Shown: positions 1-54,983 of the stretch, piece by piece | Layout of the letters: each line of letters opens with the position of its first letter | Numbering within the stretch: the stretch's first letter is position 1 | NCBI GenBank assembly: GCA_045586105.1 | Contig: JAZMZS010000211.1 | Span: 1-54,983 of the forward strand | DNA: 54,983 bases | Reading direction: 5' to 3' | From: Eubacteriales bacterium | GTDB taxonomy: Bacteria; Bacillota; Clostridia; Oscillospirales; CAG-272 | The notes under the pieces: model-generated | What the model saw: the letters and a program-made list of their open reading frames with translations, nothing else | The model's database searches: none | Told to the model about the DNA's origin: nothing | Translations under genes and position numbers: made by a program

Positions 1-1
1 T

Positions 2-133
2 CCCATTCCCGTCAAGACGGCGATGCACCTCATGGGCAGATGCGCGATCGATATGCGTGCTCCTCTCTGCGAGATGGAGGATGCTAACCGTGCTGCTCTT
101 GAGGCCGTTCTCAAGAAGCACGCAATAATCTGA
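2..133 (+). CDS. dapA: 4-hydroxy-tetrahydrodipicolinate synthase, 3' fragment (5' end lies outside the window)
   Basis: Not in the ORF track because it has no start in the window. Frame 2 reads PIPVKTAMHLMGRCAIDMRAPLCEMEDANRAALEAVLKKHAII then TGA (131-133), a DapA-like C-terminus. It lies 18 nt upstream of dapB. Confidence 0.6.
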   Translation, partial: PIPVKTAMHLMGRCAIDMRAPLCEMEDANRAALEAVLKKHAII

Positions 134-151
134 TAAACGCGGGTATATCGT

Positions 152-907
152 ATGAACACAAGAATTATTCTGTCCGGCGCTTGCGGAAGAATGGGCAAGG
201 CAGTCTCCGAGGCTGTCGAACTCTCGGGTAACTGCGAGATAGTCGCGGGAGTTGACGTAATTAAAGACGCTTCTCTTCCCTATCCCGTTTACGCAAGCTT
301 TGACCAAATAAAAGAAGAAGCCGACGTTATCGTTGACTTCTCACATCACAGCGCACTCGGCTCCGTGCTCGATTACGCAAAAGCTCACAAGCTCCCCGCG
401 GTGATCGCAACCACGGGACACAACGAGGACGAGTGCGCGAACATGGAACAGGCGGCAGGGGAGATCCCCGTTTTCTATTCACGCAATATGTCTATCGGCA
501 TAAACCTTATGATCGCTCTTGCAAAGAAGGCAGCCGCCGTTCTCGGTGATTCCTTCGATATAGAGATAGTTGAGGAGCATCATTCAAAGAAGCTTGACGC
601 TCCCTCGGGAACCGCTCTTATGCTTGCCGACGCTATTAAGGACACGCTCGACGGAGGCTGCGAGTACGTCTACGACAGACACCTTGAGCGCCGTGAAAGA
701 GCGAAGGGCGAGATCGGCATTCATTCGGTACGCGGAGGCAGTATCGTTGGAGAGCACGAAGTCATTTTTGCAGGAAAGGACGAGGTCGTGCGCATCCATC
801 ACTCGGCATTCTCCCGCGAGGTATTTGCAAAAGGCGCACTTTCCGCCGCAAAATATCTCGTAGGCAAGACTGCAGGCTTCTACAACATGGAGAATATGCT
901 CGGTTAA
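152..907 (+). CDS. dapB: 4-hydroxy-tetrahydrodipicolinate reductase
   Basis: 251-aa ORF with an N-terminal dinucleotide fold (GACGRMG) and the DapB signature E-HH-x-x-K-x-DAPSGTA (EEHHSKKLDAPSGTAL). Confidence 0.93.
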   Translation: MNTRIILSGACGRMGKAVSEAVELSGNCEIVAGVDVIKDASLPYPVYASFDQIKEEADVIVDFSHHSALGSVLDYAKAHKLPAVIATTGHNEDECANMEQAAGEIPVFYSRNMSIGINLMIALAKKAAAVLGDSFDIEIVEEHHSKKLDAPSGTALMLADAIKDTLDGGCEYVYDRHLERRERAKGEIGIHSVRGGSIVGEHEVIFAGKDEVVRIHHSAFSREVFAKGALSAAKYLVGKTAGFYNMENMLG

Positions 908-948
908 GCCGAACGTGGCTTGTATAAGCATTTCAAAAATATGCAATT

Positions 949-990
949 AAGTCCGAGCTGACAGGTAATGTTAGCTCGGACTTCTTCATA
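949..990 (+). terminator. hairpin downstream of dapB (weak T-tract)
   Basis: aagtccgagct (949-959) pairs with agctcggactt (973-983). It is followed by cttcttcat, not a clean U-run. Confidence 0.4.
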
Positions 991-1021
991 AAGGTATTTA
1001 TTAACAACAGAGACTAATTCT

Positions 1022-1261
1022 ATGGCTCGAATAATAGACACAGAAAAGAAAAATCTCATAGGCGGCAATCTAAAAAGAATACGCACAGACTTAAAAACGA
1101 GCCGGCAACAACTCTCAAACAAGCTTGAACTCGAAGGCGTGTACGTCTGCCGTGGCTCAATTTCTCGTATCGAAGATTACTCGCGCACTGTAACCGACAT
1201 AGAGCTGTTCAGCATAGCAAAGGTTCTCGGAGTAGAGCTGACCGAGCTATTTGATAAATAA
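1022..1261 (+). CDS. XRE-family helix-turn-helix transcriptional regulator (79 aa)
   Basis: Cro/C1-type HTH (NLKRIRTDLKTSRQQLSNKLELEGVYVCRGSISRIE). Confidence 0.8.
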   Translation: MARIIDTEKKNLIGGNLKRIRTDLKTSRQQLSNKLELEGVYVCRGSISRIEDYSRTVTDIELFSIAKVLGVELTELFDK

Positions 1262-1277
1262 TTCGATTTAAGCAAAG

Positions 1278-1315
1278 AGGCTGTAAAAACACAAGTTAAT
1301 GTGCTTTTACAGCCT
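1278..1315. terminator. bidirectional hairpin between convergent genes
   Basis: aggctgtaaaa (1278-1288) pairs with ttttacagcct (1305-1315). The flanks are A-rich on the 5' side and T-rich on the 3' side. Confidence 0.6.
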
Positions 1316-1320
1316 TATAT

Positions 1321-1746
1321 TTATCTTTTGTACAGAATTTTCATATCGCCGTCTACAAATCCGACCCCAACAGCTTCTTTGGATTTCAACAACTTTGCAT
1401 ACTTTCCAAGTATCAGATACTGTTTTAATTCTTTTTCCATATACCCGAAAGCTTCTTCCCACTCACATTCCATATGCCACACATACAAATTCTCCCTTGA
1501 GCCGAAATCGGTGACCTCATCACAAGCCCAATCCTCATCCTCGGGATCAAACGAACCGGTACCGACCAATTCCATCGACCAGTTATTGTCCGACTCATCA
1601 TATAGATTAAAAGAAAGAGCAACAACGTCATACGAAATGTCATTGGTATCAAAAATATTATCTATCCAACAAGCTATCTCGCCATTCATATTGTCTTGTC
1701 GCTTGTTTTTAAATATCTTACCGATCAGATCTGTTAAGACCGCCAT
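1321..1746 (-). CDS. hypothetical acidic cytoplasmic protein (141 aa)
   Basis: Taken from the 162-aa track ORF. I place the start at ATG 1746 (MAVLTDLIGK...) because AAGGAGAAAAAACC sits directly upstream and a consensus promoter lies at 1789-1817. No family recognised. Confidence 0.6.
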   Translation of the reverse strand: MAVLTDLIGKIFKNKRQDNMNGEIACWIDNIFDTNDISYDVVALSFNLYDESDNNWSMELVGTGSFDPEDEDWACDEVTDFGSRENLYVWHMECEWEEAFGYMEKELKQYLILGKYAKLLKSKEAVGVGFVDGDMKILYKR

Positions 1747-1788
1747 GGTTTTTTCTCCTTTAAAAACACAACTTCTTAGTTCAAGACA

Positions 1789-1817
1789 ATTATACACACG
1801 CCCTGACAAATTGTCAA
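1789..1817 (-). promoter_or_regulatory. sigma-70 consensus promoter for the 1321-1746 gene
   Basis: The minus strand reads TTGACA (1817-1812), a 17-nt spacer, then TATAAT (1794-1789). The palindrome TGACAAATTGTCA overlaps the -35. Confidence 0.7.
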
Positions 1818-1846
1818 CATCATCTTACAAAGGAGATAAACCATTC

Positions 1847-2515
1847 TCACAACGCATACGCCAGTATCGCATAAGCGTGTATCACGCACGCGATATCAAC
1901 GAGTATATGAAAAACGGTGTGGTATACGCTCTTTTTCTTTCCGACACCGTAAAGCACGGCTCCCGCGGTATAGATCACGCCGCCGATAAGGATATAGAGC
2001 ATTCCGAGACCCATGCTGAGAACGGCAGGCTTCGCCGCAAATATGACAAACCACCCCATTCCGATATAACAGATCATGGTAAGCCTTGCATACCTTTTGT
2101 GGTCTATCGAGGCTATGACCGCACCGAATACGGCAAGCCCCCATTCGCACCCGAAGACTATCCACGCGACTACGGGATAGTTCACTCTGACCGAAGAAAG
2201 AAGTATCGGTGTGTACGTTCCGCATATAAGAAAGAATATCGTAGAGTGGTCTATCACCTGCATGACCTTTTTTGCATAAGAGGGACGCAGACCGTGATAC
2301 ACGCTCGACACGGTGAAAAGCAATATTACCGTAGAGGAATATATGACCGAGCTGACAAGCCCCCAGACGTTTCCCTTTTGCAGTGAGATATAAATACCGA
2401 GAAGCATCGTCACCACGCCTATGGCCGCACCCGCTATATGCGTCGTCATGTTTGCTATCTCCTCCGCTCTTGTATACGGAGGAAGAGCTCTGTCCCTGAG
2501 AGGTGTTCTTTTCAT
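1847..2515 (-). CDS. hemolysin-III / PAQR family membrane protein
   Basis: 222 aa with about 7 hydrophobic helices. Family motifs: EEIANxxTH near the N-terminus, DHSTIFFLICGTYTP, and C-terminal HTVFHILV...H. Confidence 0.88.
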   Translation of the reverse strand: MKRTPLRDRALPPYTRAEEIANMTTHIAGAAIGVVTMLLGIYISLQKGNVWGLVSSVIYSSTVILLFTVSSVYHGLRPSYAKKVMQVIDHSTIFFLICGTYTPILLSSVRVNYPVVAWIVFGCEWGLAVFGAVIASIDHKRYARLTMICYIGMGWFVIFAAKPAVLSMGLGMLYILIGGVIYTAGAVLYGVGKKKSVYHTVFHILVDIACVIHAYAILAYAL

Positions 2516-2612
2516 TATCGTTTCATCCTTTTCCGCTTTGGTTTTATCGGTGTTATTTTAACCCGGCAAAGCGCAAAAAAGCAACCTACTCGCAGACAAG
2601 CGCACTCTACCT

Positions 2613-2652
2613 TAAAAAAGACGAAAGTAGAGAGCCTCCACAGGCTCTATAC
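2613..2652 (-). terminator. rho-independent terminator of the XRE-TM gene
   Basis: The minus strand reads tatagagcc-tgtgga-ggctctcta followed by ctttcgtctttttt. Confidence 0.55.
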
Positions 2653-2667
2653 TCCGGGTAGAATCGT

Positions 2668-3267
2668 TTATTTTTTCAGCTTTGAAGCCATATATACTAT
2701 CAAAAACGCAGGAGGGGCGAGCAAAAACACCTGCCAGTAATTAAAGCGCAAAAAAGCGGTATATACGCTTGCAAGAATACCTATGATAAGCACACAGACT
2801 ATGATCGAATTGCGTTTTCCCTCTCTCCACACAGAGTTGAGCACGAGCGTGACCACCGCACACGCAGGCAAGGTATACACGAACACCGACGGCACAAAGT
2901 GTCCCGCTATCCACACTCCGACAAATACGAGAACGCCAAGTGCCCATATTCCAGTGAGTACAAGTGCTATCAGAGTGTCACGGTTCATTTTTTTGCTCTC
3001 ACTCTCCGGGTCATCCCTAAGAGCAGCCGTGCTATCGTCTGAGGGCTTCTCTTTACCGTTCGCTGACAGCAGCTGATCCACGCTTACCGAGAAAAGCTCT
3101 GCGAGCCTGACAAGCACATATACGTCGGGGACGGCTTCTCCTCTCTCCCACTTGGATATTGATTTATCAGAGTAATTCAGCTTTTCGGCAAGCTCAAGCT
3201 GGGTGAGCTTGTGCTCGGTCCTCAGCCTTGCAATATTGCTGCCGATTATGATCTTTAGTTCTTCCAT
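2668..3267 (-). CDS. membrane-anchored XRE-family HTH regulator
   Basis: N-terminal Cro/C1 HTH (IARLRTEHKLTQLELAEKLNYSDKSISKWERGE), a Ser/Asp-rich linker, then about 4 hydrophobic helices. AAGGAGAA RBS. Confidence 0.85.
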   Translation of the reverse strand: MEELKIIIGSNIARLRTEHKLTQLELAEKLNYSDKSISKWERGEAVPDVYVLVRLAELFSVSVDQLLSANGKEKPSDDSTAALRDDPESESKKMNRDTLIALVLTGIWALGVLVFVGVWIAGHFVPSVFVYTLPACAVVTLVLNSVWREGKRNSIIVCVLIIGILASVYTAFLRFNYWQVFLLAPPAFLIVYMASKLKK

Positions 3268-3467
3268 TGTTCTCCTTAATTTCTGTGAATGAAAATATCA
3301 ATTACGGTCTGTCCCGAATATACTGAAAATGAGGTCGATAATTGTCCGTCGATTATCCGTCCTCTTATAAAATTTCAAGTATTTGGCATGTTTAGAAATA
3401 TATTTTGTCGGGCAAGAATAATACTGTCCGATAAGGATGCCTAAAATTCGGTATGTGAGGGATTCAT

Positions 3468-3899
3468 ATGTACGAGGAAAAAGCAAACAACATAAGACGG
3501 GGAGATATTTATTACGCCGATCTGAGCCCCGTAATAGGCTCCGAGCAGGGAGGGCTCCGTCCCGTTCTGATAGTACAGAATGATGTCGGGAATAAATACA
3601 GCCCTACCGTAATTGCCGCCGCGATCACTTCGAGAATGTCAAAGGCAAAGCTGCCTACTCACATTGACATTTATGCAAAGGATGCAGGGCTCGCAAAGGA
3701 CTCGGTGGTTCTCCTCGAGCAGATCCGCACCATCGACAAAAAACGCCTCAAGGAAAAGATGGGGCATCTCGACGATACCGCAATGAATGACGTGAACAAC
3801 GCGATCTCGGTCAGCTTCGGGCTCGGTAACGCCGTCGAGAGTGATGGGGGCTTCCGCTCGTCTTATGTAGCCGAGAGTGACAGACGCACTATCGGTTGA
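3468..3899 (+). CDS. mazF: MazF/PemK/NdoA-type endoribonuclease toxin with a ~30-aa C-terminal extension
   Basis: [29 protein letters not shown]...[10 protein letters not shown]...THI...[16 protein letters not shown] is the MazF/PemK core. GAGGGA RBS. Confidence 0.88.
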
Positions 3900-3908
3900 A
3901 ATTATACG

Positions 3909-3949
3909 GCACAGCCGTTTCCCGCACGGGAAGCGGCTGCGCTTTTTTT
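3909..3949 (+). terminator. rho-independent terminator of mazF
   Basis: gcacagccgtttccc / gggaagcggctgcgc stem followed by TTTTTTT (3943-3949). Confidence 0.8.
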
Positions 3950-3985
3950 GCATAGGAAATTACGCCCGCGGTTTATATTTGAGCC

Positions 3986-5815
3986 TTAATAGGTCTCAAA
4001 CTGTGACATATAGAGCTTTCTGTAAAAGCCGTCGGATGCCATCAGCTCCTCGTGGGTTCCGCACTCACACACTCCTCCGTCCCGCATGACTATTATCTTA
4101 TCTGCATCCCTGACGGTCGAGAGCCTGTGAGCGATAACAAAGCTCGTCCTGCCCGCCATGAGAGTGCGCATCGCTTCCTGTATCTGCATTTCGGTCGAAG
4201 TGTCGACATTGCTTGTAGCTTCATCAAGCACGAGCATGGGGGAATCGAGCAGCATCGCTCTTGCTATGGTTATCAGCTGCTTTTGCCCTTTGGATATTCC
4301 CGTCCCGTTGTCGGTAAGCACGGTATCGTAGCCCTCGGGCAGTGAGGTGATAAAGTTGTGAATTCTTGCCGCCTTTGCCGCTTCTATCACCTGCTCGCGG
4401 GTAGCCGAGGGGTTGCCGTATGCAATGTTCTCATATATAGTCCCCGAGAAGAGCCACGTTTCCTGCAGGACCATTGCCCACAGGCGCCGAAGTGAATCCC
4501 GCTTGACAGAATAAATATCTCTTCCGTCGACCGTGATGGAACCGCTTCCGATATCATAAAAGCGCATAAGCAGATTTATCAGCGTGGTCTTTCCGGCGCC
4601 CGTCGGTCCTACTATGGCAACGAGCGAGCCCGCTTTCGCCTCAAGATCAAAGTGACGGATTATCTCTCTCTCGGCAGTATATCCGAAGGAGACGTCCGAG
4701 AAGCACACCTCTCCTCTTACCCCCTCAAGCCCGACCGCATCCGGGGCATCCTCAGGCTCGGGCTCAGCGTCAATGAGCATAAACACACGCTCAGCCGCCG
4801 CGAAGGCGGACTGGAGCTCACCTATGATATTCGCAAACTCGTTGATAGGTCCCGAGAATTTTCTCGAATACTGAACAAAGCTCGAGAGATCTCCAAGCCC
4901 GATGCTTCCGTTCATAAAAAGGACACCGCCAAAAACGCTCACGAGCGCAAGAGATGCGTTGTTTATAAAATTAACGGCAGGTCCGGTGACTGTTCCGTAA
5001 GCCTCCGCCTTGGTATAAGCGGAAACTGCGCTTTCGTTCTTCTCGCCGAAAAGCGCATTTACCTCCTCCTCGACCCCGTATGCCTTAGTCGTCTTCTGAC
5101 CCGACAGCATCTGCTCGGCGTAACCGTTCATCTCTCCGAGGCAGGCGCTTCTTCGTCTGAACAGCGGACGCACCTTTCCTGTCAGCCATTTTGTAAACAA
5201 GAATGTAAACGGCACTGTAAAAGCAAATATCAAAACGAGCCTCGGTGCTATGCTCAGCATCATACCGAAGGAAACGCTTACCGTAATTATGCTCTGCACT
5301 ATCTGCAAAAGATCGCTCGAAAGTGACTGATTTACCGTATCAACGTCATAGGTCACGATCGATATTATATCACCCGGCTGATACTTATCAAAAAACGAGA
5401 CCGGATAACGTGACATCGCGTGCATGATATCACGTCTCATTCTGTAGACCACGTCGCGCGAGAGGCGTATCATCACGCGGGAAAGCACATAGGATATCAA
5501 GGCAGACGTGATGTAGCAAAACAGCATCAGCAACACGTTATGTAAAACTACATTATAATCCGCCTCGCCTGCTTTTGTGCCGATAGCATCTATCGCCTTA
5601 CCCGAAAGCTTAGGTCCCCACAGGGCAAGCAGATTCGATACCACGGACAACACCAATGCCGCGGCGATAAGAAATCTGTTCTGTCCGAGATACCGCCACA
5701 GCCTCAGAAGAAGACGCTTTTTCGAGGTCTTGACCCCTCCTGTCGGACCTCGCCTGTCACCCGAAACCTCGGCTCTTGTGTATCTTCCGCCTCCTATCAG
5801 ACCCGGGTTAGCCAT
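3986..5815 (-). CDS. ABC exporter, fused permease-ATPase (canonical-site subunit of a heterodimer)
   Basis: 6-TM domain plus NBD. Walker A GPTGAGKTT, signature ISKGQKQ (deviant), Walker B MLVLDEAT (canonical Glu). Start moved to ATG 5815 (MANPG...) behind GGGAGGTGA. Overlaps the upstream gene by 8 nt. Confidence 0.9.
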   Translation of the reverse strand: MANPGLIGGGRYTRAEVSGDRRGPTGGVKTSKKRLLLRLWRYLGQNRFLIAAALVLSVVSNLLALWGPKLSGKAIDAIGTKAGEADYNVVLHNVLLMLFCYITSALISYVLSRVMIRLSRDVVYRMRRDIMHAMSRYPVSFFDKYQPGDIISIVTYDVDTVNQSLSSDLLQIVQSIITVSVSFGMMLSIAPRLVLIFAFTVPFTFLFTKWLTGKVRPLFRRRSACLGEMNGYAEQMLSGQKTTKAYGVEEEVNALFGEKNESAVSAYTKAEAYGTVTGPAVNFINNASLALVSVFGGVLFMNGSIGLGDLSSFVQYSRKFSGPINEFANIIGELQSAFAAAERVFMLIDAEPEPEDAPDAVGLEGVRGEVCFSDVSFGYTAEREIIRHFDLEAKAGSLVAIVGPTGAGKTTLINLLMRFYDIGSGSITVDGRDIYSVKRDSLRRLWAMVLQETWLFSGTIYENIAYGNPSATREQVIEAAKAARIHNFITSLPEGYDTVLTDNGTGISKGQKQLITIARAMLLDSPMLVLDEATSNVDTSTEMQIQEAMRTLMAGRTSFVIAHRLSTVRDADKIIVMRDGGVCECGTHEELMASDGFYRKLYMSQFETY

Positions 5816-7541
5816 CCGACTCACCTCCCGCTGACATAGCGCCGAGCTGTATATCGGCTATCTTTTTATACTCGGCGCACTGCTCCATGAGCTCGGCGTG
5901 AGTGCCCATACCGACTATCTCACCGTCATCAAGCATCATGATAAGCTCGGCATGCATGACAGAGCTGACACGCTGTGTCACGATCAACTGTGTGGTATCC
6001 GAATACTCTCTTGCAAGAGATGCGCGGAATTTTGCATCCGTCGCGTAGTCAAGCGCGCTTGAAGCATCGTCAAGAATAAGTATCTCGGGATCGGATGCAA
6101 GCGCTCTTGTTATAAGCAGCCGCTGACGCTGGCCTCCCGAGAGGTCATTGCCGTTCTGCGCAAGAACATGATCGAAGCCCTCGGGGTATCCCGAGATATA
6201 ATCGTCCGCGCATGCAGCGCGGGATGCGCGCTCTATCTCGGTGCGGTCTATATCACGGAAGTATCTTATGTTCTCATAAATACTGTCTGCCATGATAAAG
6301 TCGTTTTGGAATACAACGCCGAATTTACACTTCAGCTCGTCCGCCGGGATCGAGCGGAGATCTCTTCCGTCTATGCGGATGCATCCCCTGTCCGGATCAT
6401 ACATTCGCAGCAGCAGATTGATAAGCGTACTCTTGCCCGAGCCTGTCGCTCCGATTATGCCGAGGGTATCCCCTCTTCCGAGTCGGAACGAGACCTCTCT
6501 CAGGTTATCTCTGACCTTATTGTAAGAGAAGCTGACCCGATCGAATTCTATATGACACCCGTGTCTTACCACAGGCAAGCTCTCATCTACCGCAAGCCCT
6601 CCCTCTATAGCCAGGACCTCCGAGACACGCTTTGCGGATGCTTCACCCTTCGAGAGCATGATAAATATCCTCGTCACACCGAGCATCGCCATATGTATGA
6701 TGGTAAAGTAATTCAAAAACGCAACTATAACGCCCGCTTCCGTGCTTCCCGCGTTTATTCTGTACGCGCCGACAAGCACCACGAGCGTCAGTCCGACATT
6801 GAGCACCGCCGCAGACACGGGATTGGTCACCGCCATGATCCCGCCAACACGCTTGTCCACATCATAAAGGCGGCGGTTCACGGAGTCAAAGCGCTCCTTT
6901 TCATGCTCGGTCTTGCCGAGTGCCTTTATCACTCTCACTCCGGTGATGTTCTCTCTGAGGGTGCTGACCATTCCGTCAAGCACACTCTGGCTTTCGGTGT
7001 AAAGGGGCACGCTCTTTTTGGTAACGAAAAAGACCACCACGCCTATCACGGGAAGCATAGCCAGTAGAATGAGCGCAAGGATCGGATCCATGCTCATTGT
7101 TATAGCTATTCCGCCGATAAGCATGATGGGAGCGCGTATTCCCATACGTTGAATACGCGCAAGCATCTGATTGACGTTGTAGGTATCAGAGGTAAGCCTC
7201 GATACAGCCGAGGGTATGGTAAGAGAATCGAGCTGTGCACTTGAGAGAGAGCCGAGCTTTGAAAACAGATCCCGCCTTATCGACTTTGTTATCCTGCCTG
7301 CGCTGACTGCGCTCATCCTGTTGGCAAAAAAGTTGAAGGCAAGGCAGGCGGCGGCGCATGCGAGCATTCCGCCTCCGAGCAAAAAAATCCCTCTATGGTC
7401 GCGTGCAGGTACAGCCTCGTCAATTATGCTCTTCAAGAGCATCGGAATGAGAAGCTCCGTCAGCGAAGCTATCATCTTTATCACCAGCGTGAGCGCAATA
7501 TACAGCACATGAGGCTTTATATATTTCATAAGTCCCTTCAT
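5808..7541 (-). CDS. ABC exporter, fused permease-ATPase (degenerate-site subunit of a heterodimer)
   Basis: Walker A GATGSGKST, signature LSGGQRQ (canonical), Walker B ILILDDAS (Asp in place of the catalytic Glu). GAGGAGGAG RBS. Confidence 0.9.
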   Translation of the reverse strand: MKGLMKYIKPHVLYIALTLVIKMIASLTELLIPMLLKSIIDEAVPARDHRGIFLLGGGMLACAAACLAFNFFANRMSAVSAGRITKSIRRDLFSKLGSLSSAQLDSLTIPSAVSRLTSDTYNVNQMLARIQRMGIRAPIMLIGGIAITMSMDPILALILLAMLPVIGVVVFFVTKKSVPLYTESQSVLDGMVSTLRENITGVRVIKALGKTEHEKERFDSVNRRLYDVDKRVGGIMAVTNPVSAAVLNVGLTLVVLVGAYRINAGSTEAGVIVAFLNYFTIIHMAMLGVTRIFIMLSKGEASAKRVSEVLAIEGGLAVDESLPVVRHGCHIEFDRVSFSYNKVRDNLREVSFRLGRGDTLGIIGATGSGKSTLINLLLRMYDPDRGCIRIDGRDLRSIPADELKCKFGVVFQNDFIMADSIYENIRYFRDIDRTEIERASRAACADDYISGYPEGFDHVLAQNGNDLSGGQRQRLLITRALASDPEILILDDASSALDYATDAKFRASLAREYSDTTQLIVTQRVSSVMHAELIMMLDDGEIVGMGTHAELMEQCAEYKKIADIQLGAMSAGGESDG

Positions 7542-7576
7542 TGCTGCTCCTCCTCATCCGTTATAGGCTCAACGGG

Positions 7577-8758
7577 TCATTTGTCGATATCCTCAAGGGG
7601 ATCCTCATCCTCTTCGGATGTATTTTTCTTTCTTTGCTCTATCGCGTTAAGCGCGTTCTTGAACAACAGCTTCGAGCTCAGATACACGGGAACGGCAAGC
7701 ACAGCTCCCGTTGTTCCGATAAGCCCCCACAGAACGAGCACCGACACAAGCGACGCAGTAACGGTAGTCCTTACGTTCTGCTTTATGATATACTTCTGCA
7801 GGACAAGATATCCGAGAAGCAGTATCACCGTAAACACCGCAAAGAACCAGAATACAAGTCTGTATGATGTAATGAATACGAAAAACGCAGACAGACCGAG
7901 TGCGAGAACGGTACCTATAACAGGAACGAACACAAGCACGCCTATCATTATCGAAATGAAGGAATACATCGGAATATCCATGATCCAGAGCACTACGTAA
8001 AAGACGATCCCGATAACAAGAGAATAGAGCAGTCTTCCCGAGAAAAAGTCGGTAAAGTAGCCGTATATCGTGTATGTCGCATCATGTGCCTTCTGAGCCT
8101 TGTCATCCGAGAGAAAGGCGTGAACAAGGCGGTTTTTAACCCTCTCTATATACCTGCGCGAGCAGATGATGTAGATAGATATGATAAGACCGAGCAGCAT
8201 GTTCGATGCCTCGGAGAGAAGCTTGTTCACTATCTCCATTACGGCAGGGACGTATTTACGGATGCTGTCATAGGAGAAGTTCAGCGATTCGTTGATATAA
8301 TCCATGATCCTGTCACTCTGTCCGGACAGTATCGGCACCGAGCTTATCGTCTCCCTCACCCAATCCTTGGCGCTCGTGATATACCCCGGAATATTCGCAA
8401 TTATCTCGGAATAAGAGCTGACAAGGGGCAGTATGACTATTATCAGAAGGGCGGCGATAATAAGCAGAAATGTCAGATAACCAAGGGTGACCGACAGGAT
8501 TTTTGCAAGAATATCCTTTTTCTTGAATTTAGAGAACGCGCGCTCGAAAAAGGAGGAATACATATTAACTATTCCGCTGACACAGAATACAAAGATAAGA
8601 GCATACACAACAGGCTTGAGCGCGGAAAGCAGAGCAAGAAATGCCCCCTTGACGTATCCGAAATTCAAAAGAAGAGCAAGGAATGCACATGCCGCAAGCA
8701 CTATTCCCGTTCCGTAGAGGAACAATTTGTTGAGCTTGTCATTGGTTCTTTTACGCAT
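7577..8758 (-). CDS. AI-2E (PerM/UPF0118) family transporter
   Basis: 393 aa, polytopic, with the layout typical of the family. Paralog of the gene immediately upstream; 8-nt overlap. Confidence 0.88.
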   Translation of the reverse strand: MRKRTNDKLNKLFLYGTGIVLAACAFLALLLNFGYVKGAFLALLSALKPVVYALIFVFCVSGIVNMYSSFFERAFSKFKKKDILAKILSVTLGYLTFLLIIAALLIIVILPLVSSYSEIIANIPGYITSAKDWVRETISSVPILSGQSDRIMDYINESLNFSYDSIRKYVPAVMEIVNKLLSEASNMLLGLIISIYIICSRRYIERVKNRLVHAFLSDDKAQKAHDATYTIYGYFTDFFSGRLLYSLVIGIVFYVVLWIMDIPMYSFISIMIGVLVFVPVIGTVLALGLSAFFVFITSYRLVFWFFAVFTVILLLGYLVLQKYIIKQNVRTTVTASLVSVLVLWGLIGTTGAVLAVPVYLSSKLLFKNALNAIEQRKKNTSEEDEDPLEDIDK

Positions 8759-9944
8759 TTTCGCTCACCTCGCCTTCTCTTTTTTCAACGGAATTTTTGT
8801 TTTCTCTGAGTCTGCACAGATATTTCACGGCTTCAATGGCAACGGCGGCTATCGGTACACCGACTATCAGCCCCGCAACTCCCAGCAGATTTCCCATCAC
8901 GGTGATCGAAACGAATATACACAGCGGATGCATCCCCACCGTGTCTCCGAGGACCCTGGGAGCGAGAATATTTCCGTCTATCTGCTCCATCACCAGGTCA
9001 ATAATTAGAAACCAGATCACCATGGACGGCTCTGCCACAAGAACTATAACGCCGCCGACCACGCCCGCGAAGATCGAACCGAAATAGGGGATCAGATTGA
9101 ACACCGCAAGTATCACAGCAAGCAGCGGAGGGTATGGCATTCCCGTAAGATAGAACACTCCCAGCGATATCAGTCCTATCAGCAGAGACTCGAATATCCT
9201 TCCCGAGAAAAATCCGCCGAATGCACGGTCGAGAAGTGCCGCCGCCGAGGTAACCGCCTCACGCTGCCGCTCTGTAAGAAGAACGTTCATGATACGCGTA
9301 ACATACTTTTTCAGCTTGCCGCTGTAGAGCATTATACCGAAGGCGCAGATAAGAGAAAATACAGTAGTTACAGCAATATCGATAAATCCGCCCGCAAACG
9401 ATACTATCGAGGAAACGAACCTGTCGGCGAACAGGAAGGAATCGACAAGCAGATCTCCGAGAAAGTCCTCAAGGTCCGCCCCGAGCACCTCGGAAAGAGT
9501 GCTGCTGTCACCGAAAAGCGCGGTCGCTCCGATTATCTTGTCGGCATAATCCTGGGCTGCCTCGATATATTTCTCACCGTTTTTTGCAAGCTCGGTGTAG
9601 TTGGTAATAAGCTGGGGAATGAGCAAAAATGCGATCAGCGCTATTACCACGAACAGCACGACAAACGACAGTATTACAGACAAAAGCCGCACCCGTCCTC
9701 TGCCGTGCTTTGCTATCAACCCCGAGAAAAGCCTTCTCTCAAAGAAGCGCACGGCAGGCATAAGCAGGTATGCGATAATGAAGCCGATAATTACGGGAAG
9801 CAGCGCATCGGCAACGTAGCCCGCAGCAGCGATAAGCTCCTTTATCCTGAACGCAAGCATAAAGCACAGTATGCTCACGAGTATAAAAAGCGTGACATAT
9901 ACGGATACTGTGCGGTATTTTATTTTACGGTGTTTTTCATCCAT
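8751..9944 (-). CDS. AI-2E (PerM/UPF0118) family transporter
   Basis: Family core IPYFGSIFAGVVGGVIVL...GNILAPRVLGDTVGMHPL. Start placed at ATG 9944 (MDEKHRK...) behind GGAGAA. The longer track start lies inside the promoter. Confidence 0.85.
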   Translation of the reverse strand: MDEKHRKIKYRTVSVYVTLFILVSILCFMLAFRIKELIAAAGYVADALLPVIIGFIIAYLLMPAVRFFERRLFSGLIAKHGRGRVRLLSVILSFVVLFVVIALIAFLLIPQLITNYTELAKNGEKYIEAAQDYADKIIGATALFGDSSTLSEVLGADLEDFLGDLLVDSFLFADRFVSSIVSFAGGFIDIAVTTVFSLICAFGIMLYSGKLKKYVTRIMNVLLTERQREAVTSAAALLDRAFGGFFSGRIFESLLIGLISLGVFYLTGMPYPPLLAVILAVFNLIPYFGSIFAGVVGGVIVLVAEPSMVIWFLIIDLVMEQIDGNILAPRVLGDTVGMHPLCIFVSITVMGNLLGVAGLIVGVPIAAVAIEAVKYLCRLRENKNSVEKREGEVSENA

Positions 9945-10007
9945 CGATGTATTCTCCGAAACGGCATGACCGCCGTGTTTTTTCAAGTCATAATATTTTA
10001 TTATATT

Positions 10008-10036
10008 ATTATACTTTATAAAAGCATCCAAATCAA
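10008..10036 (-). promoter_or_regulatory. promoter of the AI-2E/AI-2E/ABC/ABC operon
   Basis: The minus strand reads TTGATT (10036-10031), a 17-nt spacer, then TATAAT (10013-10008). Confidence 0.6.
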
Positions 10037-10071
10037 GTACCAAGATATAAAATTATTATCTGTCTTTGTTA

Positions 10072-10100
10072 TTGCGTTTTATAAAAATACATGCTATAAT
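10072..10100 (+). promoter_or_regulatory. promoter of nadC-nadB
   Basis: TTGCGT (10072-10077), 17 nt, TATAAT (10095-10100). An imperfect inverted repeat GTGAATTATAA / TTACAATTATTCAC follows in the leader (10105-10138). Confidence 0.6.
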
Positions 10101-10149
10101 TACTGTGAATTATAATTTTTACTCTTACAATTATTCACGGAGGTCAGTT

Positions 10150-10998
10150 ATGAACAATCTCGGTTTCTGCGCATCGGTAGACGAGCTCATCGACAGAGCT
10201 CTTGAGGAGGACGTGGGCACGGGCGATATCACGACCCTTACCACTATCTCGGAGGATGCGGTAGGTCACGGCAGATATATAGCAAAAGAGGACGGTGTTC
10301 TCTGCGGAATAGATCTTGCACGCAGGGTATATGACAAGCTCGATGACGGTATTGAATTCACCGCTTACAAAAAGGACGGCGATGAGCTCAGACGCGGCGA
10401 CATAATCGCAGAGGTAAGAGGACCCGCGATCTCGCTTCTCACAGGCGAGAGGATCGGACTAAACCTCATGCAGCGTCTCTCGGGCACCGCTACGAAAACG
10501 AGAGAATGCGTAAAGCAGATAGAAGGAACGAGAGCTGTCATAGCAGACACAAGAAAGACCACCCCGGGGCTTCGCGTGCTCGAAAAATACGCGGTAAGAG
10601 TGGGAGGCGGCTCTAACCACCGCTTCAATCTTGCTGACGGGATCCTCATCAAGGACAACCACATCGTGGCGGCAGGCGGTATTACCGAGGCTGTTGCCCG
10701 TGCAAGAAAGAATGCCCCCCACACCCTCAAGATAGAGGTGGAGATCGAGACCTTCGAGCAGCTCGAGGAGGCACTCGGTGCAGGTGCTGATATAATCATG
10801 CTCGACAACATGTCATGCGAGGATATGGCGCGCGCCGTAAAGATCGTGGACGGCAGAGCAAAGACCGAGGCATCGGGCAACATGGGCGACCGCGATCTGC
10901 GCGAGGTAGCGGAGACAGGCGTTGACATCATCAGCATCGGTGCTCTGACACATTCCGTTCGTTCACTTGACATATCGCTCAAGTTTACCATCAACTGA
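10150..10998 (+). CDS. nadC: nicotinate-nucleotide diphosphorylase (quinolinate phosphoribosyltransferase)
   Basis: DTRKTTPGLRVLEKYAVRVGGGSNHRFNLADGILIKDNH motif. Start at ATG 10150 behind GGAGG (10139-10143). The track ORF has a spurious 28-aa extension. Confidence 0.92.
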   Translation: MNNLGFCASVDELIDRALEEDVGTGDITTLTTISEDAVGHGRYIAKEDGVLCGIDLARRVYDKLDDGIEFTAYKKDGDELRRGDIIAEVRGPAISLLTGERIGLNLMQRLSGTATKTRECVKQIEGTRAVIADTRKTTPGLRVLEKYAVRVGGGSNHRFNLADGILIKDNHIVAAGGITEAVARARKNAPHTLKIEVEIETFEQLEEALGAGADIIMLDNMSCEDMARAVKIVDGRAKTEASGNMGDRDLREVAETGVDIISIGALTHSVRSLDISLKFTIN

Positions 10999-11028
10999 TC
11001 CCCCATATTCAGAAAGGACCCTAAGAAA

Positions 11029-12579
11029 ATGCGTCGTTATCTGACCGATTTTGATACAAACAAGCTGCCTGTAATAAAGACCGACGTTCTCATCGTCGGC
11101 ACAGGGCTCGCGGGACTGTATGCATCTATCCACATCTCACCCCAAAAAAGATGTCTTGTAGTTACAAAGACAGATATAGAGTTTACGAGCTCATGGCTCG
11201 CGCAGGGCGGCATAGCCGCCGTCATCTCGGATGACGATAACGTGGACAGTCATGTTGCCGACACGCTCAAGGCGGGAGCGGGGCTGTGCGATGAGGAAGC
11301 GGTAAGGCTGCTTGTTACCGAAAGCACGGAAAATATAAAGGAAATGGTCGCGCTCGGAGTTCCCTTCGACACAAACGAGGAGGGAGAGCTTTCGATCACA
11401 CGCGAGGGAGGCCACAGCATCCGCAGGATCGTGCATTGCGGCGGGGATGCGACCGGAAGAGAGTGCACAAGACGTCTCGGTCAGGTCGCACTAGAGAGAA
11501 AGAACCTCGATTTCCTCTTCCGCACCACACTTGTGGACATAATCACCCTCGACAACAAGACCGTGGGTGCGCTCGTTGACGTTGACAACGAGGGGCTGAA
11601 GATAATTCTCTGCCCCAACGTCATTCTGGCAACGGGCGGTATAGGGCACAACTACACGCACACCACCAATCCCAGAAGCTCGGTCGGAGACGGAATTGCC
11701 GCCGCATACCGTGCGGGTGCCGAGGTGGAGAAGCTCGAAATGGTGCAGTTCCACCCCACCACGCTGATGACAGAGGATCTGCCTGAGAGGCTGTTCCTGA
11801 TCTCGGAGGCTGTCAGAGGAGAGGGCGGAATACTCAAAAACTACAAAGGCGAGGCGTTCATGGCGGACAAGCATCCGTTAAAGGATCTCGCTCCGCGTGA
11901 TATAGTAACGAGATTTATACTCAAGGAGCTGAAGAAAAACCCGTACAAGTGTGTGTATCTTGACGTGTCCTGCATGAGCCGCGAGTTTTTCTCGGAAAGA
12001 TTCCCCACCATATACGGCAAATGCCGTGACAGCGGGATCAATCTTACTCATGACCTCATACCCGTGCATCCCGCACAGCACTATCATATGGGCGGTATCA
12101 AGACGGACCTTGACGGGCAGACAAGCGTCAAAGGACTGTACGCTATCGGCGAGTGCGCCTGCACGGGCATTCACGGTGCAAACAGACTTGCATCCAATTC
12201 GATGCTCGAATGTCTTGTTTTCGGACGCAGAGCGGCGATACATGCAAGCGCCTCCGACCGGACACTTGACGAGGATGCGCTCAGATTTGTCGGAAGCGTA
12301 ATAACCCCCAAGGAAAAAACGCTTGACAGAAAGAGCGCGGGGGCTCTTCGCGACGAGCTTCGCCGTATAAATACAAAATACGTGGGGCCTGTACGCTCTA
12401 CAGAGGGAATGAAGACCGCCCTCGACTACTTCACCGAGCGTCTCGCCGAGCTTGATGCAACCCAGCTCTCTACCCTGTGGGGATATGAACTTTACAACAT
12501 GACCCTGTTCTCTTACCTCTCCTCAAAGGGAGCATACGAAAGACACGAGAGCGTGGGTGCTCATTATATTGAGGACTGA
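11029..12579 (+). CDS. nadB: L-aspartate oxidase
   Basis: FAD fold IVGTGLAGLYA, RGEGG, and GLYAIGECACTGIHGANRLASNSMLE. Follows nadC. Confidence 0.92.
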   Translation: MRRYLTDFDTNKLPVIKTDVLIVGTGLAGLYASIHISPQKRCLVVTKTDIEFTSSWLAQGGIAAVISDDDNVDSHVADTLKAGAGLCDEEAVRLLVTESTENIKEMVALGVPFDTNEEGELSITREGGHSIRRIVHCGGDATGRECTRRLGQVALERKNLDFLFRTTLVDIITLDNKTVGALVDVDNEGLKIILCPNVILATGGIGHNYTHTTNPRSSVGDGIAAAYRAGAEVEKLEMVQFHPTTLMTEDLPERLFLISEAVRGEGGILKNYKGEAFMADKHPLKDLAPRDIVTRFILKELKKNPYKCVYLDVSCMSREFFSERFPTIYGKCRDSGINLTHDLIPVHPAQHYHMGGIKTDLDGQTSVKGLYAIGECACTGIHGANRLASNSMLECLVFGRRAAIHASASDRTLDEDALRFVGSVITPKEKTLDRKSAGALRDELRRINTKYVGPVRSTEGMKTALDYFTERLAELDATQLSTLWGYELYNMTLFSYLSSKGAYERHESVGAHYIED

Positions 12580-12580
12580 T

Positions 12581-13459
12581 ATGAACATCACACTCGAGGC
12601 GTACGCCAAGATCAATCTCTATCTCGACGTTGTGGGAAGAAGAGAAAACGGCTACCACGATATCAAGGGCATAATGCATAAGCTCTCTCTTTCTGATACC
12701 GTAACCGTAGAGCTCGAGGCGGCTGAGAAAAACGAAATAACGCTCACCTGCTCCGTACCCGGTATTCCCACCGACTCAAAGAACATCGCTTACCGCGCGG
12801 CAGAGCTGTTTCTGTCAAAATACGCAAAGCGTCCCTATAGCGTCTCTATCCACATAGAAAAGCGCATTCCCGCGGCAGGCGGGCTTGCAGGCGGAAGCAC
12901 GGACGGCGCGGCGGTGCTTCACGCCATGCACGAGCTTATCGGCGGAGTGGAATACGCACGCCTTATAGCCGACTCGGCGTCACTCGGAGCAGATCTTCCC
13001 TTCTGCATGGCTGACGGAGCTATGGTGACCGAGGGTATCGGGGATATTCTCACCCCCTGCCCTTCACTTCCCGAATGCGCCGTGCTCCTCTGCAACACGG
13101 GAGAGAGTGTGTCTACCCCTGCTGCATATGCAAGGCTGGATCAGCTCTACGGCAATTTCGCCGAGACCTCGTTTGACGAAGAACGCTTCTCGCGTCTTAT
13201 ACGCGGACTTGGCTCCGGCGACATTTCGCTTATCTCGGACGGTATCTACAATATATTCGAGCAGGCTGTCCTGCCAGACTGCCCTCTTGCCGCAGAAGCA
13301 AAGCGCAGTATGCTCGCGCACGGCGCCGTCGGCGCCATGATGAGCGGAAGCGGATCGACGATATTCGGACTGTACCGAAGCGATGCCGAGGCGGCGGAAG
13401 CATACGGCATTCTCTCATCTCTCGGATACGTTACTCATATCTGTCAGATATCACGCTGA
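12581..13459 (+). CDS. ispE: 4-(cytidine 5'-diphospho)-2-C-methyl-D-erythritol kinase
   Basis: KINLYLDVVGRRENGYHD and the GHMP motif PAAGGLAGGSTDGAA. ATG 12581 lies 1 nt after the nadB stop. Confidence 0.9.
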   Translation: MNITLEAYAKINLYLDVVGRRENGYHDIKGIMHKLSLSDTVTVELEAAEKNEITLTCSVPGIPTDSKNIAYRAAELFLSKYAKRPYSVSIHIEKRIPAAGGLAGGSTDGAAVLHAMHELIGGVEYARLIADSASLGADLPFCMADGAMVTEGIGDILTPCPSLPECAVLLCNTGESVSTPAAYARLDQLYGNFAETSFDEERFSRLIRGLGSGDISLISDGIYNIFEQAVLPDCPLAAEAKRSMLAHGAVGAMMSGSGSTIFGLYRSDAEAAEAYGILSSLGYVTHICQISR

Positions 13460-13510
13460 GCCGTGCTTCGGTCAGCGGAATACAAAATACACCATGAACG
13501 GAGAATATCC

Positions 13511-14134
13511 ATGTTCTATTACGTAAAAGGCGAGCTCGTTCATACAGAACAGTCGCTTGCAGTCATCGACTGCTCGGGCGTAGGCTACGCAATGACGGTA
13601 AGCGCAACTACCTCGTCGGCGCTCACCCGTCTTGACGACAAAAAAAGCGTAAAGCTGCTCACCCACCTTATCGTCCGCGAGGACGGAGTGGAGCTGTTCG
13701 GCTTTTACACGAGCGAGGAGCTGCGCCTGTTCAAGATGCTGATAACCGTCTCGGGCGTAGGTCCTAAGGCGGCGATATCCATTCTTTCGACAGCCTCGGT
13801 GACCGATCTTATAAGAGCTATAGTCACAGGCAACCAGAAGGCTATATCCTCCGCTCAGGGTGTCGGCCCCAAAACGGCGGCAAGAGTTATACTCGAGCTG
13901 AAGGACAAGCTCGGCGGAGGAGAGTTCGATCTCTCGGGAAGCAGCGACGACGTCAGCGCCGCCATCACCGAAACGATCAGCTCCACAAGCAAGCAGAGAG
14001 ACGCCGAAAACGCGCTTCTCGTGCTCGGCTACGGAAAGAGCGAGATCGCATCCGTGCTCAAAACGATCGACGTACAGAAGCTCGAGCTTGAGGATATAAT
14101 CAAGCTCGCGCTTGCAAAATTCATGAAGAAGTAA
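13511..14134 (+). CDS. ruvA: Holliday junction branch migration complex subunit RuvA
   Basis: MFYYVKGEL... OB-fold N-terminus and two HhH motifs (ITVSGVGPKAAISIL; AQGVGPKTAARVILELK). Start at ATG 13511. Confidence 0.9.
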   Translation: MFYYVKGELVHTEQSLAVIDCSGVGYAMTVSATTSSALTRLDDKKSVKLLTHLIVREDGVELFGFYTSEELRLFKMLITVSGVGPKAAISILSTASVTDLIRAIVTGNQKAISSAQGVGPKTAARVILELKDKLGGGEFDLSGSSDDVSAAITETISSTSKQRDAENALLVLGYGKSEIASVLKTIDVQKLELEDIIKLALAKFMKK

Positions 14135-14146
14135 GGAGGGGCGCCG

Positions 14147-15208
14147 ATGATGGAAAACGAAGACTTCGACTTTGAAAACCGAATACTGTCAACCACCTAC
14201 GTCCCCGAGGACGAAGCCGCAGAAAACAACCTCCGTCCTAAAACGCTCGAGGATTACGTTGGTCAGGAAAAAGTCAAGGAAAACCTCAAGGTGTACATAG
14301 ATGCGGCAAAAATACGCGGCTCGGCTCTCGACCACGTGCTTCTCTACGGCCCTCCCGGACTTGGTAAAACGACCCTCTCCTGCATCATCGCAAACGAGCT
14401 TGGCGTCAACATCCGCACGACCTCGGGTCCCGCAATAGAGAAGCAGGGCGACCTTGCGGCACTGCTCACGAACTTAGAGGACGGAGACGTTCTCTTCATC
14501 GACGAGATACACCGCCTCTCACGTCAGGTAGAGGAGATCCTTTACCCCGCCATGGAGGACTACGCTCTCGATATAATTATCGGAAAAGGCCCCTCGGCTC
14601 GCTCGATACGCCTTCCGCTCAAGCGCTTTACCTTGATCGGTGCAACGACGAGAGCGGGACAGCTCACCACCCCTCTGCGTGACAGATTCGGTGTGCTTCT
14701 CAAACTCGAGCTCTACACCCCCGAGGAGCTTGCTACCATCGTCAAGAGAAGCGCAGGCATACTCGGCGTCGATATAACCGAGTCGGGCGCTTACGAGATC
14801 GCGTCGCGCTCACGCGGAACGCCGAGAATCGCAAACCGTCTTCTCAAGCGCGTCTCCGACTTTGCCCTCGTCAAGGGAGACGGAGCTATCACCGATAAGA
14901 TCGCTCAGTTCGCACTCGAAAAGCTCGAGATCGACGCTCTCGGCCTTGACAATACCGACAGAAGGATGCTGAGAGCGATCATCAGCTTCTACGGCGGAGG
15001 CCCCGTCGGACTTGATACCCTCGCCGCTACCGTAGGCGAGGAAGCGATAACGCTCGAGGACGTCTACGAGCCGTACCTGATGCAGATAGGCTTCCTATCC
15101 CGTACCCCCCGAGGCAGATGCGTCACCAAGCTCGCGTACGACCACCTCGGCATCCCCTTCATAAAAGAAACGAAGGGCGAGCAGACCTCCCTCTTTGACG
15201 GAGAGTAA
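14147..15208 (+). CDS. ruvB: Holliday junction DNA helicase RuvB
   Basis: [19 protein letters not shown], Walker [10 protein letters not shown], Walker [22 protein letters not shown]. Confidence 0.95.
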
Positions 15209-15276
15209 TGCCCACGAGGACGTTTGGCGGATAAGGCTTTTCTTTATTACTATATTATTTCCTATAGACAAAGGAA

Positions 15277-15470
15277 AGTGCCTGACGGCACTCTCTGATA
15301 CGCTCCACCCCCGCTGTCATTCTCGAGGAGGCTTTAGCCGACGAAGAATCTAAGCGGGAGGTAATAGAAACGGTTCTATGTTCTCCGACTCAGATCCTTC
15401 GCTGCGCTCAAGGATGACAGTCGGAAGGGGCGCTTTGTGCAAACTTATTTAACGCAATTTCCTATGCATT
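15277..15470 (+). repeat. ~190-bp palindromic intergenic repeat, copy 1
   Basis: Aligns by eye along its full length with the reverse complement of 27278-27465. Shared blocks: AGTGCCTGACGGCACTCT, CTCCACCCCCGCTGTCATYCTCGA, ATCTAAGCGGGAG, CTCAGATCCTTCG, GGATGACAGTCGG, CGCAATTTCCTATGC. Internally it folds into a long imperfect hairpin. Confidence 0.85.
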
Positions 15471-15510
15471 AAAAAACGCTCACGGAAAAAGATCCGTGAG
15501 CGTTTTTGTT
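15471..15510. terminator. bidirectional terminator (serves the 15540-17039 gene on the minus strand)
   Basis: aacgctcacgg / ccgtgagcgtt stem flanked by AAAAAA and TTTTTGTTT. Confidence 0.75.
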
Positions 15511-15539
15511 TCGTTATTCGTGTTTATAAGTTATCCTTT

Positions 15540-17039
15540 TTAAGGCTCGAAGCCTGCTTTGACGAAGTCGGCATTGAGCTTTTCGATCTCCTGCATAGCG
15601 GTATCGAACTTCTGCTGATACTTGACGGTGAAGTCGTTGTGCTCAGCCTTCATCATTTCGGTGAGGTCCCAAGTATAGTGACCGATGAGGTAATAGATAC
15701 CTACGTCGAACTTTCTGCTGCCGATGATGATATCGAGGCAGGGAGCGGACTCCTCGTCGCGGATAAGCTTACCCTTGAGGGTATAATCGTAATACTCGGG
15801 GGTAACGATCTCTCTCGAGTGATATGCGATAGCCTCGATCAGAGCGCTGTTACGCTCGAGGTCCTCTTCCTCCATATGAGCGCCGAGGCAGATCATAACG
15901 GAATAGGATGCGCCGACGTAGCTTCCGTAGTTCTCCTGGACCTCGTTATACTTAGGATAAGGGAGGATACCGAAGTCGACGTCTGCATTACGAAGTCTGC
16001 CGAAGGTATTGAGTATCGTCTTGAAGAAGAGCGCCTGGTCGTTTGAGAACATACCTACTCTGACGGGATCCCATTCCTGCCATGAGCCGAGTCTTATAAC
16101 GTAATTATAGGTAGTATCTCTGTCAAAGCAAAGCTCGGTGTATCTCGTTACAATATCCTGGCTCTGCTCGCTGTAGAGGGTAAGCTCGACCGAGCCCTGA
16201 TCGTTTATCGTGCAGGTACGCACGTCACAGCCTATAAGTGTCGCCTGCATCGAATCGTTCCATATGATAGAGCCGTAGCGGTCGTTCTCGTCCATCTTAT
16301 CGTCACCGTTGAGCTCCTTGGAGACGGTCTTGACGTACTCGGAATATTTATCGAGCGTCCACTTCCCTTCGTCAACGAGGGAATAAAGATCGTTTATTCC
16401 GAGCTCCTTTGCAAGATCCTTATTGAAAAAGATACAGTGCGTTGCGAGATTATCGACTACGCTGATATCGCCCGTCGTATAGTACATCTTGCCCTGAACC
16501 TGAAGGTCGCGGTTAGCACCCTGATCCCACCAGGGCTTGGAAAGGTCGATATGGGGGGTAGCATTCAGATCGAGTATGTAACCGTTCCTTGCGAGGTTTG
16601 CCGCTGCCATCGTTCCTACCTCGTACATCGAGTAGGTGCAGTCTCCCGCAAACCAGTCCTCGCTCACGCGTGTAAAGCTGGGGCCGGAGCCGTTCTCGTT
16701 TGCGAACTCCTCGACCGTCTCTATGGTAATATCGTACTTCTTTTTTACCGTTTCGTTACGCTTGTAAACAGCTGTCGAAACAGACGTGTAGTCATCGTTA
16801 TCCTCTCCGAAGTCATTGAACTTGTCACCTACGCCGATGCCTTGTCCGCCCATGTAGACCTTGAAGAGAGCACCGTCATAGGTGGCATCGGGAACCTCGA
16901 GGATATCCGCGGGCTTTTCGGTGTCGGTCACGGTCTCGGGGGTGGTGGTCACCTCCGTTTTGTCCCCGCAGCCGATAAGCAAAGCGGCAGAGGACAGACA
17001 CAAAACTGATGCAAGGATAGCAGATAGAATCTTTTTCAT
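15540..17039 (-). CDS. extracellular solute-binding lipoprotein (ABC sugar-uptake type, family 1), no cognate permease adjacent
   Basis: Lipoprotein signal with lipobox LIGC. About 500 aa in the style of LplA/YtcQ-type SBPs. AAGGAG RBS. Clear paralog of 42456-43955. Confidence 0.85.
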   Translation of the reverse strand: MKKILSAILASVLCLSSAALLIGCGDKTEVTTTPETVTDTEKPADILEVPDATYDGALFKVYMGGQGIGVGDKFNDFGEDNDDYTSVSTAVYKRNETVKKKYDITIETVEEFANENGSGPSFTRVSEDWFAGDCTYSMYEVGTMAAANLARNGYILDLNATPHIDLSKPWWDQGANRDLQVQGKMYYTTGDISVVDNLATHCIFFNKDLAKELGINDLYSLVDEGKWTLDKYSEYVKTVSKELNGDDKMDENDRYGSIIWNDSMQATLIGCDVRTCTINDQGSVELTLYSEQSQDIVTRYTELCFDRDTTYNYVIRLGSWQEWDPVRVGMFSNDQALFFKTILNTFGRLRNADVDFGILPYPKYNEVQENYGSYVGASYSVMICLGAHMEEEDLERNSALIEAIAYHSREIVTPEYYDYTLKGKLIRDEESAPCLDIIIGSRKFDVGIYYLIGHYTWDLTEMMKAEHNDFTVKYQQKFDTAMQEIEKLNADFVKAGFEP

Positions 17040-17058
17040 GTTTTTGCTCCTTTGTTTT

Positions 17059-18954
17059 TTATTCGGTAACGCCGATCCTGATCCAGGTACTCATATCGGA
17101 TATCTTGGTCGGCGTAAGCTCGTCCTTGGTGGTTTCCTTTTTATCGGTATTGTTCATCGTCATGTTGACAGAAATATGACCTGATGATATACCGAGCATT
17201 TTCTTCGGGATGGCAAGCTCGATGACGCATCCTGTATCCTTGTCCTTGTCATTGCCGATGCTTCCGCCGACGAAGGTTGCGCAGGATATACCGTCTGCAT
17301 CGATCTCGGAGAACTTTCCTCCCGCGACCTGCTCGAGCTTTTTGATGCCCTTTGCGTTAAGTCCGATCTTATAGTAATCATTGCCGCCGCAGGACAAAAA
17401 CAGCTGCAGCTCGTCCTTTTCGTTCAAGTACTCGTCAAGTCTGTCAACGAGGAAATATACGTTCTCCGCATCCTCGGAAATTCTGAGGGCGCATTGCGCA
17501 TCCGAGGCGCTTCCTATAAAGAGCGCATCTACTCCGCGCTTCCAATCGGCGTTGTCGCCGTCAACGGTAATGCTCTGCCCCTTTTGTGCATTGAAGGAAT
17601 GGTTAAGCACTCCTCTCGACACGGTAAGGAAGCTTGTTGTCTCTCCCGAGGAGAGCTTAGGCTGATAATCGCACACGATGCCGAGCGTATGATCGTCAAG
17701 CACCTCGACCGAGCTCCAGAGCCCTGTCGAAATTCCGTCAAGAACAGAATTGACATCCGAGAACTTACGCCCGTCGGGTGTGCCTATGCAGAGCTTCATT
17801 TCTCCCTCCTGCACCGCGACGTAGCTCAGTACCACCTCGCCCGAGTCGAACTGGCAAAGATACGGGGCGACACCGCCGAACATTTTTTCCTTCATCTCGG
17901 CGGGTCCCGCCTCGGTAAGTCCGAGGGGAGCTTTCCAGTTATCCTTCGAGTAGCCTACCGAAATATAGCAGGCACGGTCAAGATACTGTGTCTCTACCGC
18001 AACCATCGTATCACCGTTATGAAGCTCGACCGCAACCGGCATCTGACCGTTGAAGAAGGGCTTTCCGTTATAATCTCCTACGGGTATCTGCAGCACTCTC
18101 CACGCTTCGTAGGGGGATGCCGAGGTATCGGGCGTCCAGGTTCTGCCCTTGTCTGTCGATCGCAGAATAGCCGAGCCCGAGGAGCGTATATCCATATATC
18201 CGTACAACTCAATATATGGAGCGGTATGGGTGAAGTATATCTGCAGCTCGCCGTCCGTGCGGAGAAGTATATCGGGCTCCCAGGCAGTTGCGCCGTAGAT
18301 GATCTCCATATCCGACCAGGTATTTGCATTATCCGAGGATCGCTTGAGCGCCATACCGTTGAAGTTGTTTTTCTTTGTATAATTATTTTCGCTGATAAAG
18401 GTGCAGACCACGATTATCTCGCCGTCGGGCATTACCACCGCGTCAGCCGTGCAGAATTTCTTGGCGTCTCCGTCTATACTGGTTTTAGCAAACAGGAGCT
18501 TCGGCTCTGTCCAGGTAACGTAATCCTCGCTGAGCTTGTAATACACGTTGGGTCCCCATCTGCCGTCCTGGTATATCAGCATATATCTGCCGTCTGCGAG
18601 CACCTTTATTCTCGGGTAGTAGGTCTTAGAGGAGCCGGTGTCCTTCGAGACCATCTTCTCGACGCTTCGGAAATCGAGCTCTATCATCGACCCTCCGCCG
18701 TGTGACGGGTACTCACCTCGCGCATGCGAAGCGCCCTCTGTAATATCATATATGCTCTGTACCGAAATATCTCTCGTGTCGGTCTGCCCTTCATCCTGCT
18801 CCTGTGTAGTATCGGCAGTCTGAGTATCCACGCCTCCGGTATCGGCAACTGTACCGCTGTCCTCCCCGTCCGAGCAGGAGCACACGGCAACAGACATGGA
18901 AAGCAGCACACAAAGCAGCAGTGCAAAGGCTGTTTTCTTTTTTGTTACGTTCAT
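17059..18954 (-). CDS. BNR/Asp-box beta-propeller (sialidase-like glycoside hydrolase fold) lipoprotein with a C-terminal CBM9-like module
   Basis: Signal peptide plus Cys lipobox region (SVAVCSCSDG). Asp-boxes SSDNANTW and STDKGRTW. The C-terminal ~180 aa (DGDNADWKRGVDALFIG...VYFLVDRLD) resemble CBM9/DOMON-type sugar-binding modules. Start at ATG 18954 behind GAGGTGGG. Confidence 0.75.
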   Translation of the reverse strand: MNVTKKKTAFALLLCVLLSMSVAVCSCSDGEDSGTVADTGGVDTQTADTTQEQDEGQTDTRDISVQSIYDITEGASHARGEYPSHGGGSMIELDFRSVEKMVSKDTGSSKTYYPRIKVLADGRYMLIYQDGRWGPNVYYKLSEDYVTWTEPKLLFAKTSIDGDAKKFCTADAVVMPDGEIIVVCTFISENNYTKKNNFNGMALKRSSDNANTWSDMEIIYGATAWEPDILLRTDGELQIYFTHTAPYIELYGYMDIRSSGSAILRSTDKGRTWTPDTSASPYEAWRVLQIPVGDYNGKPFFNGQMPVAVELHNGDTMVAVETQYLDRACYISVGYSKDNWKAPLGLTEAGPAEMKEKMFGGVAPYLCQFDSGEVVLSYVAVQEGEMKLCIGTPDGRKFSDVNSVLDGISTGLWSSVEVLDDHTLGIVCDYQPKLSSGETTSFLTVSRGVLNHSFNAQKGQSITVDGDNADWKRGVDALFIGSASDAQCALRISEDAENVYFLVDRLDEYLNEKDELQLFLSCGGNDYYKIGLNAKGIKKLEQVAGGKFSEIDADGISCATFVGGSIGNDKDKDTGCVIELAIPKKMLGISSGHISVNMTMNNTDKKETTKDELTPTKISDMSTWIRIGVTE

Positions 18955-19003
18955 ATCCCACCTCATATAGTATTGTGAATATGGTTATTTTTTGCGAATT
19001 CGA

Positions 19004-19032
19004 TTGACAAACCTTACGCGAAATGGTAAAAT
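19004..19032 (+). promoter_or_regulatory. promoter upstream of the AraC gene at 19156
   Basis: TTGACA (19004-19009), 17 nt, TAAAAT (19027-19032), preceded by a TGG extended -10. Confidence 0.6.
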
Positions 19033-19155
19033 CCGATCATAGGACGGACAAAAGCGTACTGTTCATATTCAATTATAGCTTATATAAGCTGTATATGCAA
19101 GACAATTATTTCAAAAACCCGCGACAAATATTGCGGTCATGGGAGGTCTGTTCAG

Positions 19156-19947
19156 ATGGGAATATACTACGAGGACCACAAAAACAGCATAAAGGTATGG
19201 CACAGAACTCACGTGGAATTCCAGCCTCACTTTCATAACAGCATAGAGGTGATCTATGTGCTCGAGGGAGAGTGCAAGGCTTTCGTCGACTTCAAGGAGC
19301 ACACGGTAAGGGCGGGAGATCTTCTTATCGTCTTCCCTATTCAGATACATTCATACAAGGATACAGAAAAGCTCGATTGCTACATAATGATCTTTCCCGA
19401 CTCGATGTGCGCAGGCTTTTCCGAAATGCTGAGAAAAAACATTCCCGAATCTCCCATCGTCCGCTCGGGAGATATCGACGGAGCTCTTCTGCGCACCATC
19501 ATAAAACGCCTCAATGACACAAACGCAAAAGCCCTCTCCGCATTCAAATACGGCATTCTCGAGGGGTATTTTTCCGCACTTGTCGGAGAGATGCTCAGCC
19601 GCATGAAGCTAAAGCAGGACAGCCGCAACTATTCGACCGAGCACCATATTATCGCCTATTGCTCCGAGCATTACAAGGATGACATCACGCTTGACACGGT
19701 AGCGCAGGCTCTGCATATAAGCAAGTATCACATTTCGCATCTCTTCTCGGAAAAGCTGCAGACGAGCTTTTGCACCTTTGTGAATTCTCTCAGGCTCTCC
19801 GAGGCGTGCCGACTGCTAAAAAAGGGAGAAGGGACGACCGCATCCGCCCTCGCGAGCGGCTTTCCCTCGGTACGCACCTTCAACCGCATCTTCCGCGCCG
19901 AGTTTAACATGACGCCGACCGAATACATAAACTCATACAAGCGTTAA
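19156..19947 (+). CDS. AraC-family transcriptional regulator (cupin + HTH)
   Basis: N-terminal cupin/AraC-binding fold and C-terminal dual HTH (...HISKYHISHLFSEKL...GFPSVRTFNRIFRAEFNMTPTEY). GGGAGG RBS. Confidence 0.9.
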   Translation: MGIYYEDHKNSIKVWHRTHVEFQPHFHNSIEVIYVLEGECKAFVDFKEHTVRAGDLLIVFPIQIHSYKDTEKLDCYIMIFPDSMCAGFSEMLRKNIPESPIVRSGDIDGALLRTIIKRLNDTNAKALSAFKYGILEGYFSALVGEMLSRMKLKQDSRNYSTEHHIIAYCSEHYKDDITLDTVAQALHISKYHISHLFSEKLQTSFCTFVNSLRLSEACRLLKKGEGTTASALASGFPSVRTFNRIFRAEFNMTPTEYINSYKR

Positions 19948-20016
19948 AACGCGCCCGTTTGTAACTCTTTCACAAAATTACGGAACAGTTTTTGTAACTT
20001 TCGTCAAAAAGTATCA

Positions 20017-20045
20017 TTGATTTTTTTGAAAATATAGGATATAAT
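20017..20045 (+). promoter_or_regulatory. promoter of the 20103 gene
   Basis: TTGATT (20017-20022), 17 nt, TATAAT (20040-20045). Confidence 0.55.
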
Positions 20046-20102
20046 CAGCGTAGAAGGAGCAGATCCGCTCCTCTGATACAAAAAGACGAAAGGATGATAA
20101 CA

Positions 20103-20360
20103 ATGAAAAAGCTCTACATTCACGATCTTAATATTGACGATCTGATAAAGACGGTTGAAGCTTGCTCCGGAGAGGTCTACCTCGAGACGGAGGAGGGCGA
20201 CTCGCTCAATCTGAAATCAACCTTTTGCAGAATCATCGGACTTGCAAAGATACTCGAGGGAGCAAAGATAACGAAGGCGTATATCCGCTGCACCGATATT
20301 GACGACGAAACTCTCTTTTTCAGATTGAACCTCTACCATGAGGTCCCCAAAACCAACTGA
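20103..20360 (+). CDS. small hypothetical protein (85 aa) with a weak HPr-like pattern
   Basis: Start at the second ATG (MKKLY...) about 10 nt after GAAAGGA. By eye, YIHDLNIDDLIKTV...SLNLKSTFCRIIGLAKILEGAKIT lines up with HPr GIHARPATVLVQTA...VNLKSIMGVMSLG..GAEIT. This is a weak resemblance only. Confidence 0.55.
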   Translation: MKKLYIHDLNIDDLIKTVEACSGEVYLETEEGDSLNLKSTFCRIIGLAKILEGAKITKAYIRCTDIDDETLFFRLNLYHEVPKTN

Positions 20361-20375
20361 CAGACAAGCGCTCTG

Positions 20376-20420
20376 CAGGATGTAAAAAACACGTGTTTTT
20401 TACATCCTGTTTTTATTTTT
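20376..20420 (+). terminator. rho-independent terminator
   Basis: caggatgtaaaaaacac / gtgttttttacatcctg perfect 17-bp stem followed by a T-run. Confidence 0.85.
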
Positions 20421-20424
20421 CCTG

Positions 20425-20453
20425 TTTACAAATCGACACCTGTATTGTATAAT
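20425..20453 (+). promoter_or_regulatory. promoter of the RnfC-RnfD-like gene
   Basis: TTTACA (20425-20430), 17 nt, TATAAT (20448-20453) with an upstream TG. It lies inside the 5' end of the track ORF, so the true start is downstream. Confidence 0.6.
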
Positions 20454-20495
20454 AGTAAAAACGACCGATTCGGAATGCGAGGTGAAGCTCGGGAA

Positions 20496-23117
20496 ATGGG
20501 TTACGGATTAAAGCTCAAAAAGCCCTTTTATACAAAAAACACCGATATACACACAATAGAACATATTCCCGAGGTAGTTCTGTCCTTCGATCCCCGCCAC
20601 ACCCTTGCGGCGGCAGAAGGGGATCAAGTTCTTGCGGGTCAGCTGCTGGCTGATGCCCCTGCCGATCTTACTCCGGTCTACAGCAGTGTATCGGGAAGGA
20701 TCGCTTCTATAGACAAAAGAAACGGTATCGGATACATCAGGATCGAAAACGACAACGAATACAGCATAGCCGAGTCTCCCTTTGAAAAGAAAAAGCTTTC
20801 GGCTATGACCGATGACGAGATACTCGAGCGTATCCGTCTGTGCGCTATACCCGAGTGGCAGCTCTTTTCCGACATAAAAGCAGTGCGGCGTCTTGTCATC
20901 AGCTGTCTTGATTCCGATATATATTCTTCAGACAGAAAATGCACTATCCGCCACAGAGCAAGAGAGCTTATCGGCGGTGCGAAGATATTATTGAAGCTGC
21001 TCGGACTTGACCTGTGTGAGATCGTGATCGAAAGGCGCAGCACCGAGCATATAAACCGCCTGCTCGAGTATATAGGAGAATCCTCGCTATTTGACATAAT
21101 CGAAGTAAACGGGAAATACCCTCTCGGAGAGGACAGCAGAGTGATCTCGCAGCTTCCCTCTTCAAGAAAGACCGAGGATGGCAGGACATGTGTGCTGAGT
21201 GCACATGCCGCAGCCGATATATACAGAGCCTTCTCTGATGGTATGCCTTGTATAAGCCGCATAATATCGATAGGCGGCTCTGCCCTCAGCTCGGGCGGAT
21301 GCTACCGCATTCCTCTCGGAACACCGATCGAATGTATAGCAGGCGAGCTTGCAAGACGTCCCGACGGCAGTATGCCTTCTGTCATTTTTGCCGAGAACGG
21401 AGCGATGAGCGGAACCGTCCGTGACATGAAGGAGGCATACACCGCACACAGCACTCACTCGCTCGTATTTATTGACGAGAGCTGTGCTTTTGTAAACACC
21501 TCATCCTGCATCGGCTGTGCAAAGTGCGACAGCGTATGTCCCGACGGCCTTATTCCCTCCGCATTTATAAGGAGCATGGATAAGGATAAGAAACACGCTC
21601 TGAGCATCAGCAGACTTGACAAATGCTCGGGATGCGGTACTTGCTCCTACGTTTGTCCCGCAAAGCTCCCGATACATGAAATGGCACGCGGAAACTCCGA
21701 TGTCCCTCCTCCTCATATGCTCCCTGTAAAGCAGAAGATCAAAAGCACACCTCTTCTTCGTTCTCCCGAGAGCGTGCGGACGATATCTCTCGATCTGATC
21801 CTTGCTCTCTGCGTGCTTGCGGGATGGGCAATATGCCGCTTCGGCATTATGGCGCTCGCGATCTGCGCAGTATCCGTAATGTCCGCTGTCGGCTCGGACA
21901 TTCTCTATACGCTTCTGACAAAGAGAAACGTGCGCTCCGTGCTTGATCTCAGCTCTGTTGTGTGCGGTATGCTGTGCGGACTTACCATGAGTATAAAAAC
22001 GCCGTTATACGTAGCGGCGGCTGCATCCTTCTTTGCGGTGATGATCGTCCGCGGAGCCTTCGGCGGAAGCGGAAAAAACATCATCCATAGTGCTTTTGCG
22101 GCACGGGTGGTCATCTCTCTGTTCTGGCATGACGGCTTTGTTTACGAAAGCGGCAGAAACTACACTCTGTTCGACCACCTTCTCGGAAACACCGAGGGGG
22201 CGCTCGGTGAGGTATCGTTTATACTTCTTTGCGCATGTGCGCTCTATCTCATATACAAGCGGGTAATATCCATACCCCCGATGCTTGCAACGCTCGCCGC
22301 CTTTACAGTAACAATGTTCATATGCGCTCCAGCATCGAACACCGCCGATTATGTAAAGATAACTCTGATAAGCACGGCTGTAATGCTTGTAAGCGTATTC
22401 TGCTCTGCCGAATACTCCTCTCTTCCCACGACACTGCCGGGAAGGATAGCGTACGGCGTGATCTGCGGATCCGTCTGTGCGGTCATAACCCGCTTCACAT
22501 CCTATGAGGGCGCGTATATAGCATCGGTAATTGCGAGCCTTATCACGGTGCCTCTGTTCAGCCGTATCGGCAGGATCAGGCATCAGCCGCTCACGGCAGA
22601 AGCACCCGACGCCCCTGCCGCTTCCGCTGCGGAGAAGAGCGGCGAGACGAATGAGTTTATCTCTCCGGACGAAAATGCCGCAGATGAAGCTGAGACTGTT
22701 TCTTGTGAGCCTCAGCCCGACGAAGAGACAGGCCTCCATGCCGAGCCCGGCACCGAAGCATCCGATTCTTCCCTCGATCCGCCTGCCTCCTCAGAGGAGG
22801 GGATCACAGCAGAGGAGGAGCAGGCACTCATACCCGTACATCAAGATGATGCTCCGGAGGAGGAGCCTTCCTCTATAGATGAGGATTCTGCCGCCAACGA
22901 GGATATCTCCGATGAAAGCGAACAGATCCCGACCGGAGAGGACAAAGAGGAATTTGACATCGATTCGGAAAAGCTCCTCGATGCCCTTTCTGCAGAGATA
23001 GGTCTCGACGATGACGATGACTCGGATGCGTCAAGAAGCGGGATACTTCCGTCCGCAGGCTCGGCAGATATCGATTCGGACGAGCTGTTCAGAAAGATAT
23101 ATAACGAAACCGAATAA
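20496..23117 (+). CDS. RnfC-like / RnfD-like fusion membrane protein with a long acidic C-terminal tail (degenerate cofactor sites)
   Basis: RnfC N-domain (VLAGQLLAD...VYSSVSGRI). Two 4Fe-4S motifs (CIGCAKCDSVCP, CSGCGTCSYVCP). RnfD-like polytopic domain (SPESVR..., DLSSVVCGMLCGL, FGGSGKNIIHSAFAAR, GALGEVS, FCSAEYSSLP). About 180 aa Asp/Glu/Ser-rich tail. Start ATG 20496 (MGYGLK) preferred; ATG 20475 is possible. Confidence 0.8.
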   Translation: MGYGLKLKKPFYTKNTDIHTIEHIPEVVLSFDPRHTLAAAEGDQVLAGQLLADAPADLTPVYSSVSGRIASIDKRNGIGYIRIENDNEYSIAESPFEKKKLSAMTDDEILERIRLCAIPEWQLFSDIKAVRRLVISCLDSDIYSSDRKCTIRHRARELIGGAKILLKLLGLDLCEIVIERRSTEHINRLLEYIGESSLFDIIEVNGKYPLGEDSRVISQLPSSRKTEDGRTCVLSAHAAADIYRAFSDGMPCISRIISIGGSALSSGGCYRIPLGTPIECIAGELARRPDGSMPSVIFAENGAMSGTVRDMKEAYTAHSTHSLVFIDESCAFVNTSSCIGCAKCDSVCPDGLIPSAFIRSMDKDKKHALSISRLDKCSGCGTCSYVCPAKLPIHEMARGNSDVPPPHMLPVKQKIKSTPLLRSPESVRTISLDLILALCVLAGWAICRFGIMALAICAVSVMSAVGSDILYTLLTKRNVRSVLDLSSVVCGMLCGLTMSIKTPLYVAAAASFFAVMIVRGAFGGSGKNIIHSAFAARVVISLFWHDGFVYESGRNYTLFDHLLGNTEGALGEVSFILLCACALYLIYKRVISIPPMLATLAAFTVTMFICAPASNTADYVKITLISTAVMLVSVFCSAEYSSLPTTLPGRIAYGVICGSVCAVITRFTSYEGAYIASVIASLITVPLFSRIGRIRHQPLTAEAPDAPAASAAEKSGETNEFISPDENAADEAETVSCEPQPDEETGLHAEPGTEASDSSLDPPASSEEGITAEEEQALIPVHQDDAPEEEPSSIDEDSAANEDISDESEQIPTGEDKEEFDIDSEKLLDALSAEIGLDDDDDSDASRSGILPSAGSADIDSDELFRKIYNETE

Positions 23118-23132
23118 CCTTTCCGACAGGTA

Positions 23133-23169
23133 TAAAAGGGTCTTTGCACATCCGCAAAGACCCTTTTCA
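23133..23169. terminator. bidirectional terminator between convergent genes
   Basis: aaagggtctttgc / gcaaagacccttt stem with A-run and T-run flanks. Confidence 0.8.
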
Positions 23170-23180
23170 ATTGCTCTATA

Positions 23181-23495
23181 TCAAATTCTCGACTGATACT
23201 CCTCAAAGAACTCAGCAACGCACATGGGGGTAACTGTATTTCTGACCATACAGTCATACATTTCCGATGCCCTGTCAAAAAGCGAGCTGACAGCGGGAAT
23301 TACAGCGCTCTCTCCCGACACCTCCCGATCGGAATGCTTGGTCACCAAAAGATCATACACATACCTTACATACAGCGTATGGTCTGTGTTCGGTCTCTTT
23401 ATCAATCTGTATGTCAGCAAAAAGCCTCCGCAGCTGACAGTTTTGGTTCTGAGACAGCGTGTAGTGGAATGGATCGTATTATTATCGGTTTTCAT
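23181..23495 (-). CDS. hypothetical protein (104 aa)
   Basis: Start ATG 23495 (MKTDNN...) lies 6 nt after GAGGTG. No family recognised. Confidence 0.5.
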   Translation of the reverse strand: MKTDNNTIHSTTRCLRTKTVSCGGFLLTYRLIKRPNTDHTLYVRYVYDLLVTKHSDREVSGESAVIPAVSSLFDRASEMYDCMVRNTVTPMCVAEFFEEYQSRI

Positions 23496-23779
23496 ATCTG
23501 CACCTCGAATTGAAAAAAGTGTTTTTGCTCCGCACATCGAAGCGGCTATTCATCATGGTCTCAAGAGAGGGGTAATTACCATTCTACCATAGCCTCCGAC
23601 ACAGGTATTATGTCAGTTTGATTGTGAAAATCACAGAGAATTTTGTCATAATTCCCTATTATTATCAGTTTTTTCTATCATAGGCATAATGCTCCCGCTA
23701 TTCCGTTAATTGTGTGATGCAATCCTGCGCAATATACTGTAAAATATATGATGAAAGACATACATGATAAGGAGGAAGA

Positions 23780-24034
23780 ATGAGATTCAAGAACGTAGCA
23801 GCATCATTTAATGCTATGCACCCATCCGCATATAGATTTCTCGTCTTTTGTCTGTCAATGATACTCGCATCGCTGTTTTTGTTTTGTCTGTATCTGGAAA
23901 AGGCAAACGCAAGCGTGCTATTTTCAATGTGGGTACAGAGGGTATACATATCAGAGACCGTGCTTAGCGCTGTGCTGATCAGCTTCGGAGGGGCGTTTTT
24001 GCTCGACGTTGCACACAAAAGAGATGCACGGTAA
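23780..24034 (+). CDS. small hypothetical membrane protein (84 aa, 2 hydrophobic helices)
   Basis: Strong RBS TAAGGAGGAAGA before the ATG. Followed by a terminator. Confidence 0.55.
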   Translation: MRFKNVAASFNAMHPSAYRFLVFCLSMILASLFLFCLYLEKANASVLFSMWVQRVYISETVLSAVLISFGGAFLLDVAHKRDAR

Positions 24035-24052
24035 CAGACGATGACGATCGGA

Positions 24053-24093
24053 TAAAAAAACGCTTATCCGTTTTTGCCGGATAAGCGTTTTTT
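24053..24093. terminator. bidirectional terminator
   Basis: aaacgcttatccg / cggataagcgttt stem flanked by AAAAAA and TTTTT. Confidence 0.8.
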
Positions 24094-24098
24094 CGTTG

Positions 24099-24608
24099 TT
24101 ATTCTCTTTCGGTTCCTCTGAAGGAAAGTGCTCTCCCGATGCTCTTGTCAAGCAGAATGCCAAGCACACCGCACGAAAGGATCTCTCCGATCCCTACTGT
24201 AACGAACATAAATACGAGTGCATCCTCCGCCCCGTACGCGTATCTGAGCACAAACGGAATAATGACCGTATTAGACAGTATCGGCGGCAGCATAGCGAGC
24301 AGCTTATGCCTCTCGCCTATAAGCCTCGTGCCCACTGCTCCGATAAGCGTGGCAATGCTGCCGAATACCACGTCTGTCGCCGCTCCGCCTGTGAGCAGAT
24401 TGGCTGTAAGACAGCCGATAAACAGTCCCGGGATCGCTGCAGGCGTGTAAATGGGAAGTATACACAGCGCCTCCGAAAAGCGCAGCTGTATCACGCCGCT
24501 CGAAAGTCCCATCACCATGCTGAGATAGGTCAGGCAGACGTACAGTGCCGCTATCGCGGCTGCGAGAGTCAGCTCTCTTGTTTTGCTTTTGCTTTTGATA
24601 AATATCAC
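24099..24608 (-). CDS. queT: queuosine-precursor transporter QueT (ECF S-component type)
   Basis: 169 aa. The pattern LTLAAAIAALYVCLTYL...IQLRFSEAL..LP...PGLFIGC...NL is typical of QueT, and a preQ1-I riboswitch sits immediately upstream. The start (GTG 24608) is uncertain because the SD abuts it. Confidence 0.85.
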   Translation of the reverse strand: MIFIKSKSKTRELTLAAAIAALYVCLTYLSMVMGLSSGVIQLRFSEALCILPIYTPAAIPGLFIGCLTANLLTGGAATDVVFGSIATLIGAVGTRLIGERHKLLAMLPPILSNTVIIPFVLRYAYGAEDALVFMFVTVGIGEILSCGVLGILLDKSIGRALSFRGTERE

Positions 24609-24650
24609 CCCTTAGTTTTGTTTTAGGTGAGGATGGTTTCGAACTCACCG
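24609..24650 (-). promoter_or_regulatory. preQ1-I riboswitch
   Basis: The minus strand reads GUGAG-UUC-GAAACCAUC-CUCAC-CUAAAACAAAACUAAGGGG. It matches the B. subtilis queC aptamer AGAGG-UUC-UAGCUACAC-CCUCU-AUAAAAAACUAAGG element for element: 5-bp P1, UUC, a 9-nt loop, and an A-rich tail ending in the CUAAGG SD. Confidence 0.85.
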
Positions 24651-24655
24651 TTATA

Positions 24656-25489
24656 TCAGGCATTGCTGCCTTGATTTTTTAATTTGTATTCGGTGGCACT
24701 CACACCGAAAAAGCGCTTGAACATTCTCGAGAAATTGGCGCTGTCCGTATACCCCACTGCATATGCCGCACGTGCCACGGTGTAATTATGCTCCAACAGA
24801 AGCTCTGCCGCACGGTTGAAGCGGTACTCCATAAGGTAATCTCTCGGGCTGACGCCCGTCTCCCTTTTGAACATGGAGGAAAAATACGTTCTCTCAAGAC
24901 CGAGCATCTGAGAAATATCCGACACACCGATCTCGTTCATGTAATTTACCTCGATATAGCTCTTCGCCCTCTCGACGTATTCGTCCGTGCGGCTCACGGG
25001 ATGCTTTGCTTCGTTTATGAGGCAGGCGGTAATATCCCATATGCGCGCACTCAGATATTCCTGCTGTCCGTTTCTGATATCCTTAGCCTTCATTATGTGC
25101 AAAAAGATATCATGTAATCCTGCCGACTGCATAACTACCCGACCGTCAATGGCGGACATATCGTGATCCGAGCGGAATGATATCCACGTATAATGCCACG
25201 GATCCCGCTCATCAGCCTGATAAAAGAAATGCTCGTACGGGCGCAGGACAAAGCACTGCGACGCCCCAACCTCATAGGTCACGTCATCAACGACCACTAT
25301 CCCCTTCCCTGAGCTTACGTAGTGTATGATCCAATAATCACACACACTCACACCTCTGTAATGGAGCGGTCTGCATTTTTCCTCCCCGAAGGTAAGAGGA
25401 TCAAAGCCCGGCAGTGACTTGCTCGGTACATAATACCACCGTCTCTGCTCGGAGCGCTCAGACGCAGGTATTTTCATATTCTGTCTCAT
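24656..25489 (-). CDS. AraC-family transcriptional regulator
   Basis: Cupin-like N-domain plus C-terminal HTH pair (...GYTDSANFSRMFKRFFGVSATEY). Paralog of the upstream gene; ATGA start/stop overlap. Confidence 0.88.
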   Translation of the reverse strand: MRQNMKIPASERSEQRRWYYVPSKSLPGFDPLTFGEEKCRPLHYRGVSVCDYWIIHYVSSGKGIVVVDDVTYEVGASQCFVLRPYEHFFYQADERDPWHYTWISFRSDHDMSAIDGRVVMQSAGLHDIFLHIMKAKDIRNGQQEYLSARIWDITACLINEAKHPVSRTDEYVERAKSYIEVNYMNEIGVSDISQMLGLERTYFSSMFKRETGVSPRDYLMEYRFNRAAELLLEHNYTVARAAYAVGYTDSANFSRMFKRFFGVSATEYKLKNQGSNA

Positions 25490-26292
25490 ATAAGCTCGGT
25501 AACAGGCTTGCTTTCGCTCTTTTTATATTCACTCGGAGACATACCGAACTGCTTTTTGAACATTCTCGAAAAATTGACTATATCGGTATATCCGGTAGCA
25601 TAAGCCGCCTCGGAAACGCTGAAATGCTGACCTATAAGAAGCTTTGCCGCCTTGTTCAGTCTGAATTCGTTGAGATACTGCTGAGGAGGAATGCCGACGC
25701 TCTTCTTGAATATGGTACTGAAATAGCTGCGTTCGAGATTGAGCAGCTTTGCGATCTCGGTAACGGTGATCCCGTTCATATAATCAGCCTCGATACAGGT
25801 CTTTGCTCTCTCTGCATAGTCCTCGATACGGCTGACGGCATTTTTGTCATTTTCGCTGAAATACGAAACTATCTCCCACGACTTTGCGCTGAGGTATTCC
25901 GCCTGACCGTTTTTCATGTTCTTGGCGTTGAGTATATCAAGAAAGATAGTATTGAGCCCGGGAGCTGAGACCACGTCGTCATACATCGGCGATGGCAGCT
26001 CGATATCCGACGAAAAAGCTATCCATATGTAATGCCAGGGGTCGTGCTCGTCTGCCTGATAGAATATTTTTTCCTCAGGCTTAACGATAAAGCACTGCGA
26101 TGCTGAAACCTTGAAGGTCCTGTCTCCGACAACAAAAAGCCCTTTGCCCGATACAACATAATGCAAAAGCCAGTAAGGGCGTGTGCCCGGACCGTAAAAA
26201 TGCAGCGGCTGACAGCGCTCCTCGCCGAAGGTGAGAGGGTTTAGTCCGGGAAGGCGCTTATTTGCCACGTAAATCTCTAATCTTTCAACCAT
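25486..26292 (-). CDS. AraC-family transcriptional regulator
   Basis: Same architecture (...GYTDIVNFSRMFKKQFGMSPSEY). Aligns along its full length with 24656-25489. Confidence 0.88.
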   Translation of the reverse strand: MVERLEIYVANKRLPGLNPLTFGEERCQPLHFYGPGTRPYWLLHYVVSGKGLFVVGDRTFKVSASQCFIVKPEEKIFYQADEHDPWHYIWIAFSSDIELPSPMYDDVVSAPGLNTIFLDILNAKNMKNGQAEYLSAKSWEIVSYFSENDKNAVSRIEDYAERAKTCIEADYMNGITVTEIAKLLNLERSYFSTIFKKSVGIPPQQYLNEFRLNKAAKLLIGQHFSVSEAAYATGYTDIVNFSRMFKKQFGMSPSEYKKSESKPVTELI

Positions 26293-26460
26293 AAAGCACG
26301 ACCTCTGTGATAAACAGTAGTTTTTTATTCGTTATGACCCAAAGCCATTTTTACAAAACGATCTCTTTGACAAACAGTTTATTGTATTGTATCACACAAA
26401 ATATCAAATTTCAAGTAATTTCACACATTTTGCATACAAACAAAAAGCATTTTTTGTACT

Positions 26461-26730
26461 TTATTTTATGTCCTCCGACATCGGCTGTACGCACAGCTCA
26501 CCGACAGGCTCGAATCTTGGCAACCGCATACCGTCACGCTCGACCTGCTCGTTCCACATAGAGGCATCGCGTACCCACAGCTCACCCTCTCCGTAAAGAG
26601 CCCTGTATACCACCTTCGGCGCGAGAGTCTCTGAATCGTACGCCAGATCGACTACCTCGTACAGGTTCCCCTTGAAATGACGGTAAATGCCCTTTTTTAT
26701 TTCTCTTTTGTATTTTTCCATATCCCCCAT
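26461..26730 (-). CDS. DUF1653-family protein
   Basis: YRHFKGNLYEVVDLAYDSETLAPKVVYRALYGEGELWVRDASMW is the DUF1653 core. Start ATG 26730 behind GGGAGGA. Confidence 0.78.
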   Translation of the reverse strand: MGDMEKYKREIKKGIYRHFKGNLYEVVDLAYDSETLAPKVVYRALYGEGELWVRDASMWNEQVERDGMRLPRFEPVGELCVQPMSEDIK

Positions 26731-26813
26731 GAGCGTTATTCCTCCCACATGCTTTTTTCATTTATTATACGCCCTAACATACACACGCGCAATAGCCTCG
26801 GAGGATTTTTTAG

Positions 26814-26842
26814 TTGACACGGACGTCGGTTTCATGTATAAT
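26814..26842 (+). promoter_or_regulatory. consensus sigma-70 promoter of rnpB
   Basis: TTGACA (26814-26819), 17 nt, TATAAT (26837-26842). Confidence 0.8.
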
Positions 26843-26849
26843 ATACCCC

Positions 26850-27233
26850 GTGACCGGGAGGTGCTGTCGCGCCGTATGTTGCCGAAAGGTATTACGGTGA
26901 GGAAAGTCCGTGCTTCACAGGGCAGGATAACGGCTAACGGCCGCCGAGGGTGACCTTAGGGAAAGTGCAACAGAAATAAACCGCCGCGCAAGCGGTAAGG
27001 ATGGAAAGGCGAGGTAAGAGCTCACCGGCTCCCATGGTAACATGGGGCTTATGTAAACCCTATCCGAAGCAACACCGTATGCAGGAGCACACGAGAGTGT
27101 GATGTCTGCCCGACAGAATCCTGCGGGTGGCACGGGGCACGAGCCCCGGAGCTGGGGGGAGACCTTCAGCAAAGATAGATGACAGCAGAGTGTTTTTTTG
27201 CACCCACAGAACACGGCTTACAATCCCGATCAC
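26850..27233 (+). ncRNA. rnpB: RNase P RNA, bacterial class A
   Basis: Universal P4 strands GAGGAAAGUCCG (5') and ACAGAACACGGCUUA (3'). GGUAAGGAUGGAAAGGCGAGGUAAGAGCUCACC specificity-domain block. P1 pairing of GUGACCGGGA (26850-) with UCCCGAUCAC (-27233). Own promoter and terminator. Confidence 0.9.
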
Positions 27234-27238
27234 AAAAA

Positions 27239-27276
27239 ACAGCGCTTACCGTTTTTCGGCAAGCGCTGTTTTTTTA
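27239..27276 (+). terminator. rnpB terminator
   Basis: acagcgcttacc / ggcaagcgctgt stem followed by TTTTTTT. Confidence 0.8.
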
Positions 27277-27277
27277 T

Positions 27278-27465
27278 CGCATAGGAAATTGCGTAAAATG
27301 CCTTCCCGACTGTCATCCTCGAGGGAGCGAGGCGACCGAAGGATCTGAGACGGAGAACAGAGAAACGGTACTTTCATCTCCCGCTTAGATACTTCACTAC
27401 GGCTATGCCTCCGTTCGAGGATGACAGCGGGGGTGGAGCGTAGCAGAGTGCCGTCAGGCACTTTC
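27278..27465 (-). repeat. ~190-bp palindromic intergenic repeat, copy 2 (inverted relative to copy 1)
   Basis: Its reverse complement aligns with 15277-15470 (see that entry). The distal end (27454-27465) supplies the last three codons and the TGA of the AI-2E gene. Confidence 0.85.
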
Positions 27466-28593
27466 TTGTACTGCATTCTGCTGTTTGTTTTCTCTTCGCT
27501 TTACATGCTCGCGCAAAAGCTCAAGTGCGACCGCCATAATAGGAATAAAGAATATCATTCCGAACAATCCCATGAGATTTCCGCCTATAAGCACCGCAAC
27601 AAGCGTCCACAAGGGGCTCAGCCCAACGCTGGTTCCGACAACATGAGGATATATGAGCTGACTCTCGACAAACTGAATTACAAGATACACTATAATACAC
27701 ACCAGCACCTTCCCGGGAGCAGCAATAGCAACAAGAAACGCACCTATTACGCATGCCGCCATAGCACCGACATATGGTACAAATGCCATCACTCCCGTAA
27801 GAACACCTATCAGTGCCGCATAAGGAACACCGCACACGAAGTTGGCGAGGAATATCATAGTACCGAGGATCACAGCCTCCACGCATTGACCTGACAGAAA
27901 TTTTCCAAACGTATCCGTGATCAGCCTTGACACATGAGCGATATACTCCACGCTCTCCTTTTTCAAATAAGAAGAAAGCACTCGGCGGGAATGCCTTTTC
28001 AGCTCACTCTTGGAAAGAAGCACGTATATGGCAAGTATAAACGAGATCGCAAATGAGGTCACGCTCGACACCGCGCTTCCTATAACCGAGATCACGCCGC
28101 TTATCACGCTGGTAGCTCCGCTGCTGACCTTCCCGATCACGCTCTGAAGGTCGAGAGACTCAAGCCACGAGGTGACCGCATCGGTGTCGATATCATATTT
28201 CGAGAGAGCTTCGGTCCATTCGGGCAATTTTTCCATCACAGCCTGGTAAAGGCTGAGCACACTGTCCACGACAGCCGGTATAACAAGAGTGCAAACGAGC
28301 ACCACTACAAGAAGCACACATGCGAGCGTAAGCACGAGGCTAAGCACACGCAGAGCCGAGGCGGAGGGGATCTTTTTCTTTTTCGATCTCATGGCAAGTG
28401 TTTTGAGAAGCTTCTCAAATCCGCGCATAGGCACATCGAGAATGAAAGCAAGCAAAAAGCCGACCGCAACGCTCGATACAAGTCCGAACAGCTCGGAAAT
28501 AGCACCGAGGACCGCGCCAAGGTTCATCACAAGCGCAAAGAGCAACACCCCGAAAGCCACAAGCATCAGGTTCTGTCTGAATTTCTTATCCAT
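27454..28593 (-). CDS. AI-2E (PerM/UPF0118) family transporter
   Basis: 379 aa. Core FVPYVGAMAACVIGAFLVA...ESQLIYPHVVGTSVGLSPLW. Lies 22 nt downstream of the LytTR-PAS gene on the same strand. Confidence 0.88.
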   Translation of the reverse strand: MDKKFRQNLMLVAFGVLLFALVMNLGAVLGAISELFGLVSSVAVGFLLAFILDVPMRGFEKLLKTLAMRSKKKKIPSASALRVLSLVLTLACVLLVVVLVCTLVIPAVVDSVLSLYQAVMEKLPEWTEALSKYDIDTDAVTSWLESLDLQSVIGKVSSGATSVISGVISVIGSAVSSVTSFAISFILAIYVLLSKSELKRHSRRVLSSYLKKESVEYIAHVSRLITDTFGKFLSGQCVEAVILGTMIFLANFVCGVPYAALIGVLTGVMAFVPYVGAMAACVIGAFLVAIAAPGKVLVCIIVYLVIQFVESQLIYPHVVGTSVGLSPLWTLVAVLIGGNLMGLFGMIFFIPIMAVALELLREHVKRRENKQQNAVQESA

Positions 28594-28615
28594 AAAAGAT
28601 CAGTCTCCTATATAG

Positions 28616-29320
28616 TCATCTTTTGATCATTTTTATTACAGCACATCCGACAAGACCCGGACGTATCTCATAATTTATCGTAGTCATACGAAGCTCACCA
28701 TTTTCGTCATAGTCGAACGCCTCAAGGTATTTTCCTCTGTCGATGACCTTGTCCTTGTAATCCGCCCATCTCGCATCCCTGTCACGGAAAACATCATAAA
28801 AGGACCTGTCGCAAAGCTCATCGATCCTCTTTCCCTCGAATTCGGCAAAGGCTTCGTTGACATAGCGGAAAACATAATCTATGATACGCCCGGCGGAATC
28901 ATGCACGAGCTCCACCGCACAAAACGGGATAGGACATTTATCAAGAATGGAAAAGTGATTATGCAGAGAATGCGTATCATGGAGCATTCCCGCGCTTATA
29001 CCTGCCGAATGCATCCTGCTGTTATAGCTGTGCGCACCCGCAGTCCTTACCCTGCCTCTGAATGCTCTTCCGTCGGTCATGGTATAGATACCGCCCGAGA
29101 TGCTCTTTATGTACTTGCGCCCGATCACAACACCCTTTGTTATGTTCAAAAACATTCCCACGGGCATTTCTTCATATATATATCTGATAGGGATGTAACA
29201 CGCTCTGCTCTCTCCGGATGACAGACTGAACACGGTCTGTCTGCCTTCCCTCGTGATGCACACGATATCGTTTGGAGAGATATTATTCTTATGAAGAAAT
29301 CTTTCGACCTTCTCGAGCAT
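28616..29320 (-). CDS. LytTR DNA-binding domain protein with a C-terminal PAS-like domain (no receiver domain)
   Basis: The N-terminal ~100 aa fit the LytTR pattern (DIVCITREGRQTVFSL...IPIRYIYEEMP..FLNITKGVVIGRKYIKSISGGIYTMTDGRAFRGR). The C-terminal ~110 aa are PAS-like (FCAVELVHDSAGRIIDYVFRYVNEAFAEFEGKRIDELCDRSFYDVF...). Confidence 0.75.
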   Translation of the reverse strand: MLEKVERFLHKNNISPNDIVCITREGRQTVFSLSSGESRACYIPIRYIYEEMPVGMFLNITKGVVIGRKYIKSISGGIYTMTDGRAFRGRVRTAGAHSYNSRMHSAGISAGMLHDTHSLHNHFSILDKCPIPFCAVELVHDSAGRIIDYVFRYVNEAFAEFEGKRIDELCDRSFYDVFRDRDARWADYKDKVIDRGKYLEAFDYDENGELRMTTINYEIRPGLVGCAVIKMIKR

Positions 29321-29408
29321 ACAGACGCCACCTCGCTTATCATTAAATATGATATCATCTCAAGTATATCATTTCAACTGCAAATTGTAAATAAATTCTG
29401 CACTGATA

Positions 29409-29437
29409 TTGATTTTATACTTTTGCGGTTGTATACT
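29409..29437 (+). promoter_or_regulatory. promoter of the HTH-TPR-LuxR gene
   Basis: TTGATT (29409-29414), 17 nt, TATACT (29432-29437) with an upstream TG. Confidence 0.55.
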
Positions 29438-29473
29438 GTAATAAAGAATGATAGCAGGAAAAGAGATGATAGC

Positions 29474-30646
29474 TTGACATTTGAATCTGTTTCCGAAGCA
29501 GCATCAAGACACGGAGTGAGCACCCGTACTATTCAAAAATGGATAAAAAGCGGAAGGATCAAGGGCGCTGTGCTCGTCGGCAATTCCTATGCCATTCCCG
29601 TCATGGCGGATACCGATGCTCACGAGAGCGAAAAAGCTCATATAAAGGAATGGAACACGGCCTTTCCTCTTTTGAACGGGAGCTACGCTCCGGGAAAAAG
29701 CGGAGAATATATTGCGGGAATAGAGGATCCGGTGCTGCATGATATAGCAAATGCCGAGAAGTATTATTTCACAGGGCACAACAAGGACGCGATCTCTATT
29801 CTCGAAAAATACTTGGAGAATGATGACAAAAGCATTTCTCTGTCAGCGGGCATAATGTACACCTTTGCTTCCCTTGCTGTCGGAAAGACACATCAGACCG
29901 AGATAGGTCTGTCAACGATCAAGCGTAACGTAACAGATATTCTCCACCGCTCGGAGGACAAGCAGCTGAGAGCCTATGCGGTCCTCGTTGCAACCGCACG
30001 TGCCGTGCTCTTGCACATGCCTATCCCGGATATGCCTCTTCTCCGCACATCAATGAGGGATCTGCCCGAGGGAATACGGCAGTTTGCCGCATACATTCTC
30101 GCACACAAGGCGTACCTGTCAAATAATTACGAGCGCGCCCTGGCGATATGCGACACAGTGCTGTATTATTCGGGAAAGCTCTACCCAATACCTGCAGTGC
30201 ATATGCTTCTGATAAGCAGTATATCGCTGATGAGCATGAAACGGACAGATGAGGCAAAGGAGCGCTTCCTTCGCGCGTATGAAATAGCCAAGGCAGATGA
30301 GTATATCGAGCCCTTTGCCGAGAACCACATGCTTCTCGGTGGACTTCCCGAAATATGTCTGAAGCGAACTCACCCCGAGGATTTTTTCAAGCTTGTGGAG
30401 ATAACAAGAAATTACGGTCCTTCCTGGAGCCGTGTTCATAACAGAGAAACAAACAGTACGGTCACAGGAGGTCTGAGCACTACCGAATTTACCGTTGCCA
30501 TGCTCTATAACCAGGGCTGGAGCGCAAAGGAGATCTCGGTCCACATGGAGCTATCGCAAAGAATGGTCAAATATTACATTTCCATTGTCTATGACAAGCT
30601 CGGAATATCCAGCCGCGAGGAGCTGTCTCAATTTATGATCAATTAA
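29474..30646 (+). CDS. dual-HTH regulator: N-terminal MerR/excisionase-type HTH, helical-repeat (TPR/MalT-like) middle, C-terminal LuxR-type HTH
   Basis: SVSEAASRHGVSTRTIQKWIKSGRI (N-terminal HTH). LSTTEFTVAMLYNQGWSAKEISVHMELSQRMVKYYISIVYDKLGISSREEL (LuxR/GerE HTH). Start assigned to TTG 29474 downstream of the promoter. The track start at 29291 overlaps the divergent gene and is unlikely. Confidence 0.7.
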   Translation: MTFESVSEAASRHGVSTRTIQKWIKSGRIKGAVLVGNSYAIPVMADTDAHESEKAHIKEWNTAFPLLNGSYAPGKSGEYIAGIEDPVLHDIANAEKYYFTGHNKDAISILEKYLENDDKSISLSAGIMYTFASLAVGKTHQTEIGLSTIKRNVTDILHRSEDKQLRAYAVLVATARAVLLHMPIPDMPLLRTSMRDLPEGIRQFAAYILAHKAYLSNNYERALAICDTVLYYSGKLYPIPAVHMLLISSISLMSMKRTDEAKERFLRAYEIAKADEYIEPFAENHMLLGGLPEICLKRTHPEDFFKLVEITRNYGPSWSRVHNRETNSTVTGGLSTTEFTVAMLYNQGWSAKEISVHMELSQRMVKYYISIVYDKLGISSREELSQFMIN

Positions 30647-30650
30647 ACAA

Positions 30651-30686
30651 AAGCGCACACTTCTTTATGAGTGTGTGCTTTTTTTG
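30651..30686 (+). terminator. rho-independent terminator
   Basis: aagcgcacac / gtgtgtgctt stem followed by TTTTTT. Confidence 0.8.
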
Positions 30687-30706
30687 CACACAAAGTTCGC
30701 GTTTGC

Positions 30707-30802
30707 GAACCTGCGAGTGTTAAAAAATCGACCGTCTAAGCGGATTTGACGATAATACATTGTTTAATGCTCATATCTATGAACCTGCGACAATTAAAAA
30801 TT
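30707..30802 (+). promoter_or_regulatory. pair of 22-nt direct repeats upstream of the adhesin operon (candidate activator sites)
   Basis: GAACCTGCGAGTGTTAAAAAAT (30707-30728) and GAACCTGCGACAATTAAAAATT (30781-30802) match at 18 of 22 positions, with starts 74 bp apart. Confidence 0.4.
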
Positions 30803-30828
30803 GCACTAAAAATCCACTCGCCCGTACA

Positions 30829-30857
30829 TTCCAAGCTCTGCCGATGCAGGTTATAAT
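30829..30857 (+). promoter_or_regulatory. candidate promoter of the Cys-rich ORF / adhesin operon (weak -35)
   Basis: TTCCAA (30829-30834), 17 nt, TATAAT (30852-30857). Confidence 0.45.
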
Positions 30858-30890
30858 AGGATTGTAAAAAAACACCTCGGAGGCAAGACT

Positions 30891-31238
30891 ATGAAACAAA
30901 CGATCACACGTACCTATTGCTTTGACGGTGATATATGCGACGTGATCTTTCGGTTGTCCGAATCCTGCGGAAGTTATCTCGGAGAGTATCCGGACTTTGA
31001 GGAAAAGCCGAGATACACTTCGCTCGGCAGGATGTGGATAACGGCAATGCATACCTCCTGCCCGCATTCAAAGAACAAATATTCAGACAGTCTCTCATGT
31101 ACCGACTGCGGCTCCTGCGAACACTTTATAAAGGAGCGGGCGGGAGACCTGATCGGAGTTTGCGGGCATGAAAGCAACCGAAGGACACCCGCAGCCGATC
31201 AAGCACAGCAAATACCTCGAAAGGAAGAAGTACTATGA
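30891..31238 (+). CDS. Cys-rich small protein (115 aa), translationally coupled to the adhesin gene
   Basis: GGAGG RBS 8 nt upstream. 8 Cys including a CTDCGSCEHF (CxxCxxC) cluster. Its stop overlaps the adhesin start as ATGA (31235-31238). No signal peptide. Confidence 0.6.
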   Translation: MKQTITRTYCFDGDICDVIFRLSESCGSYLGEYPDFEEKPRYTSLGRMWITAMHTSCPHSKNKYSDSLSCTDCGSCEHFIKERAGDLIGVCGHESNRRTPAADQAQQIPRKEEVL

Positions 31239-34200
31239 AAAGAACAAGCATCAAAAAAAGAATTCTGTCCGTATTCCTCACTATCTCGATAATCCTCTCG
31301 GGAATATCGGGGTTTTCCATAATCAGCTCAGCTGACGGCGCAGACACAAGGATCACCGATCCTCATACAATGGACAACTGGAAACGCTATTACGGCTCAG
31401 AGGCGCTGAGCACTGCAATGGCAGGCGGCGTCTGGTCAGACAAATCCGTGTTTACGGACACCTCCGCTTTTCCGGCAGGGCTCGGTCTTGAAATGAAGGA
31501 CGCTCAGAACAACTTCCTGGTCGCCCTCTCGGCTATAGCCTCCAACAAGTCTATAGTCGGATATTCGAACATTCCGACAGACACGATGCTTGTGCTCGAC
31601 CTGTCAAATTCGATGACTGCCGACAACATGAGAGCTATGATATCCGCAACAAACAGCGCGATCAAAAAGCTTCAGGACACCAACTACAACAACAGAGTAG
31701 GCGTAGTACTCTATTCGGGAAACACACAAGTATCAGCATCCGGTACATCAACTGCGACCGTAATACTCGGTCTTGACAGATATGTTCATTCGGAATCAAC
31801 CTACCTCACCTACTCGGGAGGAGCAGTAAGGGTCAACTCAAACGTACTCACAGAGAGCGGCACCGCAGTTCCCACAAGCTCAAAGTCGAAGGGCGGAGGA
31901 ACCTATATTCAGAACGGAATATACAAGGCGCTCGGCGAAATGCTCGCAGTTCCAAAGGCAGATACCGTTATCACCGAGGGGATCCAGGCAGGCGCCAAGC
32001 GTATGCCGATCATCGTTCTTATGAGCGACGGCGCTCCCACGGCAGCTACTACCTCTTATAACAACGTAGGCAGATCCAATCACGGAGACGGCACCTCGAC
32101 AAACGACAACACCGTATTTCTCACCCAGCTCACCAACTCCTACGCAAAGGCGAGAGTAGAGGATCACTACGAAAACAAGGCTCTCTTTTACACGCTCGGG
32201 CTCGGTGTATCAAACGATACAAGAGCAATGGCGGTCCTTGATCCCGCTCGCTCGTCAAACAGCATTCTCAGCAAGTGGAGCTCGTTTCTCGGGCTCGAGA
32301 GCGGAAATACTCTGTCTCTTTCAAACACTCTCACGGTAAAACGCGACATGACTGTAACCGCAGACTATCAGTATTATACAAATGAGGCTTTTACCGCAAG
32401 CAATGCAAGCGACCTTGTAGCTGCATTTGAGAGCATAGTTCAGCAGATAATCATTCAGTCCCTGTACTATCCGACATTCATCGAGAACGGCAACACGGAG
32501 CTTGACGGATATCTCAAATTTGTAGATGTTATCGGAGAGTATATGGACGTAACCGACATCAAGGGCGTTATCATCGGTGATAAGCTGTTCACCGGCGCGA
32601 TGCTCGCAAGCAACTTCGTCCAGGGCGGCGGAGAGCTCGGCACTGTGGATAATCCGAAGGCACTCGGAGACGAGTTTATCCATGCAGTCAAGGAGCGCCT
32701 CGGAATCGAGAACAGCGAGGACGCAAGAGACCTTGTCAAGCTTGCCTTCGAATACGGTCAGCTTGCTTACACTTCGGATAAGGATTTCTCCAACTATATA
32801 GGCTGGTATGCCAATGACAACGGAGACTATCTCGGCTTCTGGCGCGAGGGACACAGCGCTGACGATGCTCCTGCACAGGCAACCTACATAAACAAGTCCT
32901 ACGGACTGCTCGGTGCGGTTCAGGACGGTATAAAGAAGACCGATATGATGTACGCCTCCATCCAGGTGCACACAAATATCGCAACGGGTAACGTTACCCT
33001 CATCTGGGCTATACCCGCAGCTCTTATACCCGTAATATCCTACAACGTATCCTTTGAAGGAAGCTCGCTTGAGAACGCAAGCAACATCAAGGTAAATATC
33101 ACCGATCAGACCCCGATACGCCTTGTATACGAGGTCGGTCTGAGAGAGGATATCACCCCCTTCAACATCAGCGAAAAGGTCTCGGACGACTACAAGTACA
33201 AAAACTCTGACGGCACCTACACCTTCTATACCAATAAATGGGACGTGGATATGTTCAACCGCGGCTCCAAATACTCGGAGCAGGTAAATACAGTATCCTA
33301 CTTTGATCCCTCTATGGACAACGAGCGCTTCTATTTCATCAAGAATGAGCCCGTGTACGCAAAGAGCGGCTCGGTATACACCGAGTATTCGGGAGGCACA
33401 CTTGAGAGCGGCACATACTACCGCCTCCATCAGGTATTTACCATAACCGATACCGAAACGGGCGCGGCTGAGTACAGCGAGCATTACGATGAGATCTACG
33501 GAGAGGCTCTTGAAAATGCAGTCAGAAACAGCGATAACACCTGGTATATACCCAAGGGAACCGTTCTTCCGTCGGTAAGGCTCAACAGCACAGAAAAGAC
33601 CGAGAACCGCACAGGCACGCTCGGCTACTCGGGATATCCTACGGTTGAGCTTGCATATACCGAAAACGAGGTAGACCATTATTACGTGGATGCAGTCCTC
33701 GGTAACAACGGCAAGATCACCGTCACCCCTGCTCAGGGCATCAAGCTTTCAAAGGTACTTGATACTGCAATTCCCGGCGCTAACGATTCCTTCAGATTCA
33801 ACATCACCGGCAGCGACACGCAGGATAATTCTTCCTACAGGATCGTCTTCATAGACGAGTACGGTGCTCAGTCGGAGGGATTTGTCAGCTTTACGAGCGG
33901 AAAGGCATCGGTCACCCTCAGACCGGGGCAGACGATATACATCACAGGGCTTCCCACCGGTGCAGAATACAACATCAGCGAGCAGATGCACAGTGTATAT
34001 TCACCGACCTCCGTCAATGGGATCAGCGCAAAGGACATCGACATCACAATAGAGGAATATGTGATCTCCAATGCGGCATTCGTGAATTCTCCCAAGGGAG
34101 AGGGCTCACTCATCATATCCAAGAATGTAGAGCATGAGCTCGGCTCTGACTGGAATTCGCACAAGGATAAGCTGTTCACCTTTAAGGTGGATCTGGGCGC

Positions 34201-37200
34201 CGAGAATGCATCCAAGTCCTTCTCTATCACTCTCGCTGCAGGCACAGACCTGATCACAGCGGACGAGGACGGCGGCTTCACCATCACTCTCAAGGACGGT
34301 GAGAGCGCAAAGATCGACGGTATCACCGAGGACACCGAGGTCACCGTGACCGAGATAGACATCCCCGACGGCTTCACGCCCGAAGCGGAAAGCATCAAGG
34401 CAGTCATTTCCTCGGTAGAAAATGCAATAGTTCCCTTCAACAACAACTATACCCCCGCTAAGGTATACCCCGTCAACATCACGCTTGAAGGAGACAAGAC
34501 GCTCGTCGGACGTGATTGGCTCGATACGGACAGCTTCAGCTTCACGCTTGAGAGACTTGACGGTGCTGTATGGAAGGTCATCGACACACAGAGCGTAAGC
34601 TCTCTTGACAGAAGCTTCTCCTTCACCGATGCCCTCTCGAATGAGCAGTTTACAAAGGCAGGCATCTATGATTTCCGCGTAGCTGAGGTAAAGGGCAGCA
34701 TCGGCGGTATCATCTACGATACTGTGTTCCGTTACTTTACCATCGAGGTTACCGACACCGATGCGGACGGAAAGCTCGAGATAGGAAAGGCGGCAGGCGG
34801 CACAGACGTTACTGTATCAAATGACAACAACATCTGGGCGCTTGATGTCGGATTTGGCAACAGATACGCTCCCAGAGGGGATGCACATATTACCATCGAT
34901 ATCACAAAGCACATAGAAAACAGCACCAGCACAGATATTCCCCGCTCGGGCTTCTCCTTTGGTCTTTATAACCAGGGAGATCTCGTAGCAGAGAGCGCTC
35001 CCACAGACGAGAACGGCAAGGCTTATATCGGAATGACCTTCCTCGCATCGGATGCAGGAAAGAAATTCGTATACACGCTCAGAGAGATACTGCCGGAGGA
35101 GCATATCCCCGGAATGATATACTCGGGTGAGATATACACCGTCACAGTCGACGTTATCGACAACCTGGACGAAACGGTCAGCGCTCTTGTTCACAACGAG
35201 TCAGCACAGGCATCGGGCAGCACCTTCGCGGCTGAGTTTACAAACAAATACCTCCCGGAGGAGATAGACGTTACCGTAAACGGCTCAAAGATACTGCACG
35301 GCAGAGAAATGGCAGCAGGCGAGTTTGAGTTTGAGCTGTACGAGATCATCGGCGGCGCAGAGGTATTCAAGGGCAAGGCAACCAACAACGAGGCAGGATA
35401 CTTTGCATTCGAGACCCTTGTATTCACAACCACGGGAACCCACTTTTACGTAGTAAAAGAAGCAGCGGGAAATGCCGCAAGCGTTACATATGATAACAGC
35501 ATCTTCAGGCTTAATGTCACGATCACCGACGAGAACGGCGTTCTTGTCGAATCGGTAGAAAAAACGGACGAAAACGGCGAGGCTGTAGATCACATCAGAT
35601 TTGAGAACGTATACACACCCGCTCCTGCTTCCATTTCGGTAAAGGGACAGAAGACACTCAGCGGACGTGAGCTTCGCGAAGGAGAGTTTACCTTCGAGCT
35701 CTACGAGGCAAGCGAGAGCTTCACTCCCGCATTCAGCCCCCTCAGAGTTGCTGTAAACGGACAGGACGGCAGCTTCGCATTCGATCCTATCGTATACACG
35801 GAAGCGGGCATATGGTATTACACAGTGATTGAGAGCGCAAGCGATCCTCAGGGCGGTATCACCTATGACAGACGTACTTATCACGTTACCGTGACCGTAA
35901 CCGATGACGGTAAGGGAACGCTCAGCGCATCCGCGATATACGCCGACCACTCCAACCGCGAGAGCAGCATTCTGTTTGAGAACAGATATGCACCCACTCC
36001 CGCTTCGCTCGTAATAGACGGCGAAAAGATCCTTGTCGGACGTGAGCTTTCGTTTGGCGAGTTCAAATTCGACATCTACGAAGCAACAGGCGATGCAGGC
36101 GCATACAAGCCTACCGGAAGAGCCGTAAAAAGTGCAGAAAACAATGAAAACGGAAGCTTCGTGTTCGGAGCGCTCAGATTTGAGGCTGTGGGCGTGTACA
36201 AGTACGTTATAGTTGAGGATGCATCCTCGGCTCTCGAGAGAGTGACCTATGACAGCTCCGTATACGAGCTTACAGTCGAAGTCACCGACAACGGTACGGG
36301 CGCACTCACAACAGCGCATACGCTTACAAAGCAAGCAGCCGACGGTGCTGTTGCGGCGGCAGACGTCAGCGTAGCTTTCACAAACATCTATACTCCCCGC
36401 CCCTCCGATGCGGTCCTCGACGTATCAGTAAAGAAGACCGTTAGAAGCATCGGAAGCAAGAGCATTGGTCCCGGCGGCTTCCGCTTCATGCTCAAGAGCC
36501 TTGACACTCAGGCTGTCGAGCAGGTAAACACCGATGAGGACGGAAATGCAAAGTTCACGCTTACCTACTCTGAGGAGGATATCGGACACACCTTCTCCTA
36601 CGAGATCACAGAGACCGGAGGCGGACAGAAGAACGTAACCTATTCCGACCGCGTGTACACTCTCACCGTCAGCGTAGGCTTCGACAGTGACACAAACAGA
36701 ATAGTACTGAACAAGGCGCTTGATGGGCAGGAGGTAAACGAGGTAGTAACGGCGTTTGAGAACATCTACGAGGAATACCTTCCTTACACTACAACTGTGA
36801 TCGAGGGCAGAAAGTACCTCATCGGAAGAGACCTCAAGGCAGGCGAATTTGAGTTTGAGCTCTTCCCTGCAGATGCAGACTTCAATATCACGGGAGAAGC
36901 GGTCGACAGCGCAAGAAATGATGCGGACGGCAGGATAGTGTTCGGCGCGATCCCCTTCACGGGAGAAGCGACCGTGAATTACATCATCCGTGAAAAGAGC
37001 GATCCCTCTCTCGGCGGTGTTATCTATGACAGCTCGGATATACGCGCATCGATAAAGGTAACTGACGACGGCAAGGGCATCCTCACCGCACTCGTAAGAT
37101 ATTACGACGAGCAAGGCAACGGAAGCGCACTTGAGTTTATCAACTATTACGTTCCCTCTCCGACCGAGCTCACTCTGAGCGGAAGCAAGGAGCTTTCAGG

Positions 37201-38035
37201 AAGAGAGATGACCGCGGAAGAATTCGGCTTTGCGATCTTCGAGGCAGAAGGAGAAGAAGGCGCTTACACCGCAACCCGCACCGTGCAAAAGAGCAGTGCA
37301 AAAAACAATGCGGACGGCAGCTTCACCTTCGAGACCCTGTATTTCGATACAGCGGGCGTATACAAATTTATCATCATAGAGGATGCTTCGGCAGCTCTGC
37401 CGAGGATAACCTATGACAGCACTGTATACGAGCTGACTGTCACCGTGACCGATGACGGAAACGGAGCTCTCTCGCATGAGTACAGGATAAGAGATCAGAA
37501 AAATACAGAGGCAGATGCCGAAATAGCATTCACAAACGTATACACCCCCGCACCCGACAGCATCACCTTCGACATCGATATTCTCAAGACTGTCAAGGGA
37601 ATAAACGGATCGATGAGCCCTGAGGGCTTCGAATTCAGGCTCAAGGATGAAAAGACAGGTGCAGAGACCTACGTTAAGACTGATGCGAACGGCAAGGCAA
37701 GGTTCACCCTTACTTATGCAGAGACAGATATAGGCGCAGAATACACCTACACGGTAAACGAGGTCAAGGGAAACGTCAAGGGCGTTACCTACTCGGATGC
37801 GGTATATACTGTCAAAGTCAAGCTCAGTCTCGGCGAGAACAATACTATTGCGGCTGAGGCTTCGGTCAATGAGATAAAGGATGAGAATGTTGTATGTGAG
37901 TTTGAAAACATCTACGTATTCGAAACTCCCGACACAGGCGACGGCGAGCAGCTGACAGCGTGGCTTAGTGTACTATTTGTCAGTGCAACAGCGCTTTTCA
38001 CCCTCGTTATAGGAAAGAAGAAGACCAAAGCGTGA
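31235..38035 (+). CDS. giant cell-wall-anchored adhesin: vWFA domain + CnaB-like domains + ~9 Spy0128/FctA-type pilin isopeptide domains
   Basis: Signal peptide. vWFA with MIDAS DLSNSM and VLMSDGAPT. CnaB/prealbumin-like blocks (IYITGLPTGAEYNISEQ). Tandem domains each carry K..L.GR[ED][LM]..GEF.FELYE, Y.V.E and F[TE]N[IV]Y (Lys/Glu/Asn isopeptide triad pattern). The C-terminus is TPDTGD, a hydrophobic helix, then KKKTKA, a sortase sorting-signal variant. Confidence 0.92.
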   Translation: MKRTSIKKRILSVFLTISIILSGISGFSIISSADGADTRITDPHTMDNWKRYYGSEALSTAMAGGVWSDKSVFTDTSAFPAGLGLEMKDAQNNFLVALSAIASNKSIVGYSNIPTDTMLVLDLSNSMTADNMRAMISATNSAIKKLQDTNYNNRVGVVLYSGNTQVSASGTSTATVILGLDRYVHSESTYLTYSGGAVRVNSNVLTESGTAVPTSSKSKGGGTYIQNGIYKALGEMLAVPKADTVITEGIQAGAKRMPIIVLMSDGAPTAATTSYNNVGRSNHGDGTSTNDNTVFLTQLTNSYAKARVEDHYENKALFYTLGLGVSNDTRAMAVLDPARSSNSILSKWSSFLGLESGNTLSLSNTLTVKRDMTVTADYQYYTNEAFTASNASDLVAAFESIVQQIIIQSLYYPTFIENGNTELDGYLKFVDVIGEYMDVTDIKGVIIGDKLFTGAMLASNFVQGGGELGTVDNPKALGDEFIHAVKERLGIENSEDARDLVKLAFEYGQLAYTSDKDFSNYIGWYANDNGDYLGFWREGHSADDAPAQATYINKSYGLLGAVQDGIKKTDMMYASIQVHTNIATGNVTLIWAIPAALIPVISYNVSFEGSSLENASNIKVNITDQTPIRLVYEVGLREDITPFNISEKVSDDYKYKNSDGTYTFYTNKWDVDMFNRGSKYSEQVNTVSYFDPSMDNERFYFIKNEPVYAKSGSVYTEYSGGTLESGTYYRLHQVFTITDTETGAAEYSEHYDEIYGEALENAVRNSDNTWYIPKGTVLPSVRLNSTEKTENRTGTLGYSGYPTVELAYTENEVDHYYVDAVLGNNGKITVTPAQGIKLSKVLDTAIPGANDSFRFNITGSDTQDNSSYRIVFIDEYGAQSEGFVSFTSGKASVTLRPGQTIYITGLPTGAEYNISEQMHSVYSPTSVNGISAKDIDITIEEYVISNAAFVNSPKGEGSLIISKNVEHELGSDWNSHKDKLFTFKVDLGAENASKSFSITLAAGTDLITADEDGGFTITLKDGESAKIDGITEDTEVTVTEIDIPDGFTPEAESIKAVISSVENAIVPFNNNYTPAKVYPVNITLEGDKTLVGRDWLDTDSFSFTLERLDGAVWKVIDTQSVSSLDRSFSFTDALSNEQFTKAGIYDFRVAEVKGSIGGIIYDTVFRYFTIEVTDTDADGKLEIGKAAGGTDVTVSNDNNIWALDVGFGNRYAPRGDAHITIDITKHIENSTSTDIPRSGFSFGLYNQGDLVAESAPTDENGKAYIGMTFLASDAGKKFVYTLREILPEEHIPGMIYSGEIYTVTVDVIDNLDETVSALVHNESAQASGSTFAAEFTNKYLPEEIDVTVNGSKILHGREMAAGEFEFELYEIIGGAEVFKGKATNNEAGYFAFETLVFTTTGTHFYVVKEAAGNAASVTYDNSIFRLNVTITDENGVLVESVEKTDENGEAVDHIRFENVYTPAPASISVKGQKTLSGRELREGEFTFELYEASESFTPAFSPLRVAVNGQDGSFAFDPIVYTEAGIWYYTVIESASDPQGGITYDRRTYHVTVTVTDDGKGTLSASAIYADHSNRESSILFENRYAPTPASLVIDGEKILVGRELSFGEFKFDIYEATGDAGAYKPTGRAVKSAENNENGSFVFGALRFEAVGVYKYVIVEDASSALERVTYDSSVYELTVEVTDNGTGALTTAHTLTKQAADGAVAAADVSVAFTNIYTPRPSDAVLDVSVKKTVRSIGSKSIGPGGFRFMLKSLDTQAVEQVNTDEDGNAKFTLTYSEEDIGHTFSYEITETGGGQKNVTYSDRVYTLTVSVGFDSDTNRIVLNKALDGQEVNEVVTAFENIYEEYLPYTTTVIEGRKYLIGRDLKAGEFEFELFPADADFNITGEAVDSARNDADGRIVFGAIPFTGEATVNYIIREKSDPSLGGVIYDSSDIRASIKVTDDGKGILTALVRYYDEQGNGSALEFINYYVPSPTELTLSGSKELSGREMTAEEFGFAIFEAEGEEGAYTATRTVQKSSAKNNADGSFTFETLYFDTAGVYKFIIIEDASAALPRITYDSTVYELTVTVTDDGNGALSHEYRIRDQKNTEADAEIAFTNVYTPAPDSITFDIDILKTVKGINGSMSPEGFEFRLKDEKTGAETYVKTDANGKARFTLTYAETDIGAEYTYTVNEVKGNVKGVTYSDAVYTVKVKLSLGENNTIAAEASVNEIKDENVVCEFENIYVFETPDTGDGEQLTAWLSVLFVSATALFTLVIGKKKTKA
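34450..37915 (+). repeat. tandem array of ~125-aa pilin-isopeptide domain coding repeats inside the adhesin gene
   Basis: GEFxFELYE-type motifs recur near 35300, 35665, 36040, 36825 and 37200. A second subtype (GFRFMLKS / GFEFRLKD / GFSFGLYN) is interleaved. The two-domain block 35990-36780 is duplicated at 37150-37915. Confidence 0.8.
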
Positions 38036-38042
38036 TCTGACA

Positions 38043-38081
38043 AGATCCCCCCGTTCCTTCACAGGACGGGGGGATCTTTCA
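38043..38081 (+). terminator. hairpin terminator of the adhesin gene
   Basis: aagatccccccgt / acggggggatctt 13-bp stem with a short T-run. Confidence 0.65.
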
Positions 38082-38205
38082 AACACGGTAGAATCGGTTA
38101 TCTCAACAGTAGTATAATGTATTGTATGTGTTTTACAATTATTCTATAATAGAAGCGTAAGGTATGATACAATACCTACAATAATTATAAGGAGAAACTA
38201 CAATT

Positions 38206-39435
38206 ATGAGAAAGTTTTTAGCAATTATTCTCGCGGCTCTCATGCTGATCCCCTTCGGCATGATCGCATCTGTCGGCGTTTCTGCTGCCGAAGAAATAAT
38301 TTATGTAAAAGCGGGCGGAACGGGCGACGGCTCGAGCGCAGACAAGGCTCTCGGCTCTATTGAGGCTGCAAACACGCTCGCGGCAACGAAGACCTCTGAT
38401 GTTACCATCAAGTTTGTCGGTGCGGTAACAATGAACGCACACGAGTTCGAGGGTAACTACTATAACGAGCCCGCACATAAAAACAAGATAACCTGGACAA
38501 AGAATGACGATTCCTCCAAGCTCATTGTAAAGACTGATGCAGCAGCAAGATACTACGTAATGGGCGGAGAGCTCGCTATCAAGGATCTGAGCATTGAGAT
38601 GGACGGAACAAAGGTTCTCGCTCTTGTAACTCAGTTTTATCCTCTCACGGTCGACGAGGGCGTAACGATAACAAATGCAGCATCCGCTATCGACACCTTC
38701 GTTATCTACGGACTGTCGAGACTTGACGATAACGCTTTCTATGATGATGCGTCAAAGACCCATACCGCAAACCCCACCCTAACAATAAAGTCAGGCTCCT
38801 TCAAGCAGGTCGTCGGCGGTTACGCTAACTTCTCTAACAAGCAGCCCGGCGTGAAGCTCAACGGCAAGATCACCATCACCGTATCCGGTGCAAATACTTT
38901 CATCGACAAGCTCTATCCCATCTGTAACTCCTACAACACCGCAACCGATGCAGAGATCATTCTTGACGGCGGCACTATAGGAACCTACCTCGGCGCTTCC
39001 GACCGCGCTTACACAGGCGGAATGGACACGTACGGCGTATCGGGCATTACCGGAACATACACCCTCTACCTCACAAAGAACTTTGATATCGATAAGCAGG
39101 ATACCCTTACCGGTCTTGCAAGCAATGCATTCAAGGGTCTGTGCGGCTCTACCCTCAATCCTAAGTTCCAGGGTGCCCTCGATGACCCCAACCTCGGAAA
39201 ATACATACTCAAGGCTGACGATGAGATAATCGCAAAAATCGCTTTTGAGCAGACAAAGATCAACCAGGAGACGTTTGACGAGATACAGAAGGCAGACGGA
39301 ACCGTTTACGATGCATCCTCTGCTCCCGCTCCCGAGACCACCGCTGCTCCCGAAACTACCAAGGCTCCCGAAACCACAAAGGCTCCTGCAGCCACAAAAG
39401 CTCCAGCAGCCACCAAGGCTCCCGAGACCACGTAG
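38206..39435 (+). CDS. secreted beta-solenoid-like surface protein, single module, Thr/Pro linker; truncated by an in-frame TAG before its membrane anchor
   Basis: Signal peptide. Module opens IIYVKAGGTGDGSSADKALGSIEAA (parallel beta-helix cap-like). Conserved LYPICNSYNT and FKGLCGSTLN. AAGGAGAA RBS. Ends inside the (K)APETT repeats at TAG 39433-39435. Confidence 0.85.
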   Translation: MRKFLAIILAALMLIPFGMIASVGVSAAEEIIYVKAGGTGDGSSADKALGSIEAANTLAATKTSDVTIKFVGAVTMNAHEFEGNYYNEPAHKNKITWTKNDDSSKLIVKTDAAARYYVMGGELAIKDLSIEMDGTKVLALVTQFYPLTVDEGVTITNAASAIDTFVIYGLSRLDDNAFYDDASKTHTANPTLTIKSGSFKQVVGGYANFSNKQPGVKLNGKITITVSGANTFIDKLYPICNSYNTATDAEIILDGGTIGTYLGASDRAYTGGMDTYGVSGITGTYTLYLTKNFDIDKQDTLTGLASNAFKGLCGSTLNPKFQGALDDPNLGKYILKADDEIIAKIAFEQTKINQETFDEIQKADGTVYDASSAPAPETTAAPETTKAPETTKAPAATKAPAATKAPETT

Positions 39436-39450
39436 GCTCCCGAAACTACC
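39343..39450 (+). repeat. six in-phase 18-bp tandem repeats encoding the (K)AP[EA][TA]T linker
   Basis: Units start at 39343, 39361, 39379, 39397, 39415 and 39433. The first codon of units 2-5 is AAG/AAA (Lys). Unit 6 starts with TAG. Confidence 0.85.
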
Positions 39451-39570
39451 GCAGCAGCTCCCGTTGAAACAGATGGCGGCGTAAACATAGGCATTATCAT
39501 CGCTATCGCCGCAGTAATTATTATTGCAGGCGTCGTAGTAGTCATCGTAGTAAAGAAAAAGAAGGCATAA
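39436..39570 (+). other. orphaned in-frame anchor-coding segment of the 38206 gene
   Basis: Reading on in frame after the TAG gives APETTAAAPVETDGGVNIGIIIAIAAVIIIAGVVVVIVVKKKKA then TAA (39568-39570). This is a TM helix plus basic tail exactly like the C-termini of the two paralogs. Confidence 0.8.
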
Positions 39571-39606
39571 AGCAGTTAACTACCCTTCATAGATTTATTC
39601 CTCTCA

Positions 39607-39648
39607 GAATATCTCCCGACATGAATGCCGGGAGATATTCATTTTTTG
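39607..39648 (+). terminator. rho-independent terminator after the anchor segment
   Basis: gaatatctcccg / cgggagatattc stem followed by ATTTTTT. Confidence 0.8.
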
Positions 39649-39654
39649 TTGATC

Positions 39655-39772
39655 AAATGATCCCGAGCGGAGGATGATATTGCCGTCATTCTCTGCCGAT
39701 CCTCAGATCCTTGCGCCGCGATACTCCTCCAAGCACTTGTCAATAGCGTTCTTCACGCATTTTCCTGTGCGC
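39655..39772 (+). repeat. internally deleted, degenerate copy 3 of the palindromic repeat
   Basis: Retains GTCATTCTC..., CTCAGATCCTT... and the terminal CGCATTTTCCTGTGCGC motif, in the same order and orientation as copy 1. The central part is missing. Confidence 0.55.
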
Positions 39773-39773
39773 T

Positions 39774-39812
39774 AAAAAGGCATTACAAGCTCTCGTTCGT
39801 AATGCCTTTTTT
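39774..39812. terminator. bidirectional terminator (serves the 39857-42265 gene)
   Basis: aaggcattac / gtaatgcctt stem flanked by AAAAA and TTTTTT. Confidence 0.75.
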
Positions 39813-39856
39813 CATACTATTCAATTCTTATTTACGATCATCCTGCATTGATCCTG

Positions 39857-42265
39857 TCATCTCATTCTTCTCTTCTTTAATACAGAAGGAATGACTGCAG
39901 CCGCAACAGCAATAACCGCCACGGCAGCACATACTGCCGCTATCACGGGAGTGTTATCTCCCGTCTTGGGGTTATCCGGATCTGCGGGATCTACTATCAG
40001 CACCTTGTCGAAGGTAGAATAGTTTATCTTCTTTCTGAGCACAGAGGACTGTGCATCATATATAGACTTGTCTATCTTGAGGGTGAAGTACCCGAGACGT
40101 GCATCGGCAAGCGCTCCTGCAAACGCCTTATTAAGCGTAGAGCCGCACAGTCCGTTAAATGCTGTAGCCGCACACTTCACGGAGGACTGCTCGGATGCCT
40201 TATAGTCACCTCCGATAGTCACGGTCATCTTCCCGGTAACACCCGAAAGACCGAACTTCTGTATGCTTCTTGACGTCTTATGGGTGTAGGGTCTGTCGGT
40301 CGCGCCCGCATACTCGTTGATCGAGCCGCCCGTTATGTTCAGATCAAAATCACGGACCGTATTGAAAGCGTTGCATACCGCAAACAGTCTGTCTACGCTT
40401 GCAGTGCCTCCGAGGTTGATCGTGAGCTTACCTTCAAGGTTGATAGCCATGCCTGCTGCAGAAAGATTGGTGCCGTTGTTGTTTATCATAAAACCGACGA
40501 CCTGGTAGAAATTACCCGACTTGAGCGTGATCACGGGATCGGCCTTGAAGAGTCTGTCGGTCTTATCAAAGTATCTCGAGCTTGTTGTTCCCGAATTGAT
40601 ACCTACTATGGTACAGGTCGCGGTATTGCCCTTTACTGCGGGGTTAGTAATGCTGACACCCTCATCAAAGGTGATATTCTCGAGCTGTGTAATGATCGTG
40701 AACGCTCTGTCTCCGTCGATTACTATCGGAAGATCCTTGATCCTGAGCTCTCCTCCGAGGATGTAGTTGTACTTCTTGGCACTCGAGGTCACTATAACAA
40801 GCTTCGACTCAGCGTCAAGAGCGCTCAATGTGATCCTGTTTGTTCTCGAGGGCTCATATATGCTCTTTACGGTAGTATCGATACTGACCTCTCCGCAAAG
40901 CTTGATGGTTACGTTATCCGGCATAGCGGCCGCCTTCTCCATAGCTGCCATGATCGTCGGAAGCGCATTCTCGGGAGCGCTTCCATCTCCATCTGCACCC
41001 GCCTTGACGTAAAGGATCTCGTCGGGCATCTCAACGTCCGTGTCGGGCTTTCCGTCATTTATCTGCTTATACTCGTGGAAGGTAGCGAGGTTCACCTTGT
41101 CTGTTGCAGCTATAACAGCGTCAACGAGGTCTTTGTCTATTCTGAGTACAAATGTACCGAGTGCCTCCTCCTCGAGTGCTCCTGCGAAGTTAGCATTCAG
41201 AGTAGTGCCGCAAAGTCCGTTGAATGCTGTTGCGGAGCAAGGGATGCTTGACTGTGCGCTGAGGTCATATCCGTCCATCAGGCTGACTGTCATGGTTCCT
41301 GTTACTCCCGACATTCCCCATGCCTTTGCAGGACCTGTCATCGAACGGTCCTTTGCATGGAAATAAGGTCTGTCGGTAGCACCTGCATATTCGTTTATCG
41401 TTCCTCCGGAAATGTTCAGCTCAAAATCGCGGACGGTGTTAAATGAGTTGCAGACTGCATAAAGTCTGTCTACGCTTGCCGTCCCGCTGATATCTACGGT
41501 AAGCTTTCCGTCAAGGGCTCGTGCAACCTCCTTGGAATTAGCGGCGACCGAGGTGATATTGTAGTTTGCCATATATCCGGCTACCTGTCTGAACTGTCCC
41601 GACCTCAGTATTATCGTCGGATCAGCCTTATCCGTATTGGATGCCTCATCATAGAACACCTTGTTCTTACCTGCATTCACACCAATGATATTACAGGTGT
41701 TTCTCGGAGAATTCGGGTTAGTGATGCTCACACCTTCTCCTACGGTTATATCGTAAAGCTGAGTTACGATCGTAAAGGGGAGATGATTGCCCTTTGCATC
41801 AGGCTCGGACTTTATTTCTATATTCAGATGCTCTATGCAAAGGTCTCCGCCGAGATTGTAATAATAGTTCTTTCCGTACTTGGTCAGAACGATCAGCTTT
41901 GACGTTTCGTCATTAGCCGTCCAGGTGATCTTATTCTTGTGTTCTGCCTCAATAACCTCCGAGGCAGTAAGGTCGAGCTCTACCTCGCCGACTATCTTAA
42001 TAACTACATCTCCTTCTGTTGCAGCTGCAGCAGCTGCTGCGCCTTTAATATCAGCAAGAGCGTTATCGGCACTCGATCCGTCGCCCGTGCCTCCTTTTGC
42101 AACATAAAGAGATTTGGTCTCGGGTACTGCAGGGGGCTCGGTCGGCTGCCCGGTTGTCTCTGCTGTATCAGGTTGAGCCTCGGTCTCCGAATCAGCCAGC
42201 GCAACAAGCATTCCGAGCGGCAGTGAAAGACTCAACGCAAGAAGGACCGCTATCAGCTTTTTCAT
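39857..42265 (-). CDS. tail-anchored beta-solenoid-like surface protein, two tandem modules
   Basis: Signal peptide. Module 1 starts LYVAKGGTGDGSSADNALADIKGA and module 2 starts ILYVKAGADGDGSAPENALPTIMAA. Both align with the 38206 module, including LYAVCNSFNT/LFAVCNAFNT and FNGLCGTTLN/FNGLCGSTLN. C-terminal TM helix plus KKRRMR. Confidence 0.9.
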   Translation of the reverse strand: MKKLIAVLLALSLSLPLGMLVALADSETEAQPDTAETTGQPTEPPAVPETKSLYVAKGGTGDGSSADNALADIKGAAAAAAATEGDVVIKIVGEVELDLTASEVIEAEHKNKITWTANDETSKLIVLTKYGKNYYYNLGGDLCIEHLNIEIKSEPDAKGNHLPFTIVTQLYDITVGEGVSITNPNSPRNTCNIIGVNAGKNKVFYDEASNTDKADPTIILRSGQFRQVAGYMANYNITSVAANSKEVARALDGKLTVDISGTASVDRLYAVCNSFNTVRDFELNISGGTINEYAGATDRPYFHAKDRSMTGPAKAWGMSGVTGTMTVSLMDGYDLSAQSSIPCSATAFNGLCGTTLNANFAGALEEEALGTFVLRIDKDLVDAVIAATDKVNLATFHEYKQINDGKPDTDVEMPDEILYVKAGADGDGSAPENALPTIMAAMEKAAAMPDNVTIKLCGEVSIDTTVKSIYEPSRTNRITLSALDAESKLVIVTSSAKKYNYILGGELRIKDLPIVIDGDRAFTIITQLENITFDEGVSITNPAVKGNTATCTIVGINSGTTSSRYFDKTDRLFKADPVITLKSGNFYQVVGFMINNNGTNLSAAGMAINLEGKLTINLGGTASVDRLFAVCNAFNTVRDFDLNITGGSINEYAGATDRPYTHKTSRSIQKFGLSGVTGKMTVTIGGDYKASEQSSVKCAATAFNGLCGSTLNKAFAGALADARLGYFTLKIDKSIYDAQSSVLRKKINYSTFDKVLIVDPADPDNPKTGDNTPVIAAVCAAVAVIAVAAAVIPSVLKKRRMR

Positions 42266-42384
42266 TGATATAACTTCCTTTCATTAAATATGTGAGATAA
42301 TAATACATATATATTTTAATACATCATACACCCTCAGGCAAGTAACAATCGTATACACTATAGATACGATTCTATTACACCTAA

Positions 42385-42425
42385 CACAAAAACAGAGCCC
42401 CCGCCAAAGCGTGGGCTCTGTTTTA
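42385..42425 (-). terminator. terminator after the SBP gene
   Basis: acagagccc / gggctctgt stem. On the minus strand it is followed by TTTTTGT. Confidence 0.7.
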
Positions 42426-42455
42426 TCAGGCTGTACCTGTATTATGTAATTGGAA

Positions 42456-43955
42456 TTACTCGCCCCACCACTCGAATACCTGCTTGAAGTTCGAGTTGAT
42501 AGCCTTGAGCTCTTGCTCAGCAGCAGGAGCGGTTGCCTCGTACTTGGAAGCGAAGCCTCTGTCGCGCTGACGGAGGAGGTTCATAAGAACGGTGGTGAAT
42601 CCGCCTACGTTGTAGTAGAAGCCGATGTCATAACCGTAGTTCTCATAGATGATATCGAGCATGTCGATAGTTCCCTCGTCTCTTGCGAAAGCGCCCTTAA
42701 GGGTCTGCTCATAGCATGCGGGCCATACGAGCTTCTTTCCGTAGTAAGCGAGAGCCTCGGTAATGTGACCGATCATATCCTCCTTGTTGTCGGTGAAGAG
42801 CGGCACACAGATAAACTGAGAGTTGTAGGGAGCGATGGTAGAGTAATATCTCTCCTGCTCCTCAGAAAGCTTAGGATAAGGAAGGATACCAAACTCAGCT
42901 TCCATGTCTCTGAGCTGCTTGGTATTTACGTTGGAGGTCTGCCAGAAGAGCGCTCTGTTAGCCTGGAATGCCTTGATAACACCCTCAGCAGGCTTGAGCT
43001 CAGCTCTCTGGTACTGAAGTGCATATGCTGTATCGCACGCGATATCCATGAACTTGTTGAACATGTTGATGGTATTGTCGTTTGAAAGAGTAAGAGCGAC
43101 GGTACCGTCATTCTGTACGGTCGCGATCTTGGTTCCAGCAGCAGCCATCATACCGAGCATGGAGTCATCCCAAACGTACAGACCGTACTTATCTGCACCG
43201 TTCATCTTATCGTCTCCGTTCAAGTCCTCGGTAACGGTTCTCGAAAACTCAGCAAGCTTGTCGATGGTCCACTTGCCGTCCTTGACGAGCTGGTAGATAT
43301 CTACATCCTCACCAAGCTCCTCGGTAGCAAGTGCCTTGTTCATGTATACGACGAAGGTAGACTCGGAATATGCAGCGGTCAAGCTTCCGTTAGTATAGAA
43401 AAGCATGCCGTTTATTGCGAGGTCATTGTTTGCGTTCTGGTCCCACCAGGAGTTATTGGTGTTTATATGGTTAAGAGAGTTGATATCATAGAGGTGGTTT
43501 GCCTCTGCAAGGTTAGATACATCATAACCGCCGATTATACCGAGGTGGTAGTCAAGGGAGTTTGACGTAGCTGCCTTCTGGAGGTAACGGAATCCGGGGC
43601 CTGCACCGTTAGTGGAAGCCTTCTCCTCCGCCTTGGTAACTGCGATAGTGATATCGTAAGCCTCGTTCACGGTCTGCTCTCTCTGATACTGAGCCTGACC
43701 GAGGATGCTCTCCTCCTCAGCCTGGAAGCCGAAATCAAGGTAGGCAACGTGACCTGCGGTGAGTATACGGAACTCCTCGCCGTCATATTTTGTCTGAGGA
43801 TCCTTAAAAACGTCTACCTCTTCGGTAGGAACGTCCGCACCGGTACCCTCTGCTTCCTTTGTAGTAACCGCACTCTCGCCGCATGAGAATAACATGGGGA
43901 CGATCATGAGAATACTGAGAAGCATGCACACTGCTCTGAGAGTTTTCTTCTGCAT
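42456..43955 (-). CDS. extracellular solute-binding lipoprotein (ABC sugar-uptake type), no cognate permease adjacent
   Basis: Lipobox LFSC. Full-length paralog of 15540-17039 (shared blocks WWDQ.AN.DL, LNGDDKM, FGILPYPK, TLKG). Start ATG 43955 (MQKKTL...). Confidence 0.85.
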   Translation of the reverse strand: MQKKTLRAVCMLLSILMIVPMLFSCGESAVTTKEAEGTGADVPTEEVDVFKDPQTKYDGEEFRILTAGHVAYLDFGFQAEEESILGQAQYQREQTVNEAYDITIAVTKAEEKASTNGAGPGFRYLQKAATSNSLDYHLGIIGGYDVSNLAEANHLYDINSLNHINTNNSWWDQNANNDLAINGMLFYTNGSLTAAYSESTFVVYMNKALATEELGEDVDIYQLVKDGKWTIDKLAEFSRTVTEDLNGDDKMNGADKYGLYVWDDSMLGMMAAAGTKIATVQNDGTVALTLSNDNTINMFNKFMDIACDTAYALQYQRAELKPAEGVIKAFQANRALFWQTSNVNTKQLRDMEAEFGILPYPKLSEEQERYYSTIAPYNSQFICVPLFTDNKEDMIGHITEALAYYGKKLVWPACYEQTLKGAFARDEGTIDMLDIIYENYGYDIGFYYNVGGFTTVLMNLLRQRDRGFASKYEATAPAAEQELKAINSNFKQVFEWWGE

Positions 43956-44013
43956 GAATTTAATCCATCCTTTCACATAAATATTTTTATCTGCAGTGAT
44001 AACAAATAATTTG

Positions 44014-44050
44014 TCACGATACCTTTACAAAGTGCATAAAGGTATCGTGA
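44014..44050 (-). terminator. 14-bp-stem hairpin between the GH43 gene and the SBP gene (terminator or attenuator)
   Basis: tcacgataccttta / taaaggtatcgtga perfect stem. The downstream T-run on the minus strand is interrupted (caaattatttgtt). Confidence 0.5.
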
Positions 44051-44105
44051 TAATTATACCACAAACTATCTATTTTGTCAATTGTATGTGGTTTGTTTTA
44101 CGGTC

Positions 44106-47100
44106 TTAGGATTGTTTTTTGGAATTTTTGTTTGATTTTTTGCCATCGATCACAAGGAACACAGTCACAGCTCCGGCAACTATCACAACCACAGCAACGA
44201 TTATGATGATCGCCGTAGAGGTGCTGACACCGCTTGTCTTAGGCGCTGTATCAGTAACGGGATTTGTATCTGACGATCCGGGCACGTCTGTATTTACCTT
44301 TACGTCAACGAAGCCGCTGATCCTGTCCTTGAGAGGCGTGGGATTGAGATTGATGGTATACTCGGTAGCAAGCGGTGCGGGTTGTCCAGATCCATTTCCT
44401 ATCTTGATGCCCTCGCTTGTAACATAGATGCGCTCGATATGAGCTGCTCTCTTACTCGAAGTATCCTTACCTATATAACCGTGATATGCGACGTAGTAAT
44501 TGCCCTCGTGATCCTTGAAGTAAGAGCCGTGTCCGCAGCCATTTACCTCAGTCGAGAGGGAAAGCACGGGCTTGGGGTTCTTCTGCCAGTTGCCTGCATC
44601 CATCGGATCTCCTCCGAGGAACTTGAGGTATCCGAGCTGATAGTAGATCGTCCAGTATCCTGAGCCTGTGTACATCAGGTATACATCACCGTTGTCGCTG
44701 TATACTGCACTTGCGCCCTCAACGACCTTAGGATACCAGGAATCCTTGTTCTTGTCATAACCGTAGCCTCCCATCTCCCACTGATACTCGGGAACGCAGA
44801 TGGTGGTAGGTACGCTCTTGTACGTCCATGGGTTCTCAAGCTCGGTTATGTTAATAGTCTGATGGAAGTCCTCGGTTCCTCTGCCAACCTCGCTGACGAA
44901 GGTCATGTATGCCTTGCCGTTGATGACGATCTTGGAGCTTCCTCCGCAGAGCTCGTCGCGGTTGTAGTGAGGTGCGTTAGGTACTTCGACCTTTCTCGGT
45001 ACGTTTACTCTGCCGGTGACGGGGTCTCCCCATCTGCCGAGCAGGTTGTCGCCGTCAAGGCACTTGAGAACGTGCTGACGCTGGTTAGCTGTTGTTCCGT
45101 CATCGTAGCCTATGTAGAGATACCAGCCTGCGTTCTCCTCTCCGACCTCTTCTGCCGTGAAGTGGTGTATCTCGGGAGACCACATATTCTGACCCTCTGT
45201 AGGCTCGATGATAACTCTCTCTGCCGACGTATCAAGCTCGGAGATGTTGTTTACCTTCATGAGGACTATCTTTGAGCCTGTGGTATGAGTAAAGTAGTAT
45301 GCGCCGTCATGGTAGAATACCCACGGGTCAGGACCTGCACCGCAGGGTCTGACGGGGTTGGTGAATGTATCGGTGCCCGTTACCTCTGCGTTGATATCAA
45401 CGTCCGCACCGACGTTGATATAGCTCTTCATCTCACCGAGATAAAGCTCGGTTCCGAGCATGTCGGTCAGATGATCGTAGTTTCCGCCGTTGAGATTTAC
45501 GGTATAGGTTCCGTTGACCTTGGTGGTATAGCTGCAGGCGGGCGCTATCATCTGATAGAAGGTACCGTCATTGAGGTTAAGCACTACCTCGTAGTCAGCA
45601 GAATAGACCTTGTAGTCTTCCTCATACACCGCATAAATGCTCTGATAGAAGACACCGCCGTTGACGGTGAAGTTTATCTTACCCTTGGAGTTGTTTCCTC
45701 TCGAAGCAAGCGCCACGTACTTATGGAAGGTACCGCCGTTGATCGTTGCATTGATCTCTACGCCCTCCTCATACAGGGTGGAATTGTTTGCGCCTGCACG
45801 AAGCACGCCCCACTTACCGCTGTTGATGGTGATATCGATCTTCTTGTTCGGGAAATTGTCGTTTCTTCCGCCGATAAGGTTGATATAGGCGGTGTTGGCA
45901 TTCGTAAGCTCGGTATCGACCTCGCTGCCGATGACGAGCTTATTAGCCATAGCATAAATGTTGATATTTGACTTGGGAGTAGTGAAGTTGATCTTCTCGA
46001 TAGTGGTCTCGCCTCCGAGAAGAAGACCTGCCTCAAAGTTTATGCAGGCTCCGCTCTCACGGTAGTCGACACCGGTTCCTACGCTCGTGATCACGATAGG
46101 ATATGTATGCTGATCGACAACTATCGTCTTTGTAACATCAAGAGGACCGCATACAACAACAGTACCGCTTCCTCCGAGCAGCTTGACAGCCTCGTTAAGA
46201 TCGCCTATCGGGCTGTCGGGGCTGCGTCCCGTTCCGGTCGCTCCGCCCATGACGTATACAGAGTTTTCCTGCTCCGCCTCGGGGAAGACTGCCTTTACCT
46301 GCCCAAGCTTGCTGTCATCGACACCGGACGAAAGAACAAGACGTCTGTCGCTCTTGTTGTCTCCGAGTCCCTCGACCTTGATCTCATTTGCAAGCGTAGC
46401 GTGGGTGATGTTGAGAAGGATGCCCTTCTCTGCTCCGTTGAGCTTGACATCGGTAATATTTCCTCCGAGCAGGTTTACGGTAAGCATATCTGTGACCTTA
46501 CCGCCCTCACATACGATAATGCTCTTATGCTCTCCTGCATTAACAGAGATGGTTGCACTGTCGAATTTCGCGGAAGCTGCCTCGGAGAGCGTGATCTTCT
46601 CGGTCTTGATCTCGCCTGCCACGATATTTGCCTTACCTGCATAATCTGCACAGTCTGCACTTACACCGGTGATGCTCTTGTAGCTTCCCGCGTTGATGAT
46701 CATGGAAACATCGCCCTTGCCCGCTTCCTTGGTGCTTCCGACAAGAGATATATCTCCCTCGGTGGTAACAGTGGGAAGTATCTGCAGCTCGTTGAAGCAA
46801 GCATAGATCACGGATGCCGTATCCGCCTTGAGCTTAATGGAATCAAACACTGTATCGGTATTGAGGAAGGCATCGCCGTTCATTACGAGCGCCGCCTTGT
46901 CATCCTGACCGGTTATCGTGACAGTTCCGTTGAAGGTATCTGTGCTCTTGGCAAGATCGAGAGCCACGTTACCCGAGACGACGATCTTACCGCCGTCAGC
47001 CTTGAGAAGAGCGTAAGCTGCATTGAGCGAGCCGAGCGCCTTGTCAGCAGACAAGCCGTCTCCCGTACCGCCCTCAGCTACGAAAACAGCAGTCGAGTTC

Positions 47101-48110
47101 TCGATCTCGTCAAAGTAATTTGCGAATTTTGCTATCAGCTTCTCTGTACAAACAAGTGCGTTGTAGGAGATGCTCTTGACTCCGCCTGCCTTCTCGGCAT
47201 CCTTCTTCAGCGTATCGCTTGCGTAGGTTACCGCAATATTGGTGGGAGCAGCGCCGATGAGGTTTATCTGAACGTTGCCCATGACATTATTGACGTCGAG
47301 AGTTGCGAGCTTACCGCCGTTGAGAGTGACAGTAGCAGAGCCCTTAAGGCGTCTGGTTACGTCTCCTGCGGTATGCAGCTCGCTTATCGTACCGCCGTTG
47401 ATGATGATCTCGGTGCTTCCGCCGTAGTGGTTCTCACTTGTACCGCCGAAGACCTTGGTTATCTTACCGCCGTTGACGGTGATATGCGATTTACCTGTGT
47501 AATCCTGTGTAGCCGTGCCCTTCTTTCTCGTAAAGCCGAGCAGGTAGTTGAACTCACCGCTGTTGACGGTAATATGCGAGTCAAGGTTCTTCTTGAGCGA
47601 GGAATCCTTCGGCTCCCAGTATCCGCCGACGACGCTGACGTTCTTCGAGCCCTTGCTCTCTACTGCAAAGCCGTCGTCAAACATGATGGGATTGTGGTTT
47701 GCTACAAATGTAAGCGCTGCACTCTGCCATACGGTCACGTCCTTGAATACGGTATCTCCGTGAAGCTGGAACACACATGCTCCGGTGATCGTGAGCTTTC
47801 CGCCGAAATCCGTTCCGTTGTGCTTGGAGGTTATCGTGACCTGTCCCTTGTGTGCGGGAGCAGAGTAGTTGGTGCTGACTGTATAGTCGGAAACAAGTAC
47901 GAGCTTGCCTCCGTCTCCGTCAAGCTTCTTGAGCGCCGCATCAATTGTCTTGAATGCCGAATTTGCGCCTGTGCCGCCGTTTGCATCGTTGCCCTTCGTC
48001 TGGTCAACGTACACTACCTGTTCAGCTGCGGAGATCATTACCGCCGTGATGCAAAGAGCAGTAACGGTAAGCAGAACACACAGCAACGCAATCAAATACT
48101 TTCTTTTCAC
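44106..48110 (-). CDS. tail-anchored surface protein: three beta-solenoid-like modules + GH43-family glycoside hydrolase domain
   Basis: GTG start behind AAGGAAG, then a signal peptide. Modules open VVYVDQTKGNDANGGTGANSAFKTIDAAL, VFVAEGGTGDGLSADKALGSLNAAY and VYVMGGATGTGRSPDSPIGDLNEAV, with recurrent [IVL]NGG[KTN] turns. GH43-like region GPDPWVFYHDGAYYF..., NMWSPEIHHF, GWYLYIGYDDG. C-terminal TM helix plus a Lys-rich tail. Confidence 0.9.
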   Translation of the reverse strand: MKRKYLIALLCVLLTVTALCITAVMISAAEQVVYVDQTKGNDANGGTGANSAFKTIDAALKKLDGDGGKLVLVSDYTVSTNYSAPAHKGQVTITSKHNGTDFGGKLTITGACVFQLHGDTVFKDVTVWQSAALTFVANHNPIMFDDGFAVESKGSKNVSVVGGYWEPKDSSLKKNLDSHITVNSGEFNYLLGFTRKKGTATQDYTGKSHITVNGGKITKVFGGTSENHYGGSTEIIINGGTISELHTAGDVTRRLKGSATVTLNGGKLATLDVNNVMGNVQINLIGAAPTNIAVTYASDTLKKDAEKAGGVKSISYNALVCTEKLIAKFANYFDEIENSTAVFVAEGGTGDGLSADKALGSLNAAYALLKADGGKIVVSGNVALDLAKSTDTFNGTVTITGQDDKAALVMNGDAFLNTDTVFDSIKLKADTASVIYACFNELQILPTVTTEGDISLVGSTKEAGKGDVSMIINAGSYKSITGVSADCADYAGKANIVAGEIKTEKITLSEAASAKFDSATISVNAGEHKSIIVCEGGKVTDMLTVNLLGGNITDVKLNGAEKGILLNITHATLANEIKVEGLGDNKSDRRLVLSSGVDDSKLGQVKAVFPEAEQENSVYVMGGATGTGRSPDSPIGDLNEAVKLLGGSGTVVVCGPLDVTKTIVVDQHTYPIVITSVGTGVDYRESGACINFEAGLLLGGETTIEKINFTTPKSNINIYAMANKLVIGSEVDTELTNANTAYINLIGGRNDNFPNKKIDITINSGKWGVLRAGANNSTLYEEGVEINATINGGTFHKYVALASRGNNSKGKINFTVNGGVFYQSIYAVYEEDYKVYSADYEVVLNLNDGTFYQMIAPACSYTTKVNGTYTVNLNGGNYDHLTDMLGTELYLGEMKSYINVGADVDINAEVTGTDTFTNPVRPCGAGPDPWVFYHDGAYYFTHTTGSKIVLMKVNNISELDTSAERVIIEPTEGQNMWSPEIHHFTAEEVGEENAGWYLYIGYDDGTTANQRQHVLKCLDGDNLLGRWGDPVTGRVNVPRKVEVPNAPHYNRDELCGGSSKIVINGKAYMTFVSEVGRGTEDFHQTINITELENPWTYKSVPTTICVPEYQWEMGGYGYDKNKDSWYPKVVEGASAVYSDNGDVYLMYTGSGYWTIYYQLGYLKFLGGDPMDAGNWQKNPKPVLSLSTEVNGCGHGSYFKDHEGNYYVAYHGYIGKDTSSKRAAHIERIYVTSEGIKIGNGSGQPAPLATEYTINLNPTPLKDRISGFVDVKVNTDVPGSSDTNPVTDTAPKTSGVSTSTAIIIIVAVVVIVAGAVTVFLVIDGKKSNKNSKKQS

Positions 48111-48184
48111 GTTCGTATCTTCCTTTTTTGATTATTTGAAATCTATGGGAAACGGAAGTGTCTATTCTCTACAAGTCGATATGA

Positions 48185-49180
48185 TCAATCGTGTACGCGG
48201 AGTACGACCTTGCCTGCGCTCGTGCCCGACTGAAGAAGCTCGTGTGCAGTCTCAGCCTCGGACATGGGCAGGATCTTATATACGGTCGCTCTTACCTCGC
48301 CGGACTCTACCTTGGGCCAGATGTCGCGGACAAGGGAAGCGAGGATCTGCGCCTTGAACTCGGGAGTTCTTGCTCTGAGGGTGCTTCCGATAAGACGGAT
48401 GTTTCTGACGTAGAGGTTCTTCATATTAAGCTCGGTAAGATCCCCTGCGAGAGTTGCGATCATGATCCATCTGCCCCATCTCTGAACATAGGGCAGGCAG
48501 TTTGCCATATCCTTGCCTCCGAGGCAGTCTATAGCAACGTCAACGGGAGTGCCTGCGTCGAGCTGTGCCTTGAGCACGTCCTTGATATCCTCCTTCGAGG
48601 TATCTACTACGATATCAGCCTTGAGATGTGCGATCTCCTTTGCCTTCTCAGCGTTGAGAACGGTGGTGATGACTCTTACGCCGAACGCCTTAGCCATCGG
48701 GATAACGACGCTCGCGAGTCCCGATGCACCTGCGTGCATAAGAAGCGTGTTTCCTGCCTCTATCCTTCCCTCGTGGAAAAGATTGAGATATGCGGTAGCG
48801 AAGGCCTCGGGCATTGCCGCAGCCTCCTCCATGCTGATACCCTTGGGAACTGGCATCATCATATCGTACTTGATGGCTACGTACTCAGCGTAACCGCCGC
48901 CGCCGAGAAGCGCACAGACCTTGTCTCCGAGCTTCCAGCTTGATTTTGCCTTTGCATCCTCTCCCATCTCGACGATCTCACCCGAGATCTCGAGTCCCAT
49001 CCATTCGGGGCAGCCGGGAGGGGGCGGATAGTCGCCTGCTCTCTGCATAAGGTCTGCACGGTTAACTGCCGCGCACTCGATCTTGACGATCACCTCGTCA
49101 GAATTCATGGCGGGGTATTCCACGTCGCTCCAAAGTAACTCCTGATTGTCTCCTACGAGCATAGCCTTCATCGTTTTCAT
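48185..49180 (-). CDS. NAD(P)H:quinone oxidoreductase, zeta-crystallin/PIG3 (MDR) family
   Basis: AAVNRADLMQRAGDYPPPPG..., nucleotide fold HAGASGLASVVI. 331 aa. Confidence 0.88.
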   Translation of the reverse strand: MKTMKAMLVGDNQELLWSDVEYPAMNSDEVIVKIECAAVNRADLMQRAGDYPPPPGCPEWMGLEISGEIVEMGEDAKAKSSWKLGDKVCALLGGGGYAEYVAIKYDMMMPVPKGISMEEAAAMPEAFATAYLNLFHEGRIEAGNTLLMHAGASGLASVVIPMAKAFGVRVITTVLNAEKAKEIAHLKADIVVDTSKEDIKDVLKAQLDAGTPVDVAIDCLGGKDMANCLPYVQRWGRWIMIATLAGDLTELNMKNLYVRNIRLIGSTLRARTPEFKAQILASLVRDIWPKVESGEVRATVYKILPMSEAETAHELLQSGTSAGKVVLRVHD

Positions 49181-49334
49181 GATTCATTATCCTCCTTTTT
49201 AGCATGTAAAACGTTTTTCTTTTTCATCGGACGGCACTGTTACGTAAAGAGATACAAACGACCCTGCGCCGTCCCGTTGGGGCGTTATTGCTTTTATTGC
49301 ACAATTATGCACCATACATTTTTATTATAAGTCC

Positions 49335-49363
49335 TTGACATTTGCACGGCAAGACATTATACT
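49335..49363 (+). promoter_or_regulatory. promoter of the AraC-esterase pair
   Basis: TTGACA (49335-49340), 17 nt, TATACT (49358-49363). Confidence 0.65.
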
Positions 49364-49449
49364 GTTTTTAATAGATACTATTCTCTTTTTGAGTGTTTTC
49401 GTGTCACAAATTTTTTCCAGTTTTAACAGTTTTTTGGAGGTTTCCCGTC

Positions 49450-50229
49450 ATGGAAGGGATGAATTATATTTCTCTGTTCAAGGTGGATCACTACGCCTGC
49501 AAGCTCACCCGTCATAATGACTGCGCATCCGGTTATCCCTTTATAGGCATCGGACTGCTCGAAGCGGGGAGCGCGGTCTTTACTTCGCACAACGGTGTGA
49601 GGATAGAGCTCAAGGCGGGAGATGCCGTTTATATCCCGAAGGGACAGATCTACCGCTCGGAATGGACGGGATCTCCCGACATCGCGTTTTATTCGATCTC
49701 CTTCGACTACGCCCAGCAAAACACGGCGGCGCACTACTATCCTCTGCAGAAGTTTTCATGCTCGGATGAAATTTTTGCCGCTGCCAAGAAGATGCGCTCA
49801 CTTCTCAGAGAAGATGACGACGGCGGATACCGCGCCCTCTCGATATTCTATTCTCTCTATCCGGAAATAAAAAAAGCTCTTTCCACCGCAAGGCATAACA
49901 CGAGCTACCTCGAGATAATGCAGGCGGTGAGCTACATAAAGCAGAACTGCACAGCGGACTTTTCCGTCTCGGCCCTTGCCAAGATGTGCAATATGTCAGA
50001 ATCCAAGTTTTACGCCGCTTTCAAGGCAGGTACGGGTCATTCCCCTACCGACTACAAGAACCACATCAGGATCATGCGCGCCGAGCAGATGCTCGCTCAG
50101 AATTCCTGCTCAATCGAATACATATGCGAACAGCTGAACTTCTGCTCTCCCGCATACTTCAGACGGGTATTCAAGCAGCACACGGGTCAGCTTCCGAGCC
50201 AGATAAAGGCGTCAAAGAGCAGTATTTAA
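49450..50229 (+). CDS. AraC-family transcriptional regulator
   Basis: Start ATG 49450 (MEGMNY...) lies 9 nt after GGAGG. Cupin N-domain and C-terminal HTH pair (...NFCSPAYFRRVFKQHTGQLPSQ). Confidence 0.88.
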   Translation: MEGMNYISLFKVDHYACKLTRHNDCASGYPFIGIGLLEAGSAVFTSHNGVRIELKAGDAVYIPKGQIYRSEWTGSPDIAFYSISFDYAQQNTAAHYYPLQKFSCSDEIFAAAKKMRSLLREDDDGGYRALSIFYSLYPEIKKALSTARHNTSYLEIMQAVSYIKQNCTADFSVSALAKMCNMSESKFYAAFKAGTGHSPTDYKNHIRIMRAEQMLAQNSCSIEYICEQLNFCSPAYFRRVFKQHTGQLPSQIKASKSSI

Positions 50230-50249
50230 AGCAAAGGGGAGATCGATGC

Positions 50250-51533
50250 ATGAAATTGGATATGTTATACAAAGACGGCGCCGTGCTCCAGAGAAACTCT
50301 CCTATTCTCGTCTCGGGAGAAGGTGCGGGAAAGCTCGGCATATCCTTTCTCGGATACAGCTATACCTTTGATATTACCGACGAAAAATGGAGCGTTACGC
50401 TCCCTGAGCTTGATGCGTGCGGTCCTTTTAAAATGAGCTTTTCGCTTGACGGCGAGGAATATTCCATTGAGGATATCTACGCAGGCGACGTATATCTCTG
50501 TGCGGGACAGTCTAATATGGAGATAATTCTTGAAAAATGCTACTGCGACAGAAGTGCACTGAAGGAGGATACCCTTCTGCGCTGCCTTGAGCTTCAGACG
50601 ACCACAACGGAATACAAGTGGGCGCCCGCAACTCCCGAAAGCGTGCTGAAAATGACGGCTGTCGGTTATTATTTTGCAGAACATGCGAGAAGCGAGGGAG
50701 TTGCCGTAGGAATTATTTCCTGCAACAGAGGCGCTACCTCAGCCGAAAGCTGGATAGACAGAGACCTTCTTATCAAGCACGGTCTCTTCATCCCCGACGA
50801 AGAAAAAGCGGAGCGCGGGCTTCTCTTCTATCCGTATAACAAATGCGGAGAGCTTCATTCTCTGCTTTTTGATAAGATCGGCAAATACTCGATGCGCGCC
50901 TGTGTGTACTATCAGGGCGAGTCTAATGCAAGCCATCCGCATTCCCCATCCTACACCGAGCTTATGTGCCTGCTCATTGATTCATGGCGCGAGGAGCTCG
51001 GATGCCCCGCGCTTCCCTTCGTGATGACCGAGCTTTGCGACTTCGGTGAATATTCAAACGGCAAGATCAACTTTGCTGAGGTGCGGGAGCACCAGCGCAA
51101 GGCAGTGCAACGAAAGCGCGGAGAGGGCGTTTATTACATAACGACTACCGACCTTGGCGAGGTATGGGACATTCATCCGAGACGCAAAAAGCAGATAGCC
51201 GAGCGGCTCTGGAATGCCGTGAGATGCGAGGTGTTCGGGCAGAAATGCGAGTATTCGGGACCCTTTGCCGAGCGGGCGGAGCTTGACGGAAATACCGCGC
51301 GGATATACTTCTCACACTCGGCGCAAATGAGAGCGGAGGGCAAGGTTCGCACCCTCACAGCCCAGGACAAGGACGGCTCCGAGCTGAAGATACTCTCAGC
51401 CGAGCTTGTCGATGACCGTATCGAGATCAAAGCCGAGGGCGTGATCGCTCATATATCCCTCTTTTACCGAAACAATCCGATGACCAATATTTTCAACGGT
51501 GCGGGACTTCCCGCAACCGGATTTAGGTGCTGA
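50250..51533 (+). CDS. sialate O-acetylesterase-like (SASA/DUF303, SGNH-type) carbohydrate esterase
   Basis: Start ATG 50250 (MKLDMLYKDGAVLQR...) behind AAGGGGAG, 20 nt after the AraC stop. LCAGQSNME catalytic-Ser motif and YYQGESN block. Confidence 0.82.
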   Translation: MKLDMLYKDGAVLQRNSPILVSGEGAGKLGISFLGYSYTFDITDEKWSVTLPELDACGPFKMSFSLDGEEYSIEDIYAGDVYLCAGQSNMEIILEKCYCDRSALKEDTLLRCLELQTTTTEYKWAPATPESVLKMTAVGYYFAEHARSEGVAVGIISCNRGATSAESWIDRDLLIKHGLFIPDEEKAERGLLFYPYNKCGELHSLLFDKIGKYSMRACVYYQGESNASHPHSPSYTELMCLLIDSWREELGCPALPFVMTELCDFGEYSNGKINFAEVREHQRKAVQRKRGEGVYYITTTDLGEVWDIHPRRKKQIAERLWNAVRCEVFGQKCEYSGPFAERAELDGNTARIYFSHSAQMRAEGKVRTLTAQDKDGSELKILSAELVDDRIEIKAEGVIAHISLFYRNNPMTNIFNGAGLPATGFRC

Positions 51534-51585
51534 CAAAGGAAGGTAGCCTTGCCAAACATTTTTGCACAATTTCCTACACGCACAA

Positions 51586-51632
51586 CAAAAACGAGCCGTA
51601 AGCTTTCTCGGAAGCTTACGGCTCGGTCTTTT
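51586..51632. terminator. bidirectional terminator between convergent genes
   Basis: cgagccgtaagctt / aagcttacggctcg 14-bp stem flanked by an A-run and a T-run. Confidence 0.8.
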
Positions 51633-51640
51633 ATCGAATA

Positions 51641-52708
51641 TTACTGCTCGGGGGTAGAATTGTTCTCTTCCCTCTTTTTCTGCATATTGCGCTTTTCCTC
51701 TTCTCTTGCTGCGGCGATCTTTGCGGCAACGTCGCCCTTGGATCTGTAGTTCTTGATATACGGGGTAGCGATAAACACCGCTACGATCATAATTACCAAA
51801 ATTATCAGCACGAGGTCGAGCCAGTTGCTGCCCGGTATCTTAACGCCAAAAAGCTCAAGAAAGGCACTGGTCTTTGTGTTGGTCTTCTTTACCTTGGCGG
51901 TAACAGCAGACTGCCCCGAATATTCGGAAATATCCGCAAGAGAGGACTTATCGGAGCCTCCCTTCATGGCGACATCATTGATGCTGAGTCTCTCGTAAGG
52001 AGCCTCTTCCGAAGCCCCCTTAATAACGAACGCCGCCTTATCGGAGGCTATATCCAGCTTGACAGTCATGATCTTTATATCGTCGGCGGTAAGAGATGCG
52101 TTCGACTTATACTCTCCGCCGAGAAGCTTGATCTGGCGTGCATTTACCGCGTAGGCACCGCCCTTGGTGGTAATATCAAGCTTTGCGCGGTCATTCTGCG
52201 TTACTATGGCGTTTTCCGAATAAATACCGTCGCCGCCCGCCTCGATCGTCACCCTACCGTCGACGAAGGTCAGCTTCTTATTCATATCGAGGGTTGAAAC
52301 AACAATACCCATATCGTCCGAGATAAGGCGGAGGGTTCCCTTTCCTCTGATGGTAAGGCTTCCCTCAACGCTGAGAGCGACCTTGGATGCCTTGATGGTA
52401 TTATCCCCCTCAAGCTCGATCGTAGCGCCGCCCGGAAGACGTAGACCGTAGTTCTCGGGGGTATCGATCGTCATGTTGGTGAGGGTCAGCGTGTCTGAGG
52501 GGTTGTGCCAGAAAAGTCCCGTGCCGCGCTGATTCTTGTTTGCGTTTATAAGGTTTACCGTCTGAATGATAACGCCGCCCGTGGTCGTCTCGGGGGTGGT
52601 GTCCTGCGAGGTATTTACAGCCTCAGCGGCAAACGCACCGACACAAAGAACGCCGAACGCCATCACAGCCGCAAGTATGACCGACAGAGCAAGTCTGAAT
52701 TTTTTCAT
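51641..52708 (-). CDS. secreted beta-helix-like repeat protein with a C-terminal TM anchor and a Lys/Glu-rich cytoplasmic tail
   Basis: Signal peptide, repetitive beta-strand-rich body (LTLTNMTIDTPENYGLRLPGGATIELEGDNTIKASKVALSVEGSLTIRGKGTLRLIS...), then TM helix WLDLVLIILVIMIVAVFIATPYI. Own promoter. Confidence 0.75.
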   Translation of the reverse strand: MKKFRLALSVILAAVMAFGVLCVGAFAAEAVNTSQDTTPETTTGGVIIQTVNLINANKNQRGTGLFWHNPSDTLTLTNMTIDTPENYGLRLPGGATIELEGDNTIKASKVALSVEGSLTIRGKGTLRLISDDMGIVVSTLDMNKKLTFVDGRVTIEAGGDGIYSENAIVTQNDRAKLDITTKGGAYAVNARQIKLLGGEYKSNASLTADDIKIMTVKLDIASDKAAFVIKGASEEAPYERLSINDVAMKGGSDKSSLADISEYSGQSAVTAKVKKTNTKTSAFLELFGVKIPGSNWLDLVLIILVIMIVAVFIATPYIKNYRSKGDVAAKIAAAREEEKRNMQKKREENNSTPEQ

Positions 52709-52742
52709 TTTTCACTTCTCCAAAAAGTATAATACACTGCAT

Positions 52743-52771
52743 ACTATACCACACGCGGCAAAGAAAAGCAA
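52743..52771 (-). promoter_or_regulatory. promoter of the 51641-52708 gene
   Basis: The minus strand reads TTGCTT (52771-52766), 17 nt, TATAGT (52748-52743), preceded by a TGG extended -10. Confidence 0.6.
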
Positions 52772-52811
52772 GTAAAAAGCGAGATATTTCACACAAATAT
52801 CACAATGTCCG

Positions 52812-54116
52812 TCAACTCTCGGGGTGCTTTGACACCTGCCCTTCAAAGAATTCCTCGTATCCCGACAACTCTATTGCAGGTACGTAGGTCTTTGCATAGA
52901 CAGTATTGAGCCCAACAACTCCCGTCTTCTTGTAGAAGGTGTAGAACGGTATTCTCAGATACGGAACAGATCGTTTTTCGCTGTCCAAAACGCTTCCCGT
53001 CCTATATTCGATTCCGACATAATCATAGTCGTCAAAGCACACCTCTTCCTGCATTGCCATACACAGAGGACATACGTGAAAGCCGATCACGTATCCCTTT
53101 GATAACAGTTTCTCCGCTTCTTCAAGCGGCAATACCCTTGCATTGGCTACCGTCGAATATCTTTCACATCTGATCCGAGTATAGCATATTGAGTCAATTC
53201 TCAGACTGCGTATTCCGCCGGGTTCACTATCGTAAACGCTTAAGGTAAGACCTATATAGTCATATTCGGGATATCCCTGCCGTGTTTCGTCGCTGTAAGT
53301 AACGTACAAGTATGAATTTTCGGGCTTAGACGAATGGTAATACCTTCGGATCTCCGCCTCGGAAAAAGAAACGCCGAAAATGCGATACAACTCCTGCCTT
53401 ACAGGCTCGAGCTTGTCGAGGATCTCCCCATCGGGATCTCTCATGTCCATAAGCAGAGGTTTCCCGTCGACCACAGAATAGGGTTTCGAATTATTTGTCG
53501 GAGCTGTCAGACACGCGGTGTTTATATACCCATTTTGAAAGAATCTGAGATAAAAGACGCCGAAATTTACATAACCACCAACAGCCATTTCACCCGTTTC
53601 AAGCTCCTCGATCGAATCATTCACACCGTTTTTGTGAAGTATAAGCTTGTAGCTGAGCTTCTCATCGCCGAGCGTTGTCAGCGTATCGACAACAAATCGT
53701 TCGAATTCTTTTTGATCACATTCTTTTTTGCCGCCGATATACTGATAGATCGGAAGATACTCTTCGCCGCCTATCTCGCCTACGTAGAGGTATTCGGGAT
53801 CGGGGACGTATACCTTACTATATGCGTTAGTTGCTGCCGAGTCGGTATATTCTCTGAACATTTCCCCGACCTGCGAAGCGGAAAGCTCCCCGCCCTCCCA
53901 AACCGGAATCTCGGGAGCGCCCGGCTCACGCTTCAAAAGAAACGGCAGCGTCGCGGTCACCGCTATAGCAACGCAGGCGGCAAGAGCAGTCCATCTTGCG
54001 AGAAGCTTATTTCTCTTGTGTGCGGATGCGCTGAGTCTCTCGTCCTCAGAAATGAAGCTCTCAACGATATCCGAGTCAAGATCGCTGACGGCATCAAGAA
54101 ACAGATCTTCTCTCAT
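52812..54116 (-). CDS. putative anti-sigma factor / single-pass membrane protein with a large extracytoplasmic domain
   Basis: Start ATG 54116 overlaps the sigma stop as ATGA and lies 9 nt after GGAGGAGGG. Short cytoplasmic N-terminus, TM helix WTALAACVAIAVTATLPFLL, and an outside domain of about 360 aa. No zinc-binding anti-sigma motif seen. Confidence 0.65.
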   Translation of the reverse strand: MREDLFLDAVSDLDSDIVESFISEDERLSASAHKRNKLLARWTALAACVAIAVTATLPFLLKREPGAPEIPVWEGGELSASQVGEMFREYTDSAATNAYSKVYVPDPEYLYVGEIGGEEYLPIYQYIGGKKECDQKEFERFVVDTLTTLGDEKLSYKLILHKNGVNDSIEELETGEMAVGGYVNFGVFYLRFFQNGYINTACLTAPTNNSKPYSVVDGKPLLMDMRDPDGEILDKLEPVRQELYRIFGVSFSEAEIRRYYHSSKPENSYLYVTYSDETRQGYPEYDYIGLTLSVYDSEPGGIRSLRIDSICYTRIRCERYSTVANARVLPLEEAEKLLSKGYVIGFHVCPLCMAMQEEVCFDDYDYVGIEYRTGSVLDSEKRSVPYLRIPFYTFYKKTGVVGLNTVYAKTYVPAIELSGYEEFFEGQVSKHPES

Positions 54117-54703
54117 ACGCTCCATCCCTCCTCCGTCAGTCTTTGCTTGAGGGCAAGCTTTATCGCAGATATCTCCTTGTTTACGGTCGCCTCGCTGCAT
54201 CCGAGCAGGCGAGCCGTCTCCTTTATCGGACGGGCAACGTAATATCTGCTCATAAAAATATATGCTTGTCTCTTTGATAAGGAACGCAAGAACTCACTCA
54301 AAAGCTCGGCAAGTGCCTTCGCTTCGCTCTCGGAATACGCTTCTTCTCCGTCGGTTGCAAGATACCCAAGCTCGGACAGTGATACAGTAAGCTCCGAGGG
54401 GATGCGTTTTTTTCGTTTAGCGGTCTTGTATCTGTCAATCGCCGTTCTTCTCAGTATCGTAAGCAAAAACGCCCTTAGGACAGACGGCCTTGCAGGCGGA
54501 ATCGAATTCCATGCTCCCATATAGGTGTCGTTTAGGCATTCCTCACTGTCCCCTTTGTCGTAAAGTATATTATACGCCGCAGAGTACAAAAGTCCCCTGT
54601 ACTTGACGTCCGTCTCCTTGATAGCTTGCTCGTCACGCTTCCAGTAAAGCTCCACTATACTCTCATCACTCAAGCAAGCCGCGTTATTTTGCCCAAATTT
54701 CAT
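54113..54703 (-). CDS. ECF-type RNA polymerase sigma-70 family factor
   Basis: 196 aa. Region 2 (ELYWKRDEQAIKE...YRGLLYSAAYNIL...ECLNDTYMGAW) and region 4 HTH (RQAYIFMSRYYVARPIKETARLLGCSEATVNKEISAIKLAL). Confidence 0.88.
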   Translation of the reverse strand: MKFGQNNAACLSDESIVELYWKRDEQAIKETDVKYRGLLYSAAYNILYDKGDSEECLNDTYMGAWNSIPPARPSVLRAFLLTILRRTAIDRYKTAKRKKRIPSELTVSLSELGYLATDGEEAYSESEAKALAELLSEFLRSLSKRQAYIFMSRYYVARPIKETARLLGCSEATVNKEISAIKLALKQRLTEEGWSV

Positions 54704-54802
54704 GCTAAGCCTCCTTTTTTACAGTCGTCGGGGGAAACTCCCTTCAACAATACAGTCGACATATCTTCCCGAAACTGTAAAAACAGACTCGATTTTCGTT
54801 TT

Positions 54803-54983
54803 TTATTTCAACGCTTCAAGCGCACGCTCAAAACCCTCCGCTATTATTTTGGCGGTATGTATGCCGAGGGAATTCGTCTCCTCGTAGTGATCCTCGCCGA
54901 AAGGATCCTTTACGGTTTCGATATACGGCAATTCTTCGTTGAGCTTAAAGTTGCTCTGCGGCAGGATATATCCGAGCTCGTCG
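54803..54983 (-). CDS. 3' end of an unidentified gene (5' part outside the window)
   Basis: The minus-strand frame reads DELGYILPQSNFKLNEELPYIETVKDPFGEDHYEETNSLGIHTAKIIAEGFERALEALK then TAA (54805-54803). Open to the window edge. Confidence 0.45.
   Translation of the reverse strand, partial: DELGYILPQSNFKLNEELPYIETVKDPFGEDHYEETNSLGIHTAKIIAEGFERALEALK

Follow-up and report, generated by a model that had tools for sequence, protein, structure and literature searches.

The redox pumps Rnf and Nqr are considered to need all six of their subunits and a chain of flavins to work. In the solved Rnf complex, the FMN of RnfD is the only relay between the FMN of RnfG and riboflavin, and a riboflavin/Na+ pocket has been described in RnfD (PMC9588780). 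NqrA is devoid of any redox cofactor (reviewed in PMC12174285), and a two-subunit 'Nqr/Rnf-like' complex (Meheust et al. 2021; PMC10979944), in which a redox module in the cytosol is joined to an unflavinylated RnfD/NqrB-like membrane domain, has been proposed to act outside a full pump (PMC10979944). Literature searches and a 2025 review yielded no account of an RnfCD that is fused or devoid of flavin. The gene analysed here lies on a contig of 54,983 nt from an uncultured gut Clostridia genome (JAZMZS010000211.1; this whole stretch is the window) and consists of a single ORF, in which a head resembling RnfC is followed by a membrane domain resembling RnfD and by an acidic tail of 178 aa (Table 1). 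The loss of the flavin sites, the retention of the Fe-S clusters, and the gain of the tail lead us to regard it, on balance, as probably a functional, repurposed fragment of the Rnf pump held in one polypeptide, namely a redox-linked membrane Fe-S module. The initial annotation had likewise proposed a stand-alone, Rnf-derived membrane Fe-S protein without flavin and nucleotide sites, and the deletions, the invariant clusters, the promoter, and the purifying selection described below bear this out.

The mechanically called ORF (20445..23117, + strand) is confirmed and begins with a TTG codon at 20445, but the true start is the ATG at 20496 (M18, MGYGLKLKK). Specifically, MG(Y/F) is the aligned start in 16/16 homologs, the database copy of the fusion (P0002) has 873 aa, and the TTG codon abuts the -10 box (TATAAT, 20448-20453) and is therefore located upstream of the predicted transcript start. 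Residue numbers count from TTG 20445 throughout, unless marked as M18 numbering, which counts from ATG 20496. The gene has its own promoter, as initially annotated; TTTACAAA and GTATAAT are unchanged across six species while the spacers have otherwise diverged, and the promoter, the ribosome-binding site, and the ATG are all invariant in these species. The strong terminator of the upstream 85-aa ORF isolates the transcription unit on one side, and the annotated hairpin with its flanking A-tract and TTTT is indeed present on the other, although the terminator scan missed it because its T-run comprises only 4 T; it is likely a bidirectional terminator common to the fusion and the convergent DUF6514 gene. 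The fusion gene, placed between these two elements, is monocistronic. Its neighbours (ruvAB, the 85-aa ORF, DUF6514, and queT) offer no hint of its function, no gene could be recognised as that of a partner or of an electron donor or acceptor, and neither the fusion protein nor its neighbours match PF00175 or FMN_bind. In agreement with the isolation noted earlier, rnfG, rnfE, rnfA, and rnfB are absent from beside the fusion in all six syntenic loci. DUF6514 and a small membrane ORF, which also flank an unrelated fusion (P0059), were considered as functional partners and set aside: DUF6514 is present in 36/61 genomes of the order irrespective of the fusion, and its link to the fusion is therefore weak.

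Table 1. Features of the RnfC-RnfD fusion locus (positions in the window; residues counted from TTG 20445 unless marked M18)
Feature	Position	Strand	Basis and remarks
Strong terminator of the upstream 85-aa ORF	20375..20410	+	16-bp stem followed by a T-run
Sigma-70-type promoter, TTTACA-17-TATAAT	20425..20453	+	11/12 positions matched in scan
Ribosome-binding site, GAGGTGA	20479..20485	+	10 nt ahead of ATG 20496; kept in six-species alignment
RnfC-RnfD fusion CDS	20496..23117	+	873 aa plus stop; aligned homolog starts, P0002 length
RnfC N-terminal barrel-sandwich hybrid domain, HIGAP stretch missing	20532..20723	+	RnfC_N (PF13375), aa 30-93; 27.3 bits, cut-off 25.6; AF2 pLDDT >95
Remnant NuoF/RnfC FMN-NADH domain	20826..21179	+	Complex1_51K (PF01512), 36.6 bits, match to profile positions 27-123 only
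Two-[4Fe-4S] ferredoxin-like domain	21486..21665	+	CIGCAKCDSVCP and CSGCGTCSYVCP; Fer4 dicluster families match
RnfD/NqrB-like polytopic membrane domain	21738..22568	+	PF03116 (NQR2_RnfD_RnfE), 162.4 bits, gathering score 27.7, aa 432-708; Foldseek; alignments
Acidic disordered C-terminal tail	22581..23114	+	aa 713-890, 178 aa, net charge -51
Conserved tail helix 1, EFxIExADELLxxLSxEIGL	22965..22997	+	AF2 helix 824-834 (M18), pLDDT ~67; alignment
Conserved tail helix 2, DSxxLFxxLYxE	23076..23111	+	AF2 helix 861-872 (M18), pLDDT ~77; alignment
Hairpin, A-tract before and TTTT after, likely bidirectional terminator	23133..23169	.	GGGTCTTTGC/GCAAAGACCC, read directly in the sequence

The peptides quoted in the initial annotation (SPESVR, DLSSVVCGMLCGL, FGGSGKNIIHSAFAAR, GALGEVS, FCSAEYSSLP, IPEWQL, and SCLDSDI) all occur in the ORF translation, and the RnfC-like and RnfD-like halves that it recognised are both upheld as folds by Pfam, AlphaFold2, and Foldseek. 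The RnfC-like part matches 9eri_C (Foldseek E 1e-24, TMt 0.74), and scores 141 bits against NCBIfam rnfC TIGR01945 (cut-off 245.95) and 126.7 bits against NF003454 (cut-off 345). Motifs were aligned with the RnfC and RnfD of the same genome, with the solved Rnf chains, and with 40 RnfC/D sequences of the taxonomic family, and no intact NADH/FMN or flavinylation motif was found in the fusion. In the N-terminal domain, HIG(A/V)P is replaced by a 4-aa gap. A clean deletion of 8 residues between I135 and P136 (nt ~20850) has taken out the GGAGFP glycine loop and falls exactly at SGMGGA(T/G)F in 17/17 members of the fusion family, and NGAECEP reads SCLDSDI, with NCLDxDPY as the family consensus. 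Hence, the initial reading of replaced motifs (GGAGFP by IPEWQL and NGAECEP by SCLDSDI) holds as far as loss is concerned, but the glycine loop is deleted and not substituted; similarly, the cofactor motifs termed degraded are lost by deletion or remodelling and not by mere degradation. Cys133, Cys154, and Cys191 are invariant in the remnant FMN-NADH domain of the family and align to three motifs that we take to line the FMN pocket of NuoF-type proteins. The idea that these three cysteines form a new metal site in the emptied FMN pocket is weakened by the presence of Cys154 already in type-A RnfC (NCAECEP) and further by the finding of Cys191 in one type-A RnfC sequence. The two CxxCxxCxxxCP clusters reported initially are intact, and their eight cysteines are invariant in 17 sequences.

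The RnfD-like part superposes on 9eri_D and 7zc6_D (Foldseek TMt 0.78-0.80) and scores 108 bits against NCBIfam rnfD TIGR01946, whose cut-off is 207.05. The outer loop that bears (S/T)GATPL is deleted between E568 and S569 (nt ~22149), with ~34 columns gapped in the family alignment, and the HMMER match to 7zc6_D is split, leaving chain residues 138-171, which include Thr153, unaligned; the (S/T)GAT flavinylation motif that the initial annotation could not find has gone with the whole loop. In the fusion, the RnfC loop and the RnfD outer loop are physically missing, and with them the two flavin sites of the Rnf electron wire. Oxidation of NADH and uptake of electrons from RnfG would presumably be impossible for the protein, which would therefore not be a ferredoxin:NAD+ oxidoreductase. 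In the rest of the RnfD half, NPA is changed to HSA and FMATDY to FCSAEYS, and the GE of GALGEVS is kept. When the riboflavin/Na+ pocket described in PMC9588780 is mapped through the alignment with 7zc6_D, Asn124 of C. tetanomorphum RnfD corresponds to His548, Asp248 to Glu656, and Glu185 is kept as Glu589, and H548, E589, and E656 are invariant in the fusion family. Judging from these alignments, the polar residues lining the cytoplasmic half-channel appear to be kept or conservatively changed; with two of the putative pocket residues altered (Asn to His and Asp to Glu), the pocket may or may not still bind riboflavin or a cation.

The AlphaFold2 model of the fusion (pLDDT 80) shows both folds, in agreement with Foldseek, and a disordered tail that ends in two conserved helices. 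The Asp/Glu/Ser-rich, probably disordered tail of the initial annotation is thus recovered, with its strong net negative charge and pLDDT <50 for residues 697-821 (M18 numbering). Its mean identity within the fusion family is 16%, the two helical motifs excepted, no other ORF of the genome carries DSxxLFxxLYxE, and the tail is absent or much shorter in some members (e.g., P0004, P0005). The predicted arrangement would place the RnfC-like head in the cytoplasm, followed by a linker of ~25 aa, the RnfD-like membrane domain with 10 helices, and lastly the acidic disordered tail, again on the cytoplasmic side.

The fusion might a priori be produced by an assembly error or a frameshift joining rnfC and rnfD of a normal operon, in which the two genes are adjacent and sometimes in frame; beyond this adjacency, the possibility is a priori only and is extremely improbable, because the same architecture is present in independent ENA, Logan, and NCBI assemblies, no rnfG/E/A/B follows at any locus, and the canonical operon is separate. 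With the same fusion in >17 clusters from independent assemblies, an artefact, which the initial annotation had itself considered, is therefore refuted. That the gene is a decaying relic, a slow pseudogene of a lost rnf operon, would fit the lost catalytic motifs, the very long stem branch on which the fusion clade stands alone in the trees (1.6-1.7 substitutions per site), and an identity within the genus of 40-50%, as against 70-90% for most neighbours. This reading is nevertheless very unlikely, because intact frames of 770-935 aa are maintained in >17 clusters and in all 5 genomes of the genus, dN/dS is 0.07-0.2 in every domain, the promoter, the ribosome-binding site, and the ATG are invariant, conservation is even across the domains, and the AlphaFold2 model is confident. 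Specifically, dN/dS is 0.16 overall (at dS 0.39), with 0.195 in the RnfC-like part, 0.065 in the Fe-S domain (the lowest), 0.138 in the RnfD part, and 0.18 in the tail, within neighbouring values of 0.018 (RuvB) to 0.22 (GHMP kinase); the overall and Fe-S values indicate that the gene is neither a pseudogene nor an assembly artefact. Purifying selection acts on both [4Fe-4S] motifs and on the core of RnfD, all of which are conserved. The long branch and the evolution faster than that of housekeeping neighbours would also fit a loosening of constraint in some portion of the protein.

The fusion is genus-wide (5/5 species genomes) and absent from ~115 other genera of the taxonomic family and 24 other families of the order, as sampled for the phylogenetic mapping suggested at the outset. 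An apparent wide occurrence in the family was dismissed when matches with open frames of ~800 aa proved, on reading of the loci, to be ordinary rnfCDGEAB operons. Regarding its origin, BLAST gives 28-32% identity to the family-typical type A rnf versus 24% to the type B of the genome itself, and the fusion and type A have signatures in common (NC..., GGAKILLK, IGES). These similarities favour a putative descent from type A, while the trees assign the fusion to neither operon type; because the clade sits on its own long stem, they do not settle the choice. The link to Feifaniaceae-type RnfC' seen in the trees may be a case of long-branch attraction.

The canonical operon that the initial annotation proposed to look for is present in the same genome, as a normal rnfCDGE(A) operon on contigs C26 and C205, not adjacent to the fusion, which is therefore an extra paralog. 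Private RnfA/E partners for the fusion were sought elsewhere in the genome and discarded, the only two RnfA/E genes being both canonical. Each of the five genus genomes contains exactly one canonical RnfD and one fusion. This co-occurrence with exactly one canonical Rnf, the lack of extra RnfA/E genes for a private complex, and the retention of the RnfD fold and of many RnfD signature blocks are what would be expected if the fusion replaced RnfC and RnfD alongside the canonical RnfG/E/A/B, acting as an electron-transfer-dead or rerouted brake or providing a different cytoplasmic exit recruited by the tail. Such an alternative subunit is unlikely: the deleted loop carries the FMN of RnfD, the sole relay from the FMN of RnfG to riboflavin in the solved complex (PMC9588780), the gene has a separate locus with its own promoter, its product is only 24-28% identical to the RnfC/D of the same genome, and similar fusions elsewhere also stand alone.

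In the preferred reading of a repurposed redox-linked module, what remains of the Rnf pump would be the inner segment of the electron wire, with the two clusters positioned over the half-channel by which the RnfD domain opens to the cytoplasm. Their redox state may be coupled to a ligand of the half-channel pocket, such as a cation or a flavin-like cofactor bound non-covalently, and this coupling would result in a short Fe-S-to-membrane electron wire or in a redox-gated or redox-sensing membrane device, and the acidic tail could recruit or release a cytoplasmic partner. A role independent of redox chemistry, in which the RnfD-like domain is a plain channel, transporter, or anchor, the Fe-S head is structural, and the tail is the working end (e.g., tethering a cytoplasmic protein), is quite unlikely. 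NqrA shows that an RnfC fold can persist without a cofactor (PMC12174285), and the two conserved tail helices and the invariant intramembrane Glu and His are in line with such a role, but the invariance of the eight cluster cysteines and the minimum of dN/dS in the Fe-S domain would be unexpected for a structural relic, and the tail on which the role would depend is missing or much shorter in P0004 and P0005.

Stand-alone RnfC-RnfD fusions with degraded flavin motifs recur in unrelated metagenomic lineages, and this recurrence, together with the selection on the flavin-excised pair, suggests that RnfC-RnfD can be of use without the remaining pump subunits. A bolder proposal, conceivable but doubtful, is that RnfC-RnfD is an autonomous unit repeatedly cut from Rnf to make a membrane device that works without flavin under the control of its Fe-S clusters (e.g., a transmembrane redox sensor or a cation pathway gated by redox state), in which the acidic tail relays the output and C133, C154, and C191 possibly provide a new metal or cluster site. 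The two Rnf subunits persist here as one polypeptide with their flavin sites excised, beside an intact normal pump, and with the Fe-S clusters and the intramembrane polar pocket kept under selection. If the pair is indeed useful on its own, the protein would be a minimal system, provided by nature, in which to study how the RnfD half-channel and the RnfC clusters behave in isolation and how respiratory complexes give rise to new redox or sensing devices in the membrane. Moreover, metabolic reconstructions of gut Clostridia can be expected to count fusion genes of this kind among the Rnf subunits, although the Rnf reaction is presumably impossible for them.

Compared with the RnfC and RnfD of Rnf (A. 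woodii 9eri, C. tetanomorphum 7zc6, A. vinelandii 8ahx), the fusion has the same folds, a domain order equal to the order of the adjacent rnfC and rnfD genes, the same two CxxCxxCxxxCP clusters, and the RnfD blocks FGGxGxN, GxxGExS, the acidic residue in FMATD(E)Y, and P/YEG. In contrast to Rnf, it is a single polypeptide with an acidic tail and no rnfG/E/A/B in cis, it lacks the FMN/NADH glycine loop, NGAECEP, and the RnfD outer loop (with the flavinylated Thr153 in 7zc6), it has His for Asn124 and Glu for Asp248, and its NCBIfam scores are below the cut-offs. The two-subunit complex, whose RnfD-like domain lacks the flavinylation threonine and continues into a redox module in the cytosol, offers a possible precedent by analogy (PMC10979944); that complex has a C-terminal NAD-binding domain (PF00175) and an adjacent gene for an RnfG-like flavinylated partner (PMC10979944), whereas the fusion has the reversed domain order, an N-terminal Fe-S head without a NAD site, and no RnfG-like neighbour. 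Other metagenomic RnfC-RnfD fusions (P0028, P0029/P0030, P0059/P0087, P0105, and, with canonical motifs, P0064 and P0067) are likewise single chains in the C-then-D order. In P0028, P0029, P0030, and P0059, the gene also stands alone and the glycine loop is degraded; the RnfD flavinylation loop is missing as well from P0029 and P0030, and P0029 reads DCLDSEPY and adjoins ruvA-ruvB as the genus fusion does. Conversely, these other fusions branch at different points of the tree, P0028 falling within the clade of ordinary family-type Rnf, and do not carry the tail motifs of the genus fusion. For P0029/P0030, the AU test does not reject a possible shared origin with the genus fusion (p 0.54). Lastly, NqrA of Na+-NQR, which the fusion matches by Foldseek with TMt 0.57-0.73, is an RnfC homolog that has similarly lost the FMN/NADH site and yet belongs to a membrane complex; in NqrA, a separate subunit of a six-subunit pump, the Fe-S clusters are also lost, whereas in the fusion they are the best-conserved part.

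The fusion is encoded by a single ORF and, judged from its sequence, is an Rnf derivative that lacks the cofactor sites by which both of its parent families are defined. Every peptide quoted in the initial annotation is present in the ORF translation. Among Pfam families, NQR2_RnfD_RnfE matches at aa 432-708 (162 bits), the RnfC barrel-sandwich domain scores slightly above its cut-off (27.3 bits), the NuoF-type FMN domain is partial (36.6 bits, covering profile positions 27-123 only), and the 4Fe-4S dicluster families match as well; the NCBIfam models rnfC (141 bits, curated cut-off 246) and rnfD (108 bits, cut-off 207) both fall far short. The true start is almost certainly the downstream ATG, because the aligned MG(Y/F) opens all homologs, the RBS GAGGTGA sits 10 nt before it, and the TTG of the mechanically called ORF abuts the -10 hexamer, upstream of the expected transcript start; the product would therefore have 873 aa. 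Residues are numbered from the TTG, as in the initial annotation, except where M18 numbering (counted from the ATG) is stated.

The fusion was aligned with the RnfC and RnfD of its own genome, with the chains of the solved Rnf complexes, and with about 40 RnfC and RnfD proteins of the same bacterial family. The alignments bear out the proposed loss of the RnfC flavin and nucleotide motifs and of the RnfD flavinylation motif, and indicate that two of these sites were excised outright. Specifically, a clean deletion of 8 residues at the I135/P136 junction takes out the glycine loop (S)GMGGA(T/G)FP, and the RnfD half lacks, between E568 and S569 (~34 alignment columns), the extracytoplasmic loop in which the flavinylation site (S/T)GATPL lies, so that the HMMER match to 7zc6_D, the RnfD chain of the C. 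tetanomorphum complex, is split and chain residues 138-171, including Thr153, are unaligned. Moreover, the HIGAP stretch is absent from the N-terminal barrel, and NGAECEP, which takes the form NCAECEP in most of the bacterial family, is SCLDSDI in the window's protein and NCLDxDPY in the fusion-family consensus. Both CxxCxxCxxxCP motifs are intact, as originally claimed, with all eight Cys invariant in 17 sequences; the RnfD block GxxGExS is retained, and further RnfD blocks can still be recognised in altered form (NPA to HSA, DxSAVVTG to DLSSVVCG, FMATDY to FCSAEYS, PEG to YEGAY). In C. tetanomorphum RnfD, riboflavin is flanked by Asn124 and Asp248, the latter proposed as a Na+ site marker, and Glu185 is put on the ion path (PMC9588780); in the 7zc6_D alignment, Asn124, Asp248, and Glu185 map to His548, Glu656, and Glu589, all three invariant in the fusion family. 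These residues would also suit a channel or anchor that works independently of redox and whose Fe-S head is purely structural, a reading that, set beside the invariant Cys, appears quite unlikely.

An AlphaFold2 model built from a 57-row alignment (mean pLDDT 80, above 90 across most of the RnfC-like and RnfD-like domains) recovers both folds: in Foldseek searches the head matches RnfC (9eri_C, from the A. woodii complex; E 1e-24, TMt 0.74) and the membrane region RnfD (7zc6_D, TMt 0.80), the next matches being NqrA and NqrB. The C-terminal tail is acidic (57 Asp+Glu and 6 Lys+Arg in 178 residues) and, in M18 numbering, predicted to be disordered at residues 697-821, in line with its initial description; two predicted short helices (824-834 and 861-872, same numbering) overlie its sole conserved motifs, EFxIExADELLxxLSxEIGL and DSxxLFxxLYxE. 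RnfC is the cytoplasmic subunit. RnfD is composed of two inverted five-helix halves, ten helices in all (PMC9588780), so both of its termini should face the same, cytoplasmic side; the fusion is thus topologically natural and its tail should be cytoplasmic, a prediction that is partly our own reading.

By its flanking signals the gene is monocistronic, with the promoter and terminator first proposed for it (see the table). When the sequences upstream of the gene are aligned across six species, TTTACAAA, GTATAAT, the RBS, and the ATG do not vary, against an otherwise diverged background; downstream, the hairpin stands between the fusion and a convergent DUF6514 gene.

Coordinates of the fusion gene and of its flanking features in the window
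Feature	Position	Strand	Remark
Promoter-like site of the 85-aa ORF	20017-20045		
85-aa ORF	20103-20357	+	directly upstream of the fusion
Terminator of the upstream 85-aa ORF	20375-20410		strong; 16-bp stem
Promoter of the fusion	20425-20453		TTTACA-17-TATAAT; 11/12 positions match
-10 hexamer	20448-20453		TATAAT
Mechanically called ORF of the fusion	20445..23117	+	from TTG 20445
Almost certain start of the fusion	20496	+	ATG
Hairpin	23133-23169		GC-rich, 10 bp, A-tract and T-tract on its sides
DUF6514 gene	23181-23537	-	just downstream of the fusion
Small two-helix membrane ORF	23780-24034	+	just downstream of the fusion

The conserved gene order is ruvA, ruvB, a variable insert, the 85-aa ORF, the fusion, DUF6514 and/or the small two-helix membrane ORF, queT, DUF1653, and an AI-2E permease. 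The 85-aa ORF is 84-88% identical across five species (dN/dS 0.036), far better conserved than the fusion; a Pfam search gave no family for it, and it is missing from the equivalent position in another genome (G048/L004). DUF6514 is found in 36 of the 61 genomes of the order, hence its adjacency to fusions may be due to chance; P0059, an unrelated metagenomic fusion, is likewise flanked by a small membrane ORF and by an ORF resembling DUF6514 (23.6 bits; L079:4244-5095).

The organism is known solely from metagenome-assembled genomes labelled Eubacteriales bacterium. The probability that the fusion is an assembly artefact is practically negligible. The fusion occurs in 5/5 species-representative genomes of the window's genus, each with a single canonical RnfD and a single copy of the fusion, and has 16 close homologs in a large protein collection (772-935 aa, 44-64% identity). 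Its phylogenetic distribution, which the initial annotation had proposed to map, is confined to this genus among the order genomes examined, since it is absent from the species-representative genomes of ~115 other genera of the family and of 24 other families of the order; the fusion family counts only three full-length representatives and two fragments among 1.84 billion 50%-identity representatives. The gene is alive and under selection. On the close pair of homologs P0015/P0016 (dS 0.39), its Nei-Gojobori dN/dS is 0.16 overall (RnfC-like 0.195, Fe-S domain 0.065, RnfD-like 0.138, tail 0.18), neighbouring genes spanning 0.018 (RuvB) to 0.22 (GHMP kinase), and its folded domains are evenly conserved (40-60% identity to the window protein). 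A decaying relic is accordingly very improbable, even though the sequence of the fusion changes more quickly than those of most neighbours (compared with L003, ortholog identity is 45-52% for the fusion and 70-90% for the neighbours) and all trees give it a stem branch of 1.6-1.7 substitutions per site.

The same assembly encodes an intact, canonical pump, found in a search for a canonical rnf operon on contigs C26 (1859-5917) and C205 (102-659): C26 contains rnfC (with GGAGFP and NGAECEP), rnfD (with SGATPL, 354 bits), rnfG, and the 5' part of rnfE, and C205 opens with rnfA. This RnfG is unusually long (~398 aa), apparently with two FMN-bind-like halves. Identity of the fusion to the RnfC and RnfD of its own genome is no more than 24% and 28%, respectively. 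This genome holds no further RnfA/E genes beyond the canonical ones, and no partner for the fusion was found among the neighbouring genes or as an extra RnfA/E. The presence of one canonical set might invite the fusion to swap into that complex as an alternative subunit, which is unlikely. In the solved complex, the electron order is FMN(RnfG), FMN(RnfD), riboflavin, [4Fe-4S]C-2, [4Fe-4S]C-1, FMN(RnfC), and NAD+ (PMC9588780); with both ends of the FMN(RnfD)-to-FMN(RnfC) segment lost, the fusion could not be a ferredoxin:NAD+ oxidoreductase, nor could RnfG feed it.

Regarding its origin, two clearly distinct rnf operon types (L062-L070) occur in the bacterial family, type A in most genera and the rarer type B in the window's genus and some others; some genomes, e.g., G073, carry both, and in the window's genus the fusion is accompanied by type B alone. 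The fusion is closer to type A (28-32% identity; signatures in common NC..., GGAKILLK.LGL, IGES, KYP.G.E), and plausibly descends from a type-A rnfCD pair that was separated from rnfGEAB by their loss, became fused, and then diverged, although the fusion clade is not nested in type A in the trees.

Other RnfC-RnfD fusions are found in metagenomes. P0029 and P0030 resemble the window's fusion in being stand-alone, with a degraded glycine loop and the RnfD loop deleted (P0029 has DCLDSEPY), whereas P0028, also stand-alone with a degraded glycine loop, nests within type A and keeps the RnfD threonine; in P0059 and P0087 an acidic linker joins the two halves. The gene for P0029 is preceded by an S1-domain gene and followed directly by ruvA-ruvB-zapA (L077:977-4786); in the window, ruvA-ruvB comes shortly before the fusion. 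The RuvB of the P0029 organism shares only 66% identity with that of the window, and the adjacency may reflect either very old synteny or coincidence. Within the limits set by long branches, fusions are polyphyletic in the free tree, and a clade of the window's fusion family, P0029, and P0030 is not rejected by the AU test (p 0.54; constrained tree 2.2 log-likelihood units better). On either reading, several lineages have evolved or retained stand-alone C-D modules whose flavin motifs are degraded. Two further metagenomic representatives have canonical motifs: P0064 (784 aa), an RnfC-RnfD with GGAGFP and NGAECEP intact, and P0067 (913 aa), an apparent RnfC-RnfD-RnfG triple fusion with a terminal FMN-bind-like domain.

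Relatives lacking flavin motifs also occur within other Rnf-type clusters. A complete rnfC'-D-G-E-A-B operon of Feifaniaceae and Clostridia MAGs (L008:5923-10479; also L006, L007) encodes an RnfC' of 395-405 aa without the GGAGFP loop (DRFG--FSAA) and HIGAP and with SCVEDQPY at NGAECEP; its D, G, E, A, and B subunits look ordinary, hence there may be an entire Rnf-type complex whose RnfC binds neither NADH nor FMN. An Oscillospiraceae MAG from goat rectum (L009:5923-10848) has an Rnf-like cluster without rnfG and rnfB, comprising a truncated RnfC' of 347 aa that lacks both barrel and glycine loop and has DAVDDEPY, an RnfD' (453 aa) that has no SGAT motif and ends in an acidic, Glu-rich tail of its own, then RnfE-like, RnfA-like, and 464-aa membrane-anchored proteins.

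What survives in the fusion would be a core of two clusters above a cytoplasmic half-channel with invariant Glu, Glu, and His, which favours a membrane Fe-S module. We lean towards a module in which the redox state of the clusters would be coupled to the occupant of the pocket, either a cation or a flavin-like cofactor bound non-covalently, and the acidic tail may serve as a partner-recruiting or autoinhibitory element. Full-text literature searches and a 2025 RNF/NQR review (PMC12174285) returned no account of an RnfCD that is fused or lacks flavin, and the source databases attach no names to the fusion proteins. A precedent is the two-subunit Nqr/Rnf-like complex, in which an unflavinylated RnfD-like domain is fused to a cytosolic redox module (PMC10979944), although both the redox module and the partner differ from those of the fusion.

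Follow-up and report, generated by a model that had tools for sequence, protein, structure and literature searches.

The window analysed here, a 55-kb contig from an uncultured gut Clostridia bacterium, contains three neighbouring genes, designated P1, P2 and P3, that carry one, two and three copies of one homologous beta-solenoid-type module. The three open reading frames, the six cap motifs and the two Cys motifs quoted in a sequence-only reading of this DNA are all present in the translations. A module profile drawn from 29 outside homologs together with P1 and both modules of P2 matched P2 twice and P3 three times and matched no ORF of the window beyond this set; hence, the one-two-three series proposed in that reading reflects real homology and not chance. 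A further neighbouring gene (31235-38035) encodes an adhesin-like, 2266-aa VWA protein with pilin-isopeptide repeats.

Architecture and anchoring of the module proteins

P1 (38206-39435, plus strand) consists of a signal peptide, one long-type module (aa ~29-370) and a Thr/Pro/Ala linker, as judged from the ORF, the profile and an AF2 model. Its ORF is ended, ahead of the membrane anchor, by an in-frame TAG at 39433-39435, which is an AAG-to-TAG change within a TKAPETT repeat. The in-frame continuation on the same strand (39436-39570) comprises the remaining linker, a hydrophobic helix and a KKKKA tail but is severed from P1 in the present sequence, and the helix and tail are encoded only if reading continues to 39570. 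The closest homolog (P0001, 78% identity) has an intact ORF, and both it and a second homolog (P0147) possess the same tail within one ORF. The stop corrects the sequence-only reading on this point.

P2 (39857-42265, minus strand; 802 aa) has a signal peptide, two long-type modules and a C-terminal NPKTGD motif followed by a hydrophobic helix and KKRRMR. Module A (aa 46-408; 41042-42130) and module B (aa 414-~761; 39983-41026; profile match over aa 414-799) were matched by the profile at E values of 9.5e-125 and 7.2e-119, respectively. The end of the protein (aa 765-802; 39860-39973) reads as a sortase-type sorting signal; its score against the NCBIfam model NF033846 (Rumino_NPXTG), 15.6 bits, is below the cut-off of 23.5, and the motif recurs in homologs.

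P3 (44106-48110, minus strand; 1334 aa) combines a signal peptide, three modules, a GH43 domain, a linker, a helix and a basic tail. Module 1 (aa ~29-335; 47106-48026; profile match over aa 4-252, E 8e-35) shows regular short strands in its AF2 model, and it is followed by module 2 (aa ~339-600; 46311-47096; match over aa 339-541, E 8e-16) and module 3 (aa ~608-900; 45411-46289; match over aa 608-821, E 1.5e-14). The GH43-like domain suspected in this largest protein proved to be a genuine GH43 catalytic domain (aa 916-1234; 44409-45365), scoring 66.3 bits against PF04616 (E 3.9e-18; cut-off 32.2) over profile positions 1-286 of 288. Its best PDB match in a phmmer search was 3AKF (E 8e-17), and three acidic residues are identical in the alignment: the Asp of DP(W/H), the D of 'ynrDelc' (against that of 'sfslD') and the E of 'kv.EG'. 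We take these to be the catalytic base, the second (pKa-modulating) Asp and the acid Glu. By this comparison the enzyme is exo-alpha-L-arabinofuranosidase-like. About 15 homologs, some as distant as 32% identity, retain the combination of three modules with GH43. A C-terminal helix and Lys-rich tail (aa ~1283-1334; 44109-44264) complete the protein.

Anchoring of these proteins had been described as differing from the usual Gram-positive strategies, a view that is not supported by the sortase-type signal of P2 or by the SLH, dockerin and choline-binding anchors of relatives. An xPxTG(D)-like motif, as defined by a loose pattern, precedes the helix in 64 of 176 family representatives, and the anchors of other members are dockerin, SLH, Cu-amine-oxidase-N1 and choline-binding repeats. 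Plain anchoring by a helix is suggested for P1 and P3 only; their C-terminal regions, with PVETDG and APKTSG, respectively, carry no clean sortase motif. The ORFs scanned on the contig yielded no sortase gene.

A widespread module with a predicted solenoid fold

Every copy shares a module core of about 235 residues (profile positions ~29-265), which has the N-cap YV-x-x-GG-x-GDGS. About one in three copies, those of P1 and P2 among them, also match a C-terminal extension to position ~370. Two Cys positions that had been described as invariant are so only in the close subfamily; V, R or S occupies them in distant members. Searches of the module sequences against Pfam and NCBIfam gave no match at E<=1 or E<=0.1, including to the beta-helix models Beta_helix, DUF1565, Pectate_lyase_3 and NosD, and the profile found nothing relevant among PDB sequences. 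These results agree with the earlier statement that the module belongs to no named family, and no full-length match to a characterised family emerged from these searches.

AF2 models of P1 aa 28-368 (pLDDT 92.7) and of P3 module 1 (pLDDT 89.0), built from shallow alignments of 32 and 17 sequences, are strand rich with regular short strands, and both predict a beta-solenoid with confidence. Foldseek comparisons of these models gave E values of 0.005-1 overall and 0.03-0.1 for the best PDB entries, with right-handed beta-helix proteins making up nearly all of the neighbours (autotransporter passengers, tailspikes and beta-helix enzymes). With TM <= 0.37 these matches are weak, so it is the AF2 models that carry the assignment of the fold class. 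The module is thus predicted to be a beta-solenoid, in support of the sequence-only reading.

The family is large, with 1243 cluster representatives at E<=1e-3 and 50% clustering, and a single protein can contain up to 23 module-matched stretches. Almost all of the loci found belong to uncultured gut and rumen Clostridia, often as tandem gene arrays, and both the clustering and the pairing with an SBP-type gene recur in other genomes. The locus changes fast between relatives, with gene gains and losses, and in one case recombination between copies has removed a module. Elsewhere, the module is fused to catalytic domains (GH43, VanY, ADP-ribosylglycohydrolase, GDSL, GH31 and GH25) and to binding or anchor domains (CBM4_9, CBM9, PA14, dockerin, SLH and choline-binding repeats).

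A solute-binding-type lipoprotein without permeases

Between P2 and P3 lies a gene for an SBP-type lipoprotein (42456-43976, minus strand) with the lipobox LFSC. Its start is probably the ATG at 43955, which gives 499 aa as in homologs, and not the GTG at 43976. Upstream, on the same strand (44014-44081), pattern matching found a 12/12 consensus promoter (TTGACA-17-TATAAT) directly followed by a 16-bp perfect palindrome; promoter and terminator patterns suggest that P2, P3 and the lipoprotein gene are each transcribed on their own. Among the scanned window ORFs, none was found to encode an ABC importer permease, which supports the description of this gene as an orphan SBP-type lipoprotein gene between the paralogs. 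A second orphan SBP-type lipoprotein gene, a paralog at 32% identity (15540-17039, minus strand), lies directly downstream of a gene for a BNR/sialidase-like lipoprotein (17059-18966). SASA esterase and BNR genes are also present in the window.

The lipoprotein of the window has no Pfam match at E<=1, including to PF01547 and PF13416, and no PDB sequence match. However, 20 of 31 aligned members of its family match PF01547 (best E 3.7e-11), and its assignment to SBP_bac_1 rests on this transitive homology. Surveying 58 loci from the lipoprotein side, we found a module ORF in 21 and possible permease genes (polytopic ORFs of ~300 aa) near the lipoprotein gene in at most 2 or 3. From the module side, 15 of 46 genome loci had the lipoprotein; it was fused to the module or encoded immediately next to it on the same strand in 10 of the 15. 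Fused lipoSP-SBP-module proteins occur at three loci (L025, L132 and L133). Where modules are absent, the neighbours are often secreted enzymes or surface proteins, such as GH43, GH116, M23, LRR, Laminin_G_3 and an ADP-ribosylglycohydrolase with CBM and SLH. The positions invariant in the family are WWD..AN, W, VWDD, R and Y, and from general knowledge of sugar SBPs we presume that such Trp/Asp-rich positions would fit a sugar cleft. What is new here is that the lipoprotein forms a divergent SBP_bac_1 branch which is almost never found with adjacent permeases and which has a conserved, sometimes fused, module partner.

Function and relation to known systems

Our favoured explanation, to which we give a probability of about one half, combines stalk or binding solenoids, an enzyme and an SBP-type sugar-binding lipoprotein. 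The locus would encode cell-surface proteins made of a predicted right-handed beta-solenoid module, which may act as a rigid stalk, a polysaccharide-binding surface or both, holding enzymes outside the wall. In P3 the enzyme held would be the GH43 exo-alpha-L-arabinofuranosidase-like domain, while P1 and P2, with modules only, would be surface binding proteins. Attachment to the cell may occur through the C-terminal helix for P1 (if read through) and P3 and through the sortase-type NPKTG signal for P2. The lipoprotein is conserved as a partner of secreted enzymes, whether or not they carry modules. Tethered to the membrane by its lipid, it would bind released sugars, or the same polymer, beside the enzymes and pass products to a transporter encoded elsewhere. 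Surface location, a non-catalytic role, glycan binding and the lipoprotein ligand are what we infer here. The variable catalytic and binding or anchor domains fused to the module indicate accessory-module behaviour, and the size of the family, together with as many as 23 stretches per protein, is what one expects of repeats that serve as stalks or in binding, not of catalytic domains. Among 373 module copies, the positions conserved in at least 60% are almost all Gly or hydrophobic, with the addition of D41, H91 (67%), T96, T98 and S198; this mostly structural conservation and the variety of partners fit a stalk or binding module, which is most likely non-catalytic.

Some observations sit less easily with this explanation. 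The module and the lipoprotein are paired in only a third of the loci, and a classical role in uptake is made less likely by the missing permeases. While the catalytic domains next to the lipoprotein are very different (GH43, VanY and GDSL), its own family is well conserved; this speaks for a tie to the module as such and against a receptor specific to one product sugar. With VanY, GH25 and choline-binding domains among the partners, the target may be the cell's own wall instead of dietary glycans. The earlier suggestion of a glycan-binding or glycan-processing apparatus remains plausible, but a purely dietary-glycan role does not follow, since VanY and GH25 are peptidoglycan active.

An alternative that we regard as unlikely is that the lipoprotein is not a sugar receptor but a dedicated partner of the solenoid module, acting as an extracytoplasmic foldase or chaperone or as a membrane docking site. 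The pairing occurs regardless of the catalytic domain (GH43 with SLH, ADP-ribosylglycohydrolase with CBM, VanY with dockerin, and GDSL), the natural fusions join the lipoprotein to the module only, and no permeases adjoin the lipoprotein gene. However, members of the lipoprotein family also lie beside module-less secreted enzymes (the BNR protein of the window, a GH43-dockerin protein at locus L052, GH116 and M23), no gene for the lipoprotein occurs within 10 kb at many module loci, and the conserved Trp/Asp-rich motifs may resemble a sugar cleft. The proposed action would be LnbY-like: the top structural neighbours of the module, weak as they are, include GH136 enzymes, and a separate or fused partner of GH136 offers a precedent (PMC7335108), but LnbY is all-helical and unrelated to SBPs. 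It is a similarly tentative idea that module and permease-less lipoprotein form an unrecognised two-part surface system of uncultured gut Clostridia, in which the lipoprotein would recognise the module as a dock, assembly factor or foldase. If so, enzymes as varied as GH43, VanY, ADP-ribosylglycohydrolase and GDSL would be displayed or matured through one generic interaction. That would add a display principle to those of sortase, SLH and cohesin-dockerin, and the SBP fold would have a use other than transport.

Still less probable is that these proteins are adhesins or envelope proteins facing the own wall, other microbes or the host and not nutrient glycans, with the solenoids as the stalks of fibrillar adhesins. 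The VanY, GH25, choline-binding, SLH and M26/Glug partners, the adhesin-like VWA/pilin-isopeptide neighbour gene (31235-38035) and the rapid change of the locus, including module deletion by recombination, would be consistent with such a role, and fibrillar-adhesin surveys use NPXTG anchors as a marker. A fibrillar adhesin would have tandem stalk domains, a surface anchor and a distal adhesive domain; the proteins here have tandem modules and anchors, and the distal domain is an enzyme in P3 and is absent from P1 and P2. On the other hand, GH43, GH31, CBM4_9, CBM9, dockerin and SBP-type partners better fit carbohydrate harvesting. The SASA esterase and BNR genes of the window also speak against the adhesin reading. 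We consider it least probable that the module is itself catalytic, as a new beta-helix polysaccharide lyase or glycoside hydrolase family. Its structural neighbours are mostly beta-helix CAZymes (GH136, the rhamnogalacturonan, pectate and alginate lyases of PL families, GH28 and pectin methylesterase), P1 and P2 have no other domain, and the close subfamily keeps a nearly invariant His (in PAH-x-x-K-IT) and Asp (in DR-x-Y). However, the 373 copies revealed no conserved acidic pair or Lys/Arg set, and no catalytic acidic or basic residues or Ca2+ site along one face; the His is missing from P3 module 2. The number of stretches per protein and fusion to many unrelated catalytic domains also speak against catalysis, and the PDB matches all have E > 0.03.

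As the module is absent from Pfam, NCBIfam and PDB, hundreds of big surface enzymes of these bacteria are mostly unannotated at present, and defining it, as a candidate new carbohydrate-binding or stalk module, would improve the annotation of their fibre- and wall-degrading proteins. For the transporter-less partner there are two readings: either SBPs act far from permeases beside surface enzymes, or the SBP fold has been taken over for a function other than transport. The lipoprotein resembles the solute-binding lipoproteins of ABC transporters (SBP_bac_1, e.g., AraN) in its lipobox, its length of about 500 aa and the glycoside hydrolase genes beside it, but differs in that permeases are missing from the neighbourhood in the window and at about 55 of 58 loci and in its fusion to the module at three loci. 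P2 and many homologs share xPxTG(D), a hydrophobic helix and a Lys/Arg tail with the NPXTG-anchored proteins of Ruminococcus (NF033846) and other sortase substrates, whereas P2 scores below the curated cut-off and P1 and P3 lack the motif. The GH43 domain of P3 has the catalytic Asp/Asp/Glu in common with the exo-1,5-alpha-L-arabinofuranosidase SaAraf43A (3AKF), at an identity of only about 25%; P3 carries three N-terminal solenoid modules and a membrane helix, unlike SaAraf43A, which presumably has a C-terminal CBM.

The module shares its predicted short-strand solenoid and the N-cap Y-V-x-x-G-x-G-D-G-S...A...A with right-handed parallel beta-helix proteins (DUF1565/Beta_helix-type proteins, GH28, PL1/3/6/9, GH136 and phage tailspikes) but differs from them in having no sequence match, no conserved catalytic residues and a tandem arrangement of 1 to 23 stretches. 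The role that we propose is that of Cthe_2159 (PDB 4PEU), a secreted, non-catalytic, polysaccharide-binding beta-helix of Clostridia, which was among the weak Foldseek matches (rank 49). The window also contains a Cthe_2159-like ORF (51641-52708); no homology between it and the module was detectable, as hhalign aligned the signal peptide only. The tapirins of Caldicellulosiruptor, which we take to be secreted non-enzymatic solenoids on fibre-degrading Firmicutes, would be alike in role. A parallel for the pairing of module and lipoprotein is provided by the GH136 lacto-N-biosidase LnbX, a surface beta-helix protein. LnbX requires for its activity the partner LnbY, which is alpha-helical and not an SBP and which is encoded next to LnbX or, in some Clostridiales, fused to the catalytic domain (PMC7335108). 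GH136 structures are top-ranked, weakly matched neighbours of the module, which differs from them in lacking the GH136 catalytic residues and any sequence similarity; what the two systems share is a surface beta-helix protein with an adjacent or fused partner.

Module copies in the window and their predicted fold

The genes P1, P2 and P3, which encode proteins with one, two and three predicted solenoid modules, lie at 38206-39435 (plus strand, 409 aa), 39857-42265 (minus strand, 802 aa) and 44106-48110 (minus strand, 1334 aa), with the gene for a solute-binding-type lipoprotein between P2 and P3 (42456-43976, minus strand, 506 aa as listed). A sequence-only reading had proposed these three ORFs, together with six cap motifs and two cysteine motifs; the translations yield the ORFs and contain all of the motifs. 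A profile (A1) that combines 29 outside homologs with the modules of P1 (one) and P2 (two) has two matches in P2 (E 9.5e-125 and 7.2e-119) and three in P3, at aa 4-252 (E 8e-35), 339-541 (E 8e-16) and 608-821 (E 1.5e-14), and none in the remaining ORFs of the window.

The same reading had recognised no named family in the module, and this view stands: Pfam and NCBIfam scans of the three proteins and the lipoprotein returned nothing for modules or lipoprotein, and a search of PDB sequences with the module profile gave nothing relevant. AlphaFold2 modelled the P1 module with a mean pLDDT of 92.7 and a pTM of 0.92, and the three-module part of P3 as a long run of short strands (pLDDT 89.0, pTM 0.70). 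Foldseek found no close neighbour in the PDB for either model (best E 0.11 and 0.03; TM at most 0.37) and a weak best match in BFVD for the single-module model (E 0.005); because these matches are weak, we give the module no family assignment. The match lists nevertheless consist almost entirely of right-handed beta-helix proteins, including GH136 lacto-N-biosidases, pectin methylesterase, polygalacturonases, rhamnogalacturonan, pectate and alginate lyases, autotransporter passengers and phage tailspikes. The models and matches together support the proposed beta-solenoid at the level of fold class. A literature search for beta-helix proteins on the surface of Oscillospiraceae brought up no relevant work.

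The window encodes another possible beta-helix protein, of 355 aa (51641-52708, minus strand), with a signal peptide, a weak match to the carbohydrate-binding Cthe_2159 family and a C-terminal helix. Kinship with the module was rejected, as hhalign aligned the signal peptide only. Genes for an anti-sigma-like membrane protein (52812-54200, minus strand) and an ECF sigma factor (54113-54703, minus strand) adjoin it, and its orthologs occur near the lipoprotein gene in two related loci, L051 and L134.

Partner domains, conservation and anchoring

The GH43 domain that had been assigned to P3 was recovered by PF04616 at 66.3 bits. Its best solved relative is the exo-1,5-alpha-L-arabinofuranosidase SaAraf43A (3AKF; E 8e-17), with which the catalytic triad (two Asp and one Glu) aligns, and an arabinofuranosidase-like activity is a reasonable prediction. 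About 15 homologs, some with as little as 32% identity, share the layout of three modules plus GH43; their anchor is either a C-terminal helix or SLH domains. On the plus strand, 49393-51533 contains an AraC regulator gene and, after it, one for a SASA-type carbohydrate esterase. Translation of the esterase probably begins near 50250, since the ORF as listed runs into the AraC gene.

An exhaustive profile search recovered 1243 cluster representatives of the module at E<=1e-3, 650 at <=1e-10 and 200 at <=1e-30, with up to 23 matched stretches in a protein. Among 373 module copies the common core spans profile positions ~29-265, and about one-third also match the C-terminal extension that P1 and P2 possess. 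Positions conserved in at least 60% of these copies are nearly all Gly or hydrophobic, together with D41, H91 (67%), T96, T98 and S198; the conserved acidic or basic set expected of a lyase or hydrolase is absent, and module 2 of P3 lacks the semi-conserved His. The partners are diverse: 49 multi-domain representatives carry dockerin (16), VanY (9), GH43 (8), ADP-ribosylglycohydrolase (5) and GDSL esterase (2) domains, as well as GH31, GH25, SLH, Cu-amine-oxidase-N1, PA14, CBM9, CBM4_9 and choline-binding repeats. As it is promiscuous, tandemly amplified, N-terminal and conserved in structural positions only, the module is best read, from these alignments, as a putative non-catalytic stalk or binding module. 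That the module is itself catalytic is the least probable of the readings that we weighed.

The sequence-only reading had also held that these proteins are anchored unlike other Gram-positive surface proteins, a claim which our results do not support, as the family appears to use all of the usual Gram-positive anchors. P2 ends in NPKTGD, a helix and KKRRMR, with a sub-threshold match to the NCBIfam model Rumino_NPXTG. By a loose pattern, an xPxTG(D)-like motif precedes the helix in 64 of 176 relatives, while 35 have the helix-only ending of P1 and P3 and the remainder carry dockerin, SLH, Cu-amine-oxidase-N1 or other domains at the C-terminus.

P1 itself is ended by an in-frame TAG (39433-39435) at a position where neighbouring Thr/Pro/Ala repeat units have AAG. 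The same frame continues to 39570 with a hydrophobic helix and a KKKKA tail; as the TAG lies before this helix, the P1 product as sequenced would leave the cell unanchored. In P0001, the closest homolog (78% identity), the ORF is unbroken. Recoding of the TAG, as pyrrolysine or by read-through, is unsupported: one codon of a repeat has changed from AAG to TAG, and the orthologs are intact. A simpler explanation is a nonsense mutation, which would yield a released form, or an error of assembly.

The lipoprotein and its association with the module

Alone, the lipoprotein matched nothing in Pfam or among PDB sequences, and searches of the latter with the lipoprotein and its family profile gave nothing meaningful (AraN at E 0.35 only). 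It has at least 579 homologs, many with PF01547 or PF13416 and some named 'extracellular solute-binding protein', and SBP_bac_1 matches 20 of 31 aligned family members. Translation probably starts not at the listed GTG (43976) but at ATG 43955, which is served by an AAAGGA ribosome-binding site and gives 499 aa, the length of the closest homologs. A crude hydrophobicity count, rather than a profile, found no ABC importer permease among the window ORFs scanned, and possible permease genes occur in at most two or three of 58 metagenome loci (each of at least 6 kb) sampled around the lipoprotein family. No relevant literature was found on orphan solute-binding proteins beside glycoside hydrolases. 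The window holds a second such orphan (15540-17039, minus strand; 32% identity to the first), directly downstream of a gene for a 635-aa BNR/sialidase-like lipoprotein (pair at 15540-18966, minus strand) and adjoined by a divergent AraC regulator gene (19156-19947, plus strand); 15540-19947 thus repeats the pattern of enzyme, orphan binding protein and AraC regulator, without solenoid modules. Three AI-2E family transporter paralogs lie within 55 kb, at 7577-10043 and 27454-28593 (minus strand).

Clustering of module genes and their pairing with the lipoprotein, proposed from the window, recur in other genomes. With one genome taken per species, 46 module loci were obtained, all but one from uncultured Clostridia, Eubacteriales or Oscillospiraceae MAGs of gut or rumen; the exception is a Saprospiraceae contig with a weak match of only ~40 residues around the cap motif. 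About half have two or more tandem module genes. The lipoprotein family lies within the flank in 15 of the 46, in 10 of these either fused to a module gene or right next to one in the same orientation, and a module ORF is present in 21 of the 58 lipoprotein loci. A JGI contig has the order AraC, module, AraC, lipoprotein, module, lipoprotein. In three loci (L025, 8405-10873; L132, 9896-12361; L133, 2282-4747) ORFs of 822-823 aa join a lipoprotein signal and solute-binding domain (aa ~9-493) through a linker to one solenoid module (aa ~522-741). Pairing by chance, conceivable from the window alone with its two paralogs, was rejected in view of these three fusions and of the 10 loci among 46 in which the two genes directly adjoin on one strand. 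Elsewhere the adjoining module proteins carry GH43 and SLH, ADP-ribosylglycohydrolase and CBM4_9, VanY and dockerin, or GDSL domains; as these catalytic domains vary, it is the module, rather than any one catalytic activity, to which the lipoprotein is linked.

Relatives of the locus differ in content. A 79%-identical relative (L004) keeps the convergent P1/P2 pair. L134, whose lipoprotein is 77% identical, keeps the order AraC, ADH, P3, lipoprotein and is missing P1, P2 and the VWA gene; its P3 ortholog (6857-9874) consists of three separate ORFs (156, 725 and 83 aa) and has lost about one module at the junction of modules 2 and 3, by recombination between module copies. In L051 the VWA and lipoprotein genes are neighbours, and P1, P2 and P3 are absent. 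These gains and losses mark the locus as a fast-changing surface-protein region. The product of the VWA gene of the window (31235-38035, plus strand), orthologous to that in L051, has 2266 aa: a VWA domain at the N-terminus, nine repeats of the streptococcal-pilin isopeptide type (TIGR03786, E 1.6e-88) and, at the C-terminus, TPDTGD, a helix and KKKTKA. Such domains suggest an adhesin or a protein of the pilus tip.

Pattern matching places a TTGACA-17-TATAAT promoter (12/12 consensus) upstream of the lipoprotein gene (44014-44081, minus strand), directly followed by a 16-bp perfect palindrome, TCACGATACCTTTA...TAAAGGTATCGTGA, which may serve as an operator or form a 5' hairpin; downstream of the lipoprotein stop lies, likewise by pattern, a hairpin plus T-run (~42395-42425). 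The promoter and terminator patterns suggest that transcription may proceed in separate units.

Proposed roles of the module and its partner

We give a probability of about 0.5 to a role of the non-catalytic modules as stalks or binding surfaces for surface-displayed enzymes, next to which the lipoprotein would work in glycan harvesting. In the main rival reading, the target of the lipoprotein is the module itself, for which it would act as a dock or foldase. LnbY, the partner of the beta-helix enzyme LnbX, is a precedent (PMC7335108), and both the fusions and a pairing independent of the catalytic domain favour such a function. However, the lipoprotein also pairs with module-less enzymes: where no module is present, its frequent secreted-enzyme or surface neighbours include GH43, GH116, M23, LRR, Laminin_G_3 and ADP-ribosylglycohydrolase with CBM and SLH. 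Hence we consider a dock or foldase unlikely, and an adhesin or envelope role of the module proteins somewhat less likely again.

In summary, enzyme display with glycan harvesting is the reading that we prefer. The modules make up a sizeable domain family that is new, although its predicted fold class and the kinds of Gram-positive surface protein that carry it are known; the lipoprotein is its unexpected conserved partner.
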